From positions 1 to 63,219 of the forward strand of contig JAJZXF010000005.1 in assembly GCA_021802485.1 (NCBI GenBank): a DNA stretch of 63,219 bases. Reading direction: 5' to 3'. The notes under the pieces are model-generated. The model was given only the letters and a program-made list of their open reading frames with translations, searched no databases and had not been told where the DNA came from. Made by a program: the position numbers and the translations under genes. This document shows, piece by piece, positions 1-63,219 of this stretch (positions are counted from its first letter, which is position 1; each line of letters begins with the position of its first letter). Origin of the DNA: Actinomycetes bacterium. Lineage in GTDB: Bacteria > Actinomycetota > Acidimicrobiia > Acidimicrobiales > JAJZXF01.

Positions 1-108
1 GCAGCGAACAACACCGACCCTAAGCCATTCGAGTGGACCGCAACCGCCGAGCAGATCTTGGAGAAGGTCAGCCGCGGGCGGGTAGCCCTCAATCAACTAG
101 CAAGCTAA
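1..108 (+). mobile_element. IS630-family DDE transposase, C-terminal fragment (truncated by window edge)
   Basis: Frame +1 reads AANNTDPKPFEWTATAEQILEKVSRGRVALNQLAS and stops at TAA 106-108. The KPFxW...ILxKV tail is typical of IS630/Tc1-like transposase C-termini. Only 35 codons are visible. Confidence 0.45.
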
Positions 109-123
109 AACTGAGACACTACA

Positions 124-306
124 CTAGGTGCTGTAGACAGCCTGGCGATCGTTGAGGCGGACCCGGAGTCTCCATCGTCCGCTTGGTCGCTGGTCGATGG
201 ATCCGCCATCGTTCGGCGCTCGGCGCCGCTTGCGCTTGGCGATGTGTGTCCTCCGCCACGGGACTCGCACCGACGGTTTCGGTGTCACTTGAGTCCCGTT
301 GAGCAT
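124..306 (-). pseudogene. N-terminal fragment of a phage-type tyrosine integrase, apparently cut off by the IS630 copy
   Basis: The 60-aa ORF contains KRKRRRAPNDGGSIDQRPSGRWRLRVRLNDRQ, resembling the GSIxxRxxGRWRxR arm-binding N-terminus common in actinobacterial integrases. It lies directly 3' of tRNA-Ala on the same strand. No catalytic domain follows. Confidence 0.35.
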
Positions 307-368
307 ATCACGGGCCTCCGCCGCCGGTCAGCGGTTATGCTTAGCCGCTCTGTCCAGGCACTTTCGGG

Positions 369-441
369 TGGAGGTGAGCGGACTCGAACCGCCGACTTCT
401 ACGTTGCGAACGTAGCGCTCTTCCAGCTGAGCTACACCCCC
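369..441 (-). tRNA. tRNA-Ala (anticodon CGC)
   Basis: The reverse complement reads GGGGGTGTAGCTCAGCTGGAAGAGCGCTACGTTCGCAACGTAGAAGTCGGCGGTTCGAGTCCGCTCACCTCCA. It has a 7-bp acceptor stem with the G3:U70 alanine identity pair, an anticodon stem CTACG/CGTAG with loop TTCGCAA (anticodon CGC), and a GGTTCGAGTCC T-arm. CCA is not fully encoded (the sequence reads ACCC). Confidence 0.9.
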
Positions 442-805
442 ATGTTCCACTGTGACTACCACGATAGCAAGGAGTACTACTTTGCCTGCTTCCAAAATGT
501 ATCGCGAATATATCCAAATTGTCAGTCGTGCTGATAGATGCGGACCAACGATATTACGCTGGACGATACCTCCAATATACCAGGAGACGCGCAGCTTCGA
601 TCAGTGCCTGCAGAGTCGGGCGCATGGCCAGCCAGGTTCATAGTACAACGAACATGTGATCGATAGTCGTGGATAGTAGTGACGCTCTTGGGTCGCGGAC
701 AGGAGGACCTTGTCGATGATCCAGAGAAGTGGCGGGAGCCTGAGCACGAAGCGACAGGCAAGCCACAACGGGCCCGTGCCGACCATTTGTAAGCACCACG
801 CAAGT

Positions 806-839
806 CTCCTCCTCCTCCTCCTCCTCCTCCTCCTCCTCC
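806..839. repeat. (CTC)11 trinucleotide microsatellite, equivalent to (GAG)n / poly-Glu on the minus strand
   Basis: Uninterrupted ctcctcctc... run read directly at 806-839. Confidence 0.95.
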
Positions 840-1528
840 GTGAGAGTGATGACCTAGCTGGGGAGGTGGGGGCCCGCTGGATCCCAGGCGCGGCGAAGCG
901 GATGTAGATTCTGGATGGGGTGGGGATCTCGACGGAAAGAGGTGCCCGGTCCGAAAGAGCGACCGTAGTGAAGTCTGGTGCCGTCCTTGGAGAGGGTCAC
1001 TTGTTCGAATTCCTCGATAGCAGTAGCTCTCTCGTTAGGAAGTTTCCATTCGATGCATTGGGCGAAACCCGAAAAGCATCGAGCACCTCGCAGCTTGTGC
1101 CACTGTCGTCAGATCTCTGGAACCTTTCGTACGCCTGCGATTGTTTGAATCGGCAAACTCTGTGACGCGGGCTGGTCATAGGGAAGGTCGGCCAGTTGGT
1201 TCACGATTCCCTGAGTTCCAAACGCGCCGACTGCTTCGCGCGAGGGGTCGAGATCGAATATGTCGCACTTGGGTGCCCTGGAACCGATTCTGTAGAGCGG
1301 TTGGGCTTTCTCTGACCTGTGGAGTGTTTCATGCCTGCCGACGACTTCGTGGCGATCGGCAGTGATCAACGGCGCGAGTTGCATGCTTCCAACCGCGCTC
1401 GGGTCGGTTGCGAAGAACTGCATCCTTGCAACGTATGCATCGTCGTAGCACGGCGTTTAATCCAAGACTTCCGTCAGCGGAGTCGATCACTGCCAGCTCT
1501 TGGTCGGGCGTGATTGCGGCCAGTTGGC

Positions 1529-2131
1529 TCAGGAGTCGGTCATCTCGCGGCGGCCATCGAGGGCTCGGCCCAGAGTGACCTCATCTGCGTACTCGAGATC
1601 GCCGCCAACAGGGATTCCGCTCGCGATCCGCGTCACTCTCAGTCCGAGCGGTTTCAACAGCCGGGCCAGGTACATGGCCGTGGCTTCTCCCTCCAGGTTC
1701 GGGTTCGTGCACAAGATGACCTCTGTCGTTCCTCCCGCGGCGAGCCTTGTCATGAGTTCCTGGATTCGCAGTCGCTCAGGACCTATCCCGTCCATCGGAT
1801 TGATCGCTCCGTGCAGAACGTGGTACTGGCCCTTGAAACCCTTGGTCCGTTCAATCGCGACGATGTCGCGGGGATCTTCCACCACGCACATAACAGAAGC
1901 ATCGCGCGCCGGGTTGTTGCAGATATCGCATAGCTCGCCGTCAGCTATGTTGAAGCACCGCCTGCACAAAGAGGTGCGTTCCTTCACCTCGATGATCGCG
2001 TTCGTGAGACGGGTGGCTTCTGCCGTCGGAATGTCAAGGAGATGAAAGGCGATCCGTTGAGCGGACTTCGGGCCGATGCCCGGAAGCTTGGCAAGCTCGT
2101 CTATCAGCGCCTGCATCGGACCGGTGTACAT
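1529..2131 (-). CDS. recR: Recombination protein RecR
   Basis: 200 aa. It has an N-terminal helix-hairpin-helix ([17 protein letters not shown]), a C4 zinc finger (CRRC...CDIC), a Toprim segment ([15 protein letters not shown]...[10 protein letters not shown]) and the C-terminal [12 protein letters not shown] motif. It sits immediately downstream of dnaX. Confidence 0.95.
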
Positions 2132-2209
2132 TAGCTGTTCCTCCTGTGCTGATCTACTGAGCTGAGCACTGGAATCGCTCGGCGCAATCGGTGAGGTGTT
2201 GGCGGCATT

Positions 2210-4024
2210 CTAGATCTCCTTCGCCCCGGGGAAGGCTTGGAGCAGTCGCTCCTCAGCTGAGACGTGGCCACTCGATGTCTCGGGCTCATCCGCGATGTCG
2301 GCAAGGGACTCTTCTGGTTCGTCCGGATCGCTGGAAATCCCGTTGAGATTGTCATGCTCACTCGGCGAGACGGTGTTCTGGGGGGGAGTGTTCTCTGTTG
2401 ATGCTGGGTGTGCGCTCTGCTGATCACCCGGAGCTTTGCCCCTGCTCTTTGGGTGAGTTGCCTCGTCCACTGCGAGTTTAAGCTGTACGGGTGCCCGGAA
2501 ATGGGAGCACAATGCCTTTTCGACCTCGCTTCGAAATAACTCGCAGCGGGAACGATGAACAGCGTCGGGAAGAGCGAAGGTGGTGATGCCGTCATCTGCA
2601 CTGACGAACCGGCCGGCCCTGAACAGTGCCCGAGCTCGTCCGGAAAGGTTTGGAAGTACGTGGTCCGCCCAGGCGATGACGATCTCGTCGCGGGTTGGAA
2701 GCGCCGCGCTACTGCTAGGCGAGCCGCTCGCCTGGCTGGCGGGGGTTTCGGCCTTGGGCGCACCTTGCGCCGATTTTGTGGGTTCTCTCGGTGCTGGTTG
2801 TGGAGGAGTTTCAGTGCGAGGACGTTGAGTCTGCAGGAGTACCTTCCTGGCAGAATCGGCTCGACCGCCGTGGTGGTCGGGAGCGCTTGCCTCCGGCGAT
2901 TGCCGTTGCAACGATGACAGTGTGCGTTCAAGGTTCTTAACTCTCTCGATTAGAGACGCGCTGGTCTCATCAAGCTCTGGATGAGCCAGCTTTACGAGCG
3001 CGACTTCTAGGCAAACCCGTGTATCGGGCGCGTCCCTCATCTGAGCATTCAAGCCGCCAAGGAGCTCGATCGAGCGAACTAATGCCGGGAGTCCAAGACG
3101 TCGAGCCTGATCGCCAGCGCCGCGCGCCGCGTTGGCGGTATCACTGACTGCGATCTCTGGGGCGACGGTTGCGAGGAAACCGTGGCGGAGGTGCTCAACG
3201 AGTCCTGATGCCAAAGTTTGAGGGTCGTTGCCTGCGGAGATGGCGTTTGCGGTGGCTGTGAGCGCCTTGCTCACGTCCTGGTCGCATATTGCCTCAACGA
3301 TTTCGAAGATGCTGCTAGCACTGTCACTGACGATGCCGCCAGCTGCTAGCTGGTCAAGTACGGTCAGAGCATCCCGGGCAGATCCCCTTCCTTTGCGAAT
3401 AGCGGCCTCAAGTGCATCGTCAGGCAGGTGGAGTTCCGCGTCCGAGCTGACATCTTCCATGAGACCTCGCAGGACTTCCGGATCGAGGAGCCGGAACTCA
3501 AAGTGCTGAGTGCGGCTCTTGATGGTAGGAAGGACCTTTTGAGGATCCGTGGTGGCAAGGACGAACACGACATGCGCCGGCGGCTCTTCCAAAGTCTTCA
3601 ATAAAGCGTTTGACGCGGCTGTCGAGAGCATGTGCACTTCGTCGACTATGTAGACCTTCCAGCGACCCGGAGAGCCGAGGGAAACCCTCGAGACCAGATC
3701 CCGCATTGCGTCCACGCCATTGTTGGACGCGGCATCGAGTTCGTGAACATCAAAAGATGTGCCGCTCGTGACGTCGATGCAGGACGGGCAGGCATTGCAC
3801 GGCTCGCCGTCCTTTGGAAGCTCGCAGTTCAACGCCTTCGCGAGTACCCGCGCGGTTGAGGTTTTCCCCGTCCCCCTTGGCCCGCTGAACAGGTAGGCAT
3901 GAGCGACGCGGTCGGTGAGAACAGCATTGCGGAGGGCCCTGGTTGCATGGTCTTGACCCCGGATCTCGGCAAAGCTGGTAGGGCGGTAGCGACGGTAGAG
4001 GGATTGGTAACGTTGCTCGGTCAC
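2210..4024 (-). CDS. dnaX: DNA polymerase III subunit gamma/tau
   Basis: 604 aa. It carries RYRPTSFAEIRGQDH, Walker A GPRGTGKTS, a zinc module CNACPSC, a DEVHML box, an SRTQHF sensor, and a long Pro/Ser/Ala-rich tau-like C-terminal region. Confidence 0.95.
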   Translation of the reverse strand: MTEQRYQSLYRRYRPTSFAEIRGQDHATRALRNAVLTDRVAHAYLFSGPRGTGKTSTARVLAKALNCELPKDGEPCNACPSCIDVTSGTSFDVHELDAASNNGVDAMRDLVSRVSLGSPGRWKVYIVDEVHMLSTAASNALLKTLEEPPAHVVFVLATTDPQKVLPTIKSRTQHFEFRLLDPEVLRGLMEDVSSDAELHLPDDALEAAIRKGRGSARDALTVLDQLAAGGIVSDSASSIFEIVEAICDQDVSKALTATANAISAGNDPQTLASGLVEHLRHGFLATVAPEIAVSDTANAARGAGDQARRLGLPALVRSIELLGGLNAQMRDAPDTRVCLEVALVKLAHPELDETSASLIERVKNLERTLSSLQRQSPEASAPDHHGGRADSARKVLLQTQRPRTETPPQPAPREPTKSAQGAPKAETPASQASGSPSSSAALPTRDEIVIAWADHVLPNLSGRARALFRAGRFVSADDGITTFALPDAVHRSRCELFRSEVEKALCSHFRAPVQLKLAVDEATHPKSRGKAPGDQQSAHPASTENTPPQNTVSPSEHDNLNGISSDPDEPEESLADIADEPETSSGHVSAEERLLQAFPGAKEI

Positions 4025-4206
4025 GCTTGGAGCCTACCGAGGACTGCGAAGGGCTGCTTGGGCAGGCGGACGACTCTTCGTGAACTCGGCAGGGATTGGG
4101 AATGGGCCAGCGTGGTATGAGCCATGTCAGGTAGCCTTGTTGGTGCCTGCCGGAGGCGAGGTAGAGCTGGTCCAAAGCGACGCAAAGAGCGGTCTCAGGC
4201 TCCGTA

Positions 4207-4226
4207 GGCCGCTGGATGCAGCGGCC
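4207..4226 (-). terminator. GC-rich hairpin at the 3' end of the SRP RNA gene
   Basis: ggccgctg-gatg-cagcggcc forms a perfect 8-bp stem. There is no obvious U-tract, which is common in high-GC genomes. Confidence 0.4.
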
Positions 4227-4317
4227 AGGTTTACTGCGGCACCCGGGATGACCCACTGAGAGCTGCTGCCTTCCGGCCCTGACTCGGTTCACAGGCTCCC
4301 GTCGCACAGGACCCAGC
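4224..4317 (-). ncRNA. ffs: Signal recognition particle RNA (small/4.5S-type SRP RNA)
   Basis: The minus strand reads GCUGGGUCCUGUGCGACGGGAGCCUGUGAACCGAGUCAGGGCCGGAAGGCAGCAGCUCUCAGUGGGUCAUCCCGGGUGCCGCAGUAAACCUGGC. It contains the conserved domain IV signature GUCAGG-CCGGAAGG-AGCAGC. The 5' GCUGGGU pairs with the 3' ACCUGGC. The position between tRNA-Ser and dnaX is the usual actinobacterial synteny. The ends are approximate. Confidence 0.75.
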
Positions 4318-4649
4318 CGCTGCATGCAGCGGCATCTTCAAAGCGCACAGCGATGCCGATTGAAGCGACCCTTCCGGTGGCGCGTGCGTTGAGTGGAATC
4401 TGCTTGGAACCTCCGTAGTCTAGCGCGCACCCGGCTGGGTGCCGCCAGGTTGGCTGGTTCGACCCAGCATCGTTGCAGTCTCATCGCGCACCTTAGTCCG
4501 CAGAGTTCATCGCGACTGGCAATCGCTCAAGGTTTCAGCGGCCCTGGCTAGGGACCCGAAGGGGCGCCTGTGGAAGGCCCGCGCTGCAGGCCAGAGGAGC
4601 AAGCCCACCGGGAAGCTCCTAGACGCTACGCTAGCGGGAGCGCATTCGA

Positions 4650-4734
4650 GGAGAGGTGCGAGAGCGGCCGAATCGGCACGACTGGAAATCGTGTGTGGGG
4701 AGACTCACCGTGGGTTCGAATCCCACCCTCTCCG
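4650..4734 (+). tRNA. tRNA-Ser (anticodon GGA)
   Basis: GGAGAGGTGCGAGAGCGGCCGAATCG...CTGGAAATCG...long variable arm...GTGGGTTCGAATCCCACCCTCTCCG. It has an acceptor stem GGAGAGG/CCTCTCC, anticodon loop CUGGAAA, a class II variable arm and a canonical T-arm. Confidence 0.9.
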
Positions 4735-4744
4735 CTCGGCAGGC

Positions 4745-5575
4745 CTCGCGGATGATGTCCTTGGAACTCCGCAGGTTGCGACGAACTTATGGAGTGCAAG
4801 ATGCACTGCAGGGGGGCTGTACCTTCGGAGGCTATGGGCTTGTCGAGCGTGGCGCATGCCTTCCTTGCGACCTGGTGGTCAAAGTCTCGGAGTGAAAAGC
4901 AGGCCTTGGCCTTGGTGCGCTTGGTTGCTACAAGGAGCATACGGTGCGTGCTAGAGCCGTTGGTTGCCTCAGATATCTTCTTCCACAGCGCACCTTTAGC
5001 CTTGGTCCGCTGGCGCTTGATAGCAGGTGGTTCGCGACCGTTATTGATGTCGACGTCAATGGTCTGCTCATCAACCGAAGTCCCAAGTGCCATTGGATTG
5101 ATGATGCCTTCGTCTATTGCCGTGAGCGCTTTGGCGGTAGAGACCGAACGACGCTATGCGTTGGGGATATGCAACAAGGCGGCCGGTTGTCCTGGTCCCA
5201 GCAGAGCTGGATCTCGCCCCAGAACTCAGGGGAAACGAGCTTAGTGGCTGCAGGGTCATCCACGTTCGCCAATGCCAACACGGGTGCCAGGTCTTCTCCG
5301 CCGGAGCGAGAGGTCGGGCTTGTGCTCAGTTCGCACCCTCCAGCCAAAGCCCTTTGAGAACGACAGCGGCCCAGAGTTCTTCTTTCGCCAAGGGAACCCA
5401 CTCTCATCCCATTCTTGTGATTGGTGCGAGAGGTCTTGATCGCTTCGTAGAGGTCGTATCCAATCGCCTCGGTCCTGTGAGCATAGAGAGTGTGCTCTTC
5501 TCGTGGAATAGAGATGGGGAATGCTCGGATGTCGTACTTGCCGGGGTTGTGCTTAGCTTTCCACTTTGCATGTAC
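4745..5575 (-). pseudogene. Decayed tyrosine recombinase (phage-type integrase) next to tRNA-Ser(GGA)
   Basis: Integrase-like segments are split over at least two minus-strand frames with stops. They include LVSPEFWGEIQLCWDQDNRP (box-I-like RxGE..L.W.D.D region with the Arg lost), FSLRDFDHQVARKACATL (HxLRH-like) and LQCILHSISSSQ (LGHSS-like). The 3' end abuts the tRNA 3' end, the classical attachment-site arrangement. Confidence 0.45.
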
Positions 5576-5784
5576 CCAGTCGACCGCTTGGTTTCACAGA
5601 CCTGCGGCAAGGTGGCGAGCGCGTGGGCTCGCCGGTAGTCAGCACCTGAGAGCGTGACCGGGACGATCGCTGTGCGTACGACATCACGGCTTGCTGGCGG
5701 ACTACTCGGCATTGCGAGGATATGTTTGATACTACTGAACTGGTGCACCAGTTCCTCGGATAGGTGCGTACTTGTCTTCTCCAC
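5404..5784 (-). CDS. Small ORF, paralog A of a conserved ribbon-helix-helix-like protein; possibly truncated or pseudogenised
   Basis: It starts at GTG. The first ~55 aa (KTSTHLSEELVHQFSSIKHILAMPSSPPASRDVVRTAIVPVTLSGADYRR) are paralogous to the ORF at 15563-15844. Homology continues upstream of the GTG (PRSFHKRTVKAV vs PPFRKGGVKAA) where no start codon exists. The C-terminal 70 aa are not conserved. Confidence 0.3.
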   Translation of the reverse strand: MEKTSTHLSEELVHQFSSIKHILAMPSSPPASRDVVRTAIVPVTLSGADYRRAHALATLPQVCETKRSTGYMQSGKLSTTPASTTSEHSPSLFHEKSTLSMLTGPRRLDTTSTKRSRPLAPITRMG

Positions 5785-5875
5785 GGCCTTGACCGTGCGC
5801 TTGTGGAAGGACCGGGGGATACGGGCGGAATTGGCTCAAGGTGACAGGCTGCCTTAAAGATGTAAAGTAATTGGT

Positions 5876-6691
5876 GTGACGGAGTTGTACCAACCTGGCG
5901 TCGAGTCGAGCGTTAGGGCCATGCTTCGACGAGAGCTGGTCGAGGCCGAGGCCGAGCTGCACGAGGCGAGCGAGAGGGTGCGACTCCTTCGCATCGCGGT
6001 CGCGGCCGTGGAGTCCTCGTCGCCCAAGCATTCAGGTGGTGATGCGAGTCCCGGCCATGGTGGGCGGATCTGGCACGACCCGTCAAGTGCGAGCCCGAAG
6101 GAGGGGAGCGGCGGGCTCCATGATGCGGCTGAGGCCATGGCGAAGTCATTGCAGGGCAAGCTGGGCTCGGTAGAGCAGCGATGCTTTGTTGAGGCCGGCG
6201 AGGGTGGGCATACTTCATTTCGTTTTGACTCGTCTCGCGTGAATGGGGCTACGACCGTTAGTGATGTGGGCTCGGCTGAGGTTGGCGCAGGTGCAGAGGA
6301 GGCCGCTGGAGCGGGGTCCGAGAAGGAGTACCTTGCACCGATTGGTGGGCGCGCAGGCGAGCCTCCACTGCGTGGGGTGGTCCATGTGGACCGTGGCGCT
6401 CCAGGGCGGGGTATGAGTCGCGAGCGGTCCGGTCTAATCGAGCCCATGGAGCAGGGTGATCCACTTGCCGGCCGGGGCCTCTGGGAAGGGATGCCAGAGC
6501 AGGTCCCGGGTCGCGGGCGCGATGGTGATCGCCGCCGCCATGCAGGCGGGCAGGTCGACGAGTGGGAGACCGCATTCGAATTGCGCGACCCAGCTTGCTG
6601 GCCCTCTGAACGTGGTGCCAAAGCGACGGATGCAGCCTGCGATACGTCAGCTGGAGAACGGGACTCTGATCATACCGGGGACGCGGGCTGA
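5876..6691 (+). CDS. Hypothetical protein with a coiled-coil N-terminus
   Basis: 271-aa ORF with G/C-rich third positions, directly followed by the ATP-grasp gene. I recognise no motif. A comparably long antisense ORF exists, so the strand choice is tentative. Confidence 0.35.
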   Translation: MTELYQPGVESSVRAMLRRELVEAEAELHEASERVRLLRIAVAAVESSSPKHSGGDASPGHGGRIWHDPSSASPKEGSGGLHDAAEAMAKSLQGKLGSVEQRCFVEAGEGGHTSFRFDSSRVNGATTVSDVGSAEVGAGAEEAAGAGSEKEYLAPIGGRAGEPPLRGVVHVDRGAPGRGMSRERSGLIEPMEQGDPLAGRGLWEGMPEQVPGRGRDGDRRRHAGGQVDEWETAFELRDPACWPSERGAKATDAACDTSAGERDSDHTGDAG

Positions 6692-6702
6692 TTGACGCCT
6701 CG

Positions 6703-8058
6703 GTGATCCATCTGGGAGGGCTGCGGGTGTCTTCAGCGGCGCTCCTGGTATCGGGCGTGGGAGTCCTGGTCGGCCTAGTCGGCTTGGTCATCGGGTTGGT
6801 CTTGGCGCGCCGCAGTCGATCCCGGCTCAGTGCGGGTCGAGTACCGCAACGCGAGGACGAGCCGATGCAGACGACTGGGAATGCTCTCTCGGATGCGCTT
6901 GAAAGCCGTGATCCGAAAGCGCGTGAAGCGGTGTTGGCTGCATTGGAGAGAATGATTATCGATCAGGGCGCTGGTAGCGAGCAGGAAGTTGCCTCTTCCA
7001 GTTCACCCGAATCGGTCGCTGGTGGGGTGAGCGTTCCTGAGTCGCCACATGATCCACGCGACCACAGCTGGCAGGGTGTTCCGGACCGCGAGCTGGCAAA
7101 GCAGTCCGCAATAGTCACTGCTGCCTCCCAGCCAGCAGCGATCGCTGCTATTCGATCCCTGCATGCAGCAGGTCATAGGGTTGTGGCAGGAGATGTGGAC
7201 CCTCAAGCTGCGGGGATGATCTTGAGTGACGAACGGGGGGTGATCGCACCCGTGTCGGATCCTGGCTTCATAGCGAGCATCTGTGGTCTCGGGCTCCGAA
7301 CGCAATCCAACGCGCTCTTGGTCATGGCCCCGCGGGAGATGCCCCCACTCATTGCCAGGCGCTCTTCCCTCGAAGCGGCCGGGCTTGAGACGTGGCTCCC
7401 TCCCCTTGCGGCTTTGGAGATCTGTTTGGACCGATGGAGGTTCGCCCAGGTGCTTTCTGAGGGCGGAATTCCCTGCCCGGCGACTTCTCTGGGAGGAGCG
7501 GGCGGAGTGCCGGGACCCTGGGTGGTGAGACCCCGATACATCCAAGATCATGATTATGCACGCGTGGTGGAGGATGAAGCCGATCTCGCGGAGGTCCTGG
7601 AGCACGTTCCTGAACCTGTAGTGCAATCCCGCATGAACGCTAGGGAGTTCATCGTTGACGCGTTGGTGGGCCGCGACGGCGTGCTTGCCGGGGCCGTGCC
7701 GCGATGGCGTCTTGCGGGGGGATCTGGCGCACCTGCTCCATACGAGGTCACCTTCTCCGATGCAGGGCTCGTGGAAGCACTCGTCGCCCTGATCGCTGCG
7801 GTCGGGCTGGATGGACAGCTGAGCGTCTCTGGCACCGTGGACGAGGAGGGCGCTATCACCTTTGTCGAGATGACCCCGCATTTTTCAGACGGCCTGCTGA
7901 TCTCAACTGCTGCAGGAGCGGATCTAATGGGAGAGTACCTACGAGGTGTGTTCGGGCTTCCGATTCGCTCCGAGCGCCTTCAGTTCAGGGCTGAGGTTGG
8001 AATGGCGCGGTACCTTGCGGAGGCTTGTTCCCCGGCACCAGTTGCGGGAGGCCTGTAG
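6703..8058 (+). CDS. Membrane-anchored ATP-grasp domain protein
   Basis: It has an N-terminal TM helix (LLVSGVGVLVGLVGLVIGLVL). The C-terminal ~300 aa show the pre-ATP-grasp/ATP-grasp pattern (AAIRSLHAAGHRVVAGDVDP..., DRWRFAQVLSEGGIPCP, WVVRPRY..., REFIVDAL..., TFVEMTPHFSDGL). Confidence 0.7.
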   Translation: MIHLGGLRVSSAALLVSGVGVLVGLVGLVIGLVLARRSRSRLSAGRVPQREDEPMQTTGNALSDALESRDPKAREAVLAALERMIIDQGAGSEQEVASSSSPESVAGGVSVPESPHDPRDHSWQGVPDRELAKQSAIVTAASQPAAIAAIRSLHAAGHRVVAGDVDPQAAGMILSDERGVIAPVSDPGFIASICGLGLRTQSNALLVMAPREMPPLIARRSSLEAAGLETWLPPLAALEICLDRWRFAQVLSEGGIPCPATSLGGAGGVPGPWVVRPRYIQDHDYARVVEDEADLAEVLEHVPEPVVQSRMNAREFIVDALVGRDGVLAGAVPRWRLAGGSGAPAPYEVTFSDAGLVEALVALIAAVGLDGQLSVSGTVDEEGAITFVEMTPHFSDGLLISTAAGADLMGEYLRGVFGLPIRSERLQFRAEVGMARYLAEACSPAPVAGGL

Positions 8059-8222
8059 CAGCGCGGGCAAGTTGCCTGTTTGCCAGTCGTATTACGCCAT
8101 CGTATTGGCTTGGTTTGGTCCTAGGAGAGTTCTGAAGTATCGGGTCTTGGCGGATTCAACGTAGCAAAAGTGCTGGTAACAGCCGTGCAACTTTGCCAAT
8201 GAACTACCACCTCAGCATCTTC

Positions 8223-9158
8223 CTAGCCGCGTAGGCCAGCGAAGAGATCGTCCTCCAGGCCGGGTGGGAGGGTCTCAGTTTTCGTACTGGAATCCAATTC
8301 TCGGGAACCGAACCGGGTGAGTGCAGCCCCCTGTTTGTTGGGTCCTTTTGTCATGTCTCTAGCCAGGATGTACTCATCGTACGGGAAGACCTCGGCTGCG
8401 ACTTCTCGCGGAAGTCCGAACCAAAATGGAGAGTTCGGATCAATTTGCGTGGCATGGGCCCGGAGCGCGTCCAGCTGCACGTGAGCGAACCCAGTGCAGT
8501 CAATTGCAGTGGTCACCAGATGATCCTCGGATGGCCGTCTGAGCCACTGGTCTGTGAACGGAGATTCACGGCCGAGTTCGATGAACTTCTCGTGCGTCGC
8601 AAGGACTCTTCGTCTTGACCAGAGTGTGTAGTAAAGCTTGAGCGGTTGCCACGGCTCACCCGCATCTGGGAATGCGCCAGGATCTCCAGCGGCGTCGAAC
8701 GCAAGTACGGTAATCTCATGGGTTCTTAGGTGGTCTGGGTGCGGATATGACTGCTGGTTCTCTGGATACGTGACCACGACTTGTGGTCTCGAGTTGCGCA
8801 GGACGCGAACCAGCGCCCTCACCGCCTCCTTGGTCGGAGCCTGTGCAAAGCAACGGGGATCCTCGTTCAGTTCTGATCCAGGCATTCCCGAGTCGCGAAA
8901 ACCCAGAAGGACCACTTTGTCGTAGCCAATAATCTCGGCTGAACTTTGAAGCTCCGCCATACGCACCTCATGAAGCGACTTGCGCACCTCTGGGGTGTCC
9001 AGGGCTGGATTGAGGATATCGCCAGCTTCACCTCCGGTGCAGCAGACCAGAGTGGTTCTTACCCCTTCCTGGTGATATCGGGCAACGGTCGCAGCGCCCT
9101 TGGATGCTTCGTCATCGGGATGTGCGTGAACCGTGAGCAAGGAAAGGCCGGACTTCAT
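8223..9158 (-). CDS. mca: Mycothiol S-conjugate amidase-like LmbE/PIG-L family deacetylase
   Basis: The N-terminus LLTVHAHPDDEASKGAATVARY plus CCTGGEAGDILNP matches the Mca/MshB zinc-hydrolase signature. The 311-aa length fits Mca better than MshB. Confidence 0.7.
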   Translation of the reverse strand: MKSGLSLLTVHAHPDDEASKGAATVARYHQEGVRTTLVCCTGGEAGDILNPALDTPEVRKSLHEVRMAELQSSAEIIGYDKVVLLGFRDSGMPGSELNEDPRCFAQAPTKEAVRALVRVLRNSRPQVVVTYPENQQSYPHPDHLRTHEITVLAFDAAGDPGAFPDAGEPWQPLKLYYTLWSRRRVLATHEKFIELGRESPFTDQWLRRPSEDHLVTTAIDCTGFAHVQLDALRAHATQIDPNSPFWFGLPREVAAEVFPYDEYILARDMTKGPNKQGAALTRFGSRELDSSTKTETLPPGLEDDLFAGLRG

Positions 9159-9573
9159 GGCGCCTCTATCCTAATTCTTGACCCATGCGCCCGGTGCCCA
9201 CCAGATTCAGGCTGCCGTTGCCGCTGGACGAGGGTCTCGCTGAGTTGCGTACAACTTCTTTGTGTCTCGAGCCTTGGCGAATCCTCTGAATCACTGCGAC
9301 CGATGCGGCGCGCAGATAGCGTCTATGCTGCAATCCAGGGGCGTGGGACATAGAGGGATGATCGATAGGCAGGCCAGTGTCGGCCTCGTACTCCCAGGGT
9401 TCATTACCATGCCTGGCGCGGGTCTTGGGATACTGCTAGTACGGAGCCGGAAATGGCCAAGCAGCTGGGAGTCCCGACGAGAAGGGCGCAGCCTGAGTGG
9501 TTAGCTGCACCCACAACGGAGCTGAGATTAGAGCCATAATGATTGTCAGAGAAACAAAGGGAGACGAAAACTC

Positions 9574-10407
9574 ATGAGCGTGATGAAACGCCTATCTGGC
9601 ATCCTCCAGGCGAAGGCGAACAAGCTCTTGGACAAGGCGGAGGATCCTCGGGAAACCCTAGACCTTTCCTACGAGCGGCAGCTGGAAATGCTCCAGCAGG
9701 TTCGCCGGAGCGTTGCCGACGTTGCGACGGCCCGAAAGCGAATCGAAATGCAGGCTCAGCAGCTCAAGCAATCCGCAGCGAAGCTGCAAGATCAGGCCCG
9801 TCAAGCGATGTCGCAGAACCGGGAAGATCTCGCAAGGGAAGCGCTGACGAGAAGGGCGTCCATTGCCACTCAGCTGTCAGATCTAGAGGCACAGCATGAG
9901 CAGATCAAGTCTCAAGAGGAAAAGCTAGTAGCGACCTCGCAACGGCTTCAGACCCAGGTTGAGTCGTTCCGCACGCACAAGGAGACCATGAAGGCCTCCT
10001 ACAGTGCGGCTCAAGCGCAGACAAAGATCGGCGAGAGCGTTGCAGGAATCTCCGAAGAGATGGGGGATGCTGGTCTCGCTCTCGAACGAGCAAAAGAGAA
10101 GGTTGAGAACATGCAAGCTCGTGCTGGGGCTCTAGACGAGCTGCAGCAGTCGGGCGCGCTCGACGACCTCAGCAACCCCACTGATCATCTGCAGGCGGAG
10201 CTAGACAGGTCGTCTGCGTCTGCGCAGGTGGAGTTGGAGCTTGCCCAGATCAAAGGGGAGTTGGGCTCACCCGGGGCAACCGGCGAGTTGGCGAGTCCCG
10301 GCAGTAACGAGGCAAGTTCTGGTGTCGATGAAACCCCGGCGGGAGCGGCCGCCGAAGCGCCAGCGGAGGCAGCCGAGGGCTCGTCTTCAGGAGGCGGGCA
10401 GTCATGA
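9574..10407 (+). CDS. pspA: PspA/IM30 family protein
   Basis: MSVMKRLSGILQAKANKLLDKAEDPRETLDLSYERQLEMLQQVRRSVADV... is the canonical PspA N-terminus followed by a long coiled coil. The C-terminal tail is acidic and Ala/Gly-rich. Confidence 0.9.
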   Translation: MSVMKRLSGILQAKANKLLDKAEDPRETLDLSYERQLEMLQQVRRSVADVATARKRIEMQAQQLKQSAAKLQDQARQAMSQNREDLAREALTRRASIATQLSDLEAQHEQIKSQEEKLVATSQRLQTQVESFRTHKETMKASYSAAQAQTKIGESVAGISEEMGDAGLALERAKEKVENMQARAGALDELQQSGALDDLSNPTDHLQAELDRSSASAQVELELAQIKGELGSPGATGELASPGSNEASSGVDETPAGAAAEAPAEAAEGSSSGGGQS

Positions 10408-10712
10408 TCATTCGCATTCTTGGTGAAGGGCAATTCGAGGTAGACGAGGAGGCAGCGGACCGCCTGGAGGAGTTGGACGCCAAGCTCTTGGCTGCGATCG
10501 AGGCGAATGACTCTGCTGCGTTTGATCCTGCTCTCGATGCGATCCTTGACGCGACCCGTCGGCTTGGGAGCCCGCTCCCTGCGGATCGTTTTTCGCCGTC
10601 CGATATGGCGCTTCCCCACGCGGGAACGACTCTTGATGAGCTGAAGGACCTTCTCGAGGAGCCGGAGGAAAGCCCCGACCGGGACGAGGCATTGCTGCGG
10701 CCGGAGGCCTGA
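10404..10712 (+). CDS. PspA-associated small acidic protein (PspAA-like)
   Basis: It overlaps the pspA stop by ATGA. The MIIRILGEGQFEVDEEAADRLEELDAKLL opening matches my recollection of the PspAA family (MIVRIMGEGQ...). 102 aa, very acidic. Confidence 0.55.
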   Translation: MIIRILGEGQFEVDEEAADRLEELDAKLLAAIEANDSAAFDPALDAILDATRRLGSPLPADRFSPSDMALPHAGTTLDELKDLLEEPEESPDRDEALLRPEA

Positions 10713-10714
10713 GT

Positions 10715-11644
10715 GTGGTAGAGCATCATCGCATAAGGGCAGACAAGGGGCTGGCCACCCGAATGGGGCTGACCATGTTCATGCTTCTGATGCTCTACGC
10801 GGCTGTGTTCGGAGCGCTGATTGCAATCGGCATATCTGCTATCTTGGTCCTCGCAATTGCAGCAGGTGTGATCTTCGTCCAATACTGGTTCTCGGCGTCA
10901 ATTGCGCTGTATGCCATGGGTGGACGCGAGGTCTCGCCTGCGCAGGCTCCGCAGCTGCACGCAATAGTTGACAGATTGTGCGCCATGGCCGACATGCGAA
11001 AGCCGCGCGTGGCTATTGCATCGAGCGACATTCCAAACGCCTTTGCTACAGGCAGGAGTCCGAACGCCGCGGTGGTTTGTGCAACGACGGGAATACTGCG
11101 TCGCCTGAACGAGCAAGAGTTAGAAGCCGTGCTGGCGCACGAGCTCTCGCACGTCGCGCACAGGGACGTCGCTGTCATGACGATAGCCAGCTTCCTCGGG
11201 ATCGTGGCGGGCTTGATGACCAGGGTTGCGCTGTACGCTGGGATGCTCGGCGGTTTCGGTGGCGGTGGCGGAAGGGACAACGAAGGTGAGCAGGCTGCCT
11301 TGATCGAACTTGCAGTGATCGTCGTGTCTGCATTGGTTTATGCGATCAGCTTCCTCCTCACGAGGGCGCTTTCGCGATACCGGGAGCTTGCTGCGGACCG
11401 TTCGGGCGCTATCCTCATCGGACGCCCATCAATTCTGGCCTCAGCGCTTGTGAAGGTGACCGGGGAGATGGCACGTATACCGACGAGAGACCTACGTTCA
11501 GCAGAGCACTTCAACGCGTTTTATTTTGCGCCCGCGATTGCCAACGGTGTCAGCCTTTCTACCTTGTTCTCCACGCATCCACCCCTACAGAGGCGCCTTG
11601 ATCAGCTGGCAAAGCTCGAAGCAGAGATGAACCGCCCAGCATGA
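10715..11644 (+). CDS. htpX: Zinc metalloprotease HtpX (M48 family)
   Basis: The GTG start lies 2 nt after the previous stop. It has N-terminal TM helices, an HELSHVAHRD zinc motif and a downstream ELAADRSGA glutamate motif. Confidence 0.9.
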   Translation: MVEHHRIRADKGLATRMGLTMFMLLMLYAAVFGALIAIGISAILVLAIAAGVIFVQYWFSASIALYAMGGREVSPAQAPQLHAIVDRLCAMADMRKPRVAIASSDIPNAFATGRSPNAAVVCATTGILRRLNEQELEAVLAHELSHVAHRDVAVMTIASFLGIVAGLMTRVALYAGMLGGFGGGGGRDNEGEQAALIELAVIVVSALVYAISFLLTRALSRYRELAADRSGAILIGRPSILASALVKVTGEMARIPTRDLRSAEHFNAFYFAPAIANGVSLSTLFSTHPPLQRRLDQLAKLEAEMNRPA

Positions 11645-11744
11645 GCCCGAACTCACGGCTTCCGATCCGCAACCGGAGACATGAGATGATGTGCTCGCGA
11701 CCTGCTAGGAATATTCTCCTCTGCTGCTTCGAGCGTCGCGGGTC

Positions 11745-12479
11745 ATGAAACTCCTCGATACGCTCCTTGGGCGGACAAAGCCGGTTCAGGCAAACCTCGA
11801 CTCGCTATTCTCCCTTCCATCCGCTGTGATAACGCTCGAGAGTTCCGCTGGGATACGCCTCTCTGGCCGGGCTGGAGTGTGCTTCAAGCCACTCGCGGGA
11901 GAGGTGTTCCACGAGGCAGAGGATGAAGCGACGACTTTGGGCGGATCACCTGATCCTTCAGCAGCGCCTGGTGGCTCAACTGGCGCGCCAGCGGTATCTC
12001 TGCACACGGTCGGTGACTCCTACGGATACAGATGGGTCGTGGTCAACGACGCGGACATCGAAGATCTGGTGACGAGGGTTCACATGGTGAACACCACCCT
12101 TGCTGAGGCGGGATACGGTCCACAGCTTCTCTGTTCGGTCTTCGGACTGACCGATGCTCCAGCTGGATCAAGCGGTGCGCACGGAGGCGCCCTGGGGCCG
12201 CCAGCGGTAAGAGATGACCCCCCCGCCTTGCTGGGTGGCGGGATCTCAGCTGGGCCAGTTGAAGCTCCTAGAGATGTCGGAGGCGATTCAGTCCCTGCCA
12301 GCACCTCCTATATCGTCTATCTGTATAAGAGAGGAACGTTCTACCCGTTTGCGCCGCGCTCACGTGAGCAGCGTGACAACGAGCTAGAACTCCGGCTCAA
12401 GGCTGTCCTCCAGGCAGATCTTCGCATGGAGGCCGAGCTCGACCGGTGGTTCCCGCTTTGGGGGCTTCCGGTAGGGTGA
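11745..12479 (+). CDS. Conserved hypothetical protein linked to the Psp module
   Basis: 244-aa ORF with conserved-looking ends (MKLLDTLLGRTKPVQANLDSLFSLPSAVITLE... and ...YIVYLYKRGTFYPFAPRSREQRDNELELRLKA) and a low-complexity middle. It may correspond to the PspA-associated PspAB family, but that is unverified. Confidence 0.55.
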   Translation: MKLLDTLLGRTKPVQANLDSLFSLPSAVITLESSAGIRLSGRAGVCFKPLAGEVFHEAEDEATTLGGSPDPSAAPGGSTGAPAVSLHTVGDSYGYRWVVVNDADIEDLVTRVHMVNTTLAEAGYGPQLLCSVFGLTDAPAGSSGAHGGALGPPAVRDDPPALLGGGISAGPVEAPRDVGGDSVPASTSYIVYLYKRGTFYPFAPRSREQRDNELELRLKAVLQADLRMEAELDRWFPLWGLPVG

Positions 12480-12530
12480 ACCCCCCAAGGGGGGCCCTGA
12501 GTTCTAAATGCAGCCACTACACTTGGCGGA

Positions 12531-13529
12531 ATGCAGTATCGTCATCTCGGACAAGCCGGCCTGAAGGTTTCAGCAATCGCATATGGCAATTGGATAACCC
12601 ATGGAAGCCAGATCACCTTTGAGGAGTCCAGGGCTTGTGTAGAGGCGGCACTTGACGCTGGGATCACGACGTTTGACACCGCAGATGTCTATGCTGGCGG
12701 AGCAGCTGAGGAAGCTCTTGCAAACGCGCTGGAGGGTGTTCGGCGGGAGTCGATCGAGCTGTTCACCAAGGTCTACTGGCCCACTGGCCCTGGTGAGAAT
12801 GATCGTGGGTTGTCTCGCAAGCACATCATGGAGTCGCTGCACGCATCACTGACCCGGCTGAAGACCGACTATGTCGACCTGTACCAGGCGCACCGCTTTG
12901 ACTATGAAACGCCGCTTGAGGAGACCCTACGTGCCTTTGATGATCTGGTCAGGCAGGGAAAAGTGCTGTACGTCGGCGTGTCGGAGTGGAGGGCTGAGGA
13001 GATAGCGAGAGCGCTTCGCATTGCAGACGATATGGGCTTTGATCGAATTGTTTCGAACCAGCCGCAGTACTCCCTGCTATGGCGGGTCATCGAGGAGGAC
13101 GTGCTGCCTATGTGCGATAAGGAGCGTATCGGCCAGATCGTATGGTCGCCGCTCGCGCAGGGGGTGCTGACGGGCAAGTACCGACCCAATGAGCCGCTGC
13201 CCACCGGGTCACGCGCTACGGATCCAACTGGCTCGGGCTTCATCAGCGGTTACCTTCGCCCGGATGTCTTGGCTAGGGTCCAGCAGGTCAGCGAGCTGGC
13301 TCGTGATGCGGGGATGACTGCGGCCCAGCTCTCTCTGGCCTGGGTGCTCAAGAACCGAGGGGTGTCGGCGGCCATTGTCGGTGCGAGCCGGCCTGAGCAG
13401 ATCACGGAGAGCGCGCAAGCTGCAAGCATGACCCTCGACAGCGATCTGGCAAGCGCTGTCGAGGAGGTACTCGAACCGGTAGTCACTCGTGATCCTGCAT
13501 TGACCCAGAGCCCAAGCCCAAGGCCCTGA
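12531..13529 (+). CDS. Aldo/keto reductase
   Basis: MQYRHLGQAGLKVSAIAYGNW..., DTADVYAGG, LYQAHRFD and SNQPQYSLL are typical AKR (Kv-beta-like) motifs. Confidence 0.9.
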   Translation: MQYRHLGQAGLKVSAIAYGNWITHGSQITFEESRACVEAALDAGITTFDTADVYAGGAAEEALANALEGVRRESIELFTKVYWPTGPGENDRGLSRKHIMESLHASLTRLKTDYVDLYQAHRFDYETPLEETLRAFDDLVRQGKVLYVGVSEWRAEEIARALRIADDMGFDRIVSNQPQYSLLWRVIEEDVLPMCDKERIGQIVWSPLAQGVLTGKYRPNEPLPTGSRATDPTGSGFISGYLRPDVLARVQQVSELARDAGMTAAQLSLAWVLKNRGVSAAIVGASRPEQITESAQAASMTLDSDLASAVEEVLEPVVTRDPALTQSPSPRP

Positions 13530-13921
13530 CCGAGGCCACGCGCTGAACCAGGCGGGCGAAACCGTCGAGTTGACCCAGTTGCGGGCGCAGGCCCGCGGCT
13601 AAGACGTAGGGCGACGTAATTCTCGCTGAGTTGATCGGCGAGGAAAATCCCACTATGCGAGGCGAAGTTGCTGCGAGGCCAGCGTAAGAACCCTCCGGGG
13701 CGTTGTTCGCTGGTACGGATTCGCGCAGTGCCTGGCTCCCAAGCCTTCCGACCATTCACCTTGGCTCCCTTGGTGCTACAACCATCGCCGTACCGAGGAC
13801 CTGTTGCCGGTTCGTCTGTGACACGGATGCGGCGTATTACCTCCGGTAAGACAGCCAGGGAATATGCCGCAATCTCGCGGCTTCAGCGTTGGCAGTAGGT
13901 CAAGCGGCTAGTCTTGGCAAC

Positions 13922-14007
13922 GGAGGGATGCGAGAGTGGCCGAATCGGACGGTCTCGAAAACCGTTGTGTCCCTGTGGCACCGTGGGTTCGAATCCCACT
14001 CCCTCCG
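13922..14007 (+). tRNA. tRNA-Ser (anticodon CGA)
   Basis: GGAGGGATGCGAGAGTGGCCGAATCGGACGGTCTCGAAAACCG...long variable arm...GTGGGTTCGAATCCCACTCCCTCCG. It has an acceptor stem GGAGGGA/TCCCTCC and anticodon loop CUCGAAA. Confidence 0.9.
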
Positions 14008-14169
14008 CTCTCGAGAGGCCATTTCTGGAGGTTCCTCGCAACCTCCGGGAGTGGTCTCTTCGGCTCGGCCAGGAGAGACGTTTGTCCAGAGCCCTGGGTT
14101 CACCACACGTTTCCTGGCAGGGCATTGGTGGCCTGGATGCATCGGGCGCTACGATTGGTCGCCAAGCTA

Positions 14170-14196
14170 GGGAAGACAGGGAAGACAGGGAAGACA
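14170..14196. repeat. Perfect 9-bp tandem repeat (GGGAAGACA)x3 running into the SD sequence of the SCP2 gene
   Basis: Read directly as gggaagaca gggaagaca gggaagaca ggagg. Confidence 0.95.
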
Positions 14197-14207
14197 GGAG
14201 GCACTAC

Positions 14208-14594
14208 GTGTCAAAGTTTCTCAGCCAGGAATGGTTTGATGATATGAAAAACCTGGCCGAGAGCCAGCCTGAGCGGCCGAACGCTTCAGCTCGGATGCAG
14301 TATGTGGTGACAGGAGCACCCGATGGAGACGTCCAATACTATTGGGTTCTTGTCGATGGCAAACTGCTTGAGTGCGCGTTGGGTGAACTCGCTGAGTCAG
14401 AGGTCACGCTCACTCAGACCTACGATGACGCCGTGAAGATCCAAAAAGGCGAGCTGGACGCCACCGCCGCGTTTATGCAAGGGCGGGTGAAGGTGACTGG
14501 CAACATGGCCAAAGTGATGTCCTTGCTGCCGATTACCAACTCTCCAGAGTACAAGCAGCTCCAAGCTGAACTTGGCCGTATTACTGAGTACTGA
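14208..14594 (+). CDS. SCP2 sterol-binding-domain protein
   Basis: GTG start at 14208, 7 nt after AGGAGG. The sequence VSKFLSQEWFDDMKNLAE...DDAVKIQKGELDATAAFMQGRVKVTGNMAKVMSL is the SCP2 pattern. The upstream part of the tracked ORF overlaps the tRNA and was discarded. Confidence 0.8.
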   Translation: MSKFLSQEWFDDMKNLAESQPERPNASARMQYVVTGAPDGDVQYYWVLVDGKLLECALGELAESEVTLTQTYDDAVKIQKGELDATAAFMQGRVKVTGNMAKVMSLLPITNSPEYKQLQAELGRITEY

Positions 14595-14688
14595 TCGGGT
14601 CGTCGTTCAGGCCTAGCTGGCAAACTGCCTCGCATCTTGCGATGTGTCAGGTGGTAATAGCCCGCTGCATCCCAGAGATCGGGGGCGC

Positions 14689-15522
14689 TCAGGCACGCAT
14701 GAGAGACCGCAGCTCTTTGTACCCAATCAGCTGGGCACCGGTAGATTCAAGCAGCCCACGGAAAGACTCGTCGGACACGAGCAACTCATGGTCGTCGATG
14801 TGATGCTGGTAGCCAGCGTTGATTGCGTGAAGTTCGGGTGTATCCGCGCTCGGGCATACATAGCCCTCGGTAACTCCTGGCTTGAGAGATAACAGCGCCT
14901 CTGAGAGTGCGCGGCGGCTGCCATCGCCCGTTGGCACTGCGATCAGGTGGTCTGGTGATACGACTCCCTCATCTGCGGCCAGACGGCGGAAGGGGAAACC
15001 TACCTGCTGCTCAAGGTCCGCTGATGGAAGCCTTGCTGGCAGCGAGAACTCGACAGCAAGGCTCAGGTAGATGTCGAAGAACTCCGCTTTGGTGTAAAGC
15101 GCCCCCATGTGGGAGCTCAGGTGGCTTATGTCGAAGCCCCAGTAGATCGCCCGCTCTATTTGAGCGCGGCATTCGCGCAGCGTTTCATCGAGGTCCGCAT
15201 GGTCCCAAGTGTCAAGCACGGTTCTCGGAAAACCACCGTCACCGTCGAGCAACGATGGTGCATGGGTGATTGGGCCCCAGCGGTATAGGTCGTGTTCCGC
15301 GTTGAGCGTAAGGTCTAGACCTATATCTTCGCCCCTGTATGCGGAGGCGGCCTCTCTCGCCCATGGACATGGGACCATCAGGGTCGCGCTCGTTGCCAGG
15401 CCGTTCCGTAGGCACTCGAACACAGCCACGTTGCTTGCATGGCTCAACCCAAGGCCATCGCAGTTGAGGATCAGTAATTTTGCGTCAGGCGGATATCCTA
15501 GGCGCTCTGGCAGCGTTGTCAT
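14689..15522 (-). CDS. YdjC/ChbG-family carbohydrate deacetylase
   Basis: From the internal ATG at 15522: MTTLPERLGYPPDAKLLILNCDGLGLSHASNVAVFECLRNGLATSATLMVPCPW..., the typical YdjC N-terminus (D-G-G, SxN, and the later HxH region SSHMG). Confidence 0.85.
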   Translation of the reverse strand: MTTLPERLGYPPDAKLLILNCDGLGLSHASNVAVFECLRNGLATSATLMVPCPWAREAASAYRGEDIGLDLTLNAEHDLYRWGPITHAPSLLDGDGGFPRTVLDTWDHADLDETLRECRAQIERAIYWGFDISHLSSHMGALYTKAEFFDIYLSLAVEFSLPARLPSADLEQQVGFPFRRLAADEGVVSPDHLIAVPTGDGSRRALSEALLSLKPGVTEGYVCPSADTPELHAINAGYQHHIDDHELLVSDESFRGLLESTGAQLIGYKELRSLMRA

Positions 15523-15562
15523 ATTCCGACCGTAGCGGTTCCAGGGCCCGCATGAAGCCTGT

Positions 15563-15844
15563 TCAACCTTTGGCCGTTCGTTGCCAGCAGTTCGTTGCGA
15601 TGGCAATGGTGAACCTCGCCGCTGCGAGGTGGCACGAATCGTGTGTTCGCCGGTAGTCGGCACCCGACAAGGTGACCGGGACAATCGCAGTGCGTACGAC
15701 CTCACGGCTTGTTGGCGGACTACTCGGTAATGCGAGCGTATGTTCGATACTACTCCAGGGGTGTAATAGTTCCTCGGATAGGTGTGTACTTGTCTTATCA
15801 GCGGCCTTGACCCCTCCCTTACGGAAAGGGGGTTGCGACCGCAT
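15563..15844 (-). CDS. Small ribbon-helix-helix-like protein, paralog B
   Basis: From ATG 15844: MRSQPPFRKGGVKAADKTSTHLSEELLHPWSSIEHTLALPSSPPTSREVVRTAIVPVTLSGADYRR... The beta-strand/helix/helix spacing (KTSTHLSEELL ... SREVVRTAI) looks like CopG/Arc-type RHH proteins. The substitution pattern against paralog A indicates purifying selection (see findings). Confidence 0.45.
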   Translation of the reverse strand: MRSQPPFRKGGVKAADKTSTHLSEELLHPWSSIEHTLALPSSPPTSREVVRTAIVPVTLSGADYRRTHDSCHLAAARFTIAIATNCWQRTAKG

Positions 15845-15949
15845 TTGGTTCAGCTTGTGCGTAGCCGATGGTTCACACGATCCGTGTTGGGCGAACGAGG
15901 AGCGAGCCGACATCCTCCCCACGGCTAAAGCCGGGGGGTTCCCCTTGCA

Positions 15950-17602
15950 CTACGCCGCTGCCGTTGGCGATGTCCTGCCAACGGCTCTAGGCGGAGCTGA
16001 GCCCGTCTCCGGTATTACCGGAGCTGTCGATCCAGGCTCGACAGCTGGAACGGGGTTTTGAGGCTGTGCCGCGAGCAGCTCCGACGCAGGGACCGAGGTC
16101 CCCACGTGTCCGTAGCGCTTTCGCGCAAGAGGGACTCGCTGCTTGAACTGCCCCGACGCCGTGTGCACGGCGATGTCCTGCCGCCTACTCAGCTCATCAA
16201 GAGCCTTTGGCGCGTCGAGGGTCCCGTCTGAGTCTATGTGTCGCCACAAGAATGCGGAGAACAAATCTCGCTGGATGGGTCCGATACCGCACTCATCACA
16301 AGTATGCACTCTGAGCGAGGGCGGGTTTTTCTTTCTTGCTGCACAGACGCAGGACTGTGAGGGGGCAGAGAGCGTGGGATCGCCCTCACCGGTTCGCCCG
16401 CCGGCACTCTCAGCCTTGCGGAGCAGGCCCGTGATGAACCCACCTGGCGCTCTGTCTCTTACACTGCGCCCGTAGTTGCGCTGGAAAGATCGATACGAGT
16501 TCTTTTCGGCACATACGTCGCTGTCTTGCCCGAGGATGCGGTTCTGGAGATTGCCATGCAGGCTCTGGCGGTGCGCGGCCATCATGGTGCGCCTCAGAGA
16601 GCTGGGCCTGGGTGCGTTTGGCTGATGCCGACTTGTTCTTCCAGCGGCAGTTACCGGAGATGTGCCTGCCTTTGTCGTCGAAGCAGCCAGGCGAGCCTTC
16701 GCGGTGTTGGCGGTCGAGTTGGCGAGACAGCCTGCGGATGGGAACTCGGTCGAACTCGATGCCGGGGTCGGTGCCGTTGGAGCCGGCGAGCTGCTCTCTG
16801 TAACAGGCGGTGTCTGTGACCACGTTCGCGTATCCAAGACCGGGGTCCAAGGTGACGGTCTCTTCGCCTACCTCGTAGCGCTGGAGTGGGACCCCGTCGA
16901 AGACGAGCATCGCTCGAAAGGTGGGCCGGCCCCGGATGATCGTCCTTGTGATCCCCACTCGCAACAGCCTGCCTGCTGCTACATGGAGTGCCGCGCAAAA
17001 CTGCACGGGATCGTAGGGGTCGAGCACGAAGGGCAGGTTGACACCTGCCCACGTGATGCCGGAACCGTCGTCGTTTATCCTGATGTCGCCGTTGTTGTCC
17101 TTTACGACGAGGGAGTGAAGGCCATGACCATTTGCCTTGAACCTGGGCCGACCGCGTTTGGCAACAAACCAGTTGTTTACGGCATCGTAGGCTCGCTCGG
17201 CCAAGACCTGGGCTTCCTGGGCGCCTACGCGTGGTCGCGGATGAAGTTTCCGCGCAGGCATGGCCTGCGGAGGTACGAGCCGTAGGACATGACCGGCCGC
17301 TCGGTGAAACCGTAGTCCGCCCGGAGCTCGGCGTAGAGGGCCGATCTCTCGGGGTTCGAGCGTCCCGCTGTCTGCTTGGGCATCGACTGGGCTTTATCCC
17401 AGCGCGGATCGCGTCGGATGTTGTCCACCCGCTTGAAGCATTCCCCAAGCACGGCGTTGTAATGGAGCCGTCCCACCTCGTAGCGGATCTCTGCGGTCTT
17501 TACTTTCCGGGGCGTGGCTTGAAGTGGGATCGTACATACGAAGGTGGGCGAGCCTCTCTTGCGTTTGCGGGAACGGTCCGAGGCGACCTTGTAGCGTCCC
17601 AT
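15950..17602 (-). pseudogene. tnpB: TnpB (IS605 OrfB / RNA-guided endonuclease family), disrupted by at least two frameshifts
   Basis: Homology to the intact copy at 50714-52408 runs through three frames, switching near 17240 and near 16590. The order is MGRYKV...LHYNAVLGE, then RPRFKANGHG...RQLDRQHREGSPGCFD, then VCAEKNSY...CVCAARKKNPPSLRVHTCDECGIGPIQRDLFSAFL. Confidence 0.8.
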
Positions 17603-18030
17603 CAAGCGCCTTTCTGGCTTTCGACGTAAGCTTTTACGACCGAGAGCGGTGCTCCACCGACGGTCGCGACAAAGTGGCCGTTGGTCCAAAGGGTTGGGAG
17701 CCGGGAGCGCAAAGTTGGAAACTCCTCGCGCACCAACCTGCTAGATCGCCCCTTGATGGCCTTCACCAGCCGGTGGATGCCGAACTGAGGATCGACCTCG
17801 ACTAGCAGATGCACATGGTCGGGCATCGTCTCCACTTCGATCAGCCACCCCTGCTTCTCTGCGACTACCTCCGCTATCACCTCCTTTAGCCGCTCCTCAA
17901 CCTTCCCGACGAGCACCTTCCGCAGGTACTTCGGGCACCGCACGACGTGATAGGCGCAGCGGAACATCACGTTGGCGTTGGATCGAATAGTTGCGCCAGC
18001 CACAACACCCACTATATCGCACCAATGCAA
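17602..18030 (-). CDS. tnpA: IS200/IS605 family Y1 (HUH) transposase TnpA
   Basis: YHVVRCPKYLRKVL, HUH motif DHVHLLVEVDP, GRSSRLVREEFP, and the C-terminal GGAPLSVVKAYVESQ with the catalytic Tyr. The true start may be the internal ATG at 17967. Confidence 0.85.
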   Translation of the reverse strand: MHWCDIVGVVAGATIRSNANVMFRCAYHVVRCPKYLRKVLVGKVEERLKEVIAEVVAEKQGWLIEVETMPDHVHLLVEVDPQFGIHRLVKAIKGRSSRLVREEFPTLRSRLPTLWTNGHFVATVGGAPLSVVKAYVESQKGA

Positions 18031-18550
18031 CTATGGCGAACACCTGTTTGTTCCGACATTACCAGCTCGCTCACCCCACGGCTAAAGCTGGGGGCTTGCG
18101 CTCGCATCCGGTCATCCGGTGATAGCCAGTCAGGGCAGCTACGGAGGACCGCTCTGGCCTCTGCGATGCCCTTCCGGGCAATCTCGGCGGCTTGCTGGTC
18201 GAATGTCCGACGTGGATGGCCCGGGCGCGTTGGCGATCTTCCCGTGTGTGAACGGCCTCGGGCACGCCCTGTGGCTGTTCGTGTACTGGGAGTTGATCGC
18301 CGGCTTGCTTTCGCCAAGGTGCCCTGCGTGCTGGCGAAGGTCATCTGTAGCTGGGTCTGTGTCTGGGTTTCACGCTGTGTCTGTGTTGTACTCATGAAAC
18401 CAGTATGAGCCGGGGGTGTAACATCGACGCTGGCTCGGGTGTAAGAAGCACCAGTGTGGTCGGATCGTGCGGTTGGAAGGCTTTCGTGGCAGGTACCAAG
18501 GCTGGACCGCTCAGCGTGTGTTTCTGGTGGCTTGGAGCTAATGTGATCCC

Positions 18551-19555
18551 GTGATTTCCCACAATGTAAATGTTGAGAGCGCTGCGACTGCGCTGCTCGA
18601 CGATAGACGGTCACTTTCCTTTGATGAGCTTGCCGGTCTTGCGGCACTGCCGGATGATATGACGGTTTCCCTTGCGGAGCTTGCCCATGAGGTTCGCTTG
18701 TCTTGGTGTGGCTCGGAGGTTGAGCTTGAAGGAATCGTTTCGGCGAAGACCGGTGGTTGTCCCGAGGACTGCAAGTTCTGCGGCCAGTCAGCTGGTAGCG
18801 GCTCAAGCATCAAGGCGATTCCGCTTCTCGATCCGGACGAGGTCCTGCAAGCGGCATTGGAGACGGCGCAGCTTGGTGCCTCCGAGTTCTGCATAGTTCT
18901 GGCTGTGAGGGGGCCGGACGAACGTACGCTCCAGCGTGTGATCGAGCTGGTTGGTCTGGTGCGCTCCAAGACGGACTTGAACGTAAATGTGAGCGCAGGG
19001 ATCTTGACCGCCGAGCAGGCCGTGAGGTTGGCAGAGGCAGGGGTTCACCGGTACAACCACAACCTAGAGACAGCGCGTTCATTCTTTGAAAATATTGTGA
19101 CTACGCACACCTGGGAAGAGAGAGCCGAAACGTGCCGTCTTGTGCGCTCTGCTGGCATGGATCTTTGTTGCGGCGCGCTTATTGGCATGGGCGAGACGCC
19201 GGACCAGCGCGTCGAGCTCATCTGCGAGATCCGCGACATGGAACCGAGCGAGGTTCCGGTAAACTTCCTGAACCCCCGACCTGGGACGCCCTTGGAGGGA
19301 TTCGGCCGAATCGAGGCGATGGAGGCTATACGCTGGATCTCGTTATTCCGCCTAGGTATGCCTGGAGTCATACTCCGCTATGCAGGCGGGCGCGAGATCA
19401 CGCTGGGTGATCTCCAGGCCATGGGGATGACATCTGGCATCAACGCATTGATCATCGGGAACTACCTCACGACCCTTGGGAGATCTCCTGAGGAAGACAT
19501 CGAGATGCTCAGGGAGTTGCGCATGCCGATTGGTACGCTTTCGAAGGTTCTTTAG
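18551..19555 (+). CDS. bioB: Biotin synthase
   Basis: Radical-SAM CxxxCxxC (GGCPEDCKFCGQS), then CIVLAVRG, NHNLET and the conserved C-terminal YLTT-type segment (GNYLTTLGRSPEED). Confidence 0.95.
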   Translation: MISHNVNVESAATALLDDRRSLSFDELAGLAALPDDMTVSLAELAHEVRLSWCGSEVELEGIVSAKTGGCPEDCKFCGQSAGSGSSIKAIPLLDPDEVLQAALETAQLGASEFCIVLAVRGPDERTLQRVIELVGLVRSKTDLNVNVSAGILTAEQAVRLAEAGVHRYNHNLETARSFFENIVTTHTWEERAETCRLVRSAGMDLCCGALIGMGETPDQRVELICEIRDMEPSEVPVNFLNPRPGTPLEGFGRIEAMEAIRWISLFRLGMPGVILRYAGGREITLGDLQAMGMTSGINALIIGNYLTTLGRSPEEDIEMLRELRMPIGTLSKVL

Positions 19556-19583
19556 GCTGAGAGCAGCTGGAAGCTTTCCGACG

Positions 19584-19799
19584 ATGAGCTACTGTGCTGG
19601 GTGTGGAAAGCCGAGCGGCGAGTGCTTTGGCTGCAGATCAGAACTTGACCCGCCGCGTTATTGCCCGAAATGTGGTCAGCGTCTGAGGGTCCAAGTCATG
19701 CCGGGACATTTCCTAGCGCAGTGCAGGACTCATGGCGAGGTCAGCTGGGTTGCCGCGCAGAGTCAGCCCGATTACTCGGGAGAAGGCGAGCCAACGTAG
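19584..19799 (+). CDS. bsaP: Small zinc-ribbon protein downstream of bioB, probably biotin synthase auxiliary protein BsaP
   Basis: MSYCAGCGKPSGECFGCRSELDPPRYCPKCGQRLRVQVMPGHFLAQCRTHGEV. The CxxCG...PPRYCxxCG-R-xVQVxP...C..HG pattern and the position 29 nt after bioB match what I recall for mycobacterial BsaP (Rv1590 family). Confidence 0.55.
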   Translation: MSYCAGCGKPSGECFGCRSELDPPRYCPKCGQRLRVQVMPGHFLAQCRTHGEVSWVAAQSQPDYSGEGEPT

Positions 19800-19941
19800 C
19801 CATACGGTGAACCGTGGGCCCATCCAGATTGGCCACCATGAGATAACCGAGCGAACTGAGGGCAGCCAACTAGGGTCGGTCTGGCCCCAGGAGATGTCCG
19901 GGTTCTTGGCCGGGCTCGAGTAGACCGGAAGCGTTTCCTGA

Positions 19942-21366
19942 TCAACCGGGGCTCAGCACGAGAACCGCTAGCAGGTCACCGACGTTAGGGTCGCTAGCGG
20001 AGTTCACGCCGGGAATTCTCGGACTCGTTGACTCTGTCACGGTGTATTTGCCTGCGTTCAGCGATGCTTGGGTGATCACGACGGCAGTCTTTGCCGACGT
20101 GGGGGAGACGGCATCGACTTGCATGTTTGTGGGTCCCGTTAGCGTGATGGCCTGCCCCCCGCCGCTCAGGGCGATGAAGACCGCGAGGCTGCCTTTCTTT
20201 GGAACCTTGAAGGTTGCGGAGGCTCTTGCGGCTCCGGCCTGGGGGTCGGTTGCGTAGCTGATGCTGCAGGATGCGAAGTTGTTGATAGCGGCGCCAATGA
20301 GTGCATTGTCTGCTGTCCTGGTCGCGTAGGAATTCGTGTTGCTGGTTGTGATTGCGAGGTTGGCTACGAGGTTCTTGCTTGCATCGTTGACGGAGGCATA
20401 CGATCCTTTCGCGAGGGTTGTGGAAGCTTGCGCGCCACCGGTCGCGTAACCGTAGACGTAAAGCTGGCTCCCGCGGTGGAACGCGAGGGATGTCGAGTTT
20501 TCAGCTACGCGTGCTGCGGTGACGCGTGGGGATCCGGTGCGCGATCCGGGACTCGCGAGGGGGCACGGCTTGTTGCTCTGTACCTGCGTAGTGAGAATGC
20601 TATTGGCTCCCGGTGGTCCGGGGGTGGTGCCCACCGGCGATGACGATGGGGGTGACGGTGAGCTGGTAGTGGGGACGGACGAGGTCGGGTTAGTTGTGGA
20701 GACCCCAGGAGCGGGGGCTGAGTAGGTGGCAACTTGGCCTGTTGAGTTCAGGCCGAATCCCACATACGCTCCGAGGGCCGCCAGGGTTCCTGCGAGCATT
20801 GCAGCGATGAGCGGTGCGATAGCCGGCTGTGCGGGAGCTTGAGGCTTGACCTGGGTGCAGAGTTTCCCGAGTGGTATGAACAGGACCGCTCCCGTCACAA
20901 GACCTGCTAGAGCGAGAACTAGGGCTATCCACGCAAGTCCGGAGGGGGTGGAGGAGGGGCCCGAGGCGGGCAGGCGCATGAGGTAGATGACGACGCTCAG
21001 GGCGAGGAGTAGTCCGAACATTGATGAAGCAGCGGCTGCAAGGAAGCGGCGTCGCTGTGGATGCGACGTCAAGAGCGCGAGGCGTGCCTGGCGCTCAACT
21101 GACGAAAGGCGGCCCCCTTTGTCGCCGTGGCTCTTGTTATGGTCCTCAGGTGATAGGGAAGACCCGGATGGTGCAGGCGCGTTGTCGTCCAGCGCGGGTG
21201 GGACTTGGTCCGGGATGGAAGACACTTCGGGCGAGGGCGGGCTCTGTCCGTCGGTGACCTTCGGTTCGTCTTCAGGACGAAGGATCACTAGTGCTGTTCC
21301 GCAGGCAGCACAGAACTTCGCGTTTTCTTCGGCCGCCCGTCCGCAGTTAGTACAATAAGTGGTCAA
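19942..21366 (-). CDS. Zinc-ribbon membrane protein with a Pro/Ser-rich linker and an extracytoplasmic C-terminal domain
   Basis: It has an N-terminal double CxxC (YCTNCGRAAEENAKFCAACG), three predicted TM helices, a PTSSVPTTSSPSPPSSSP linker and a ~200-aa C-terminal domain of unknown function. Confidence 0.7.
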   Translation of the reverse strand: MTTYCTNCGRAAEENAKFCAACGTALVILRPEDEPKVTDGQSPPSPEVSSIPDQVPPALDDNAPAPSGSSLSPEDHNKSHGDKGGRLSSVERQARLALLTSHPQRRRFLAAAASSMFGLLLALSVVIYLMRLPASGPSSTPSGLAWIALVLALAGLVTGAVLFIPLGKLCTQVKPQAPAQPAIAPLIAAMLAGTLAALGAYVGFGLNSTGQVATYSAPAPGVSTTNPTSSVPTTSSPSPPSSSPVGTTPGPPGANSILTTQVQSNKPCPLASPGSRTGSPRVTAARVAENSTSLAFHRGSQLYVYGYATGGAQASTTLAKGSYASVNDASKNLVANLAITTSNTNSYATRTADNALIGAAINNFASCSISYATDPQAGAARASATFKVPKKGSLAVFIALSGGGQAITLTGPTNMQVDAVSPTSAKTAVVITQASLNAGKYTVTESTSPRIPGVNSASDPNVGDLLAVLVLSPG

Positions 21367-21713
21367 TTGTGCTTCCCTTCCAAGGGGCCCCGGTCAGGGG
21401 TTCTCAGCGGTTGCTATGAGACCTGCCCCAGCTTCGCTAGCGACGCCAGCCCATGGCGTCTCCGGCATCGATCCGACACTTTACCTAGCCTAATGTACTC
21501 GTTTCCGATGTCGCCCAGCGTGACGCGTCGAGGCGGGAGGATCAGGACAGATGACTGCCGGTCGCTCGGATCCGTTCACGCATGTCCCATTGGCTGTAGT
21601 GTCGTGGTGCAGGTGCGCGCTTGCTGGCATGTGTATCGTGACCCCAGGGACCAATCGCGCCAGCTGTACACTCGAAATGGCTACTCGAGCCGGTTGAACC
21701 AGGAGACGAACTG

Positions 21714-22901
21714 ATGCGAACTGAAGACATGATTCTTGTAAGCGTCGATGACCATGTGGTCGAACCGCCGGACATGTTTCTCGAGCATGTCCCCGCGAAG
21801 TGGCTGGACAAGGCGCCTAAGAGCGTGAAGAAGCCCGACGGTACGGACGTATGGGTCTACGAGGGCAACGAGATACCGAATATCGGCTTGAACGCTGTCG
21901 CTGGGCGTCCCCCCGAGGAGTACAACATCGAACCCACCCGTTACGAAGAGATCCGTCCGGGGTGTTATGACGTGGACGAGCGGGTGCGGGACATGGACCG
22001 AAACGGAGTTCTTGGTTCGATGTGCTTCCCGTCATTCGTCCAATTCTGTGGTCAGCTGTTCGCGAGAAGTGCCGACAAGAAAGCAGCATTGGTCTTGTTG
22101 CAGGCGTACAACGACTGGCACGTCGACTCTTGGTGTGGCGCACACCCGGACAGGTTCATCCCCCTCGCGATACCACCCTTGTGGGACCCGCAACTCATGG
22201 CAGATGAGGTGCGGCGCATGGCGGCAAAGGGATGCCATGCGGTCACCTTCTCCGAGGATCCAGCGAAGCTTGGCTGGCCGCATATCTTCGGTGACCACTG
22301 GGATCCGTTCTTTGCCGCGTGTGAGGATGAGGGAACGATCATCTGCCTGCACATAGGATCGTCATCAACCATTCTAGGGCTCGCTCCAGGCGCCCCTATA
22401 GATGTGCTCATAACCATGACGCCGCTCAACGCGATGCAGGCCGCTACAGATCTGTTGTGGTCACCTGTGCTTCGCAAGTTCAAAGGTCTTCAGTTCGCGC
22501 TCTCTGAAGGCAGTATCGGCTGGTTGCCGTACTGGCTCGAGAGGATTGACTACGTCTACCAGCAGCATCATTTCTGGACCCATCAGGACTTCGGGGACCG
22601 GTTGCCGAGCCAGGTTGCCAAGGATCACTTCACGTTCTGTTTCATCAGCGATGGCGCTGGCATAGAGCAGCGTGATCGGATAGGTCCGGAGCAGATTACG
22701 TGGGAGTGCGACTATCCACACTCGGACTCCACGTGGCCTCAGTCACCCGAGGCTCTTTACAGGCAGCTCGCTGGTCTGTCTGACCCGGAGATCGACCAGA
22801 TCACCCATCAAAACGCAATGAGGATCTTCGGCTACGACCCGTTTTCCCTACGGCCCCGCGAGTCATGCACGGTTGGTGCTCTAAGAGGTCTCCCGCAGTG
22901 A
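21714..22901 (+). CDS. Amidohydrolase-2 (ACMSD-like) family metal-dependent hydrolase
   Basis: VSVDDHVVEPPDMF, GVLGSMCFPSF, CLHIGSSS and WECDYPHSDSTWP are typical of amidohydrolase_2 proteins. An RBS (caggagacg) lies upstream. Confidence 0.85.
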   Translation: MRTEDMILVSVDDHVVEPPDMFLEHVPAKWLDKAPKSVKKPDGTDVWVYEGNEIPNIGLNAVAGRPPEEYNIEPTRYEEIRPGCYDVDERVRDMDRNGVLGSMCFPSFVQFCGQLFARSADKKAALVLLQAYNDWHVDSWCGAHPDRFIPLAIPPLWDPQLMADEVRRMAAKGCHAVTFSEDPAKLGWPHIFGDHWDPFFAACEDEGTIICLHIGSSSTILGLAPGAPIDVLITMTPLNAMQAATDLLWSPVLRKFKGLQFALSEGSIGWLPYWLERIDYVYQQHHFWTHQDFGDRLPSQVAKDHFTFCFISDGAGIEQRDRIGPEQITWECDYPHSDSTWPQSPEALYRQLAGLSDPEIDQITHQNAMRIFGYDPFSLRPRESCTVGALRGLPQ

Positions 22902-23102
22902 GAGCAAGTAATCGAAGCAAGCCGATCAGTAGGCGATGACCCTCGTATAGCTTCGGTCTTGCAGAGCACTTGCCCTAGCAGTCGCGTGCGCGCCAAGCTA
23001 TCTCGACCGGAAGTCGCTCACTACAAGCCGGCTAAAGCTGGAATCGAATAGCAAAGTTCGCACTGCGGACACTCGGCAAAGTTACGAAGGAGGAATTGCT
23101 AG

Positions 23103-24011
23103 ATGGGTTTGCTCGACGGAAAGGTAGCTGTCGTTACTGGTGCTGGACGTGGTATCGGGCGTGAGGAGGCCCTGCTCTTAGCGGCCAAGGGTGCAACGGT
23201 GATCGTGAACGATGTCGGAGCGAGTCTCGCTGGAGATGCGAGTGGGGACCAGCCCGCGCAGGCCGTGGTAGATGAGATCGAGGCAGCGGGTGGTAAAGGA
23301 GCAACGAACTATGACGACATCTCGTCATGGAGCGGAGCCAAGGGCCTCGTCGATCAGGCTGTAGAGTCCTTTGGGCATCTCGATATCGTCGTCAACAACG
23401 CGGGAATCCTACGCGACCGGATGTCGTTCAACATGGAGGAGTCAGACTGGGATGACGTCATCCGTGTACACCTGAAGGGCCACTTCGCTGTCTCGCACTT
23501 CGCTGGCGTCTACTGGAGGTCGGAGAGCAAGGCAGGGAGAAATCCCTCGGGGCGAATCATCAACACCGCCAGCGAGGCAGGGCTGTACGGCAACGTCGGC
23601 CAGGCGAACTACGCGGCTGCGAAGGCCGGAATAGCATCGCTTACGTGGGTACTTGCTAGAGAGCTGGAGCGCTTTGGCGTCACAGTGAACGCGATTGCGC
23701 CCCGTGCCCGTACGCGTATGACTGAAAGCGCCTTTGGCGCGATCGAGGCGGGAGATCAGGGCTTCGATCCATGGGAGCCCGGCCACATCGCCCCCGCGGT
23801 CGTATGGCTCGCAAGCGACGGCGCCGCAGGCGTCACCGGCCAGATCTTTGTCGTCTTTGGCAGCACGGTGGAGCTGGTCGAGCCGTTCAAGGTCGTGAGC
23901 ACCCTGGATGCCGGCGCACGGCGCTGGGAGCCTGAGGAGTTGGTCCAAAGAGCACCGGAGCTGTTCGGGGACCGCCTCAGCGGCCTTCCGAAATTCGACG
24001 TCGGCCTCTAG
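23103..24011 (+). CDS. SDR family oxidoreductase
   Basis: TGAGRGIGRE Rossmann motif, NNAG, and the catalytic S...YAAAK motif (ANYAAAKAG). A strong RBS (gaaggagg) lies upstream. Confidence 0.9.
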   Translation: MGLLDGKVAVVTGAGRGIGREEALLLAAKGATVIVNDVGASLAGDASGDQPAQAVVDEIEAAGGKGATNYDDISSWSGAKGLVDQAVESFGHLDIVVNNAGILRDRMSFNMEESDWDDVIRVHLKGHFAVSHFAGVYWRSESKAGRNPSGRIINTASEAGLYGNVGQANYAAAKAGIASLTWVLARELERFGVTVNAIAPRARTRMTESAFGAIEAGDQGFDPWEPGHIAPAVVWLASDGAAGVTGQIFVVFGSTVELVEPFKVVSTLDAGARRWEPEELVQRAPELFGDRLSGLPKFDVGL

Positions 24012-24154
24012 CCAGTCGCTATCTCACGCGGGCGGCGCAACCTATCCTGGCCATGGTCAGCCCCGGGTTTTTGGGCAGCGAAGGCCTGTCTCGGGGCATT
24101 TTGTGATCGCCCGCACGCAAGGTATGTCACACTCGGGCGGGCGAGGTTCACCTG

Positions 24155-25027
24155 CTAATGGCGTCTCATTATTGCGGACCTCGACTCAGAGATGGTTTTC
24201 GGCATGCCAGCCTCCGCGAAGGACCGTATTCCCCAGCGCATCGGCCGCCCAAGAAGAGGGTAGATTGCGCCGGGAGCACCGAAACGGCGTGGAACGGTCA
24301 TATAGGTGCGGTGCTCTTCAAGCATCCGTACCACGGCGGCTGCGACCACCTGCGGCGGGTAGAGGCGCCTGCCATAGTCGACCGATGCCTTTTGCCAGAT
24401 CTCGGTGCCGATGGGTCCGGGGCTGAGTTCACCGATATGGACGCCGGTTCCAGCAAGATCGATTGCAATGCTTTGAGTCCAGGCTGATAGCGCAGCCTTT
24501 GATGCGCAGTAAGCCGCCTCCTGCGGCAACGGGAGGTGACCCGCGACCGAGGTGATGTTCACGATCGAACCAAGGTGGCGTTCGATCATCGAATGCAGCA
24601 CGCCTGAGGTCATGTAGACCGCACCAAGGTAGTTCGTCTGGATAACTCGCTCGACGTCTTCGACTGCTGTTTCGATCACATGTCGGTGCAGCGCGATGCC
24701 TGCATTGTTTACGAGGATGTCGACCTGGCCTGATCGTTGCAGAACTTCGGCGATCACCCTGTCTGAGTCTGCGCGCAGTGATACGTCAGCCACCACCGCG
24801 AATGACCCTGGCGAGCTTCGCTGGCATCGTTCCACGGTCATTCGAAGGCGCTCGGCCCGTCGAGCCACTGCTGCCACGGTGACGCCTCTGCGTGCAAGGT
24901 CCAGCGCAACTGCCTCGCCGATCCCCGAAGAAGCGCCGGTCACGATCGCCACCTTCGCCTTGAAGTCCACCTTGCTTCCCGAGTCCATCTTGTTTGCGAG
25001 TTGCAGGTTGTCACCGGCGCTGGTCAT
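24155..25027 (-). CDS. SDR family oxidoreductase
   Basis: The start was chosen at ATG 25027, preceded by GAGAGGAGG. It has VTGASSGIGEA, NNAG and AAYCASKAA motifs. The 121 upstream codons of the tracked ORF lack protein-like features. Confidence 0.85.
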   Translation of the reverse strand: MTSAGDNLQLANKMDSGSKVDFKAKVAIVTGASSGIGEAVALDLARRGVTVAAVARRAERLRMTVERCQRSSPGSFAVVADVSLRADSDRVIAEVLQRSGQVDILVNNAGIALHRHVIETAVEDVERVIQTNYLGAVYMTSGVLHSMIERHLGSIVNITSVAGHLPLPQEAAYCASKAALSAWTQSIAIDLAGTGVHIGELSPGPIGTEIWQKASVDYGRRLYPPQVVAAAVVRMLEEHRTYMTVPRRFGAPGAIYPLLGRPMRWGIRSFAEAGMPKTISESRSAIMRRH

Positions 25028-25368
25028 CTCTGCCAGCCTCCTCTCTTGGTCTCCTGACTTGCACGACTTCTGGTGCTTGGGGCTCCAGGTTATCGCAACC
25101 GGGGCGAACGCCAGCGCCAACGTGCTCTCGGAGGCCAATCTTGCTGGCTGGGTGTTTGTAGGCGACATCGGACTATCAGTAATGATCTTCGCCCGCTTGG
25201 GAGCCTCTGCGCCACCTTGGTGGCTTCGGGTCCGTGATTGACTCGAGCCAGCTGGGTTGCATGCCTTCGCTCCATGCCATTGGGTAATGATGGCTTCGAT
25301 GCTCCATGCTTGCGCCACAATGGGCCTTAACGCTAGGACGCTGGCATGCCGCTTCGATCGTTCTGTCG

Positions 25369-25465
25369 GTGATCGCATAGGCGAAATCAACCGTTCACTC
25401 GAGCGCTAACCCACGGAACCTCACGCGTCGAGGCGTGATCGCATAGGTGAAATCAACGGTTCACT
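25369..25465. repeat. Two 31-bp direct repeats (29/31 identical, 66-bp period) upstream of the electron-transfer operon
   Basis: gtgatcgcataggCgaaatcaacCgttcact at 25369-25399 and gtgatcgcataggTgaaatcaacGgttcact at 25435-25465. The second copy contains an internal dyad GTGAA-N8-TTCAC. Confidence 0.9.
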
Positions 25466-25609
25466 TCAGGTGTTCTGACGCTAGTTCCGAGCGCCGCGAG
25501 CCTTGATGATGATGATATGCGGAACACGATCAATTCGAGGCGCGCCCGCGCAGCCCACAGCGCGCCATCGATTCAAGGAAACTTGTCGGGGACCGGAAAG
25601 CTGGATGCC

Positions 25610-26626
25610 ATGGCGAGGAGCCTCGCTGCAATAGCGCGGGGACGCGTGACCGCCCGCCACCTCCAGGTTACCCTCGGCGTCATATGGTTGCTGGACGGTG
25701 CGCTCCAGCTGCAGCCGTTCATGTTCACGAAGGGGTTTCTGACCCAGATCCTGGAGCCGACCGCTGCAGGCCAGCCCGCGCCAATCGCCCACAGCATTCT
25801 TGGCATGGCTCATTTCCTCCAGCCAAATCTCATTGCCTGGAACGCGCTCTTTGCTGGCGTGCAGCTTGCGATTGGAGCGGGCCTCTTGTTCACGAAGACC
25901 GCAAAGCCCGCGCTGCTGGGTTCGTTCGTATGGTCATTCCTCGTATGGTGGCTGGCTGAGGGCTTTGGCGGGCTTCTAACGGGGTCCGCCTCTGCTCTGA
26001 CTGGAGCGCCGGGCGCGGTCTTGTTGTACGTGGTGGTTGGCCTATGCGCTTGGCCTGCATCATCTAGCGCGACCGCGGACTCTGTGTCCGCCTCACCGGC
26101 GAACTCGCCAGCCGGCATCCTTGGCAGCCGAGGCGCTCGCGCGGTGTGGGGCGCGCTGTGGCTTGGTTTCGCTGCGTTGAGTCTAATGCCAGCAAATATC
26201 AAGCCGGGCGCGTTGAGTGGTGTGCTGGCGTCGAGCGCTTCCGGAGAACCAGGCGTGCTTGCTGGCCTGGACCGTCTCCTAGCGCGGTTGATTGGAGGGA
26301 ATGGAACAGCAGTGTCGATAGCGCTAGCGGTGGTCGAGACTGCTATCGGAGTCGCGGTGTTGTTGCGCTGGCATCCGAAGGCCTTTCTCGGGCTTGGGGT
26401 CGCCTTTGCCATGGCGTTCTGGGTCGCGGGTCAAGATCTCGGAGGCATTCTTAGCGGTCAGGGAACCGATCCGAATGCGGGCCCGCTCGTGGCGTTGCTC
26501 GCAGTCGCGCTATGGGGAGTAGTTAGCCAGTCCAGCGCGGCGCTCGTAGCCGAACGTAGATCGAGGCGTCACAACGCGCAAGAGCACGTTGTGACCACAG
26601 ATGGAGGTATTGCTTTCGATGCATGA
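25610..26626 (+). CDS. Polytopic membrane protein (first gene of the operon)
   Basis: From ATG 25610: MARSLAAIARGRVTARHLQVTLGVIWLLDGALQLQPFMF... followed by about 8 hydrophobic segments. I could not assign a family. Its stop overlaps the NrfC-like start. Confidence 0.6.
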   Translation: MARSLAAIARGRVTARHLQVTLGVIWLLDGALQLQPFMFTKGFLTQILEPTAAGQPAPIAHSILGMAHFLQPNLIAWNALFAGVQLAIGAGLLFTKTAKPALLGSFVWSFLVWWLAEGFGGLLTGSASALTGAPGAVLLYVVVGLCAWPASSSATADSVSASPANSPAGILGSRGARAVWGALWLGFAALSLMPANIKPGALSGVLASSASGEPGVLAGLDRLLARLIGGNGTAVSIALAVVETAIGVAVLLRWHPKAFLGLGVAFAMAFWVAGQDLGGILSGQGTDPNAGPLVALLAVALWGVVSQSSAALVAERRSRRHNAQEHVVTTDGGIAFDA

Positions 26627-27584
26627 GGAAACAGTCGCGAGTAGCTCTGCAGGAGCACCAGAGCCAGCGGGCCAAGGGCCCAGCGGCGCCGAGGATTACG
26701 TGCAACCGAGGTTGGGTTCCGGCATCGCTGCGAAGGCCGCCTCGGCGGTGACTGCAGCCGTAGAGCCGGTTGTGATACGAAAGGTCAGCCGGCGGAGGGT
26801 GCTCGCTGTTCTCGGTGCAGCAGGAGCGGGCGCTGCAGCAGTTGGAACTGGTGTGCTGGGTAGGGAGAAGTCCGCGCAAGCGCTTGGCACGGGAGCGCGA
26901 GGTACGCCAGCAACAGTGTCGAAGAACCCTGCACGCCGTACTGCGCAGTGGGCGATGGTGCTTGATCTGCGGCGCTGCGACGGCTGCAAGGGGTGCACGA
27001 TGGCCTGCCAGCAACGTCACTACCTGCATGCCGACCAGACGTGGATCAAGGTTTACAAGATGACCTCGTCGGGCGGCCAGACCTACCACATGCCTCGGCC
27101 GTGCATGATGTGCGAGGACCCGCCGTGCATGTACGTCTGTCCGGTTGGCGCGACGTTCAGGAACGATGAAGGCATTGTCTTGGTCGACCAGAGTGTGTGC
27201 ATTGGATGCCGAACCTGCATGGCGGCTTGCCCGTATGAGGCCAGGTACTTCAACTGGTCGACCCCGAAGCCAGCGCCGCGGATGCCAGGTATGCCGCAGT
27301 CGCCGGAGTGGCCTGTTCCGCAGGTACTTGGCACGGTAGGCAAGTGCGTCTGGTGTGCGGACCGCCTGCCTCACGGTGAGCTCCCTGCATGCGTTCAGGG
27401 GTGTCCTATGGGGGTCATCTATATAGGAGACCTTGTCAGCGATGTCGCGGTCAACAGCTTCGGCGATGTGATCAGGATCGACGAGTTCATCAAGAAGAAC
27501 GACGCTGTGCGTTTCAAGGAGGAGCTCGGTACCAACCCAAGGGTCTGGTACGTGCTGGGACACGATCAGAGTTCGGTCGGATAG
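26601..27584 (+). CDS. Tat-exported 4Fe-4S ferredoxin-type subunit (NrfC/PsrB/HybA-like)
   Basis: Twin-arginine signal SRRRVLAVLGAAGAGAAAVG. It has four Cys clusters: CDGCKGCTMAC, CMMCEDPPCMYVCP, CIGCRTCMAACP and CVWC...CVQGCP. An alternative start exists at 26619. Confidence 0.85.
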   Translation: MEVLLSMHEETVASSSAGAPEPAGQGPSGAEDYVQPRLGSGIAAKAASAVTAAVEPVVIRKVSRRRVLAVLGAAGAGAAAVGTGVLGREKSAQALGTGARGTPATVSKNPARRTAQWAMVLDLRRCDGCKGCTMACQQRHYLHADQTWIKVYKMTSSGGQTYHMPRPCMMCEDPPCMYVCPVGATFRNDEGIVLVDQSVCIGCRTCMAACPYEARYFNWSTPKPAPRMPGMPQSPEWPVPQVLGTVGKCVWCADRLPHGELPACVQGCPMGVIYIGDLVSDVAVNSFGDVIRIDEFIKKNDAVRFKEELGTNPRVWYVLGHDQSSVG

Positions 27585-27623
27585 TGCTTGGGGGTTCGAG
27601 GACGTGACTGCAGGAAAACGGAT

Positions 27624-29114
27624 ATGCGAAGAAGCGATACGAGTATCGAAGCGAGTAAGGATGGAGGAGAGTTGACGAACACCGAGGAGTTGTCGGACGT
27701 GCCCGAGCTACCCGACGTTCGGGCGGCCTCGATGAGGCCAGTGTTGAAGCCGGGTAGGTGGTACTGGCCGGTGGTGGGTGCGCTTGTGGCAGTGGTGGCC
27801 GTTGGGGTGGTTGCCTGGGTGACGCAGCTTCATGAAGGCCTTGGGGCTGCGGGCTATAACAACCATGCCTTTTGGGCTATCTACATCGCGGATGTTGTCA
27901 CCTTTATTGGAGTGAGCTACGGCGGCGCTGTCGTGTCCGCGATACTCAGGCTGACCGGGGCAAGCTGGCGAGCCCCGCTCACCCGGATAGCCGAGGCGAC
28001 CGCGGTGGTCACGGTCATCATCGGCGGCTCCTTCATCATCCCGCACCTTGGCCGCCCAGAGCGGATCTTGGAGCTCATCTACCGTCCGAACCTGTCATCG
28101 CCGATCTTCTGGGACTTCGTAGCTGTATCGACGTACGCCTTCGCTTCGATAGTGTTTTTTTTCCTTCCCCTGATGCCTGACCTGGCCATGGCGCGCGATC
28201 GGCTCACGGCTGCGAACAGACCCCGGCTCGCGCGCTTGTGCGGGACTCTGTCATGCCGCTGGCAGGCAAAGCCAAGCCAGCGCAGGCGCCTCGACGGCGC
28301 GATCGGGCTCGTTGCGATAATGGTGATACCACTTGCTGTGTCGGTGCATTCCGTTCTGTCATGGGCGTTCACGCTCACGAGCAGGCCGTGGTGGCACGAG
28401 AGCATATGGGCCCCATACTTCGTCGTGGCAGCACTCTATTCGGGGATAGCGCTCGTGATCATTGTCGTTGCCGTGATGCGACGTATTTGGGGGCTCAAGG
28501 CGTTCATCACGGATCGCCATCTGGTGCGTCTCGGGTTCATTCTCGCGCCGTTCGGAGCGGCTTACCTGTACCTGACCATTGCGGACTTCCTCCCTGGAAG
28601 CTACGTAGGAGAAAACGGAGTCGCGAACGTCTTTGCTCAGGTTCTTGCCGGTAGATACGCACTCTGGTTCTGGTTATTCGTGTTTGCGGGGTTGATAGTC
28701 CCGCTCTTGATCATCGCTCTTCCGTGGACTCGCAGGGCGCCGTTCATTGTCACAGCGGCAGCACTGGTGGTTGGGTCGCTGTGGATCAAGCGGATGGTGA
28801 TGGTGGTAGCGCCAGCGAACTATGGCAGGGTATCGGGGGTGTTTGGCTCGTACCATTTCACATGGATCTCTGCTTGCGTCACCCTTGCGGGGGTGGCTGC
28901 GATCCCGCTGTTGCTGTTGTTGGTGTTCAGGGTCGTGCCGATTCTTTCGGTGACCGAGATGGAGGAGATGGCCGCTAGGAAGGAGCAGGAGGCTATGAGA
29001 GAAGGCGCGGATCGGGCGCTGGCTGAGATTGAGAGGCGACATGACGCGGGAGAGTCGCTGGACGTCCAAGTTGAGGAAGCGGAGATGACTCCGGTTGGAA
29101 GGGCGGATGCATGA
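27624..29114 (+). CDS. NrfD/PsrC-family integral membrane quinone-interacting subunit
   Basis: WYWPVVGALVAVV..., GYNNHAFWAIYIADVVTFIGVSYGG, IPHLGRPERILELIY and PIFWDFVAVSTYAF give the canonical NrfD pattern. It has about 10 TM helices plus an acidic cytoplasmic tail. The tracked ORF starts at TTG 27588. Confidence 0.85.
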   Translation: MRRSDTSIEASKDGGELTNTEELSDVPELPDVRAASMRPVLKPGRWYWPVVGALVAVVAVGVVAWVTQLHEGLGAAGYNNHAFWAIYIADVVTFIGVSYGGAVVSAILRLTGASWRAPLTRIAEATAVVTVIIGGSFIIPHLGRPERILELIYRPNLSSPIFWDFVAVSTYAFASIVFFFLPLMPDLAMARDRLTAANRPRLARLCGTLSCRWQAKPSQRRRLDGAIGLVAIMVIPLAVSVHSVLSWAFTLTSRPWWHESIWAPYFVVAALYSGIALVIIVVAVMRRIWGLKAFITDRHLVRLGFILAPFGAAYLYLTIADFLPGSYVGENGVANVFAQVLAGRYALWFWLFVFAGLIVPLLIIALPWTRRAPFIVTAAALVVGSLWIKRMVMVVAPANYGRVSGVFGSYHFTWISACVTLAGVAAIPLLLLLVFRVVPILSVTEMEEMAARKEQEAMREGADRALAEIERRHDAGESLDVQVEEAEMTPVGRADA

Positions 29115-29785
29115 TGGGCTCTGAGTTAGCGTCTCTCAGACGCTGCGCTAAGTGGGTTGCTGTGTTTGCGGGTTTCATCGTCACCGTGTTTCTATCTGTA
29201 GCGCCAGCAACCTTCGTCACCTTGCCGCAGGCGTTTGGGGCACCAGGGGGGTCCATGCATGCGATGCAACAGATGCCTGCCAGTAACGCAAAGAGCACGT
29301 CTAGCGGCTCCGCTGGTGGTGGCTTGAGCCTCGCAGTTGCGCCGGCGCAGGGAACCGGACACCAGCTGATGCTCACGGCAACGGTTCCGCTGGCAGCTAT
29401 GAACACCAAGCGCGTGTCGTTTTTCGTGGTCACGACCGAGCTTGGGGGCCATCGATTGGTCCCGCTGGGCAGTGCGTTGACGGACTCATCCGGCACAGCC
29501 TCGGTAATGTATCAGCCGACGTGGGCCGGCAAGGAAGAGTTCGTGGCCGAGATTGGCCGAGACCTAACGAAGCCGCTCGCGACCGCGAGCAAGTACTATG
29601 TGGTAGCTACCGCGGTTGCGGGGGTGCCACCTGCCAACACGAATGCTCCGAAGCCGCTACGTCAAGTGGGGAAGGACTTCGTAGCCGTGGTCCTCGCGGT
29701 GGTTGCTGCGGTGTGGATGACCCTTCTCATCACGCTCTACCGAGTTGTGGTGGGCACCCGGAAGCTTTCGACAAGGGCTACGTGA
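29111..29785 (+). CDS. Bitopic membrane protein with an extracytoplasmic Ig-like/beta-sandwich domain
   Basis: ATGA overlap with the NrfD-like stop. It has an N-terminal signal/TM segment (WVAVFAGFIVTVFLSVAPA), a beta-rich middle (HQLMLTATVPL...VSFFVVTTELGGHRLVPLGSALTDSSGTASVMYQP) and a C-terminal TM (FVAVVLAVVAAVWMTLLITLY). Confidence 0.6.
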   Translation: MMGSELASLRRCAKWVAVFAGFIVTVFLSVAPATFVTLPQAFGAPGGSMHAMQQMPASNAKSTSSGSAGGGLSLAVAPAQGTGHQLMLTATVPLAAMNTKRVSFFVVTTELGGHRLVPLGSALTDSSGTASVMYQPTWAGKEEFVAEIGRDLTKPLATASKYYVVATAVAGVPPANTNAPKPLRQVGKDFVAVVLAVVAAVWMTLLITLYRVVVGTRKLSTRAT

Positions 29786-29790
29786 CGGAG

Positions 29791-30708
29791 ATGGGCACGG
29801 CGCTGCGCTCGCCTGGTTCCTGGAGTACCAAGCTTCGCACCGTGCTCTTGATAACTTCTGTCGTCGGGTTGCTGACTGCATCCGGCCTCTTTGTGTCCGC
29901 GTGCTCGCGATCATCGCCTCGTTCATCGGCGATGATCCACCTCGCCCGTGCAGTTTCGCTGACGCAGAGCGCGGGAACTGCCTTGACAACGGTTAGCCTG
30001 CACATGCTGTCGGCACGGGTTGGGCCGGTGAGCGGGAAGGCGACTGGTGTCGTGGACTTTGCGGATCATGACGGCCGGATGGAGCTTTACGGGTTCGGGC
30101 TCCCGGAGCGTTCAGGAACCGCTGTTGTTTTTACGAACTCAGCGATCTATATGAAGCTCCCGCAGTACGCGCGACTCAAGGGCCAAGGGAGCAAGCCTTG
30201 GTTGGGGTTGCTCTTGAGTGACTTAAACGCTGTCTCGACAGCGCAGGCTGGATTCGTCTTCCAGGCTGAGACTGTCAACGCTGTGTACCTTCTGGATGCG
30301 ATATCTCGCGGAGCGGTGGCATTCAATAAAGCACCAGCGCGGGGGAACTCTGCTCCCTACCAGGGGACGGTGAACCTTGCAACCGCGCAGAGGTACTCAA
30401 GTGGTCTGGACGCTATGGTTCTTTCTCAGCAGGAAACCTTTACCGGCGTCGAGACTGCGCCGCTGTATGTTTGGCTCGACTCGAGGGGCAGGATCGCGAA
30501 GTTCCAGATGATTCTCGACCCTTCGCAGTCGTCTGGGGGCAGTCACCTGAGCGGCAAAGTGACAATCACGGTTTCGCTGCGTGAGTTCGGGGTGCCTTCG
30601 CAGGTTGTGGCTCCTCCCACAGGAGAGGTAGCAAATCTGGACGTGATTCTGGAGAACCTTTCGGGTGGGGAGATGGGAGAGCCGCCAGGTGAGACTCCAG
30701 GCCAGTAG
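29791..30708 (+). CDS. Putative lipoprotein
   Basis: ATG lies 5 nt after the previous stop. The signal peptide ends in the lipobox LFVSAC. The mature part is beta-rich and reminiscent of LppX/LprG/LolA-like folds (guess). Confidence 0.6.
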   Translation: MGTALRSPGSWSTKLRTVLLITSVVGLLTASGLFVSACSRSSPRSSAMIHLARAVSLTQSAGTALTTVSLHMLSARVGPVSGKATGVVDFADHDGRMELYGFGLPERSGTAVVFTNSAIYMKLPQYARLKGQGSKPWLGLLLSDLNAVSTAQAGFVFQAETVNAVYLLDAISRGAVAFNKAPARGNSAPYQGTVNLATAQRYSSGLDAMVLSQQETFTGVETAPLYVWLDSRGRIAKFQMILDPSQSSGGSHLSGKVTITVSLREFGVPSQVVAPPTGEVANLDVILENLSGGEMGEPPGETPGQ

Positions 30709-30833
30709 GGCTGCAGTTCCCGCAGGTACCCTTGGAAATCGAAGCGCTATTGAAGCCCGATTTGTCCGGTGATCGCGTCGTGGAGAGCAGTGCGCCCGCT
30801 GAGGTGTCCAGTGGCGAATCGCGTGGTGGGCCT

Positions 30834-32411
30834 ATGTCATCAAGGGGGGTCGATCTAACCAGGGCCCGGGTGGTCGGCAGTTTAGCTGACCGTGTGCTCA
30901 GATGGCGTGCGCTTCAATTCTTCGTGATCCTGCCGAACGAGGTGCTGTTCTGGATCGTGATCCTCACGGGCCTAATTGGTGGGGTATTCTTGCATCAGTC
31001 ACACGTGTCGAAGACCGTGCACTTCGGGACTGGAGCAAGCTCTGGAATCAGTTCTGGCACCGGTGCACATGCAGGCTGGTTGTTCAATACGCCGCTCGTT
31101 GACACCTGGGCGAGACCTAACTTCTCCACAGCGATCACCTGGTGGCTGTGGTGGTCGCTCGTTTGGGTGCTGATGGCTGTCGTTGGAAGGGGCTGGTGCA
31201 TGGTGTGCCCCTTCGGTGGCGCTGCGGAGTGGGTCCAGCGGCTCTCGTTCTGGAAAAGGCGCGATCGGTCGCTCGGGCTGGGCCTTAGGTGGCCGCGTTC
31301 GCTGGTGAGGTTGGGGATTCTCCCGGCGGTGGCCGCGTTCATCCTGCTCACCTGGGTCGAGGAGTACTACAACATCTCGGTCTCCGCTGATCCGTTTACG
31401 ACCGGAGTCCTGGTCGGGGTCATCATTATCCTCGCTCTCGGGATGCATCTGGTCTTCGAGCGCAGGACGTTCTGCGCGTATCTGTGCCCGCTCACCGCAG
31501 TGTTCGCCCCGCTTGGAGCAACAGGGGTGGTCGCTGGGTTCAGGGCTCGCGACCCTGAGCGGTGCTATACGTGCGAGACGAAAGACTGCATGCGAGGCGG
31601 CGAGAAGGGATACGAGTGCCCATGGTACGAATGGCCAGCGACTGCCTCGTCGAACGCGTCATGCGGGCTGTGTACGGAGTGCTACAAGGCCTGCCCGTAT
31701 GACAACGTCGGCCTCTTTGTAGAACGCCCGTTCACATCGGTCATAGCGCCTGGAAAACGGCGCTATGACATCGCTATCGCGGCGGTTGCGATCCTCGGAG
31801 CGATCGTGTTCATGACACTGAACGCTCTCCCAGTCTACACGAGCATCGATGCGAAGCTTGACGCGTGGCTCTCATTTCCTCACTACCCGAATCCTGTCGA
31901 TTACTTTGGGATCATTGCAGCAGTCATAGGGCTCTTTGCCGTGCTCGTGTGGTTCGTACGGTTCGCATCTTCGCCGAAGAGGAGCCCCGGCTCTTTCTCG
32001 AGGTGGTTCATCCCGCTTGCCTACGGCATCATCCCGCTTGCGACAGCGGACCTGCTAGCGAACAGAGCGCCGACGTTGTTGTTTTACGGCCCGCGGATGA
32101 TCCAGGTTATTTCCGACCCGTTCGGTAGGGGGTGGAACCTGTTTGGTACCGCGCATCTCGCGATAGCGCGCTCGCACCTCGTGAGCTTCAATTTCCAAGG
32201 GCGTTCTGCAGCGGCGCTTGCGGTGCAGATCGGCATCCTCGCCCTCGGAGCGGCAGCGGCCCTGTGGAGCACGCACCGGATATTTGCAAGTGATCTCCGC
32301 TCGGAGAGCGGGCGTCCCATCCTGGGTGAGGTTTCGGCGCTGTGTGTGATCGCTGCTTGCGGCACCTTGATCGCCTGGAGCTACATACTGCTCGCAGGAA
32401 TGGCAACGTGA
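30834..32411 (+). CDS. NapH/MauN/YccM-type membrane polyferredoxin with an extra C-terminal membrane domain
   Basis: Two CxxCP membrane motifs (WCMVCPFGG, FCAYLCPL), two cytoplasmic 4Fe-4S motifs (CYTCETKDC...CPW, CGLCTECYKACP), then about 6 additional TM helices. The tracked ORF starts at TTG 30732. Confidence 0.8.
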   Translation: MSSRGVDLTRARVVGSLADRVLRWRALQFFVILPNEVLFWIVILTGLIGGVFLHQSHVSKTVHFGTGASSGISSGTGAHAGWLFNTPLVDTWARPNFSTAITWWLWWSLVWVLMAVVGRGWCMVCPFGGAAEWVQRLSFWKRRDRSLGLGLRWPRSLVRLGILPAVAAFILLTWVEEYYNISVSADPFTTGVLVGVIIILALGMHLVFERRTFCAYLCPLTAVFAPLGATGVVAGFRARDPERCYTCETKDCMRGGEKGYECPWYEWPATASSNASCGLCTECYKACPYDNVGLFVERPFTSVIAPGKRRYDIAIAAVAILGAIVFMTLNALPVYTSIDAKLDAWLSFPHYPNPVDYFGIIAAVIGLFAVLVWFVRFASSPKRSPGSFSRWFIPLAYGIIPLATADLLANRAPTLLFYGPRMIQVISDPFGRGWNLFGTAHLAIARSHLVSFNFQGRSAAALAVQIGILALGAAAALWSTHRIFASDLRSESGRPILGEVSALCVIAACGTLIAWSYILLAGMAT

Positions 32412-34180
32412 GCGCTGGAGATCGTGGATCGGATACAAAGCGGCGGGTCCGGGTTCAGATCCTACATATACCGTGTGTCGGATGCCGCGACTGCGTAGAG
32501 CGCTGTCCTGTCGGAGCGCTCGCGATCCAGCCGACCACGGGGATGCTGGAGGCTGATGAGAACACCTGCGTCGGATGCAGGATCTGCGAGAGGGTGTGTG
32601 CGTACGCTGCGATCAGGATCGATGGCCTGCTTGATTCAACCCCTACGACTGTTCCCCTTGCCCGCGTCCCCGATCCGGTAGAAGGGGACATCGCAGAGGT
32701 CCAACCGGGACTTTCAGGCCTCGATCAGGCGCGGGTGGAGGCAGAGCGCTGCCTGCAGTGTCCGGATCCGAGTTGCGTCTGGGGGTGTCCTGCACACAAC
32801 GACATCCCGGGGTTCATTGCCAGCGTGCGCGCTGGGGATCTCGGCGGAGCAAGTAGGGTCCTCGGCGAGACCAGCTGCCTTGCGGGCACGTGCGCTCGGG
32901 TGTGTGATGCACTGCGCCAGTGCGAGGGAGCATGCGCTCTTGCACTTGCTGGAGGCGAACCGGTCGCGATCAAGCTGCTCGAGCGCTTTGTTGCGGACTC
33001 TGCGGGGGGTTCAACGCCGGCGGGGGTGATGGGCTTGAACGGAGCTGGAGCAGTTGCTTCGGGGATCTCTGTCGCGATCGTGGGGTCGGGACCAGCGGGG
33101 CTTGCTGCAGCTCTGTGGCTCCTTTCCGCAGGCGCTCGGGTCGAGCTGCTCGAGTCGGAACCGGAGCTTGGCGGGGTGCTCCGCTGGGGGATGCCACGCT
33201 ATGAGCTGGCGAGCGACGTCTGGTCGCCGTTGGTAAGGATGCTGGAGCGCGAGGGAAGGCTAAGGGTGCGTGTTTCAACGAAGGTTGGCCGTGATGTGGA
33301 GATCGGAAACCTTCTCGAGCGCCACGACGCTGTCTTGCTCGCTCATGGCGCGTCCGTAGTGCCCCAGCTTCGCGTAACGGGTGGGGACCAGCCAGGCGTG
33401 ATGGACGCGATGACATTTCTTCGAGGAGCTGGCGGCGTGTGGGATCCGAGCGGGAGCGTGTCGGGTGATGAACTACGTGGCGTGAGCGTGCTTGCTGTCG
33501 GCGGGGGAGACACCGCGATGGCAGTTTCCAGGATGGCGCTACGGCTTGGGGCAAGGGCGATCACGGTACGAAGGAGCCAACGATCCAAGGCCGCAGTTCG
33601 CGTGGACGAGCTGGATCAAGCCTTGGCGGAAGGGGTGGATGCCCGTTTCGGCATCCGTGTAGAGCGCCTGGAGGTGGATGGCACGAAGGTGGGTGCAGCG
33701 GTGCTTGAGCGCCTCGGTGCACCCCGCTGGTGTGGGATAATGGCATTTCGCACACAGGCCAGTGGTGCTCAGATGGAGCGACTTGCATGCGACCTCGTGG
33801 TGGCATCCACCGGGTTTGGTGTCGACACCGAGCTTTTCGGGGCTGCTGGCGTGCCCGCGGCGTGGGAGCTGGCGGTCCGAGACGGTCGCTCGCGGCGCAG
33901 GGGTAGCTCTCGAAACAGGGCCCTCGTCGCCGCGTCAGGGCTGAACTCAGAGGATCGTGATGCTAATGCGAGGAGGATTGCCCGCGAGGTGCTCGCGACG
34001 GAGGCGATGCTTGCCACCTCGGATCGGCGACTCTCGGGCAGCGTCTGGGCTGCCGGGGATGCGCTCACAGGGCCGTCGAGTGTCGTCTGGGCAATGGCCT
34101 CGGGCCACAGGGCAGCGCTTGGCATCGTGGCGGCGCTTGGCAACAAGCACGCCGACCGGCATCAGCTTCCCGAGGAGTAA
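32408..34180 (+). CDS. Fused 2x[4Fe-4S] ferredoxin / GltD-like (glutamate synthase small-subunit-like) NAD(P)H-dependent flavin oxidoreductase
   Basis: GTG at 32408 overlaps the upstream TGA (GTGA). It has CVGCRDCVERCP and CVGCRICERVC motifs, the GltD N-terminal FeS region RCLQCPDPSCVWGCPAHNDIPGF...CARVCD..CEGAC, an FAD fold VAIVGSGPAGLAAA...ESEPELGGVLRWGMP, and a second dinucleotide fold VLAVGGGDTAMAV. Confidence 0.85.
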   Translation: MSAGDRGSDTKRRVRVQILHIPCVGCRDCVERCPVGALAIQPTTGMLEADENTCVGCRICERVCAYAAIRIDGLLDSTPTTVPLARVPDPVEGDIAEVQPGLSGLDQARVEAERCLQCPDPSCVWGCPAHNDIPGFIASVRAGDLGGASRVLGETSCLAGTCARVCDALRQCEGACALALAGGEPVAIKLLERFVADSAGGSTPAGVMGLNGAGAVASGISVAIVGSGPAGLAAALWLLSAGARVELLESEPELGGVLRWGMPRYELASDVWSPLVRMLEREGRLRVRVSTKVGRDVEIGNLLERHDAVLLAHGASVVPQLRVTGGDQPGVMDAMTFLRGAGGVWDPSGSVSGDELRGVSVLAVGGGDTAMAVSRMALRLGARAITVRRSQRSKAAVRVDELDQALAEGVDARFGIRVERLEVDGTKVGAAVLERLGAPRWCGIMAFRTQASGAQMERLACDLVVASTGFGVDTELFGAAGVPAAWELAVRDGRSRRRGSSRNRALVAASGLNSEDRDANARRIAREVLATEAMLATSDRRLSGSVWAAGDALTGPSSVVWAMASGHRAALGIVAALGNKHADRHQLPEE

Positions 34181-34938
34181 CCAGTGGTGAAGTAGCTCCG
34201 CGCTCCGAACCATACCGGCACGCCGCCTGGCCACCATGGAGCCGGCTGCATGAGGACCTTGAGGTTGCTCGAGAACGCTATCCCGCCTGGGGGCCAGAAG
34301 AATCCAGAGAGTCCCTGACCGTTGCACCAAGGGGTTACGCTGCCGCCTTGGACCGGGTCATTGTTATAGAACGGACTCACGGTCGAGATCCCTGTGTTGT
34401 TGCCGTTCCACCCGACGCTTGGCCACGCATTCCAGCTCCAGATGGTGAACCAAGCGAGGTGGTTGTCGATGTAAACCCATATCTCGCCGTCATAGGCTCC
34501 GCAGTTTCCACCGTCGAACCCGCCGTTGTTGGGGCCACAGCCGGGGTTGTTGTTGCCGCACATGTTTGCAAGCGCGCTCCAGGTGAGACCCTTGAACACG
34601 CCGGGACCGGATACGTTTACCATGGTCATTTGCTGGTTGTTGTAGCCTAAGCAACCCCAAGGCGTGCACCCCCAGGCATGGGGGGCGCCAACCGGCTGTG
34701 ATACGCGGAGTCGTCCTTGGGAGTTCACCGGTAGGTTGGCGACGTTCACATTCGGCGTGTTGGCGACGCTCACGTTAACCGGCGGCAGTGAGGAGTGAGC
34801 GGTTGCTGCGCCTGCAGGCGTGGTCGCGAGCGCAGCCATTGCGCCGATCCCGCCGCCGACCATCAGCATTGCTGCTGCAAGCAATCCGGTCATTCCAGAG
34901 CGAGCCACGAGGCCCCCTGGTTTCTTGAAGCTACCCAT
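34162..34938 (-). CDS. Secreted Trp/Gly/Asn/Cys-rich protein of unknown function
   Basis: It has a signal peptide (LLAAAMLMVGGGIGAMAALATTPAGAATA). The mature part is very rich in W, G, N and paired C (GCTPWGCLGYNN, CGNNNPGCGPNNGGFDGGNCG, WSWNAWPSVGWNGNN). Its 3' end overlaps the gltD-like 3' end by 19 nt in convergent orientation. Confidence 0.6.
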   Translation of the reverse strand: MGSFKKPGGLVARSGMTGLLAAAMLMVGGGIGAMAALATTPAGAATAHSSLPPVNVSVANTPNVNVANLPVNSQGRLRVSQPVGAPHAWGCTPWGCLGYNNQQMTMVNVSGPGVFKGLTWSALANMCGNNNPGCGPNNGGFDGGNCGAYDGEIWVYIDNHLAWFTIWSWNAWPSVGWNGNNTGISTVSPFYNNDPVQGGSVTPWCNGQGLSGFFWPPGGIAFSSNLKVLMQPAPWWPGGVPVWFGARSYFTTGYSSGS

Positions 34939-35075
34939 TTCCAGCCTCCCGTACGATCATCTGTGGCACCGTCTCATAGCTTCGGTCATGGACCAAGATA
35001 TGTCAAGTCACGTCCCGAGCCGCGTTGATGCAGGGCATGTCGCGTGTGTTGGAGGCCCTTAGTTTTCTTGGGCCC

Positions 35076-36200
35076 TCAGTGCTCCGCGAGCTGAGCAACG
35101 GCTTCTCGAAAGAGACCATCAGGGCTTCTCAACTCCTCGGGACTTGCCTTTGCAACCGAAGAGCGCAAGCTGGCTCGCAGAGTGCTTGCCGCGAGCACAT
35201 CGCCCAAGGCTGCTTGAAGCCTCATCTCGAGCATTGCGGAGCGATCGACGTCACTCTTGAACGAGCAGAGCACTGCGAAGGTGTGGGGCGCGACCCTCGC
35301 GATTGTGTCGTCGTGGCGCAGGCATCCCTCGAGTTGCACACCAGCAGCAGCCATGAGGGCGTCTCGCTGTGGGGAAGTGCCTGTGGCTTCATCCATGGCG
35401 ACGATGTCAAGCAGGATCACCGCAACCTCGCCGCCTGTATGCTCAAGCGCCCCTAGTGCATATCCAAGCCGTGCCATGAAGGATGGAGCCTTTATCAGCC
35501 CAGTCAGCTCATCGGGGCTGATCATCTGCTCGATGTCTTCTGGGTCGTAGGTCCGCTCAGGATGCGAGGAGTGCGTTGCCCGCGTGCCGGGCCGTGCATG
35601 AGAGCGAGAGGTCTCCAGATCTCGGGTCGTGTAAGCGTCCTGTATAGCAAGGAGCTGGCGTGCTGCCTCCTCTGCAGCAGGGTGGCGAAAGTCCACTCTT
35701 GCACCATCCAGACGGTCCGAGGGCTGTTCGGGTCCGTCACAACGCGTTGCGGTGAGGGAAAACACTTCTTCTCGCGCCTTGAGGTGTGCGACAAGGCGGC
35801 TTGCGAGGCTGTCGAGGTTGTCGAGCTGGTCTTGGTCGAAGTACCCGGTTGCCGGGTTTACGATGCAGAGAAGTCCCTCAATAACCTCTGATATTCCCTG
35901 ATCGACCACCGGTGCTGTTGCGACTGTTATCGCGCACTGCGCTTCACCGGAGGCATCCTCATCTAGCATTGCCCGTGTTACGAGTACCTTTCCAGGCTGA
36001 AGGCCAGGGTCCTTCCAAGCTATAGAAGCCATCTCGTAAAGGCTGTCAGACGTCCAGGATGCGTACTCTGGGAAGGTGGCCGCGATCGCAAGACGCCCGT
36101 CGGGTTGGAGGAGAGCGAGGAACGCAACGTCCGCGGCACATAGATCCCAGGCTGTCCGTAGCAGGTTGGTAGCGGTCCCTACGCTGGATTGGTTCATCAC
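35076..36200 (-). CDS. GAF-like sensor fused to a degenerate GGDEF domain
   Basis: The C-terminal GGDEF fold (DELTGLIKAPSFMARL...VAVILLDIV...) has the active-site GGDEF replaced by APHTF (DTIARVAPHTFAVL). Confidence 0.7.
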   Translation of the reverse strand: MMNQSSVGTATNLLRTAWDLCAADVAFLALLQPDGRLAIAATFPEYASWTSDSLYEMASIAWKDPGLQPGKVLVTRAMLDEDASGEAQCAITVATAPVVDQGISEVIEGLLCIVNPATGYFDQDQLDNLDSLASRLVAHLKAREEVFSLTATRCDGPEQPSDRLDGARVDFRHPAAEEAARQLLAIQDAYTTRDLETSRSHARPGTRATHSSHPERTYDPEDIEQMISPDELTGLIKAPSFMARLGYALGALEHTGGEVAVILLDIVAMDEATGTSPQRDALMAAAGVQLEGCLRHDDTIARVAPHTFAVLCSFKSDVDRSAMLEMRLQAALGDVLAASTLRASLRSSVAKASPEELRSPDGLFREAVAQLAEH

Positions 36201-36582
36201 CTGATGTCTCCGGTCATCTGTTCGGAATCAAAACTCGCCACTCACTGCTTGCCCGGCAATCATGCTGGGCAACGGCAGGTGTGTTCTGTGGGAAGCATCG
36301 AGCTTGCATTTCGTGCTGGGAACCAGCGCAAAAGTGCACGAACAAAGCATAACGTAGGCGCGTCCCATCGCCGTACGCTCGTCGTACCGTGTCGCGCGAA
36401 AGTTCAGGAACCACCCTGGCCCCCCAACGGAGCAGACCGCGGCGAGCGATCGGGCAACCGGCGGGCTCCTTAATCTTGGGCGGCTCCTGATCTTTGGCGA
36501 CTAAGGTGCCGTGATGGTCTTTTCAAGCCTGTGTGGCGTCTTGCGTGGATCTCGCACGCGGGTCCCCGCACGCACCGGCCCA

Positions 36583-37098
36583 ATGCCTACCGCTGTCGTG
36601 GTCAGCGTCTTGTCCCATGAGCATATCGACTCTTTGAGGGCGAGGTTTGATCCAGCTACGGCACGCGGCATGCCCGCGCACGTGACCATCCTGTACCCGT
36701 TCGCGACGCTGGAGGAGCTCCGCTCCGGTGTGCTTGACAGGCTCGCAGAGATCTGCGGGCGCATGCATGCGTTCGACTTCTGCCTTGAGCGGTTTGGCAC
36801 ATTTCCTGGTGTGACCTACCTTGTGCCTGAACCCGCCGACGAGTTCACCAAGATGACCGCCGCTATCGCATCTGAGCTGCCGGCGTGGCCGCCATACTCC
36901 GGCGCATATTCAGAGATCATCCCGCATCTCACGATCGCTCAGCATCACAGGGTTCCGCGTGCGGAGCGACGCGGGCTCGAGTCAGTGTTGCCGATCCGGT
37001 GCAGTGCAGTTGCGTTGGATGTCTTGTGCGAGGACGAGGGCGGTTGGCGGGTGTTCGCGTCCGTTGATCTCGGTGGCACGTCGTCTTCTCGGCGGTGA
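36583..37098 (+). CDS. 2H phosphoesterase (LigT / 2'-5' RNA ligase-like) family protein
   Basis: It has two HxT motifs at the expected spacing (PAHVTILYPF and IPHLTIAQH). The tracked ORF begins at 36511; ATG 36583 was chosen. Confidence 0.7.
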   Translation: MPTAVVVSVLSHEHIDSLRARFDPATARGMPAHVTILYPFATLEELRSGVLDRLAEICGRMHAFDFCLERFGTFPGVTYLVPEPADEFTKMTAAIASELPAWPPYSGAYSEIIPHLTIAQHHRVPRAERRGLESVLPIRCSAVALDVLCEDEGGWRVFASVDLGGTSSSRR

Positions 37099-37158
37099 GT
37101 CCACTCTAGCGGTAAAGGATGCGATTCAACTCAGGAGACTGAAGGCAGGTGAAGTCGT

Positions 37159-38412
37159 TTAGGCAGCTGGCGGGGTTGGAGCGGCGTTGGCGAGGGACCT
37201 GAGTGTGTTTCGAAGAGCAGCTGCGGATAACGGGAAAGCTCCGGACGTGATTGACCAGGACCCGTAGTCCCAGACCACGCCGTACTTTACAGCATGGGCA
37301 GTCATCCATTTGAGCAGGTGCTGGACGAAGTAGGGATCGTCATTCCCACCGGGACCGTCACCCTGGGGAGCGAGTCCCCATTTTGCTATGGCGAGCGGTT
37401 TACGGTTGGTGCTCGCGAATTCCGCGAACCAGGTCAATCCGTAGTCCACGTTCAAAAGCTCAGCCCATCGTTCTGCAGCGGTGGTCGTTGTCCCAGCAGC
37501 GTTCGCTGTGCCTGAAGGCGGGCTGGGTGCAGTGAGCTCCTGCTGGAGGACGTCTGTGGCTATGATGTCCACGTAGGCGTTTCCGGGGTAGATGGATTCG
37601 GGTGAGATGGCCGTGGATGTCTGGGCCGCGTCCCACTCGAATCGGAAGTGCGCTCCCGGCACAGCACGCATTGACGTGACAATGTCGCGCCAGTACGTAA
37701 CGTACTGGGCAGCGCCAGCCGGTGTTGTCGCAGACCATGGAAGTCCGGGAAGATCAGCATCCCATCCGAGGACGAGGATGGCATCTTGCTGGCCATGCTG
37801 GACGAGGAGCTTCGCGAGTTCGTTGAAGTAGCTGTCGTAAGCCCCTGTCGCTCCGAGCGCGAGCGTGGCTCCTGATGCGGGCAGCATCGGCACTCCCCAG
37901 ATTCTCTGAAATCCGGATCCGGCCCATTTGGCCAGTGTCCACGCGGGGTCAGCGATGGTGCTCCAGCTTGCATTGCTGAGAAAGTCCATCGCGTAGCGGA
38001 CCGGAAAGCCAAGGTAGTCCTGAAAGGCATGGGCCCCTGCGACGTTTCCCGCTCCCGCGTACACGCCAACTCCCACACCGGCCGTCAGGCCGTATCCTGG
38101 AGGGACGCGCGATGGCAGGTGCCTTGCTCCCCGCTGGGTGGGTGCAGTTTGGGCAACCTTCGCGTTCTGGTGCCCTCGAGCGCTGCGCCCGCGTTGGTGA
38201 GGCCCTCCCGGCTCGCCGACGACGAGGGCGGCAAAGCCGGTTGCGAGAACGGCGAGCGCTACTGCAACCCCAGCTATGCGAAGTCTGCTTCGGTGCTGCT
38301 CGGAAGCATGTTCAAAGTACGCAGACCCTAAGTCCTTGGAGTTGTGTGGTTGCGAGCTAGGCAACTTGGTCTGCTCCAGTTGCGATCTTGTCGAGTCGAC
38401 CGCGGGTCCCAC
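37159..38412 (-). CDS. Secreted (beta/alpha)8 glycoside-hydrolase-like protein (GH26-like)
   Basis: It has an N-terminal TM/signal segment. The later segments YDSYFNELAKLL, ILVLGWDADLPGLPW, YVTYWRDIV, YPGNAYVDIIATDV and KPLAIAKWGL line up with the GH26 pattern, but with non-Glu residues where I expect the two catalytic glutamates. This alignment was done by eye and is tentative. Confidence 0.5.
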   Translation of the reverse strand: MGPAVDSTRSQLEQTKLPSSQPHNSKDLGSAYFEHASEQHRSRLRIAGVAVALAVLATGFAALVVGEPGGPHQRGRSARGHQNAKVAQTAPTQRGARHLPSRVPPGYGLTAGVGVGVYAGAGNVAGAHAFQDYLGFPVRYAMDFLSNASWSTIADPAWTLAKWAGSGFQRIWGVPMLPASGATLALGATGAYDSYFNELAKLLVQHGQQDAILVLGWDADLPGLPWSATTPAGAAQYVTYWRDIVTSMRAVPGAHFRFEWDAAQTSTAISPESIYPGNAYVDIIATDVLQQELTAPSPPSGTANAAGTTTTAAERWAELLNVDYGLTWFAEFASTNRKPLAIAKWGLAPQGDGPGGNDDPYFVQHLLKWMTAHAVKYGVVWDYGSWSITSGAFPLSAAALRNTLRSLANAAPTPPAA

Positions 38413-41400
38413 TTCGCAGGCCCCGACCGATGTTGATCGCCGCTCTCCAGGCTTCGGAGAGCACCGCGCGTGAGCGTTTGTCCGCGAGCGGAAGCGGCAG
38501 CGCTACGACGAGGAGAATGCGCTCAGGCCAGGGCGCGAGGTCGAAGAACAGCGCAGGAACCAGGGCCAGGATCCAGATCAGCGCGGGCCATACCGTTGAA
38601 ACGTGTAGGTTCAAGGACTTTCGAAGGGAGATGAACGGCACCGCACCCACCAACACGCCGGCAAGCGGCGCCAGTCCCGCCGAGACTACTCCGAGGCGAG
38701 GTACCACGAGGATCGCAACGACTGCTGTGACCGGCAGTGCAATGATCTCCGCGACAGCGAACCGGATCGGTGAATGTGTAACGAGGAACGTAGCTGCCGC
38801 GACGACGAACAGGGCCTCGCAGAGAGCCGCTGCGGACATAGCTGGAAGCACCATGAACACAGATCGCCACGTCGGGCCGAAGACGGTGCTCACCAGGAAG
38901 GGCGAAGCGATGGTCACTACAACGAGTGGCACCCCTAGAGTCGCGACCTCTAGAACTGTTCCGTCGGTCAAGCCTGTCGCGAGGCGTTCTGCATCATCCT
39001 TCACGCGCGCAAGCCCCGCAAGAGCGACTCGCCATGTGGAGCGCACTCCGATGGAAAGCATGTCGATTATGCGCCAGGAAAGAGCCAGCCAGCCAACAGC
39101 CGTTACACCCAGGTCAGCGCCGATCACGAGAGCAAGGATGGCCCGTGCGCCCCGTGGGCGCCACATCGATACCGACGCTGGGATGCCGAAGCGGAGCATA
39201 TCCACAGCCTCCGCACGTGACCATGCAAACCGGGGTCGAGATCCGGCAAGCCGGTAGCTGCCGAGGAACCGGACAGCCTGCCAGACAAGCGTGCCTGCAA
39301 CCGGAGCCCAGGCGCCCGAGCCCATGAGCGCAAGCGGCAGCGCGACGATGTAAAGAGCGGCGTCTGCTGCAACTTCAAGGATCGCGAGGCGCCCGAAGCC
39401 AAATGAGCGCTCGATGCGGGCCTGAGCGGGTGCCCAGAGCACGTTTAGCGGCAACCCGATTATGAGGATCCTCAGCAAGGGGGTGATGCCGTTGTGGCCG
39501 AGGAGCCCTCCGGCTACGAAGGTCGCGAGCATCAAGACCGCTGAAATACACGCTGTTGTAAGGCACAGGAGTGTGAATGCGATGTCGAAGAGCCTCTGCG
39601 ATGGGTCTTGGTGCCGGATCAGGTATACCTCTGCACCGACTTGAGCGACGGTGGCGCCAAGGGTGACGATGGCCGCTGCGGTCGCGTAGCGGCCGAATGC
39701 GCTGGGGCCGATGAGGCGTGTGAGGGCAAGGACCCCACCGAGACGGATGATCCCGCCGGCACCTTCTCGCAGCATCAGGTAAGCGCCACCTTCGATCCCT
39801 CTCGTGCGTAAGGGACGCTCTGGATCGCTTCCCCTAGTCGCAAGGTGGGCGTCGGTTCCCGGCGGTGGTGGCACTGGTGGGTTCTTGATCGACGCGAGAA
39901 CCGCAAGGTCCGAGCGGTCCACCGAGCGCGGTGAGTAGCCGCTGTGAGCTGCTAGCTGGGTATCCACTGAAAGGCACTGGACCTGCTGCCCGCCAACTAT
40001 GCCTGATGTTGTGCGTGGCAGTGAGCTACTCGCATCTTCAGATGACGTCTTAGAGTTAGGCGGAGCTAGCTCCGCAGGGTGAAGGTCGATCCTGCGCCCG
40101 AAAGCGTCTTCGAGCAGGAGCCTATGTGGGAACAGAGCGGAGGATACGACGTCCACCTCGCGTACGAAGAACCCCTTTTCGCACAGGATCTCTCTTGCGC
40201 GATCTGTCTCGAAAGCTCCAGGTCTTGACGCGTTAACGATGAGGTCCAGGTCATGATGGCGCCGTGTCTTCTTGTGCAAGAGCGCATCGATGCCCCACCC
40301 CCCAGCTATCACTACGCGGATTCCCTCGCGGCCAAGGAGGCCGACTACGTAGTTCACGTCGTTGGCGCTTGCTCCGAGAACGCGCCGTCGCAGCCTTCCG
40401 AGCGACGCGGCACTCACGCGTATTGCCGTTCGTTTTACACGACTTACTCGTCCTCGAGCAAGGTAATCGGTCGTATCAAGCGCAGGAAATGCAGGTGCTG
40501 TTCCAAGTTCAAGCCGGTAGTGGGCTTGTGGCGAGGATACGGACGGGATCCCGTTTGTCGAAATGCTGCTCGCTCGAAGCGAGTTCTCGGGCTGTGATCG
40601 CTGTGCGAGCAGGGATCCGCCAAGCGCACTGCCGGCTGGAGCGAGGAGTCCGAACAGGGCCCAGAGCGCTTGAGGAAGCCCTCCGTTGCTCACGTATGGC
40701 CATATGGCATCCATCGGTATGAGAACCAATGACAATACCACTAGTGCACGTCCCAGTGCGACATCCATGGGGTCAGAACTCCGCGCGGACTTGCGCGCCC
40801 TGTCGATCATTGCCCAGCTCATCGCTCCGAAGAGCACCAGCACTAAGACGCCGCCTTCCATGAGCAGCGTGATGTACTGCGACTCCGTGTACTGCCAGTC
40901 CACGTTCGTCGGCAAGCTCACGCCGTACCCGGTAAGCGGCCTTGCTTCGATTGCGGGTATGTACTCTGTCGTCCAGATCTGGAGTCGGAAAGCGATTGTC
41001 TGGGGCATTCCGACGCTCCGGGAGCTGCCGGCTGACGTGCCGAACTCGGTAACCATACGCTGTCCCAGGTAGGAGCCGAAGGCGAGGATCACTGCCAGGG
41101 TGCCAATCCCCAGCCACGCGAGTACCTTCTTGGAACGCCGGGCCCAGACGCCTAGAGCGATAGCTCCCGCTAGCAGCCCGCCCATCGCTGATATCTCAGC
41201 GGTCAGCATCAGCGCTGCAAGGGACAGCGCTGTTACAAGCTTGGTGGTGCGCGTCCTGTCATGAAAGGTGCGAAACAGTGCGAACGACACAAGGGGAATC
41301 AGGACCGTGATCAGGTAACCTGCTAGCGGCGTCCAGTGGTCGAACGGACCGGTGGCCCGCTTGAAGACATGGTAAGCAGGCGAGCCGAGAACTGTGCTAC

Positions 41401-42232
41401 CGGTGAGCTTGATGATGAACGCGTTGATAGCGTGCAACCCTGACTGCTGTGCGATAGCCAGCAGCGAGACGGGGATGCTTGCTACGAGGAAGGCGATCAG
41501 AGCGTTCCTGCGCTCCTTGCGGGTTCGAAGCGATACCCGTACAGCTCTGTAGATGAGGAAGAACTGCAACTGCCCGATCGCTGTGCCCCAGTTCGAGATC
41601 GTAAGGTGCTCGTGCATAGTGAGTGCGTTCACTGCGGCCATTGCCGCCCAGCCAAGGCCGTAGATGAGCAGGAGCCAGTCGAGAGCTCCCCAACGCACGG
41701 CATCCTTTTTCCTTGTGGCAACAAGAACCGTCACTCCGACGGCGCCGATCAGCGCCTCCGAGAGCCGCACGTGTGGTACTGGGATTCCTGGCTGGAAACC
41801 CGAGACGATCGGGACGATCGCGACCAGTATGAATCCTCCAATAGCAGGGCGGACGAGAACCACGCCGACGACGACGAACCCGCCGAGAAGTGCGATCGCG
41901 AGCTTGATGTCGTATACGCCAGCCACCCCGATCGCAATCCCGCCGAAGATTGCCGCTATTGCAAGGAGCAGATCACGGGGAGCTGTCGTGAGCCAGCTCT
42001 GTGCTGGTTCTGGCAGCTGAAGTGGGTTCCGAACTGGTCGCTGGTCTTGCGGCGCGACCGTTCTTGGATCCGGGGATGCCGATGTGATGTCCAGCTCTGT
42101 GGCGTTCCGGGCCGGCTTGGTGTCCCCGGCGTCGTGGAATGAGCTTCGCGAGGTGCCGGCAGGTGTTTCATCAGATGATGAGCCGGCAGTCTTCACCCGC
42201 TGGCCCGGCGCAAGTGCGCTAGAGCCCTTCAA
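38357..42232 (-). CDS. 1291-aa fusion of a Wzy/O-antigen-ligase-like polymerase domain, an Lnu/ANT(2'')-like nucleotidyltransferase domain and a Wzx-like (MOP) flippase domain
   Basis: aa ~90-560 form a polytopic domain with the Wzy_C-like RATGPFDHWTPLAGYL loop. aa ~600-760 are soluble, with GREGIRVVIAGGWGIDALLHKKTRRHHDLDLIV (the GGWGxDALLGxxTRxHxDxD signature of small nucleotidyltransferases). aa ~830-1291 contain about 12 TM helices typical of polysaccharide flippases. It is a single uninterrupted frame. Confidence 0.7.
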   Translation of the reverse strand: MKGSSALAPGQRVKTAGSSSDETPAGTSRSSFHDAGDTKPARNATELDITSASPDPRTVAPQDQRPVRNPLQLPEPAQSWLTTAPRDLLLAIAAIFGGIAIGVAGVYDIKLAIALLGGFVVVGVVLVRPAIGGFILVAIVPIVSGFQPGIPVPHVRLSEALIGAVGVTVLVATRKKDAVRWGALDWLLLIYGLGWAAMAAVNALTMHEHLTISNWGTAIGQLQFFLIYRAVRVSLRTRKERRNALIAFLVASIPVSLLAIAQQSGLHAINAFIIKLTGSTVLGSPAYHVFKRATGPFDHWTPLAGYLITVLIPLVSFALFRTFHDRTRTTKLVTALSLAALMLTAEISAMGGLLAGAIALGVWARRSKKVLAWLGIGTLAVILAFGSYLGQRMVTEFGTSAGSSRSVGMPQTIAFRLQIWTTEYIPAIEARPLTGYGVSLPTNVDWQYTESQYITLLMEGGVLVLVLFGAMSWAMIDRARKSARSSDPMDVALGRALVVLSLVLIPMDAIWPYVSNGGLPQALWALFGLLAPAGSALGGSLLAQRSQPENSLRASSISTNGIPSVSSPQAHYRLELGTAPAFPALDTTDYLARGRVSRVKRTAIRVSAASLGRLRRRVLGASANDVNYVVGLLGREGIRVVIAGGWGIDALLHKKTRRHHDLDLIVNASRPGAFETDRAREILCEKGFFVREVDVVSSALFPHRLLLEDAFGRRIDLHPAELAPPNSKTSSEDASSSLPRTTSGIVGGQQVQCLSVDTQLAAHSGYSPRSVDRSDLAVLASIKNPPVPPPPGTDAHLATRGSDPERPLRTRGIEGGAYLMLREGAGGIIRLGGVLALTRLIGPSAFGRYATAAAIVTLGATVAQVGAEVYLIRHQDPSQRLFDIAFTLLCLTTACISAVLMLATFVAGGLLGHNGITPLLRILIIGLPLNVLWAPAQARIERSFGFGRLAILEVAADAALYIVALPLALMGSGAWAPVAGTLVWQAVRFLGSYRLAGSRPRFAWSRAEAVDMLRFGIPASVSMWRPRGARAILALVIGADLGVTAVGWLALSWRIIDMLSIGVRSTWRVALAGLARVKDDAERLATGLTDGTVLEVATLGVPLVVVTIASPFLVSTVFGPTWRSVFMVLPAMSAAALCEALFVVAAATFLVTHSPIRFAVAEIIALPVTAVVAILVVPRLGVVSAGLAPLAGVLVGAVPFISLRKSLNLHVSTVWPALIWILALVPALFFDLAPWPERILLVVALPLPLADKRSRAVLSEAWRAAINIGRGLRSGTRGRLDKIATGADQVA

Positions 42233-42235
42233 TGC

Positions 42236-44560
42236 TCAGTTCCCCTTGCGCGCCCGTGGCAGCAGAAGCGCCAAGACAGGCGCGCGCCCGATGATCTCCA
42301 GGCGTTCAGCTGCTGTAGAGACCTTTTTCAGCCGTTCTCCACGAGTGACGGCAAGGACCGTGGGTCCGTGACCGGTAGCAGCCTGCCAGGAGCCGGCATC
42401 GGTCTCAAAGGAGGCGGAGACGCTGAGCGTCGGCGTCGGGCTTGACATGGAATCTGCACCCGCATTGCCAAGGTCGCAGAGATCGCTTGCCAGATCCTTT
42501 GCTGGACGGGACGCCTTGGTGTTGAGTGGGACGATCACGGTAGCGCTTTGAGCTTTGCTAGCGGATCCACTGCTCGGGGAAAGAACCCGCGAGAGCTCTA
42601 CGAGTGATATGCCTCCAGGGACCTCTGCTGCTGGGCAGGAAATTGCCCTGGCAAGGTCGCTTGCCTTGTCGGCTCTCGGGTCTGCTCTCTCAGCAGCTAT
42701 GACGAGGATGATGCCGAGCACCAACCCGAGGACGGCGCCAAGTGGGAGTCCGTAGCGGTTGAGCTTGCCAGAGTGAGTAACGTGCTTTGGCATTTGCACC
42801 GCGACGATGCTGCCGGGCGGTATTGCGGCTGTCGGAGAGAGGCCTCCTGAGATTGTCTGTGCAAGCACGGTTGCACCCGCTAGAGCCATCTGTGATGTTG
42901 GTGCCTTATATGACACGCTGATAACGGAGGTATTTCTTTCGACCACAACCGTGAGGTTGCGTTCCACCGCGTCTACCGGTACTCCAAGCTGACTTGCGAC
43001 CACGTTCAACAAAGCGGTGTCGGTGGGTATGACAGCCGCGTAGGTGATCGCGAGCGAGTCAGCTTCAGCTGCATTTCCGGGGCCGAGCTGCGTGGCTCCT
43101 GAACGCACGTCGAGAAGTGCTTGAGCGGAGTATGTGACCTTTGCATGTTTGCCGGCCCAGAAGCCTGCTGCGCCAGCGATGACGGTCGCGAGCAGCATCA
43201 GCCAACCGCGCCGCACTACCCAGGCATTTCGCGGAGCATGCCGTGTTTTCCTCCTGGTACAAGCTTTGGGCGCCAGGTTGAGCTCGGGGGGAAGGGGTGG
43301 CGCTTCCTGACTCATTTCCTGACGGGCAAGTGGCCAGGATCCTGTCTTGGCGCTCGCCTCGGCCTTTTCCGCCTGCTGAGTTTGCCACAGAGACGTGCTG
43401 CTCGCGTCTGTACTGAGCGGAGCTGGCTCCGCGTGCAGGGATGCCTCGTCTGTCGGAGCTATTGGCGATGTGTTCGGGTCGTCTTCGTCGCCGAGGACGC
43501 CTGGGCGCGATTGGCGGTCGCTTGCGGCGACCTCGTGTTCTGGCTCTGCGTTCGCATCCGCGGTGCTTGAGGTGTTGGAGCTAGGTGAGGCAATTGCCGA
43601 GTGAGCGTTGTAGTTGCCGATCGCGCCCCCCGCGGTCAAGCTTCTAGGCTTGTCCATCGAAGGCATGCTTCGCGTGACAGATGTGGGCGGCAATTGTAGT
43701 GGCCAGGCGGGGGGGCGCATGGCCGTTGGGGCTACTGATTCTCCTGACAGGTGGTACTTCACTTCAGGCACGAAGGAGAGTGCCCCGTGTGGGTGACTCG
43801 AACCCAGAGATTCAGGTTCCCCGGGCAGTTGTTGAGTGTTGTTACCCTGTGGTTGGGATGGGATTGGGTGTCTTCTGGTCCCATCGATGCCCGGCAGGTA
43901 TGCTTTCGCGCCGGCTTCGGCGTCGTGAGCTTGTGCCCAAGTTAGCGTGTACAGGCATGTGGGAGCACCGTGGTGTTGACACGAGGTCTCGACCACAACA
44001 CCGGGCTCGCGTGCGCCTGCTATGAGGGGAGTGGCTTCCAAGAAGCCCTTGGTGAGCTCGCATATCTGCGGCTTTCCTACTAGCTCATCACGGGTGGTAG
44101 TACGGAGGACCGCGCACCCGTCGCGAGTACGTAGCACCTCGATACGAACCCCGAGTTTCGCGAGGCGCCTTGCCGAGCGTTCGATCAGGCTTCCCATGGC
44201 TTCGTTGATGCCGGGTCCTGGCGCGGCCTCTTGCGCGGAGATTAGAACGCGGCTGTATGCCAGTTCCCAGCCGGCGGTGCGAGCGTCAGGTAGCTCCGCG
44301 TCCCAGATGCCAGTGGAGACCAGTACTTGAATGAGCTGTCTTGCCGGGATCGCGCTACCTGCCCAATGTGTGCCAGCAGCGACCGCCGCCGCTCGGGCGA
44401 CAGGATTGTCCTCGGGGGAGCGTGCTCCAGGAGGGAAGGTTGACGATAGGTTCCAGATCCCAGCGGACAATAGCGCTGAGGCAGCGCGACCACCTTTGCT
44501 TCTTGATCGCGCGAGGTGCATGGCCTCCTCCTCGGGTGTAAGAACGCGTATTGGCATCAT
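42236..44560 (-). CDS. V4R-like sensor domain / disordered linker / Wzz-type polysaccharide co-polymerase / degenerate BY-kinase-like domain
   Basis: The N-terminus ends in ICELTKGFLEATPLIAGAREPGVVVETSCQHHGAPTCLYTLTW (V4R C...G...E..C..G...C signature). A ~250-aa low-complexity linker follows, then TM1, a periplasmic PCP segment and TM2 (GLPLGAVLGLVLGIILVIAAERADPR). The C-terminal domain lacks a Walker A motif (VIVPLNTKASRP). Confidence 0.65.
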   Translation of the reverse strand: MMPIRVLTPEEEAMHLARSRSKGGRAASALLSAGIWNLSSTFPPGARSPEDNPVARAAAVAAGTHWAGSAIPARQLIQVLVSTGIWDAELPDARTAGWELAYSRVLISAQEAAPGPGINEAMGSLIERSARRLAKLGVRIEVLRTRDGCAVLRTTTRDELVGKPQICELTKGFLEATPLIAGAREPGVVVETSCQHHGAPTCLYTLTWAQAHDAEAGAKAYLPGIDGTRRHPIPSQPQGNNTQQLPGEPESLGSSHPHGALSFVPEVKYHLSGESVAPTAMRPPAWPLQLPPTSVTRSMPSMDKPRSLTAGGAIGNYNAHSAIASPSSNTSSTADANAEPEHEVAASDRQSRPGVLGDEDDPNTSPIAPTDEASLHAEPAPLSTDASSTSLWQTQQAEKAEASAKTGSWPLARQEMSQEAPPLPPELNLAPKACTRRKTRHAPRNAWVVRRGWLMLLATVIAGAAGFWAGKHAKVTYSAQALLDVRSGATQLGPGNAAEADSLAITYAAVIPTDTALLNVVASQLGVPVDAVERNLTVVVERNTSVISVSYKAPTSQMALAGATVLAQTISGGLSPTAAIPPGSIVAVQMPKHVTHSGKLNRYGLPLGAVLGLVLGIILVIAAERADPRADKASDLARAISCPAAEVPGGISLVELSRVLSPSSGSASKAQSATVIVPLNTKASRPAKDLASDLCDLGNAGADSMSSPTPTLSVSASFETDAGSWQAATGHGPTVLAVTRGERLKKVSTAAERLEIIGRAPVLALLLPRARKGN

Positions 44561-44571
44561 CAGATCACCAG

Positions 44572-46521
44572 CTAGTCCTCATGGCCTTGAAGTCGTATGC
44601 TCTTCATCCTGTAAAGCTCCCGATCAGCTCGCACGAGAACTGACGTTGCGTCGTCTGCCCTGCCGTCCGCAACGACCGAACCCAGGGTGACGAGCACCCT
44701 GAGAGTCTGGCTACGCACCTGGTATGGATCGGAGAGAATTGTGCGAACCCTGCGCATCACCGCATCAAGCTCTGCAGGGTCGGGAGATGACATGTAGGCG
44801 ACAGCGGCGAACTCGTCGCCGCCGAGTCGTGCGACAGTGTCGTTTGGCCTTAGCACGCCTTCCAGGCGCCTTGCGACAGCGGTGAGCACTTCGTCGCCTA
44901 CATCGTGGCCGTAGTGGTCGTTTACTAGCTTGAGCCCGTCAAGGTCGCAGAAAAGAAGGCTGACCCGACCACCTTCGCGACGTGAGCGCACCAGAGCGCG
45001 ATTCAAGTGATCGAGCAAGAGGGATCGGTTTGCAACGCCGGTGAGTGGATCGTAGAGAGCAAGCCTCGTTAGCCAAGCCTCGTGTTCGCGCTGAGCGGAC
45101 GCGTCGTGGAGTACAAAGAGTGCCCCTTGCCCGTCGCGACCGACCTCTAGCGGTCGTGCGGATGCGACTAGCCATCGCGGCCCCCCTTTTTCCTGTGGGA
45201 GCTGGAGCTGTTCGTTGCGCACGGTTGCTCCGCCAAGAGCCCTAGCGAGTGGGTGCTCGGCTGGAGTGATCCGGGTGCCGTCAGATGCAAGTAGTGCGGT
45301 GTTCTGGGGGAATGGCCGCCCTAAGAGCTCTTCGTCGGCCGGGAGCCCATGAAGCGTCGCCGCTGCCGCGTTGGAAAGGATCACAACACCATGTCTGTCG
45401 CATGCGATGAGCGCATCTTCTAAAGCATTGATCACAGAGCGTGCGGTGAGCAGTTCGTCATTGCTTTCCGGCCTGCTCTGTGACTCGCTCGCTAGCCGCA
45501 GGCTTGCGACGTAGCAGCTCCCAAGTTGCCTACTCTGGAACTCTGTGCCACAGATGTTGACCTGGACCGTTGAGCCCTCGTTGGAGAGCATTCTCACGCG
45601 CTGTCCTGGAGGCGGTTCGCCGACGATCATCTTTGCAAGGTTCTCAGACGCGCGGGTCTCGGTGAGAAGCGGATCGAACGGGTCGAGAAGATCCACGATG
45701 TCTCTTCCAAGGACCTCCGATGCGCTGGTAGCGACGACGGATGAGATCGATTCGCTCGCATAAATAATCGTACCGTCCTCGCGGACGACCATGATCGGGT
45801 CCGGCACGTGACGAACCACTTCTTCCAGGAAAGTCCCTTCTTGCAACTGCGCTATGGGCGAAGAGCCATCCGTTTGGGCCTCGCTCGAGGATTGCCCGGC
45901 GCGCTCCTGTTCGCTAAGTGCGGACCCAGCGGCGAATCCTCGGGTCAAAGGCTCCGCTGCAGGCACGAATCCAGTTCCTGCTGTTGTGTCGTCGGCCACT
46001 GGTAGAGGCCATGGAGTCTCTTCCTCAGGTTTCCCAGTTGGCGCCTGACGCACTGGTGGCTGGTCAACATCGGAAAGGACTTCGGAACGAGTCCTTTCGA
46101 CGAGCCGGTTGGCTATTCTTTTCAGTCCAAGGCGCAACTCGTCATCGATAGTTGGCGCTGCGGTGTCTACTATTCCAAGAATTCCGAGAAATCCGGCCTC
46201 GGCCGCGGTGTCGAGTCGTAGGGGAACTGCAATGCACGACATGCGTGTTATTCCCGGGTGGCCTGGGATCATCGCTTCCGAGCAGTAGAATATGTCGGTT
46301 CCCAGAGCCTCGGGATTGGTGATGCAGCTTCGTGCAAGCGAGCTGACGCGATCGCGTGTCTCGGGGCGCGTTCCCGTTGGAGGCAGGAAGACCGTGACGT
46401 CGCCGTCGGGCGTCACAAGGAACGAGCTCAGAGCGGCGCATAGATCACGTGCTAGATGGAGAAGCTCCTCGCCGGTTTCATCGAGTGTCATCTTGGGGGG
46501 TGAACCCGAGGAGGTGCTCAT
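44572..46521 (-). CDS. GAF-PAS-PAS-GGDEF diguanylate cyclase
   Basis: The C-terminal YDPLTGVANRSLLLDHL...LLFCDLDGLKLVNDHYGHDVGDEVL...VARLGGDEFAAVA is an intact GGDEF active site. Sensor domains lie upstream. Confidence 0.85.
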   Translation of the reverse strand: MSTSSGSPPKMTLDETGEELLHLARDLCAALSSFLVTPDGDVTVFLPPTGTRPETRDRVSSLARSCITNPEALGTDIFYCSEAMIPGHPGITRMSCIAVPLRLDTAAEAGFLGILGIVDTAAPTIDDELRLGLKRIANRLVERTRSEVLSDVDQPPVRQAPTGKPEEETPWPLPVADDTTAGTGFVPAAEPLTRGFAAGSALSEQERAGQSSSEAQTDGSSPIAQLQEGTFLEEVVRHVPDPIMVVREDGTIIYASESISSVVATSASEVLGRDIVDLLDPFDPLLTETRASENLAKMIVGEPPPGQRVRMLSNEGSTVQVNICGTEFQSRQLGSCYVASLRLASESQSRPESNDELLTARSVINALEDALIACDRHGVVILSNAAAATLHGLPADEELLGRPFPQNTALLASDGTRITPAEHPLARALGGATVRNEQLQLPQEKGGPRWLVASARPLEVGRDGQGALFVLHDASAQREHEAWLTRLALYDPLTGVANRSLLLDHLNRALVRSRREGGRVSLLFCDLDGLKLVNDHYGHDVGDEVLTAVARRLEGVLRPNDTVARLGGDEFAAVAYMSSPDPAELDAVMRRVRTILSDPYQVRSQTLRVLVTLGSVVADGRADDATSVLVRADRELYRMKSIRLQGHED

Positions 46522-46685
46522 CTGCGACCCGCTTCGGTCGCGGCGGGACGCGATGGCTCTGGGCCTGTGCGTGCGACAGTCAACATGGGTCTCAGGTTAC
46601 GAACGCACGGTACCCTGGATGTCCCGCCAACGTACCCGGATCATGTGGGACGTGAGCTGGACGCGGTGAGCGTACCTTATCTCTC

Positions 46686-46883
46686 ATGTTGATCTCCTAC
46701 GTGCTGCGCCTCCGCGCGGATGAGCTAGCGCTGGGCCATGTGGTCGGGGAGGTCGAGGCCGTAGCGAGCGGTCAGCGGTTCGTAGTCCGTTCCATGGAGC
46801 AGATGATGGCCTTCTTGATGGAGACGTGTCAGGGCGAAAGTGCTTCAGTGTTGGCAGTACAGCCGACCTACGGAGAGGCCTGA
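46686..46883 (+). CDS. Small conserved-looking hypothetical protein (65 aa)
   Basis: MLISYVLRLRADELALGHVVGEVEAVASGQRFVVRSMEQMMAFL resembles a recurrent small actinobacterial ORF type (...YVLRL.P..LA.G.xVGEVE.V.TG....VRS..ELxAFL) that I recall but cannot name. Its stop is 2 nt before the ATG of the priming glycosyltransferase. Confidence 0.45.
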   Translation: MLISYVLRLRADELALGHVVGEVEAVASGQRFVVRSMEQMMAFLMETCQGESASVLAVQPTYGEA

Positions 46884-46885
46884 AG

Positions 46886-48451
46886 ATGCCAGCTGGGCCT
46901 CCACATGACGTCTCTTCGTCCATGCATTCGTCAGGGTCCATGCATTCGTCAGGGGTCGTGCTGTTCGAGGGTGGTGGCCCCCGTCGAGTCCAGATCGGAG
47001 GCCGTGAGAGGGGTCGTGTGGGAGCGATCCAACCCAACAATGCCTGGTCTCATCGCCTACGGGCCTGGCAAGTTATCGCTGCAACGGATGCAGCCGTCGT
47101 TTTTGTGGTGGTGATGATCGTGGCAGCGTCGCGGACCAGCACCATTGTTGATGGCAAGCTGTATGGAGCGACGTCAATCGTGATCGTAGTCACATGGCTT
47201 TCATTCATTGCCGGCCTGTGGCTAAAGCGCCTGTATGCTTTGCCGCGCAAGCGCCTGGTGCCCGCTGGTAGCGAGGATGTGCCCGCTATCATCGAGGCTC
47301 TTGCGGGAGGTGTGTTGGTCGCCCTTGCGATCGAGTGGTTGTTCGGATCCCATTTGGTCCGCCCGGTCTTGGCCGTCGGTCCCCTGGTGATAGTCGCACT
47401 CGTATGTGCGCTGGCGGTACCGCTCGCGAGGTCCGCGGTGGTGAGCTTGCTCTCGAGGTTTGGAATAGCGACAGTCAGGATCGTGATCGTTGGTACGGGT
47501 ACGGTCGCAAACGATGTGGCAGGTCGCCTGCGCAGGAGTTCAGGGTTGGAGTTCGTCGGCTTTGTAGATGACGACCCGGATGGAAGTCACCTGGTGCTCG
47601 GGGGCCTGCGCGATCTGCAAAGAGTGTGCAAGCGCTATTGTGTCGACCGAGTCATCGTGGCATTCTCACGGGCCCATCCAGAGAGTGCGGTTGCAAGCCT
47701 GCGTGCACTTGCGGGTTCGGTTCCACTGACGGTGGTACCCAGGTACTTCGAGCTTACGAGCTGGCAGGCCCAGGTGGACGACTTGAGCGGGATGCCTGTA
47801 GTGAGCCTAGACGGTGGGGAGGCTAGCTCCACGGCTCGGGCGCTGAAACGCATGGTCGACATCTGCGTCTCGCTGGTCGTGCTTGTCGGCCTGTTTCCGG
47901 TTCTCGCTGTCTCTGCCCTCATCATTAAGCTGACCTCGCCTGGCCCGGTGGTCCTGCGCCAAGCGCGGCTTGGCCGCGACGCGCGTCCGTTTACGCTGCT
48001 CAAGCTTCGTAGCATGAGCTGGACTGATCCTTCGACGGTTGGTGACAGCAGGCGGACCGGCATCTCCGAGATCACCCCGGCGCGGGCAGATCCGGGGTCG
48101 AATGAACGCGATCCGCGGATCACCCGTGTCGGTAGGGTGTTGCGACGCACTGGGATCGACGAGCTTCTCCAGCTGTGGAACGTCTTGATGGGCGATATGT
48201 CACTTGTCGGACCAAGGCCGTTCATTCCTGAGGAGTGCTCTCGGATGGTGAGCTGGGAGCGCAGGCGGTTCGAGGTGCGCCCTGGTTTGACTGGTTTATG
48301 GCAGGTCTCTGGCCAGCACGACTTGCGCTTCGAAGAGCTGTGCCGGCTCGACTATCTTTACGTCTCGTCCTGGTCTTTGCACACCGACCTTCGCATCCTC
48401 TTGCAGACCCCACGCCGGCTCCTTCAAGGGGCCGGGGGCAGAAGTCGCTAG
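46886..48451 (+). CDS. Polyprenyl-phosphate glycosyl-1-phosphate transferase (WbaP/EpsB-type priming sugar transferase)
   Basis: It has N-terminal TM helices and a Rossmann-like linker (RIVIVGTG). The bacterial sugar transferase domain follows: PGPVVLRQARLGRDARPFTLLKLRSM, DPRITRVGRVLRRTGIDELLQLWNVLMGDMSLVGPRP and RPGLTGLWQVSG. The tracked ORF starts at 46826. Confidence 0.85.
   Translation: MPAGPPHDVSSSMHSSGSMHSSGVVLFEGGGPRRVQIGGRERGRVGAIQPNNAWSHRLRAWQVIAATDAAVVFVVVMIVAASRTSTIVDGKLYGATSIVIVVTWLSFIAGLWLKRLYALPRKRLVPAGSEDVPAIIEALAGGVLVALAIEWLFGSHLVRPVLAVGPLVIVALVCALAVPLARSAVVSLLSRFGIATVRIVIVGTGTVANDVAGRLRRSSGLEFVGFVDDDPDGSHLVLGGLRDLQRVCKRYCVDRVIVAFSRAHPESAVASLRALAGSVPLTVVPRYFELTSWQAQVDDLSGMPVVSLDGGEASSTARALKRMVDICVSLVVLVGLFPVLAVSALIIKLTSPGPVVLRQARLGRDARPFTLLKLRSMSWTDPSTVGDSRRTGISEITPARADPGSNERDPRITRVGRVLRRTGIDELLQLWNVLMGDMSLVGPRPFIPEECSRMVSWERRRFEVRPGLTGLWQVSGQHDLRFEELCRLDYLYVSSWSLHTDLRILLQTPRRLLQGAGGRSR
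46919..46954. repeat. Perfect 18-bp tandem duplication (tccatgcattcgtcaggg x2) inside the 5' end of the priming transferase gene
   Basis: Read directly. It encodes SMHSSG-SMHSSG in frame. Confidence 0.95.
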
Positions 48452-48591
48452 AGGCGCCTGTGGCCGGGCTCGCGCTCACCCATGTTCAAGAGCCGACTCA
48501 TCTTGTGGCACACCTCAGAGGACGTAGGCGAGATTGCCTCCAGAGCACAAGGAGGAGCCGAGCGCTGGAGCAGCGCTCGGTGTTCGGGCTT

Positions 48592-49674
48592 TCAGAGTCG
48601 CGGGCTCCCATCACGGATCCAGGTGCGGAGTGCGGCCTCTTGCGATCGCCAGCGTGTGATTTGGGCATCCCGTGCTGGGAGAGTTCGAGCAACGAGGGAG
48701 TCGTGATCGCTGAGTGCCTCGTGGATCGCAGCAGCAATGGACATGGCGTCGTTCTTGACGTGAAGAGCGTGGGGGAAAAGGTTCCGGCCAACAGGCCAGT
48801 CGGAGATGATGAGGGGCCTTGTGGCATAGGTCGCTTCATAGGCTGCACGCATTACGGAGGTGGGCTCCGTCGTAAGTGTCACTACGAGCCCGCATTCGTA
48901 GACAGCTTTTTCGTACGCGTCTTGATCGAGGAAGCCGACAAAATGTACGTTCGCAGGAGCGTTGTCACGAAGCGACTGGGGACAGTCCGCGGTGCGTCCC
49001 GTCACCTGGAAGTCACACCCGGGTATCGTTGCGGCCGCGAGGATCAGCTCCTCGGTTGGCTCGTCTGGGGCAAACCTTCCTACGTAGAGGATCCGGGGGC
49101 GTTCAGCTTTCGGCGGAGGCGTCGGGAGCCAGCGGCCTGGGGCTTCGTGGACAATGACCGGGTGCCCATGCCAGGACTCTACGACGTCACACCACTGTTG
49201 AGTTGTGACAAGGGTTATCCCGCAGCGACGAACGAGCCAGCGATGCAACGGGAGCAGGCGGGCGGACACATGATCTTCCTGGGCGCCGAAGGACCCTGGG
49301 TGGCTGTCGAGGCCGACTGCGGTGCCGGTGAGTTGGGCGACCGCGTACGTGATGAGTCCAGCGAAGACTGGGGGATTGGTGACGATTACCGCATCGGGGC
49401 GCCTGGATACGAGGTACCAGGCTGTCTTGATAGCGCTCATTGCATACCTGAGCGCTACAGGGGGTCTGAGCGCTTTGCCTGCGGGATAGAAGCATCTTGC
49501 TTCGCCACCCAGAGCGGCCGCTATCTCCTCGGAGCGCCCCCCAATCGCGCCCCAAGAGAGGAAAGCGAAGCAAGGATTGCTGCGCGTACTCGTAAACGGG
49601 AGGATGCCGCGCCTTTGCCGCGGAGGCTTATGGGTTTGATCGAGCCGGTGATCACAAGGGTTGGGATCAGCCAT
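48592..49674 (-). CDS. GT-B fold (GT4-like) glycosyltransferase
   Basis: 360 aa. The N-terminal half has the PDAVIVTNPP pattern and the C-terminal half has RILYVGRFAPDEPTEELILAA...VHFVGFL. The assignment rests on overall pattern only. Its 5' end overlaps the divergent GT2 start by 14 nt, so one of the two starts is probably internal. Confidence 0.65.
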   Translation of the reverse strand: MADPNPCDHRLDQTHKPPRQRRGILPFTSTRSNPCFAFLSWGAIGGRSEEIAAALGGEARCFYPAGKALRPPVALRYAMSAIKTAWYLVSRRPDAVIVTNPPVFAGLITYAVAQLTGTAVGLDSHPGSFGAQEDHVSARLLPLHRWLVRRCGITLVTTQQWCDVVESWHGHPVIVHEAPGRWLPTPPPKAERPRILYVGRFAPDEPTEELILAAATIPGCDFQVTGRTADCPQSLRDNAPANVHFVGFLDQDAYEKAVYECGLVVTLTTEPTSVMRAAYEATYATRPLIISDWPVGRNLFPHALHVKNDAMSIAAAIHEALSDHDSLVARTLPARDAQITRWRSQEAALRTWIRDGSPRL

Positions 49675-50611
49675 GGGTGACCTGCCTGAGGTTTCCGTGG
49701 TCGTTGCGAGCTACAATCGCCGGCTGCGTCTCCCGGCTCTCGTCGAGGCAGTCCTCGCTGACGAGGCCGCTTCTGAGCTGATCGTGGTGGTTGACGGTTG
49801 TGACGACGGCTCTATCGAGTTTCTCCAGCAAGTGGCCGCTGATGAGCCCCGCCTCAGGCCGATTCGCGTTTCGCATCGGGGTCACCTTGCCTGCCTTGAC
49901 GCTGGGGTGCGGATGGCAAGTTCCCGCGTTGTGCTGCTGCTCGATGACGATGTCCTCCCACACGAAGGGTTGGTCTCTTCTCACGCAGCTTGGCATTGCG
50001 CAAAGAGTGGGTTGGTTGTGATGGGCTATATGCCGGTTCGCCTTCCCAAGCACCGGCGCCATGGAGATGTAGGCACTTACGTGTACGCTGGCGAGTACGA
50101 GATGCACTGTTCCCGGATCGAACGAGGTGAACTCGCTGTTCTCGATGGACTCTGGGCTGGCAATGTCTCCATGCCTCGGGAGGCGTGTCTCGCTGTTGGC
50201 CTGAAATCGGAGAAGTTTCCCCTTTTCTACCATTCCGACATGGATCTCGGGTTGCGCCTCAAGGCTGCAGGTTTGGAAGGTGTGTTCAGCCGATCGCTCG
50301 TCGCGTCGCACCTCCACGAGCGATCGACTGCAGCGTTCCTGCGTGACGCGATCGCCCAGGGGGCTGGAGATGCGTTGGTGCATCAGGTTCACGAGAGCGA
50401 AATCGGCTCCTTCGACCCGACGAGGATGTACGCAGACCTTCCAGCGCCACTGAGGGTTGTGGTATCCGCTTTGGGCAGCTCGCGGCACGCGTGGTCTGCG
50501 TGCCGCTCGCTCACCGCGCTGGCTGGGCTGTTCGGCAGGCTGCATTGGTTCTCGGCCGAGACCGCTGTCGCGAAGCTTGCGCGCAGGGTGCTCCAGCTCC
50601 ACGGCGCTTGA
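49661..50611 (+). CDS. GT2 family glycosyltransferase
   Basis: VSVVVASYNRRLRLPALVEAVL...IVVVDGCDDGS...LLLDDDV is the classic GT-A N-terminal pattern with a DxD motif. Confidence 0.85.
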   Translation: MGSAMGDLPEVSVVVASYNRRLRLPALVEAVLADEAASELIVVVDGCDDGSIEFLQQVAADEPRLRPIRVSHRGHLACLDAGVRMASSRVVLLLDDDVLPHEGLVSSHAAWHCAKSGLVVMGYMPVRLPKHRRHGDVGTYVYAGEYEMHCSRIERGELAVLDGLWAGNVSMPREACLAVGLKSEKFPLFYHSDMDLGLRLKAAGLEGVFSRSLVASHLHERSTAAFLRDAIAQGAGDALVHQVHESEIGSFDPTRMYADLPAPLRVVVSALGSSRHAWSACRSLTALAGLFGRLHWFSAETAVAKLARRVLQLHGA

Positions 50612-50713
50612 AGCCTTTCGGCCCGAAAGGGCCGAGATTCCGTGTCGGCGTGCTGTCTCCTACCGATACTGCTGGCAGGCCGTAGGGAGCGCCTGGTTCC
50701 CGGGGCATGTTGT

Positions 50714-52408
50714 TCATGCCGCCACCGATGTAGCAGTGGTGGCCTGGTCCGGTACCGGAATGTGGCCGAACACCTCTGTCGCACCACGACTGCGGCGGGT
50801 GTGACGGGCCGTGATGCGCGCCGCTGATCGTCGCGAGCAGCGACCCCGGCCTCGGTGCTTAGCACTGCTCGACCTCGCCATCCCTCCGGCTTCTTGGAGG
50901 TGAGGTGCAAATGCCGCGAAGTGGGCTGCGGCTCCCTCTAGGTCGCACGTGTCTGCGCTGGTGCCGTCCTCGCTCACGACGAGCTTCACATACAGGCCGG
51001 GGAACGCGGAGAACAGGTCTCGTTGTGCCTCACGCCCGCAGTTGGAGCATCGGTGAAAGCGTTGCGAGAGAGGTTTCTTCTCCCGGTGTCCACACACACA
51101 GGTCTTAGACAAAGCAGTAGTGCGGGTCGCGTAACGGTACGCCTTGCCACCAGCATTCTCGGCTTTGTGGAACAGGAGCGCCATCGCTTCCCCAACTGCT
51201 CGATCACGCACTGAGCGCGGGTACATCTCTTGCCATGTGGCGTAGTTGAGCGTTTCTGCTCGCACGTTGACGCCGTAGGCAAGCAGCTCATTCACGAGCT
51301 TGCCGTGGGACGTGGACCTGGTGGCCTCTATACGGCGGTGAAGCTCAGCGATCTGAACGAGGGTCTGTTGAGCAGCCTTGGAACGGTTCTTCCACCACAC
51401 ACAGGTCTTCTTGTGTTGTCCCATCTCATCGAAGCACTGCGGCGAACCTGCTCTGTGCTGGCGATCGAGATGGCGCTGCAATCGCCGCAGCTCAGCTTGG
51501 ATGTCTCTTGTGCCCCCCGCGAGCACCCGGTGTCCTATGGCTTCGGGAACCGGGTTGTGTTGCGCATCTGCAACAACCACTGACATGATCGACGGCCCTA
51601 CGTCGGCGCTCACGGTTCCGGTGCCAGTTTCGTGACGTATTGGCGGACGCCCGTCGACCACGAACTGAGCACGCAAGCTTGGCCGTCCCCGGATGATGTT
51701 GCGCACGATTCGAGTTTGGATCAGCCCTCGAGCAGCGATCAGGGACTCCAGCCGTGCTCGTTCGGCCGCGGCGTCCCTATTGAGTCTACTGGTCGCATGT
51801 TCAGGCCACGCTTCGACAGACATGATCGTCTTCGACCAACGCACAGCGACCAGGTGCCCGTTGTCGAGGACTGGTTGTATGTCTCCGTACTTGTCAGAGC
51901 ACTCCAACGAGCGTAACCCTCTGGATGCGTTCTTGAACCGGGGCTTTCCGCGAAGACCCAAACGCCAGCGGTTCACTGCATCAAAGGCCCGTGTAGCAAG
52001 ACGCTGGGCCTCTTGGGCTCCGACGTGTTCCCTCACCCATGTCTTGCGCAAGCTAGAGCTATAGGTTCTCATTGCGTCGGCAGTAATACCGTGGGTGCCT
52101 GCTACCTCGTTGAATGCCTTCTTCCTCGCTACTGACTCTTTCGACTTGGGCGGGCCTTTGGGCATTGCCTTGGCCGTGTCGAAGGCTGGGTCTGCTCGCA
52201 TGTGCTTACAACGAGCAAGTGATTCTCCAAGACAGGCGTTGTAGACGCGACTTGGCGACTCGAGCCTCGTGTCCACTACTGCCAAATGAGCCAATGTCGG
52301 GCGCAGTGCCTGGTTGATGACGTGGGTAGAAGAACTTCGCTCACGCTTGCGGGGATGACGCTTGCGCCTCGTTGCTTGGCCTGTAGGGGACTTGCTCACT
52401 CGCCACAT
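50714..52408 (-). CDS. tnpB: TnpB-family RNA-guided endonuclease candidate (IS605 OrfB), intact 564-aa frame
   Basis: From ATG 52408: MWRVSKS...ALRPTLAHLAVVDTRLESPSRVYNACLGE. RuvC-I is in VSADVGPS, RuvC-II in VRAETLNY, the zinc ribbon is CVCGHREK...HRCSNCG and RuvC-III is QRDLFSAF. A ~90-aa basic C-terminal extension follows. The 62 upstream codons in the tracked ORF overlap the tnpA remnant and were excluded. Confidence 0.8.
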   Translation of the reverse strand: MWRVSKSPTGQATRRKRHPRKRERSSSTHVINQALRPTLAHLAVVDTRLESPSRVYNACLGESLARCKHMRADPAFDTAKAMPKGPPKSKESVARKKAFNEVAGTHGITADAMRTYSSSLRKTWVREHVGAQEAQRLATRAFDAVNRWRLGLRGKPRFKNASRGLRSLECSDKYGDIQPVLDNGHLVAVRWSKTIMSVEAWPEHATSRLNRDAAAERARLESLIAARGLIQTRIVRNIIRGRPSLRAQFVVDGRPPIRHETGTGTVSADVGPSIMSVVVADAQHNPVPEAIGHRVLAGGTRDIQAELRRLQRHLDRQHRAGSPQCFDEMGQHKKTCVWWKNRSKAAQQTLVQIAELHRRIEATRSTSHGKLVNELLAYGVNVRAETLNYATWQEMYPRSVRDRAVGEAMALLFHKAENAGGKAYRYATRTTALSKTCVCGHREKKPLSQRFHRCSNCGREAQRDLFSAFPGLYVKLVVSEDGTSADTCDLEGAAAHFAAFAPHLQEAGGMARSSSAKHRGRGRCSRRSAARITARHTRRSRGATEVFGHIPVPDQATTATSVAA

Positions 52409-52459
52409 AGTGCCATATGCATGTATCACCACGCTGGATACCGGACCCTCATATACACA

Positions 52460-52850
52460 ACAGGCCGGTCTCAGGTATCGAATCTTCACGTCCACTTGGT
52501 TTTCGTGACCAAGTACTGACGTCGTGCCTTCGCGAAGCACCTCGCTCGTTGTCACGAGACCCAAGTTGGAAACCTGCGAGGACTTGTCGCACAACCCTCA
52601 CTGAGTTCAACGGTGAGGACAACCACGTGCACCTACTTGTCGAGTACCCGCCAACCGTGCAGATATCTGTCCTCGTGAACAGCCTATAGAGCGTGTCGGC
52701 CCGCATCCTGGGAAAAGAGTTCCCCGTCACGTCTCGAAGTTCCTGTGGAAAGGACACCTCTGGTCGCCGTCGTAGTTTGCCGGGTGCTGTGGCGGTGCGC
52801 CTCTGTCGGTTATCGCCGAGTACATCGACCAGCAGAAGAGCCCATTGTGA
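52460..52850 (+). pseudogene. tnpA: IS200/IS605 Y1 transposase TnpA, decayed
   Basis: Recognisable HVHLVFVTKY, TEFNGEDNHVHLLVEYPPTVQISVLVNSL, VSARILGKEFP, LWKGHLWSPS and FAG..GGAPLSVIAEYIDQQ segments are spread over three frames. In-frame stops lie at 52517-52519 (TGA), 52687-52689 (TAG) and 52773-52775 (TAG replacing the SPSY Tyr codon). Confidence 0.75.
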
Positions 52851-53003
52851 GCAAGCGACACGTGTCGCTACCGCCTACCAGCCGAGCCAGATGTTCGCTA
52901 TCTCGGCTCTTCAGGGCCGAGATAGCGCTCACAAATACAGAGGTCAGGCGCTGTCCCACATGAGGGAAAACGTCATCATAGAGTTTTCTCGAAGCGTTGA
53001 TGC

Positions 53004-53981
53004 TCATGAGCGACGCCTCGATCGCGTTGGGATCTCGGCTCCTCCGGCGAGAATGAACGGGCAGGCATCCGTGCTGGTAACGGTGCTCCGCTCTGCTGCG
53101 AGCGCTAGGTCTGCCGAGGTGATCTCATTGGCCTCCCGCTTGATGCATAGCTCCCTTCGCTCCAGTTCGGCAGCGATCTCCGCCTGGTGGTCGTCGACGT
53201 GTTCACCGAACGCAGCCCTTCTCGGAACGAGCAAGGGGCACTTACCGGCTCGCAGGGAAGCGAGAGATGAACCCGCTCCCGCGTGAGCGACGACCAGATC
53301 TGCAGACTGAAGGGCCGCGTACAGCTCCCCTGACGGGATCACCTCATGGGTTGCGATGCCGAGACCGCTGACATCGGTATACCCAGTCTGCCAGAGAACC
53401 TCCACGTTGTCTTCGAGGGAGCTCTTGATGCTCTCAACGAGGCGGCGGAAGCCGAAGCCCTTCGCGGTGCCAAGCGTGACCACGGCTCTGCGGATTCGCT
53501 TATCGGAGCGCGGCCCGGGAGCGAACGTGTCGAAGACGGACCCTCGGTAGAGCCATCGGGGCTGAGACCAGTTCTGGTACTGGGTGTAGAGGTTCATGCC
53601 GGGAATGTGCTCGACCAGCCTCGCGGACAGGGAAGGCCCGGCTACCCTCGTTGCGCTCTCGATGTAGTGACACGCAAGACCGTGTGCCCGTGCGATCGGG
53701 AGGAACGATACGGCGAGTGACGAGCCTGTGGTGACGACCGCGTCCCAGGTGCGAGATCGAACTATCTGCACAGCACGCGCGAGGTTCTTTGCCGCGGCAA
53801 GGGCATCGCGGGGGCGTGCAGGATAAACGTAGATCACGTTCTCGTCGCGAAGGAGTGATCCTGTCTGTTCGTTCTCCCACGTTACCCAGGTCACATCATC
53901 CGATATGTCCCCGAGGCGCGGTCGTAGGGCCCAGAGCTCCTCCAGGTGGCCACCAGCGCTCGCGACAAACAGTGTTCCCAC
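53004..53981 (-). CDS. Fused Alg14-like / Alg13-like (GT28-type, PssD/PssE- or CpsF/CpsG-like) glycosyltransferase
   Basis: The N-terminal half FVASAGGHLEELWAL...AVVTTGSSLAV is Alg14-like. The C-terminal half VVTLGTAKGFGF...ADLVVAHAGAGSSLASLRAGKCPLLVPRR...DDHQAEIAAEL is an Alg13/MurG C-terminal-like domain. Confidence 0.75.
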   Translation of the reverse strand: MGTLFVASAGGHLEELWALRPRLGDISDDVTWVTWENEQTGSLLRDENVIYVYPARPRDALAAAKNLARAVQIVRSRTWDAVVTTGSSLAVSFLPIARAHGLACHYIESATRVAGPSLSARLVEHIPGMNLYTQYQNWSQPRWLYRGSVFDTFAPGPRSDKRIRRAVVTLGTAKGFGFRRLVESIKSSLEDNVEVLWQTGYTDVSGLGIATHEVIPSGELYAALQSADLVVAHAGAGSSLASLRAGKCPLLVPRRAAFGEHVDDHQAEIAAELERRELCIKREANEITSADLALAAERSTVTSTDACPFILAGGAEIPTRSRRRS

Positions 53982-54195
53982 GTACTTGAGATCTCACATC
54001 TGCGTCCCGCCAGCGTCCCGTGGGCGCTGTGGCGCTGGCCGGACGTCGGAGAGACGCTGGAAGCTCATGGTGCTAGAGTGCATCGGCGAATACCAGCCAA
54101 TCGCTCGCGCAGCGCGCGTGATACCATTCCCACCACCGGAGAACGCACGGGGCTTGTGTGCCTGCAGGCTCAGGAATGCTGAAAGGATATCTAAC

Positions 54196-55398
54196 GTGGT
54201 TCGCGTAGCGATCGCACATGATTTCCTCTGCCAGCGCGGGGGTGCGGAGCGAGTCGTCTTGCACCTCGCGTCTATTCTGAATGACGCCTTCATCGCAACA
54301 TCTGTGTACTCGCCTGAGGCGACTTATCCGGAGTTTGCTTCCATGGATGTCCGGGCTGGAAGGCTTGCCAGCAAGAAGGAGGCGCGCAGGTTCCGTTCCC
54401 GCGTCCTGTCGTACCCGCATATGTTCAGCTCGCTCGATCTAAGTGAGGCGGACTTTGTGGTCGTCTCATCGTCAGCGTTCGCCCATCATGTGCGTCACGA
54501 GCGTTCTGTGGTGTACTGGCACACGCCGCCGCGATTCCTCTACGACCCCGCTGCATACTTGCCATTCAGAGCTAGCTCCGCGGTCACCACGCTGTCCACC
54601 GGCATAGCGAAGGCTGTTCTTTACCCGCTGAGACGATCAGATCGCCGCTCCGCGGCTCACCACCTGAGCCACGCAGCGAACTCGAAACGGACCGCGGGCA
54701 AGTTGCGTGCAGCTTATGGCGTTGATCCAGTTGTTTTGCACCCACCGCTCGATCTGGAACGTCTGTCGCGTCCGTTGAGCCCCTTGCCCAGCTTGCCTAG
54801 GGCGCTTGTGGTCTCGCGCCTGCTGCCGTACAAGGGGGTTGATGTTGCTATTGCGGCCTGCCGCCAGCTGGGGTTGCCGCTTACGGTGGTCGGCAGTGGC
54901 CCGGAGGAGGATCGGCTTCGCATGCTCGGCGGGTCGTTGACGACTTTCAAGGGAATGCTCAGCGACGAGGAGTTGGTCGATGTGTTCTTATCGCATTCAG
55001 TCGTGCTGTGCCCTGGTGTCGAGGACTTCGGCTACGTCCCACTGGAGGCCGGGTACTGCGGGCGGCCGGTGGTTGGGCTCCTAGGCAGTGGCGCCGCGGA
55101 GAGCGTGATTGCAGGCCAGACGGGAGAGCTTGTGGACGGGTGGGAACCGGGCCTCTGGTCGGCCGCGATAGATGAGGTCCTCGGGCGCTCCTGGGATCCT
55201 GAGCGGCTTCGTTCTGCTGCCGAGCGGTTTGGCCCCACAGGCTTCAATGCGGGATTCGCAGAATGGATCAGTGAATGGGTTGATCCGTCAGAGGTCCTTA
55301 CCCGCGAAGCACTTGCCGGTATCACCAGCACGTCGAAGCCGGATAGTCCTGGTTTAGACATGCCCGCACCTGACCCTGGTCGGGCTCTAGAGTGCTGA
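54196..55398 (+). CDS. GT4 family glycosyltransferase
   Basis: A GTG start at 54196 gives VVRVAIAHDFLCQRGGAERVV... The C-terminal half has VVSRLLPYKGVD...VVGSGPEE...EDFGYVPLEAGYCGRPVV (EX7E motif). The tracked ORF extends upstream to 53905 with no protein-like features. Confidence 0.8.
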   Translation: MVRVAIAHDFLCQRGGAERVVLHLASILNDAFIATSVYSPEATYPEFASMDVRAGRLASKKEARRFRSRVLSYPHMFSSLDLSEADFVVVSSSAFAHHVRHERSVVYWHTPPRFLYDPAAYLPFRASSAVTTLSTGIAKAVLYPLRRSDRRSAAHHLSHAANSKRTAGKLRAAYGVDPVVLHPPLDLERLSRPLSPLPSLPRALVVSRLLPYKGVDVAIAACRQLGLPLTVVGSGPEEDRLRMLGGSLTTFKGMLSDEELVDVFLSHSVVLCPGVEDFGYVPLEAGYCGRPVVGLLGSGAAESVIAGQTGELVDGWEPGLWSAAIDEVLGRSWDPERLRSAAERFGPTGFNAGFAEWISEWVDPSEVLTREALAGITSTSKPDSPGLDMPAPDPGRALEC

Positions 55399-55420
55399 GC
55401 AAACCGGGAGGATTAGCGCA

Positions 55421-56533
55421 GTGGATGCGAGAGTAATACCGCTAGCAGAGCTGACCGCAGCACAGACGGCGGCCTGGGCGGAGCTGTCAGAGCATGCGTT
55501 GGAGCCCAATCCATTCTTCGAGCCGTCGTTTGTCCTGAGCGCGGCCCGTAGGCTTTCACCTGGTGTAAAGCCGGCGATTGTGCTCGTAAGTAGTGGATCG
55601 AAAGTTACCGCGTGCTTGCCCGTGCTGTTTGAGTCCAGGTGGCGCAGCGCACCGTTGCGATGCGTTACGACAAGGCCGACGCTGTCAGCTCAGCTCAATC
55701 GAACGGGGCTCGGGACGCCGTTGGTCGACAGGGAATGCGCGACGGATGCGCTTGGAGCTCTGATTGACGTAGTGCGCGAGCATGGCGGGCGCGACGGGGC
55801 ATCTCTGCTTGCTCTGGAGGTGTTCGGTCCCGGCGGCCCCGTCGAGTACCACCTAACAGAGGCCCTCGCGGATCGGGGAATGCGTGCTTGCCGGTACGAG
55901 GCTTGGACGCGGTCGATGGTGATACGCAGGGATGAACCAACCTATATGGAGGAGGTCTCTAGTCCACGGCATCGAAGGGAGTTGGCACGGCGCAGAAGAC
56001 GGATCGGAGAGGAGCTCGGCGGTGAGCTGGAGCTGGTGGATCGCTCTGGCGACCCATTGGCGCTGGAGCAGTTGCTCGCACTGGAGGCGGTGCGCGGTCG
56101 CGCGGCAGACGAGAGGGTTGACGGAGTTGGCGAGGAATGGTTCCGCGAGCTGTGCAGTCGCTTCAACGATCTGGGAAGATTGAGAGTGCTGTCGCTCGAA
56201 GCAAACGGCCGGCCGGCTGCGATGGCGTGTTACCTTCTGGCTGCAGATGGCATGTTCTGCAGGAGGATCAGCTACGAGCCGAGTGTTGCACGCCACTCAC
56301 CCGGACTCCACCTGGATGTCGCGGTGATCGAGCGGTTCCACAGCGACTTGGCGATGTCATGGATGGACTCGTGCAATCTTCCAGAGGACTCGACTACCTG
56401 GAGCATGTGGCCGGACCGTCGCGAGGTGTCGACGCTACTTGTGCCGCTCCGAAGGGGTACCGGAGACATCGCGGTGCGGACGCTTAAGGCCTTACATGTA
56501 GCAAAGCAGAGGTTGCGTAAGTACCAGCGCTGA
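55421..56533 (+). CDS. CelD/BioF2-like GNAT family acetyltransferase (FemAB-like fold)
   Basis: The N-terminus AAWAELSEHALEPNPFFEPSFVLSAARRL is characteristic of the Acetyltransf_6/CelD family found in EPS and cellulose loci. 370 aa. Confidence 0.7.
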   Translation: MDARVIPLAELTAAQTAAWAELSEHALEPNPFFEPSFVLSAARRLSPGVKPAIVLVSSGSKVTACLPVLFESRWRSAPLRCVTTRPTLSAQLNRTGLGTPLVDRECATDALGALIDVVREHGGRDGASLLALEVFGPGGPVEYHLTEALADRGMRACRYEAWTRSMVIRRDEPTYMEEVSSPRHRRELARRRRRIGEELGGELELVDRSGDPLALEQLLALEAVRGRAADERVDGVGEEWFRELCSRFNDLGRLRVLSLEANGRPAAMACYLLAADGMFCRRISYEPSVARHSPGLHLDVAVIERFHSDLAMSWMDSCNLPEDSTTWSMWPDRREVSTLLVPLRRGTGDIAVRTLKALHVAKQRLRKYQR

Positions 56534-56612
56534 CACGAGGGCGACTGGCAACATTTGCCATCGAGGTCAGGCGGCTAACACGCCTTCGTTGCCCACTCGT
56601 GTTGGCAACAGC

Positions 56613-59600
56613 TCAGGAGCTTTCGATTCTTGCCTTGTAGTCAGTCAACAGCTCAGATGGTGGAACGCCGAGTTCGAGCATTGCTCGTTCCGCGCGCGCG
56701 AGCGCTGACATAGCTCGGCGCCGGTTCCCGCTGTCAGCGTGCAGGCGTGCAGCAAGCAGGTAGTGATGCTCCTCATATGGGTCGATATCTATGAGACGTT
56801 CTAGCATGCTGAGCGCCTCAGCGGTGCGGCCTTCACTGACTGCATCGTTGACTAAGAGGTCCATTAGGTGTAGATGCAGTTGAGCGAGAGACTCTCGTGT
56901 GCTTGCTGCCCAGTCCGCGTAGCGATCTCCCGGAAGGAGTTCACCGCCGTACCAGGACAGAGCCTCGGAGGCCAGTGCGATCGCCTCATCCGGCGCTGCC
57001 TGGCGCGAGAGAGCTCGCTCGGCGAGCGAGCGAAAGGCAGTGATGTCGACCTCGGCTTCCGGAGACATCCTGATGAAGCCGGAGTCGCGGGTCAGGAGGT
57101 CGCCGCATGCGGAGCGGACCCTGAACAGAACATTTCGCAGCCTCCTTGCACCGACACCAGGCTCTGCGTCCGGCCAGAGAAGCTCGACCAGCTCATCGAC
57201 GAGCAGGCGCTGGCGGATTGCGATGATCTTGATCGCCTGGGCGGGAAGGCTCGGGGGGAGTGTGACCTCGATGCCTCGATACTTGAGGCAGAAGCGCCCC
57301 AGCATTGTTACCCGCCATGCTGGATGAGGTCCAGGTTGTTGGGCGTCCCCTACATGTTGACTCGAGCGTTCCGCTGGCATAGTTATAGCGGTCGCACGCC
57401 CGCTGCGGTCTCCAGCGTTGTCCTCGCCCTCGTGGGAGATGTGCTCCTTGGGAGCCGCGATCCAAGGGTCTGCGCGGTAAGTATCGGGAGTTGGAAACGG
57501 GGTTCCCAACTCCCCGTTTGAGCTCCTGAGTTTTTCAATTTCAGCAAGTGCCCGTTCGGCCCATCCGCGCGCGTCGAGCGAAGCGAAGGAGCTTCGGGCG
57601 ATCTCCAGGTGAATTTCAGCATCGGCGACCTGGCCAGCTCGCGCAAGGCGCTGTCCCCACCTCAACTCAATCCGCGCGGCCCGCATAGGCACTTCCTGAG
57701 AGCCCCGGACCGCTTCAGCGAACAATTCTGACGCTTCGGCGACATCAACCGTGAGCATACCGCGCACCTGTGCGTGCCAAGATCTGCCTGTAAGGGCTAC
57801 GCTGATCAGATCGCGCGAGTACTGAGGCGGAGCTTTTTCGAGCAGTTCATTCGCCTCCGAGTGTCGCCCGGACAGAGCGAGCGCCTCGACTAGGGGCGGA
57901 AGCCACACAATGTCAGCGGCGCCTGGTGTCTGGTGGCCAGCGCTGTCGAGCGTTTCGCGAGGAGCTGGCGTAGCTTCCCTGCGAGCTGCGCTGAGCCAGG
58001 CAGCAGCAGCTCCTGCATCGCCTCGTTGAAGTTCCAGCTCTCCGAGTGCAGCTAGAGCGCGGGAGCGGGAATTGGAACCATAGGCCGCTGGAATTGCAAG
58101 CACCCTGGTGGCGTGTTCGAAGCACCTTTCGCGCAGACCGAGAGCGGCTTCGAGCTCCACCTGAAGAGCAAGTGCTTGCGAGGCGAGAATTCCCTGGCCG
58201 CTAGCTTCAGCGTGTTTGTGAGCTGCTTCACAGATTGCGAGGCCGTCGTCGATGTGACCTTGGTGAAACGCTACACAGGCGCGCACGATAAGCGCCGCAG
58301 AAAGGAGCGGGCGGTCTCGTGCACCGTTAGCGCATCGTTCAGTCCAGGCTACCCATCGGGCGGCTTGGACTACCAGTGCATTCTCGAGAAGGCCAAGTCC
58401 GAGCGTGAGTGCAAGCTGCGGGGAACCGGCGAAACCCTGTGTCTGGCTCATTATGACGGTCGTTGCTTGCGATGCCCGCGAGCTAATGTCCGATGTCCCA
58501 GTTGAACTCGGGTGCTCAACTGAGTCGTAGGTTCCGCCAGCAGTTTCAGCGACCGCGAGTATCGCGGAGGCAAGCGCCTCTGAGTGGTCGCTCGCTGACT
58601 GAGCGACTTGCATTGCAGACTGAGCGGCTTGGATTGCTTCGCTGTAGTCTCCGGCCAACAAATTGCACGCGGCAGAGTCTGCGAGCATGACCACTGCGCG
58701 ATGTGGTGCGAAACTTTCGCTCGCACGTCCAGCTGCAAGCAGCTCAGCAGCTACATGCGGGCCGACGTCGCGAGCAAGTCGAGCCCTTGCTCGCCAGTAG
58801 CTCACATCTGCCCTGGTGGCATCTGAGACAGCCAGGAGTATCGCACGGTCGAGGCAGTTGACCGCTCGTTCCACCCATCCTTCCTGGGTCCAGATTCGGG
58901 CTGCCACCGTCAGGTGGTGTGCTGCTCCGTCTGGCTCAACGGCGAAGTCCGATGCCATCTCCTCATTTGCCGCCGCAGTTGTCGGATCATTGCGGCTTAG
59001 TGCGATGTGTGATGCCTGGGCGAGCAGTCTCGTGACGCGCCCGCTCTTGCCTGAAGTTCCAGCTGCGGCGTGAACGACGGTTCGCTCGATGTCTCCTCTT
59101 GCGGAAAAGGCCCGGGCGAGTGCGTCGTGGGCTTCAAGTTGCAGATCTTCGCCAGCCAGCTGAAATGCTGCCGCTGCGACCAGCGGATGGTCGAAGTGGA
59201 CACGGCCATTTCTCGTCGTTATCACCCCAGCCTCAAGAGCTGGTTCTATGAGGTCCTCCAGCGTCCCAGGGTGGTCGCCACTCAGGTGGTCGATCGCAGT
59301 CTCCGCGACGCCGAGCGGCAGCTCGGAGCCCGCGGCAACTACGCAAAGGGCGTCCCTCGTGGCCTGCGGAAGGCTTGACAAACACCGTCCAAACGTGGAC
59401 GCAAGGGACGTGCCGATACGCAAGGGGGCGGGTAGTGGCCGCCACCCGCCGAGTTCGTCGTTGCTCAGGCGCGCACACGCATCGATCGTCGCGCATGGAT
59501 TTCCGAGTGTCCGGTCGACGACCGTCCTGAGCACTCTTCGCGTAGGGCGCACCGTTGCCTGGCTGTCGATCAAGAAACTCGCTTGCTCTAGGCTCAGGCC

Positions 59601-60326
59601 ATCAAGGTGGTGCTCGTTTAGGCGCGCAAAGTCTGGCTCAGGGAGCTGCAAATGGGGAATGTCGGACCACGCGAGTACAACCGCAATTGGCTCATGTTGG
59701 ATTTGGAGTGCAGCCTGCACGAGTGCAGAGGTGAACTGCTCGGGCAACCACTGGGCGTCGTCTACCACCACGAGGACCGGCGAAGAGGTTGAGGTTGCTG
59801 CTCGACGAAAAAGTTCGAGTAGCACGACAGTCAAGGAGGTTGTCGGAGCGCTCTGGCTTGCCGTATCGCGTCTGACCTCCCTTGCGATGCCGGTGACGCT
59901 TGCTTCGACTGCGTTCGGAAAATGGCCGTCGCGTGTGAGGGATGCAAGGGTTCGTCGCAGTCGGAGCTCGGGATCGACTTCGTCGTCATCGCTCCCACAC
60001 AATCGGAAGACATTGAGGTCAGCGGCCATTGCTGCCGCGGACTCCAACAGGGCCGTCTTGCCTGTTCCGGGCTCTCCCCTCAACACGACGCCACCACCAC
60101 TTCCAGCTCGGGCCGAACTAACAAGGCTGGCAATGTTCGTGAGCTCTATCTCGCGACCGACAAGTCCTTCGTGAAAAGCCTGACCTTCGCCCCAGCGGCC
60201 TGCGGCGAGGCTGGAAGCGCCGTACGCCGTTGAGTCGTTTGGCATCGGATCCGCTGTGCTAGCGCGAGGAGGCACCACTCGGGTCGGTTCGTGCATGCGA
60301 TATCCGCTTGGCCCCGCTAAGTCCAC
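56613..60326 (-). CDS. 1237-aa regulator with an N-terminal AAA/STAND-like ATPase, a central TPR-like region, and a C-terminal OmpR-type winged helix plus BTAD (SARP module)
   Basis: Walker A LRGEPGTGKTALLE and Walker B VLVVVDDAQWL. A long helical repeat region follows. The C-terminus reads WRVTMLGRFCLKYRGIEVTLP...LVELLWPD...RLRNVLFRVR and then WYGGELLPGDRYADWA...EHHYLLAARLHADSGNRRRAMSALARAERAMLELGVPPS (BTAD). Confidence 0.8.
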   Translation of the reverse strand: MDLAGPSGYRMHEPTRVVPPRASTADPMPNDSTAYGASSLAAGRWGEGQAFHEGLVGREIELTNIASLVSSARAGSGGGVVLRGEPGTGKTALLESAAAMAADLNVFRLCGSDDDEVDPELRLRRTLASLTRDGHFPNAVEASVTGIAREVRRDTASQSAPTTSLTVVLLELFRRAATSTSSPVLVVVDDAQWLPEQFTSALVQAALQIQHEPIAVVLAWSDIPHLQLPEPDFARLNEHHLDGLSLEQASFLIDSQATVRPTRRVLRTVVDRTLGNPCATIDACARLSNDELGGWRPLPAPLRIGTSLASTFGRCLSSLPQATRDALCVVAAGSELPLGVAETAIDHLSGDHPGTLEDLIEPALEAGVITTRNGRVHFDHPLVAAAAFQLAGEDLQLEAHDALARAFSARGDIERTVVHAAAGTSGKSGRVTRLLAQASHIALSRNDPTTAAANEEMASDFAVEPDGAAHHLTVAARIWTQEGWVERAVNCLDRAILLAVSDATRADVSYWRARARLARDVGPHVAAELLAAGRASESFAPHRAVVMLADSAACNLLAGDYSEAIQAAQSAMQVAQSASDHSEALASAILAVAETAGGTYDSVEHPSSTGTSDISSRASQATTVIMSQTQGFAGSPQLALTLGLGLLENALVVQAARWVAWTERCANGARDRPLLSAALIVRACVAFHQGHIDDGLAICEAAHKHAEASGQGILASQALALQVELEAALGLRERCFEHATRVLAIPAAYGSNSRSRALAALGELELQRGDAGAAAAWLSAARREATPAPRETLDSAGHQTPGAADIVWLPPLVEALALSGRHSEANELLEKAPPQYSRDLISVALTGRSWHAQVRGMLTVDVAEASELFAEAVRGSQEVPMRAARIELRWGQRLARAGQVADAEIHLEIARSSFASLDARGWAERALAEIEKLRSSNGELGTPFPTPDTYRADPWIAAPKEHISHEGEDNAGDRSGRATAITMPAERSSQHVGDAQQPGPHPAWRVTMLGRFCLKYRGIEVTLPPSLPAQAIKIIAIRQRLLVDELVELLWPDAEPGVGARRLRNVLFRVRSACGDLLTRDSGFIRMSPEAEVDITAFRSLAERALSRQAAPDEAIALASEALSWYGGELLPGDRYADWAASTRESLAQLHLHLMDLLVNDAVSEGRTAEALSMLERLIDIDPYEEHHYLLAARLHADSGNRRRAMSALARAERAMLELGVPPSELLTDYKARIESS

Positions 60327-60782
60327 TGCTGTCTTGCTCCCGTGACGTCGTCAATATCCTCGTTCAGGCCGCTTCTCACAGGCCCGAGCGTGGACAGCAA
60401 CCGAAGTGTCTCGCCGCACGCGCCTTTACCCGGCCCGCAGGTGGCGCTTGATTCACCCTCGTGTTATCGGCACTCTGATGTGCATTCTATAGGAAAAGAT
60501 GATGCAATGCCGCCGGTGGCACTGGCTTGTCTCGCCGCAGGCATTACCTGGTGCCTACTGGACGCGGGGGCAAGGATGTGTGACACTGCAGGAAGGTAAG
60601 GACAAAGGGGGACAATGCAACATTGCGTGTTGTGACCTCTGGTCGGATATGCCAGGTATGTATAGGTCGGGTATGGGAACTTGAGTGTGGACCGCAGGAG
60701 GAACACTGCAGTAGGAGTGAGGCGCGCTGGTGTTGTTCGCGAGCGTGTGCTTGGGACGAGCAAGGCGGATCAATCTGCGAGG

Positions 60783-62540
60783 ATGTTTCCTGCACTTGTC
60801 GTCGGGGTGATGGCCGTCGTGGTGATGGTTTCCGGCGTGGTGGCATATCCAGCGCTTGCAGGCGCTCTCGGGGTGCCGGCCCGAAGAGCCGGGCGATCAG
60901 CTCGATCAGAGAAAGTATCTGCGCGAGCTACGCGATCCGCTTTGAGCTCTGGTTCTACTACCGCATGGACTGCGGTTCCTAGCATGAACACATCGCTATT
61001 TCGGAGCAACCATCTCCGTGGTGTGTCATGTGCGACCTCTACTTTCTGCGTCGCAGTCGGTTACTTCGACAACGGCTTTGTTGATCAAACTCTGATTGAA
61101 CAGTACAACGGAAGGGTGTGGACTCAGGTTGCGAGCCCTGACACCTCGCAGCTTCAAGCCAATGTGCTCAGCGATGTTTCGTGCGCAAGTCTCGCTTACT
61201 GCGTAGCGGTTGGCTTTTATAGCAATGGATTTTGGGATGAACCACTGGTCGAAGCGTTCGGTGGCGCAGGTTGGGAGATTGTCACGGGCGAAGGCGATAG
61301 CGCTGCGGGCTCGCAGAAGCTTTACGGGGTGTCCTGTGCAATCCCAGGCAACTGCGCACTTGTCGGAGATAGTTTGGCGAATGGGGCCTGGCGATCGCTA
61401 GTTGGAGCATTCCAGGCAGGATCCTGGTCAGTGTCAGCCGGTCACCAGGGCATCCTGTACGGGGTCTCGTGCGTAGCCTCGAACTACTGCGTTGCGGTCG
61501 GAGACCGGGTCGAGCTGGAGGCATGGCAAGCGCTGATCATGACCTATGACGGGACGCTCTGGTCGCTGCAGACAGCCCCCGATACGTCAGCATCCCAGGC
61601 GAACATCCTCCGAAGTGTGTCATGTCCAAGTGTAAGTTTCTGCGTCGCTGCAGGATCCGTGTGGAGCGGAATACTCTGGCAGACACTGGTCGACACCTGG
61701 AACGGTGCTGTATGGTCGATCAGCCTCACTCCTGACACTCCGTTCCCAGACAACGACTACCTCTACGGGGTCTCGTGCTCAACCTCTATCTACTGTGTAG
61801 CGGTGGGCGCTCATGTTACCCATGGGCTGATCGAGACCTACCATGCAGGTGTCTGGTCAATAACCCCGAGTCCTGATAGTTCGCTAGCTTCATGGGACGT
61901 GTTCTGGGGTGCATCATGCGCGCACCATGGAGGCTGTGTTGCTGCTGGGACGCGTGGGATATTCGACGGGACGGTGCGCCAGACGTTTGTCGAACGCTCA
62001 GGCACTCCCGGAGCCCAGGGGTACTGGATCGCCCTGTCAAACGGTGCGATTCTCGGCTTCGGAAACGGGTACACTTACGGCTCAGCCGCCAGCATCTTCC
62101 AGGGTGCCTCGGGCGGTGGGGGTCAGTCTCCGATTGTTGGCGTCGCAAGGGGGCCTAACGCTCTCGGCTACTGGGAGGTGGCCTCTGACGGTGGCATCTT
62201 CGCACTCGGTGACGCGAAGTTCTACGGCTCCATCGGAGGAGCGGTGTTGAATGCCCCGGTAGTTGGAATCGCTGCTACGCCCGGTGGCCATGGCTACTGG
62301 GAGGTGGCCTCCGACGGCGGCATCTTTGCATTCGGCAGCGCGAAGTTCTACGGATCCATGGGCGCAAGGCACCTCGACAAACCCGTCGTCGGAATCGCTG
62401 CTACGCCCGGTGGGCATGGCTACTGGGAGGTGGCCTCCGACGGCGGCATCTTTGCATTCGGCAGCGCGAAGTTCTACGGCTCGACTGGGGGCGATCGGCT
62501 ATACGCGAAAGTGACGGGCATCGCCTCGACCGGTAGCTGA
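60783..62540 (+). CDS. Secreted two-domain repeat protein: seven Cys-pair blades (propeller-like) plus four GYWEVASDGGIFAFG repeats
   Basis: It has a signal/TM segment (MFPALVVGVMAVVVMVSGVVAYPALA). Seven ~45-50-aa repeats follow, each containing VSCxxxxxCxAVG. Then come four ~42-aa repeats GYW(E/I)(V/A)xSDGGIFAxGxAKFYGS. The tracked ORF begins at 60681. Confidence 0.75.
   Translation: MFPALVVGVMAVVVMVSGVVAYPALAGALGVPARRAGRSARSEKVSARATRSALSSGSTTAWTAVPSMNTSLFRSNHLRGVSCATSTFCVAVGYFDNGFVDQTLIEQYNGRVWTQVASPDTSQLQANVLSDVSCASLAYCVAVGFYSNGFWDEPLVEAFGGAGWEIVTGEGDSAAGSQKLYGVSCAIPGNCALVGDSLANGAWRSLVGAFQAGSWSVSAGHQGILYGVSCVASNYCVAVGDRVELEAWQALIMTYDGTLWSLQTAPDTSASQANILRSVSCPSVSFCVAAGSVWSGILWQTLVDTWNGAVWSISLTPDTPFPDNDYLYGVSCSTSIYCVAVGAHVTHGLIETYHAGVWSITPSPDSSLASWDVFWGASCAHHGGCVAAGTRGIFDGTVRQTFVERSGTPGAQGYWIALSNGAILGFGNGYTYGSAASIFQGASGGGGQSPIVGVARGPNALGYWEVASDGGIFALGDAKFYGSIGGAVLNAPVVGIAATPGGHGYWEVASDGGIFAFGSAKFYGSMGARHLDKPVVGIAATPGGHGYWEVASDGGIFAFGSAKFYGSTGGDRLYAKVTGIASTGS
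62265..62479 (+). repeat. Near-identical intragenic tandem duplication (89-bp cores 88/89 identical, 126-bp period)
   Basis: ggaatcgctgctacgcccggtgg(c/g)catggctactgggaggtggcctccgacggcggcatctttgcattcggcagcgcgaagttctacgg occurs at 62265-62353 and 62391-62479. Confidence 0.9.
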
Positions 62541-62553
62541 GAAGTGCAGGGAT

Positions 62554-62609
62554 CTCGTAGCTGATCTGGTCTCGTAGCTGATCTGGTCTCGTAGCCGATC
62601 GGCTACGAG
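62554..62609 (+). terminator. Two 17-bp tandem repeats running into a perfect 22-bp palindrome just after the repeat-protein stop
   Basis: ctcgtagctgatctggt occurs twice (62554-62570, 62571-62587), then ctcgtagccgatcggctacgag (62588-62609) is a perfect inverted repeat. The terminator role is inferred from position only. Confidence 0.45.
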
Positions 62610-62634
62610 ACGGCGTTCTCGGTCTGATCGTCCG

Positions 62635-63219
62635 GTTGTGGGCGCTATCTCGGCCCTTCAGGGCCGAAATAGCGAACATCGTACTGGGCTGCTGGTAGGC
62701 GGTGACGACACGTCTCGCTTGCTTACTGCGGGATTTTCTGGCGAGCAATGTACTCCGAGATGACCAACAGAGGCACACCACGACAGGACCCTGCGAAGTA
62801 CGACGGCGATCAGAGGTGTCCTTTCCACAGGAACTTCGAGACGTGACGGGGGAACTCTTTTCCCAGGATGCGGGCCGACACGCGCTTTGGGCTGTTTGCG
62901 AGGATAGAGATCTGCACAGTGGGTGGATACTAGACAAGCAGATGTACGTGGTCCTCCACGACGTTGAACTCAGTGAGGGTTGTGTGACAAGTCCTCGCAG
63001 GTTTCCAACATGGGTCTCGTGACAATGAGGAAGGTTCTTCGCTAAGGCGCGACGTCACTACTTGGTCACAAATACCAAGTGGACAGGAAGATTCCCCTCT
63101 GTGCCAACCTTGGCTTGGACAGTTCCCAACCCGAAATGTCTGAGCCACGAGGGTGACCAAGGAGCGAGAACGTTGCAATCGAAGAATCCCGTTGAGGGAG
63201 CTGAACAGCCGGTCGAGCC
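62635..63219. mobile_element. IS200/IS605-family element, copy 3 (partial, runs off the window), inverted relative to copy 2
   Basis: The end hairpin GCTATCTCGGC-ccttcagg-GCCGAAATAGC at 62644-62673 and the flanking gcccacaa are homologous to the copy-2 tnpA-side end. The tnpA remnant follows on the minus strand. Confidence 0.7.
62723..63120 (-). pseudogene. tnpA: IS200/IS605 TnpA, decayed (copy 3)
   Basis: HLVFVTK, LTEFNVVEDHVHLLV, YPPTVQISILANS, VSARILGKEFPRHVSKFLWKGHL and SPSYFAGS...LVISEYIARQ segments are interrupted by stops at positions different from copy 2: TAG after HLLV at 62930-62932, TGA replacing Trp at 62810-62812, and TAG TGA after VFVTK. Confidence 0.75.

Follow-up and report, generated by a model that had tools for sequence, protein, structure and literature searches.

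Alternative complex III (ACIII), whose ActC subunit has a counterpart in the locus considered here, acts as an oxidoreductase between menaquinol and either auracyanin, a cupredoxin, or cytochrome c (PMC7439408), and NrfD-type membrane subunits are under discussion as ion-translocating (PMC8076601). A second point of reference is CcoG, a cupric reductase with two [4Fe-4S] clusters whose physiological electron donor is unknown (reviewed in PMC7558416). The window analysed in this study, a stretch of 63,219 nucleotides (63 kb) from an assembly of an uncultured actinobacterium assigned to the Acidimicrobiales, harbours seven tightly packed genes, G1 to G7, all on the + strand. To judge from sequence, this operon is made up of two separable haem-free membrane redox modules, both of them uncharacterised. 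Module A (G1-G4) comprises a Tat-exported protein with four [4Fe-4S] clusters, an NrfD-type subunit, a detached Ig-like domain and a polytopic protein without Pfam domain; module B (G5-G7) comprises a lipoprotein, a NapH-type polyferredoxin and an NfnB/GltD-like flavoprotein. We tentatively propose that the operon encodes a menaquinone-mediated redox loop that starts with NAD(P)H in the cytoplasm and ends with an acceptor at the outer side of the membrane.

The seven reading frames and their junctions read as described in a previous sequence-only reading of this DNA. G1 (25610..26626) ends with a TGA at 26624-26626 and could alternatively start at ATG 25517. The candidate start of G2 (26619..27584), ATG 26619, is located 8 nt within G1 and has a GGAGG 5' of it. 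However, the closest relative (L014) shows no conservation of the first ~48 residues of G2, and G2 homologues are ~284 aa long, so that G2 may truly begin at GTG 26748 or GTG 26772, in which case up to ~145 nt would separate it from G1. G2 stops at 27584, and G3 (27624..29114) begins at TTG 27588 or ATG 27624. G3 and G4 (29111..29785) share an ATGA at 29111-29114, the G4 stop at 29785 is followed after 5 nt (CGGAG) by the ATG of G5 (29791..30708), and G6 (30834..32411) and G7 (32408..34180) overlap by a GTGA at 32408-32411. The sole real gap lies between G5 and G6; it measures 125 nt with ATG 30834, the choice of the gene callers, or 23 nt with the possible alternative TTG 30732, and could provide room for a second promoter. 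In L014 the same seven genes occur in the same order with protein identities of 52-88%, which indicates that the arrangement has been maintained and is not a chance juxtaposition of one assembly.

Module A is widespread in Actinomycetota. G2 encodes a ferredoxin of the NrfC/PsrB/DsrO/ActB-FeS type, predicted to sit at the outer membrane surface of the cytoplasmic membrane's exterior side: it matches Pfam Fer4_11 (E 8e-20), its top NCBIfam match is DsrO (171.5 bits, under the cutoff of 200), and among PDB entries it matches ArrB and PsrB (~1e-30) as well as the FeS domain of ACIII ActB (5e-22). With a twin-arginine motif of its own (SRRRVL) and 16 cysteines that fill four complete cluster motifs, it has no need to hitch-hike on a molybdoenzyme. 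ACIII has a [3Fe-4S] cluster beside ActC, whereas all four clusters of G2 are 4-Cys types, and this leaves the protein without commitment to quinol oxidation as the direction. G3 belongs to the NrfD/PsrC superfamily (Pfam PF03916, E 3e-34), and its family profile retrieved from the PDB only ActC chains of ACIII (6f0k_C at 6e-58, 6btm_C, 8k9e_C and 6lod_C), each over the full length. We found 1,159 homologues of G3 at E <=1e-5, of which all named ones are from Actinomycetota. The His and Asp residues of the ActC pocket (H141 and D164 in the window) and the coupling His (H242) are invariant in the G3 family, while the second Asp of the pocket is replaced by Ala248 in G3. Presumably G3 provides a menaquinol/menaquinone site at the outer face.

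G4 codes for an extracytoplasmic Ig-like domain with an N-terminal hydrophobic segment (signal or anchor) and a C-terminal membrane anchor. In most G3 homologues, which are 640-700 aa long, the C-terminal ~200 residues align with G4, which on this alignment is the detached form of an extension fused to the NrfD-type subunit in most relatives; several of the fused homologues match Pfam Big_3_5 or Big_1. Invariant His, Cys and Met residues are all absent from the G4 alignment and no metal site is therefore predicted. G2 and G3 are neighbours in 68 of 72 loci, and a G4-like sequence is found downstream of G3 in 59 of 71. The remaining member, G1, encodes a polytopic all-helical membrane protein without match in Pfam and NCBIfam searches. 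It has more than 2,398 homologues, for which every name given by a source is 'hypothetical protein', and features the invariant motifs LGxIWLxDGxLQLQPxMF, VWWxxEGxGG and GTDPN. Of 37 well-flanked NrfCD loci, 15 have a G1-like gene, which may precede G2, separate G2 from G3 or follow G4; G1 is thus a recurrent, position-variable partner of the NrfCD-type module. The only coherent family in a Foldseek search with the AF2 model (pLDDT 88.6) was the vitamin-K gamma-carboxylase membrane domain (probability <=0.98, TM-score 0.42, E 0.2), and DoxX_3 gave weak matches in two of 22 family members, so the fold is possibly of a quinone-binding DoxX/HTTM-like kind.

No CxxCH motif was detected in any ORF of at least 100 aa across the whole window, and searches of the 12 ORFs of at least 450 aa outside the operon and of seven smaller neighbouring ORFs gave no molybdopterin domain. 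A catalytic haem or molybdopterin subunit was likewise not found as a conserved neighbour among 80 related loci. The previous claim that such a subunit is missing is borne out by these results. In relatives, module A usually lies beside CuA-like cupredoxin lipoproteins (1-4 genes per locus) and a PAS/HisKA_3 two-component system; the 63-kb window contains no such two-component system and no cupredoxin, even at E <=10. A TM-PAS-HisKA_3 kinase with a NarL-type regulator, all of one family, accompanies 26 of 37 well-flanked module A loci and ~46 of 80 module B loci, and three of the module-A kinases fall among the module-B kinases (average-linkage clusters, 50% distance cut).

The central component of module B is G6, a membrane polyferredoxin of the NapH/MauN/NosR/CcoG kind (Pfam Fer4_5, E 8e-7) with 341 representatives at E <=1e-30. 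Four core helices have CxxCP and CxxxCP motifs where they end on the cytoplasmic side and are accompanied by a 2x[4Fe-4S] domain with eight further cluster cysteines and by ~5 additional helices; the extra membrane domain noticed earlier is thus present, with fewer than the ~6 helices assigned to it. Twelve cysteines are invariant (122, 125, 214, 218, 244, 247, 252, 262, 277, 280, 283 and 287), and no histidine is. Since the FeS domain is located between positively charged loops, it must be cytoplasmic. G6 showed neither a sequence nor a fold match in the PDB, and no quinone site can be predicted; its similarity to NapH is weak (34 bits against a cutoff of 213 for NapH/MauN TIGR02163). Among its distant full-length relatives there are fusions to outside domains of several kinds (cytochrome c, c554, cupredoxin/COX2, NosL, YHS or HMBD). 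G7 encodes a cytoplasmic NAD(P)H-binding FeS flavoprotein that has no signal peptide and matches Pfam Fer4_7, Fer4_20 (1e-30) and Pyr_redox_2 (9e-16) as well as NfnB (4ylf_B, 1e-51), the NfnI large subunit (5jca_L) and GltD (6s6s_G) in the PDB. An N-terminal 2x[4Fe-4S] ferredoxin domain precedes an NfnB/GltD-type module with two more clusters, an FAD fold and an NAD(P)H fold. Downstream of the G6-like gene comes a G7-like one in 73 of 80 metagenome loci; of the seven exceptions, at least four lie on contigs that break off no more than a few hundred bases from G6. The same succession is seen in L007-L010, L174 and L175. The NrfC-, NrfD-, NapH- and GltD-like assignments of the sequence-only reading are accordingly upheld by HMM and PDB profile matches.

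G5 is an extracytoplasmic lipoprotein (lipobox VSAC) with a conserved C-terminal tail, SGGEMGEPPGE(T/P)PGQ, and a distant likeness to the NCBIfam SCO4651 family (54.7 bits, under the cutoff of 65); Pfam and PDB searches gave no match. In L174 and L175, two loci without NrfCD, G5 homologues (40-42% identity) are located directly upstream of, and overlap, G6-like genes that are followed by G7. The first outside loop of G6 contains an insertion of ~45 residues, and G5 is present at all four loci with this insertion; 83 G6 loci have no G5-like gene, and the insertion is absent from all 21 homologues aligned from these. G5 therefore goes with G6-G7 and not with the NrfCD-type module.

The family of G6 also suggests a different role for module B: rather than a quinone, it might reduce a metal (cupric copper) at the expense of NAD(P)H, or it might be a NosR-like device for maintenance and maturation. 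The electrons required by a polyferredoxin of the CcoG type would then come from G7, and G6, together with G5 outside, would reduce copper or deliver it, or else electrons, to extracytoplasmic metalloproteins, for instance the cupredoxins or the FeS protein of module A. G6 shares the Fer4_5 family with CcoG (PMC7558416) and has the CxxCP and CxxxCP motifs, its distant relatives bear N-terminal outside NosL, YHS, heavy-metal-binding, cupredoxin or cytochrome c domains, an FeS-type Rrf2 regulator occurs in 26 of 85 G6-G7 loci, an FTR1-Fer4_5 fusion is encoded nearby in L015, and the cupredoxins at module A loci of relatives would need copper. However, the window lacks any cupredoxin or other recognisable cuproprotein gene, G6 matched NapH/MauN models only and no CcoG-specific model of NCBIfam, its clade is devoid of the YHLAHNxxH of the fused relatives and of an invariant His or Met for a copper site, and G5 has no metal-binding motif. 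We consider this role unlikely.

Modules A and B are joined only in the present lineage and one sister: the seven-gene order, for which a neighbourhood search had been suggested, recurs in L014 (one of 80 genome loci) and in none of 80 metagenome loci. A conserved G6-G7 pair without module A is found in several phyla (Chloroflexota, Bacillota and others), whereas the named G3 homologues are all actinomycetotal, which argues for a function of module B of its own. The view that all seven products form a single stoichiometric transmembrane complex, as had been supposed, draws on the overlapping or near-abutting codons at G3/G4, G4/G5, G6/G7 and possibly G1/G2 and on the retained order in L014. 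It fails on the separate conservation of G2-G4 (with G1) and G5-G7: each module is complete and found without the other in almost all relatives, G1 moves or is missing, and translational coupling is evidence of co-expression, not of co-assembly. We regard such a complex as improbable.

Conversely, a rearrangement in one lineage might have brought together two unrelated modules, each of which functions on its own with partners whose genes lie elsewhere. That they are separate in 79 of 80 genome loci and in all 80 metagenome loci, that module B exists in phyla apparently without module A and that the largest intergenic gap (G5/G6) falls at or near the module boundary would agree with this. Nevertheless, the true module junction, G4/G5, spans 5 nt with a Shine-Dalgarno-like GGAG, and order and tight spacing are common to the window and L014. 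We find a merely incidental adjacency rather unlikely. A functional link is supported by this collinearity despite the divergence of the proteins, by the one sensor-kinase/regulator family that flanks both modules in other genomes, by the cupredoxins of module A loci together with the cupredoxin/COX2 fusion of a distant G6 relative, and by L007, where a G1-like gene and a G6-G7 pair that stands alone are ~9 kb apart.

In the redox loop that we favour, module B would form the inside half. NAD(P)H would be oxidised at the FAD of G7, and single electrons would pass via the four [4Fe-4S] clusters of G7 to the two cytoplasmic clusters of G6, which would reduce menaquinone with protons drawn from the cytoplasm; the outside loop of G6 may be the docking place of G5. 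Module A would form the outside half, in which ActC-like G3 oxidises menaquinol near the outer face, releases the protons outside and hands the electrons to the four clusters of G2 and on to an extracytoplasmic partner. G4 and G1 could be accessories with a part in structure or in quinone handling. For most relatives the extracytoplasmic partner would be a CuA-like cupredoxin lipoprotein, of which the window of the present lineage holds none. The sidedness, predicted from sequence and the AF2 model, agrees with that proposed before: G7 is NfnB/GltD-like without export signal, the FeS domain of G6 is cytoplasmic and G2 is Tat-exported. From this, from the menaquinol ligands and coupling His kept by G3, from the lack of an alternative catalytic subunit and from the ACIII precedent (PMC7439408) we infer the direction of electron flow, the quinone as link between the modules and the kind of acceptor. 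The absence of the relatives' cupredoxin acceptor, the lack of a predictable quinone site in G6, the occurrence of G6-G7 in phyla other than Actinomycetota, the 4-Cys clusters of G2, the room for a second promoter between G5 and G6, and the NosL, YHS and HMBD fusions, which speak for copper handling at least as much as for respiration, count against the loop.

The same parts could in principle run backwards, from an outside donor such as Fe(II) or reduced sulfur in mine drainage via G2-G3 to menaquinone, and uphill through G6-G7 to NAD(P)H. The closest relatives are MAGs with isolate names such as FK2, YP4 and DBS2, which resemble mine-site survey codes (our reading of the names, not stated in the records), NrfD-type subunits are discussed as ion-translocating (PMC8076601), and the exclusively [4Fe-4S] clusters of G2 allow either direction. 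Yet both modules are common in freshwater-labelled MAGs (Nanopelagicaceae, Planktophila), Cellulomonas and Phycicoccus, G6 has no evident energy-coupling device and the window no iron-oxidation marker, which makes lithotrophy of this type very improbable.

The earlier idea of a haem-free conduit that connects NAD(P)H with quinone and with a partner outside survives and gains support from the domain fusions of distant G6 relatives. Its companion statement, that the operon does not match ACIII, holds for the complex as a whole and not for the NrfD-like subunit, which among solved structures matches ActC alone.

The seven open reading frames between 25610 and 34180 all lie on the plus strand, and every junction between them was read from the sequence. 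The first four, referred to as module A, encode a polytopic membrane protein (G1, 25610..26626), a Tat-exported FeS protein (G2, 26619..27584), an NrfD/ActC-like membrane subunit (G3, 27624..29114) and an Ig-like protein (G4, 29111..29785). Module B comprises a lipoprotein (G5, 29791..30708), a NapH-type polyferredoxin (G6, 30834..32411) and a flavoprotein (G7, 32408..34180). As described in the sequence-only reading, G3 and G4 share an ATGA at 29111, G6 and G7 share a GTGA at 32408, and G4 and G5 are separated by a 5 nt spacer, which contains GGAG. The gap between G2 and G3 amounts to 3-39 nt, set by the choice of the G3 start, and the sole sizeable gap of the operon (23 or 125 nt) separates G5 from G6. 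That reading also placed the start of G2 inside G1. An ATG at 26619, 8 nt within G1 and preceded by GGAGG, does exist; however, the N-terminal ~48 residues of G2 are unconserved in the nearest relative and homologues have ~284 aa, so that G2 may instead start at GTG 26748 or GTG 26772, which leaves the G1/G2 overlap in doubt. The identical locus is present in several MAG assemblies, in which independent gene calls gave the same seven genes. A scan of the region for promoters and terminators is uninformative on operon structure, as no promoter-like site appeared and terminator-like sites occurred within genes at chance frequency. An Rfam scan returned tRNAs and the SRP RNA only and no leader RNA. 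The palindrome TCACGCGTCGAGGCGTGA (TCACGC-N6-GCGTGA) at 25421-25438, upstream of G1, was considered as an operator and rejected, since 43 of 100 shuffles match, which corresponds to chance; its other occurrences fall within regulator coding sequence and promoters of relatives show no conserved counterpart.

The surroundings of the operon comprise SDRs, an amidohydrolase, polysaccharide genes, GGDEF proteins and a LigT-like gene. Housekeeping markers are a tRNA-Ala (366-442), dnaX for DNA polymerase III gamma/tau (2210-4024), the SRP RNA (4220-4318) and two tRNA-Ser (4650-4735 and 13922-14008); the window is ordinary chromosome and not a mobile element. Three further genes on the minus strand deserve mention. 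The gene at 34162-34938 is convergent with G7, overlaps it by 19 nt and encodes a protein of 258 aa that has a hydrophobic segment at its N-terminus, is visibly rich in W, G and N and has no Pfam match; a similar-sized gene occupies the same place in the closest relative (L014), which has all seven genes, and in other assemblies of the locus. The 1,291-aa open reading frame at 38357-42232 combines Wzy_C O-antigen-ligase-like, aminoglycoside-2''-adenylyltransferase-like and polysaccharide-biosynthesis flippase domains and is called as a single gene in other assemblies, too. A 626-aa open reading frame at 50714-52594 weakly matches a Cas12f1-like TNB domain (E 6.6e-6) and may thus encode a TnpB-type transposon-associated nuclease.

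G2 is a four-cluster ferredoxin with the Tat motif SRRRVL and 16 cysteines in four complete motifs, and its best NCBIfam model is DsrO (171.5 bits against a cutoff of 200). G2 itself (~270-320 aa) has no domain besides the FeS domain, which contains four 4-Cys motifs. Matches in the PDB are ArrB and PsrB (~1e-30) and the FeS domain of ActB (5e-22) from alternative complex III (ACIII). G3 matches PF03916 over residues 90-407 (E 2.7e-34, 119.6 bits against a cutoff of 25.8). Searched with a G3-family profile, the PDB yielded four distinct sequences and no more, all of them ActC and all matched end to end (E 6e-58 to 9e-50); this search did not reach PsrC or any other NrfD-type chain. Pocket residues were assigned by reading alignments against the Roseiflexus ACIII paper (PMC7439408): the menaquinol ligands His141 and Asp164 and the coupling residue His242 are invariant in the G3 family, and the second pocket aspartate of ActC is Ala248 throughout. 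The operon has no second NrfD-type gene. The profile matches and residues of G3, together with the match of G2, suggest that module A is an ACIII-type core.

G3 has 1,159 homologues with 50-77% identity (E up to 1e-5), and all named ones belong to Actinomycetota; cultured carriers of module A include Cryobacterium sandaracinum and a Kineosporia sp. Most of the homologues are 640-700 aa long and carry a fused C-terminal segment made up of a membrane helix, an Ig-like domain and another membrane helix, in which Pfam recognises Big_3_5 or Big_1 in several cases. This segment aligns with G4, so that G3 and G4 represent the split form of one protein; G4 itself has no Pfam or NCBIfam match. We surveyed module A in 80 loci from species-representative genomes and counted flanking genes in those 37 that have 4 kb or more of sequence on each side. 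Directly upstream of G3, a G2-like gene is present in 68 of 72 loci, and G4-like sequence follows G3 in 59 of 71. Among the 37 well-flanked loci, a sensor kinase is found in 26, a cupredoxin-like lipoprotein (X) in 22 and G1 in 15, G5 and G7 in one each. The position of G1 varies between upstream of G2, between G2 and G3, and after G4. Its family comprises more than 2,398 homologues, for which 'hypothetical protein' is the sole name given by the sources, and G1 has neither a Pfam or NCBIfam match nor a PDB sequence match; two of 22 family members match DoxX_3 weakly. The AF2 model of G1 is confident (pLDDT 88.6), and the only coherent Foldseek neighbours are membrane domains of vitamin-K-dependent gamma-carboxylases (probability at most 0.98, E 0.2 or worse, TM-score 0.42). 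DoxX, DoxD and HTTM proteins bind quinones, and by analogy there is a weak hint that G1 may handle menaquinone. In a Micromonosporaceae MAG (L013:1-5457), genes for an ETF, a Fer4/CCG protein, two GcvH-like proteins, a DsrE and a Rieske protein precede a two-component system and the NrfCD genes; this cluster is reminiscent of sulfur-oxidising heterodisulfide-reductase-like systems.

The sequence-only reading had noted the absence of a molybdopterin or multihaem subunit, and this holds. No CxxCH motif occurs in any open reading frame of at least 100 aa in the whole 63-kb window, and no molybdopterin domain (PF00384) was found in the 12 open reading frames of at least 450 aa outside the operon or in seven smaller neighbours. 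Nor did the proposed search of related neighbourhoods reveal an attached gene of the PsrA or NrfA type: clustering of neighbours on a crude gene call showed no conserved large gene across 80 related loci and thus no candidate catalytic subunit. The annotated neighbourhoods of three long contigs (L011-L013) agree with the clustering, and no haem c subunits are annotated beside the module there. In one locus with a G3 identity of 75% (L015), a molybdopterin oxidoreductase gene is located 4-7 kb downstream of the NrfCD module, beyond genes on the opposite strand. It adjoins an opposite-strand G1-like gene, and L015 also encodes an FTR1 iron permease fused to a Fer4_5 polyferredoxin; these observations concern L015:15911-18091(-) and L015:18186-21320(+). 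A nearby catalytic subunit was rejected, given the lack of CxxCH motifs, of a molybdopterin domain in the scanned open reading frames and of a conserved large neighbour in the 80 loci; the single molybdopterin gene, that of L015, is ~7 kb away.

Relatives of module A have X, a lipoprotein of 190-220 aa, in one to four copies beside the module. Its consensus reads HTFTVPxLGxNxPIP...GTFxWxCxAPCGSGxxGMGGAM, and its profile reaches cupredoxins only in the PDB: the CuA domains of ba3 oxidase subunit II (2e-4 to 7e-4), NirK, auracyanin A (0.015) and N2O reductase. Compared with the CuA site, X keeps one histidine, both cysteines (CxxxC) and the methionine, all of them invariant in the family; the second histidine is missing. 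Copies of X are arranged in tandem upstream of the NrfC-like gene in L011-L093 (e.g. L011:8425-9090 and L013:8509-9090), and a weaker third type of X lies between the Ig-like domain and a G1-like gene in some loci. With E relaxed to 10, the family HMM still finds no X in either the window or L014. Likewise, tblastn found neither X nor the pair of a TM-PAS-HisKA_3 kinase and a NarL-type regulator in the window. This one family of membrane PAS-HisKA_3 kinases and NarL/GerE regulators is seen beside module A or module B in different genomes, e.g. at L011:6136-8287(-), L007:7247-9893(-) and L118:6957-9027(-).

Module B begins with G5, which has the lipobox VSAC and matches the SCO4651 family (NF053532) over the full model length with 54.7 bits against a cutoff of 65; it has no Pfam or PDB match. 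G6 combines the invariant motifs CxxCP after helix 2 and CxxxCP after helix 4 with eight cysteines for two [4Fe-4S] clusters, and the alignment of its homologues contains no invariant histidine. Fer4_5 is its sole Pfam match, its first helix begins ~24 residues from the start, and the NapH/MauN model (TIGR02163) scores 34.2 bits against a cutoff of 213. For G6, a cytoplasmic N-terminus and FeS domain are predicted from the charge distribution and the AF2 model (pTM 0.81). The extra membrane domain that had been proposed for this protein is present, although it comprises ~five rather than ~6 helices; it follows the FeS domain and has a conserved outside loop, SDPFGxGWNLFGT. Foldseek of the AF2 model of G6 against the PDB gave noise only, and a sequence profile gave nothing. 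G7 consists of Fer4, Fer4_20 and Pyr_redox_2 domains and has no signal peptide. Its closest PDB match is NfnB (1e-51), followed by GltD, and all equivalog scores are far below the cutoffs (gltA model: 219 against 472). The operon has no NfnA or GltB gene, and the conserved neighbour of G7 is G6. The labels NrfC, NrfD, NapH and GltD of the earlier reading are supported by Pfam and NCBIfam, though in no case with a score that reaches the curated cutoff of the named enzyme.

Full-length homologues of G6 with 40-50% identity come from MAGs whose labels include Actinomycetota, Chloroflexota, Bacillota and Deinococcales. Four long contigs and 73 of 80 metagenome loci have a G7-like gene directly after the G6-like gene, and of the seven metagenome contigs without it at least four stop no more than a few hundred bases from G6. 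G1-G5 are absent from these four long contigs and from the 80 metagenome loci. The same kind of kinase and regulator adjoins G6 in ~46 of the 80, and a long Rrf2 protein with three cysteines neighbours G6-G7 in 26 of 85 loci. This Rrf2-type regulator (L007:13788-14762(-) and 25 other loci) has ~320 aa, an FeS-type three-Cys motif and an extra C-terminal domain. The nearest G6 subclade (59-77% identity) shares an insertion of ~45 residues in the first outside loop and has a G5 homologue (40-42% identity) immediately upstream of G6. Two loci (L174 and L175) contain the G5-G6-G7 unit without any NrfCD, from which it follows that G5 belongs to module B. The C-terminal tail of G5, SGGEMGEPPGE(T/P)PGQ (30664-30708), is near-identical in the G5 homologues of these two loci and may be a docking or sorting motif.

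Searching 1.84 billion representatives with a G6 profile gave 341 relatives at E up to 1e-30. In many distant full-length relatives the core is preceded by a signal peptide, an outside domain and a single additional helix; ten of these were scanned, and six had a recognisable outside domain: a cytochrome c, a cytochrome c554, two cupredoxins with a COX2-like domain, NosL, YHS and a heavy-metal-binding domain (HMBD). These fusions indicate that cores of the G6 type work with an extracytoplasmic redox or copper partner. At the position of ADYLARQ in the G6 clade, the fused relatives show YHLAHNxxH, so that the G6 clade probably does not have the ligand bound by those histidines. In the one locus of a fused relative that was examined (archaeal P0389), no G7 neighbour was present. 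CcoG is a Fer4_5 cupric reductase with an unknown electron donor (PMC7558416), and this, along with the NosL, YHS and HMBD fusions, fits the main rival explanation, namely that G6-G7 is a CcoG/NosR-like, NAD(P)H-driven device for copper reduction or for maintenance. We consider this unlikely.

Modules A and B are separable units. They are joined only in the window and in L014, and module B is found in phyla from which module A appears to be absent. Between the window and L014 the order of the seven genes is kept at 52-88% protein identity, and the junction between the modules (G4/G5) measures 5 nt. One kinase family flanks both modules, with three module A kinases clustering among module B kinases (average linkage, cut at 50% distance). 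Cupredoxins are common to both contexts, as X beside module A and as fused domains in distant G6 relatives, and in L007 a stand-alone G6-G7 pair has a G1-like gene nearby. The two modules are probably functionally connected, and a merely incidental adjacency, with which their separate distribution would agree, appears improbable next to the conserved order and the shared kinase family. The proposal that the operon encodes one complex is not borne out in its obligate form, as the modules are conserved apart; a single seven-subunit complex, in spite of the order kept in L014, is quite improbable.

The best explanation, which we put forward tentatively, is a redox loop in which both modules convey electrons from NAD(P)H via menaquinone to an outside acceptor. 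G7 would oxidise NAD(P)H and its clusters would pass the electrons to the cytoplasmic clusters of G6, which would reduce menaquinone at the inner side of the membrane. The ActC-like G3 would then oxidise menaquinol near the outer side, and G2 would hand the electrons to an outside acceptor, a cupredoxin in the relatives and a putative acceptor here. The cofactor motifs, the modularity and the family relationships are observed; the sequence and the AF2 model predict the sidedness, and we infer the direction of flow, the quinone as the link, and the acceptor. The same path run backwards, as reverse electron flow for lithotrophy, is very unlikely.

In a more far-reaching view, Actinomycetota would carry an undescribed haem-free and molybdenum-free respiratory branch of two units that are merged into one operon in this lineage, a reading that we regard as doubtful. 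Its first unit would be a two-subunit derivative of ACIII, composed of an ActB-type FeS protein and an ActC-type/Ig-like fusion, that links menaquinol and CuA-like cupredoxin lipoproteins by electron exchange. The second would be an NAD(P)H-fed polyferredoxin of the NapH/CcoG type with G7 as the long-sought kind of physiological donor, and one redox-sensing two-component system would control both. Since the lineage would also have lost the cupredoxin, its FeS protein would interact directly with the polyferredoxin-lipoprotein unit or with some other acceptor. The usual view of NrfD-type modules is that of adaptors to an enzyme with haem or molybdenum; the large NrfD-type family described here (1,159 homologues) has no such enzyme and appears to use a cupredoxin instead. 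Module A would be a minimal relative of ACIII and a new exit from the menaquinone pool in Gram-positives without soluble cytochrome c. We know of no studied case in which a NapH, NosR or CcoG polyferredoxin has an obvious cytoplasmic electron donor; the G6-G7 pair would supply one, which bears on the question of who reduces CcoG and NosR. Since the modules are fused in one operon, their functional link is directly testable. Note that metagenome surveys label these genes 'polysulfide reductase NrfD', 'HybB-like' or 'NosR regulator', which would wrongly imply sulfur, hydrogen or N2O metabolism.

A full-text search of the literature aimed at these modules found no description of either. A review of NrfD proteins has no such actinobacterial group (PMC8076601), and a paper on Tat tail anchors concerns a different NrfD module with cytochromes. 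The closest known system for module A is ACIII (ActABCDEF). The sequence-only reading held that the operon does not match it; this is correct in that the haem subunits, the B1 domain, ActF and ActD are missing, but G3 is specifically ActC-like, since ActC is the one solved NrfD-type chain to which it is homologous over its full length. G3 keeps the His/Asp menaquinol ligands and the coupling histidine, and G2 matches the FeS domain of ActB. Photosynthetic ACIII pairs with the cupredoxin auracyanin (PMC7439408), and module A of the relatives is likewise paired with a cupredoxin. In contrast to ACIII, module A has no pentahaem ActA, monohaem ActE, molybdopterin-like B1 domain of ActB, ActF or ActD; ACIII has a [3Fe-4S] cluster next to ActC, whereas the clusters of G2 are all 4-Cys, and the second aspartate of the ACIII pocket is Ala248 in the G3 family. 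Relative to ACIII, module A adds the Ig-like domain and the G1-type membrane protein. NrfCD, PsrBC, DsrOP and QrcCD also place a Tat-exported four-cluster ferredoxin on a subunit of the NrfD superfamily, as in G2-G3, and NrfC and DsrO carry their own Tat signal like G2. However, the scores stay below all curated equivalog cutoffs (DsrO 171 vs 200, DsrP 88.4 vs 350, NrfC 110 vs 378), and none of the partners NrfA, PsrA, DsrMKJ and QrcAB is found here or in the relatives. The CISM complexes (Psr, Ttr, Arr, Dms and Fdn) need a molybdopterin subunit, whereas G2 has its own Tat signal and no such subunit.

NapGH and the NosGH of clade II nos systems resemble the operon in that one operon encodes both a membrane polyferredoxin of the NapH type, which has Cys-Pro motifs and two clusters on the cytoplasmic side as in G6, and a periplasmic-type four-cluster ferredoxin, as in G2. 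They differ in that G2 belongs with the NrfD subunit and not with G6 and that there is no Nap or Nos enzyme; NapGH has no cytoplasmic flavoprotein, whereas G6 is paired with G7 and carries ~five extra helices. CcoG/FixG and NosR/NirI belong to the same Fer4_5 family as G6, have FeS clusters at the cytoplasmic face and function in connection with extracytoplasmic copper proteins, and some sources label G6 homologues 'NosR/NirI family'. G6, however, lacks the N-terminal periplasmic FMN-binding domain of NosR and the C-terminal Ig-like FixG_C domain of CcoG, matches no CcoG model and, unlike either, has a dedicated NAD(P)H flavoprotein partner. That partner, G7, shares the two-cluster Fer4_20 domain and the FAD and NAD(P)H folds with NfnB, GltD, SudA and AegA/YgfT, and an extra N-terminal two-cluster ferredoxin domain with AegA and YgfT; its own partner is a membrane polyferredoxin and not a soluble NfnA or GltB. 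The parts of both modules are of known kinds, whereas their combinations are not.
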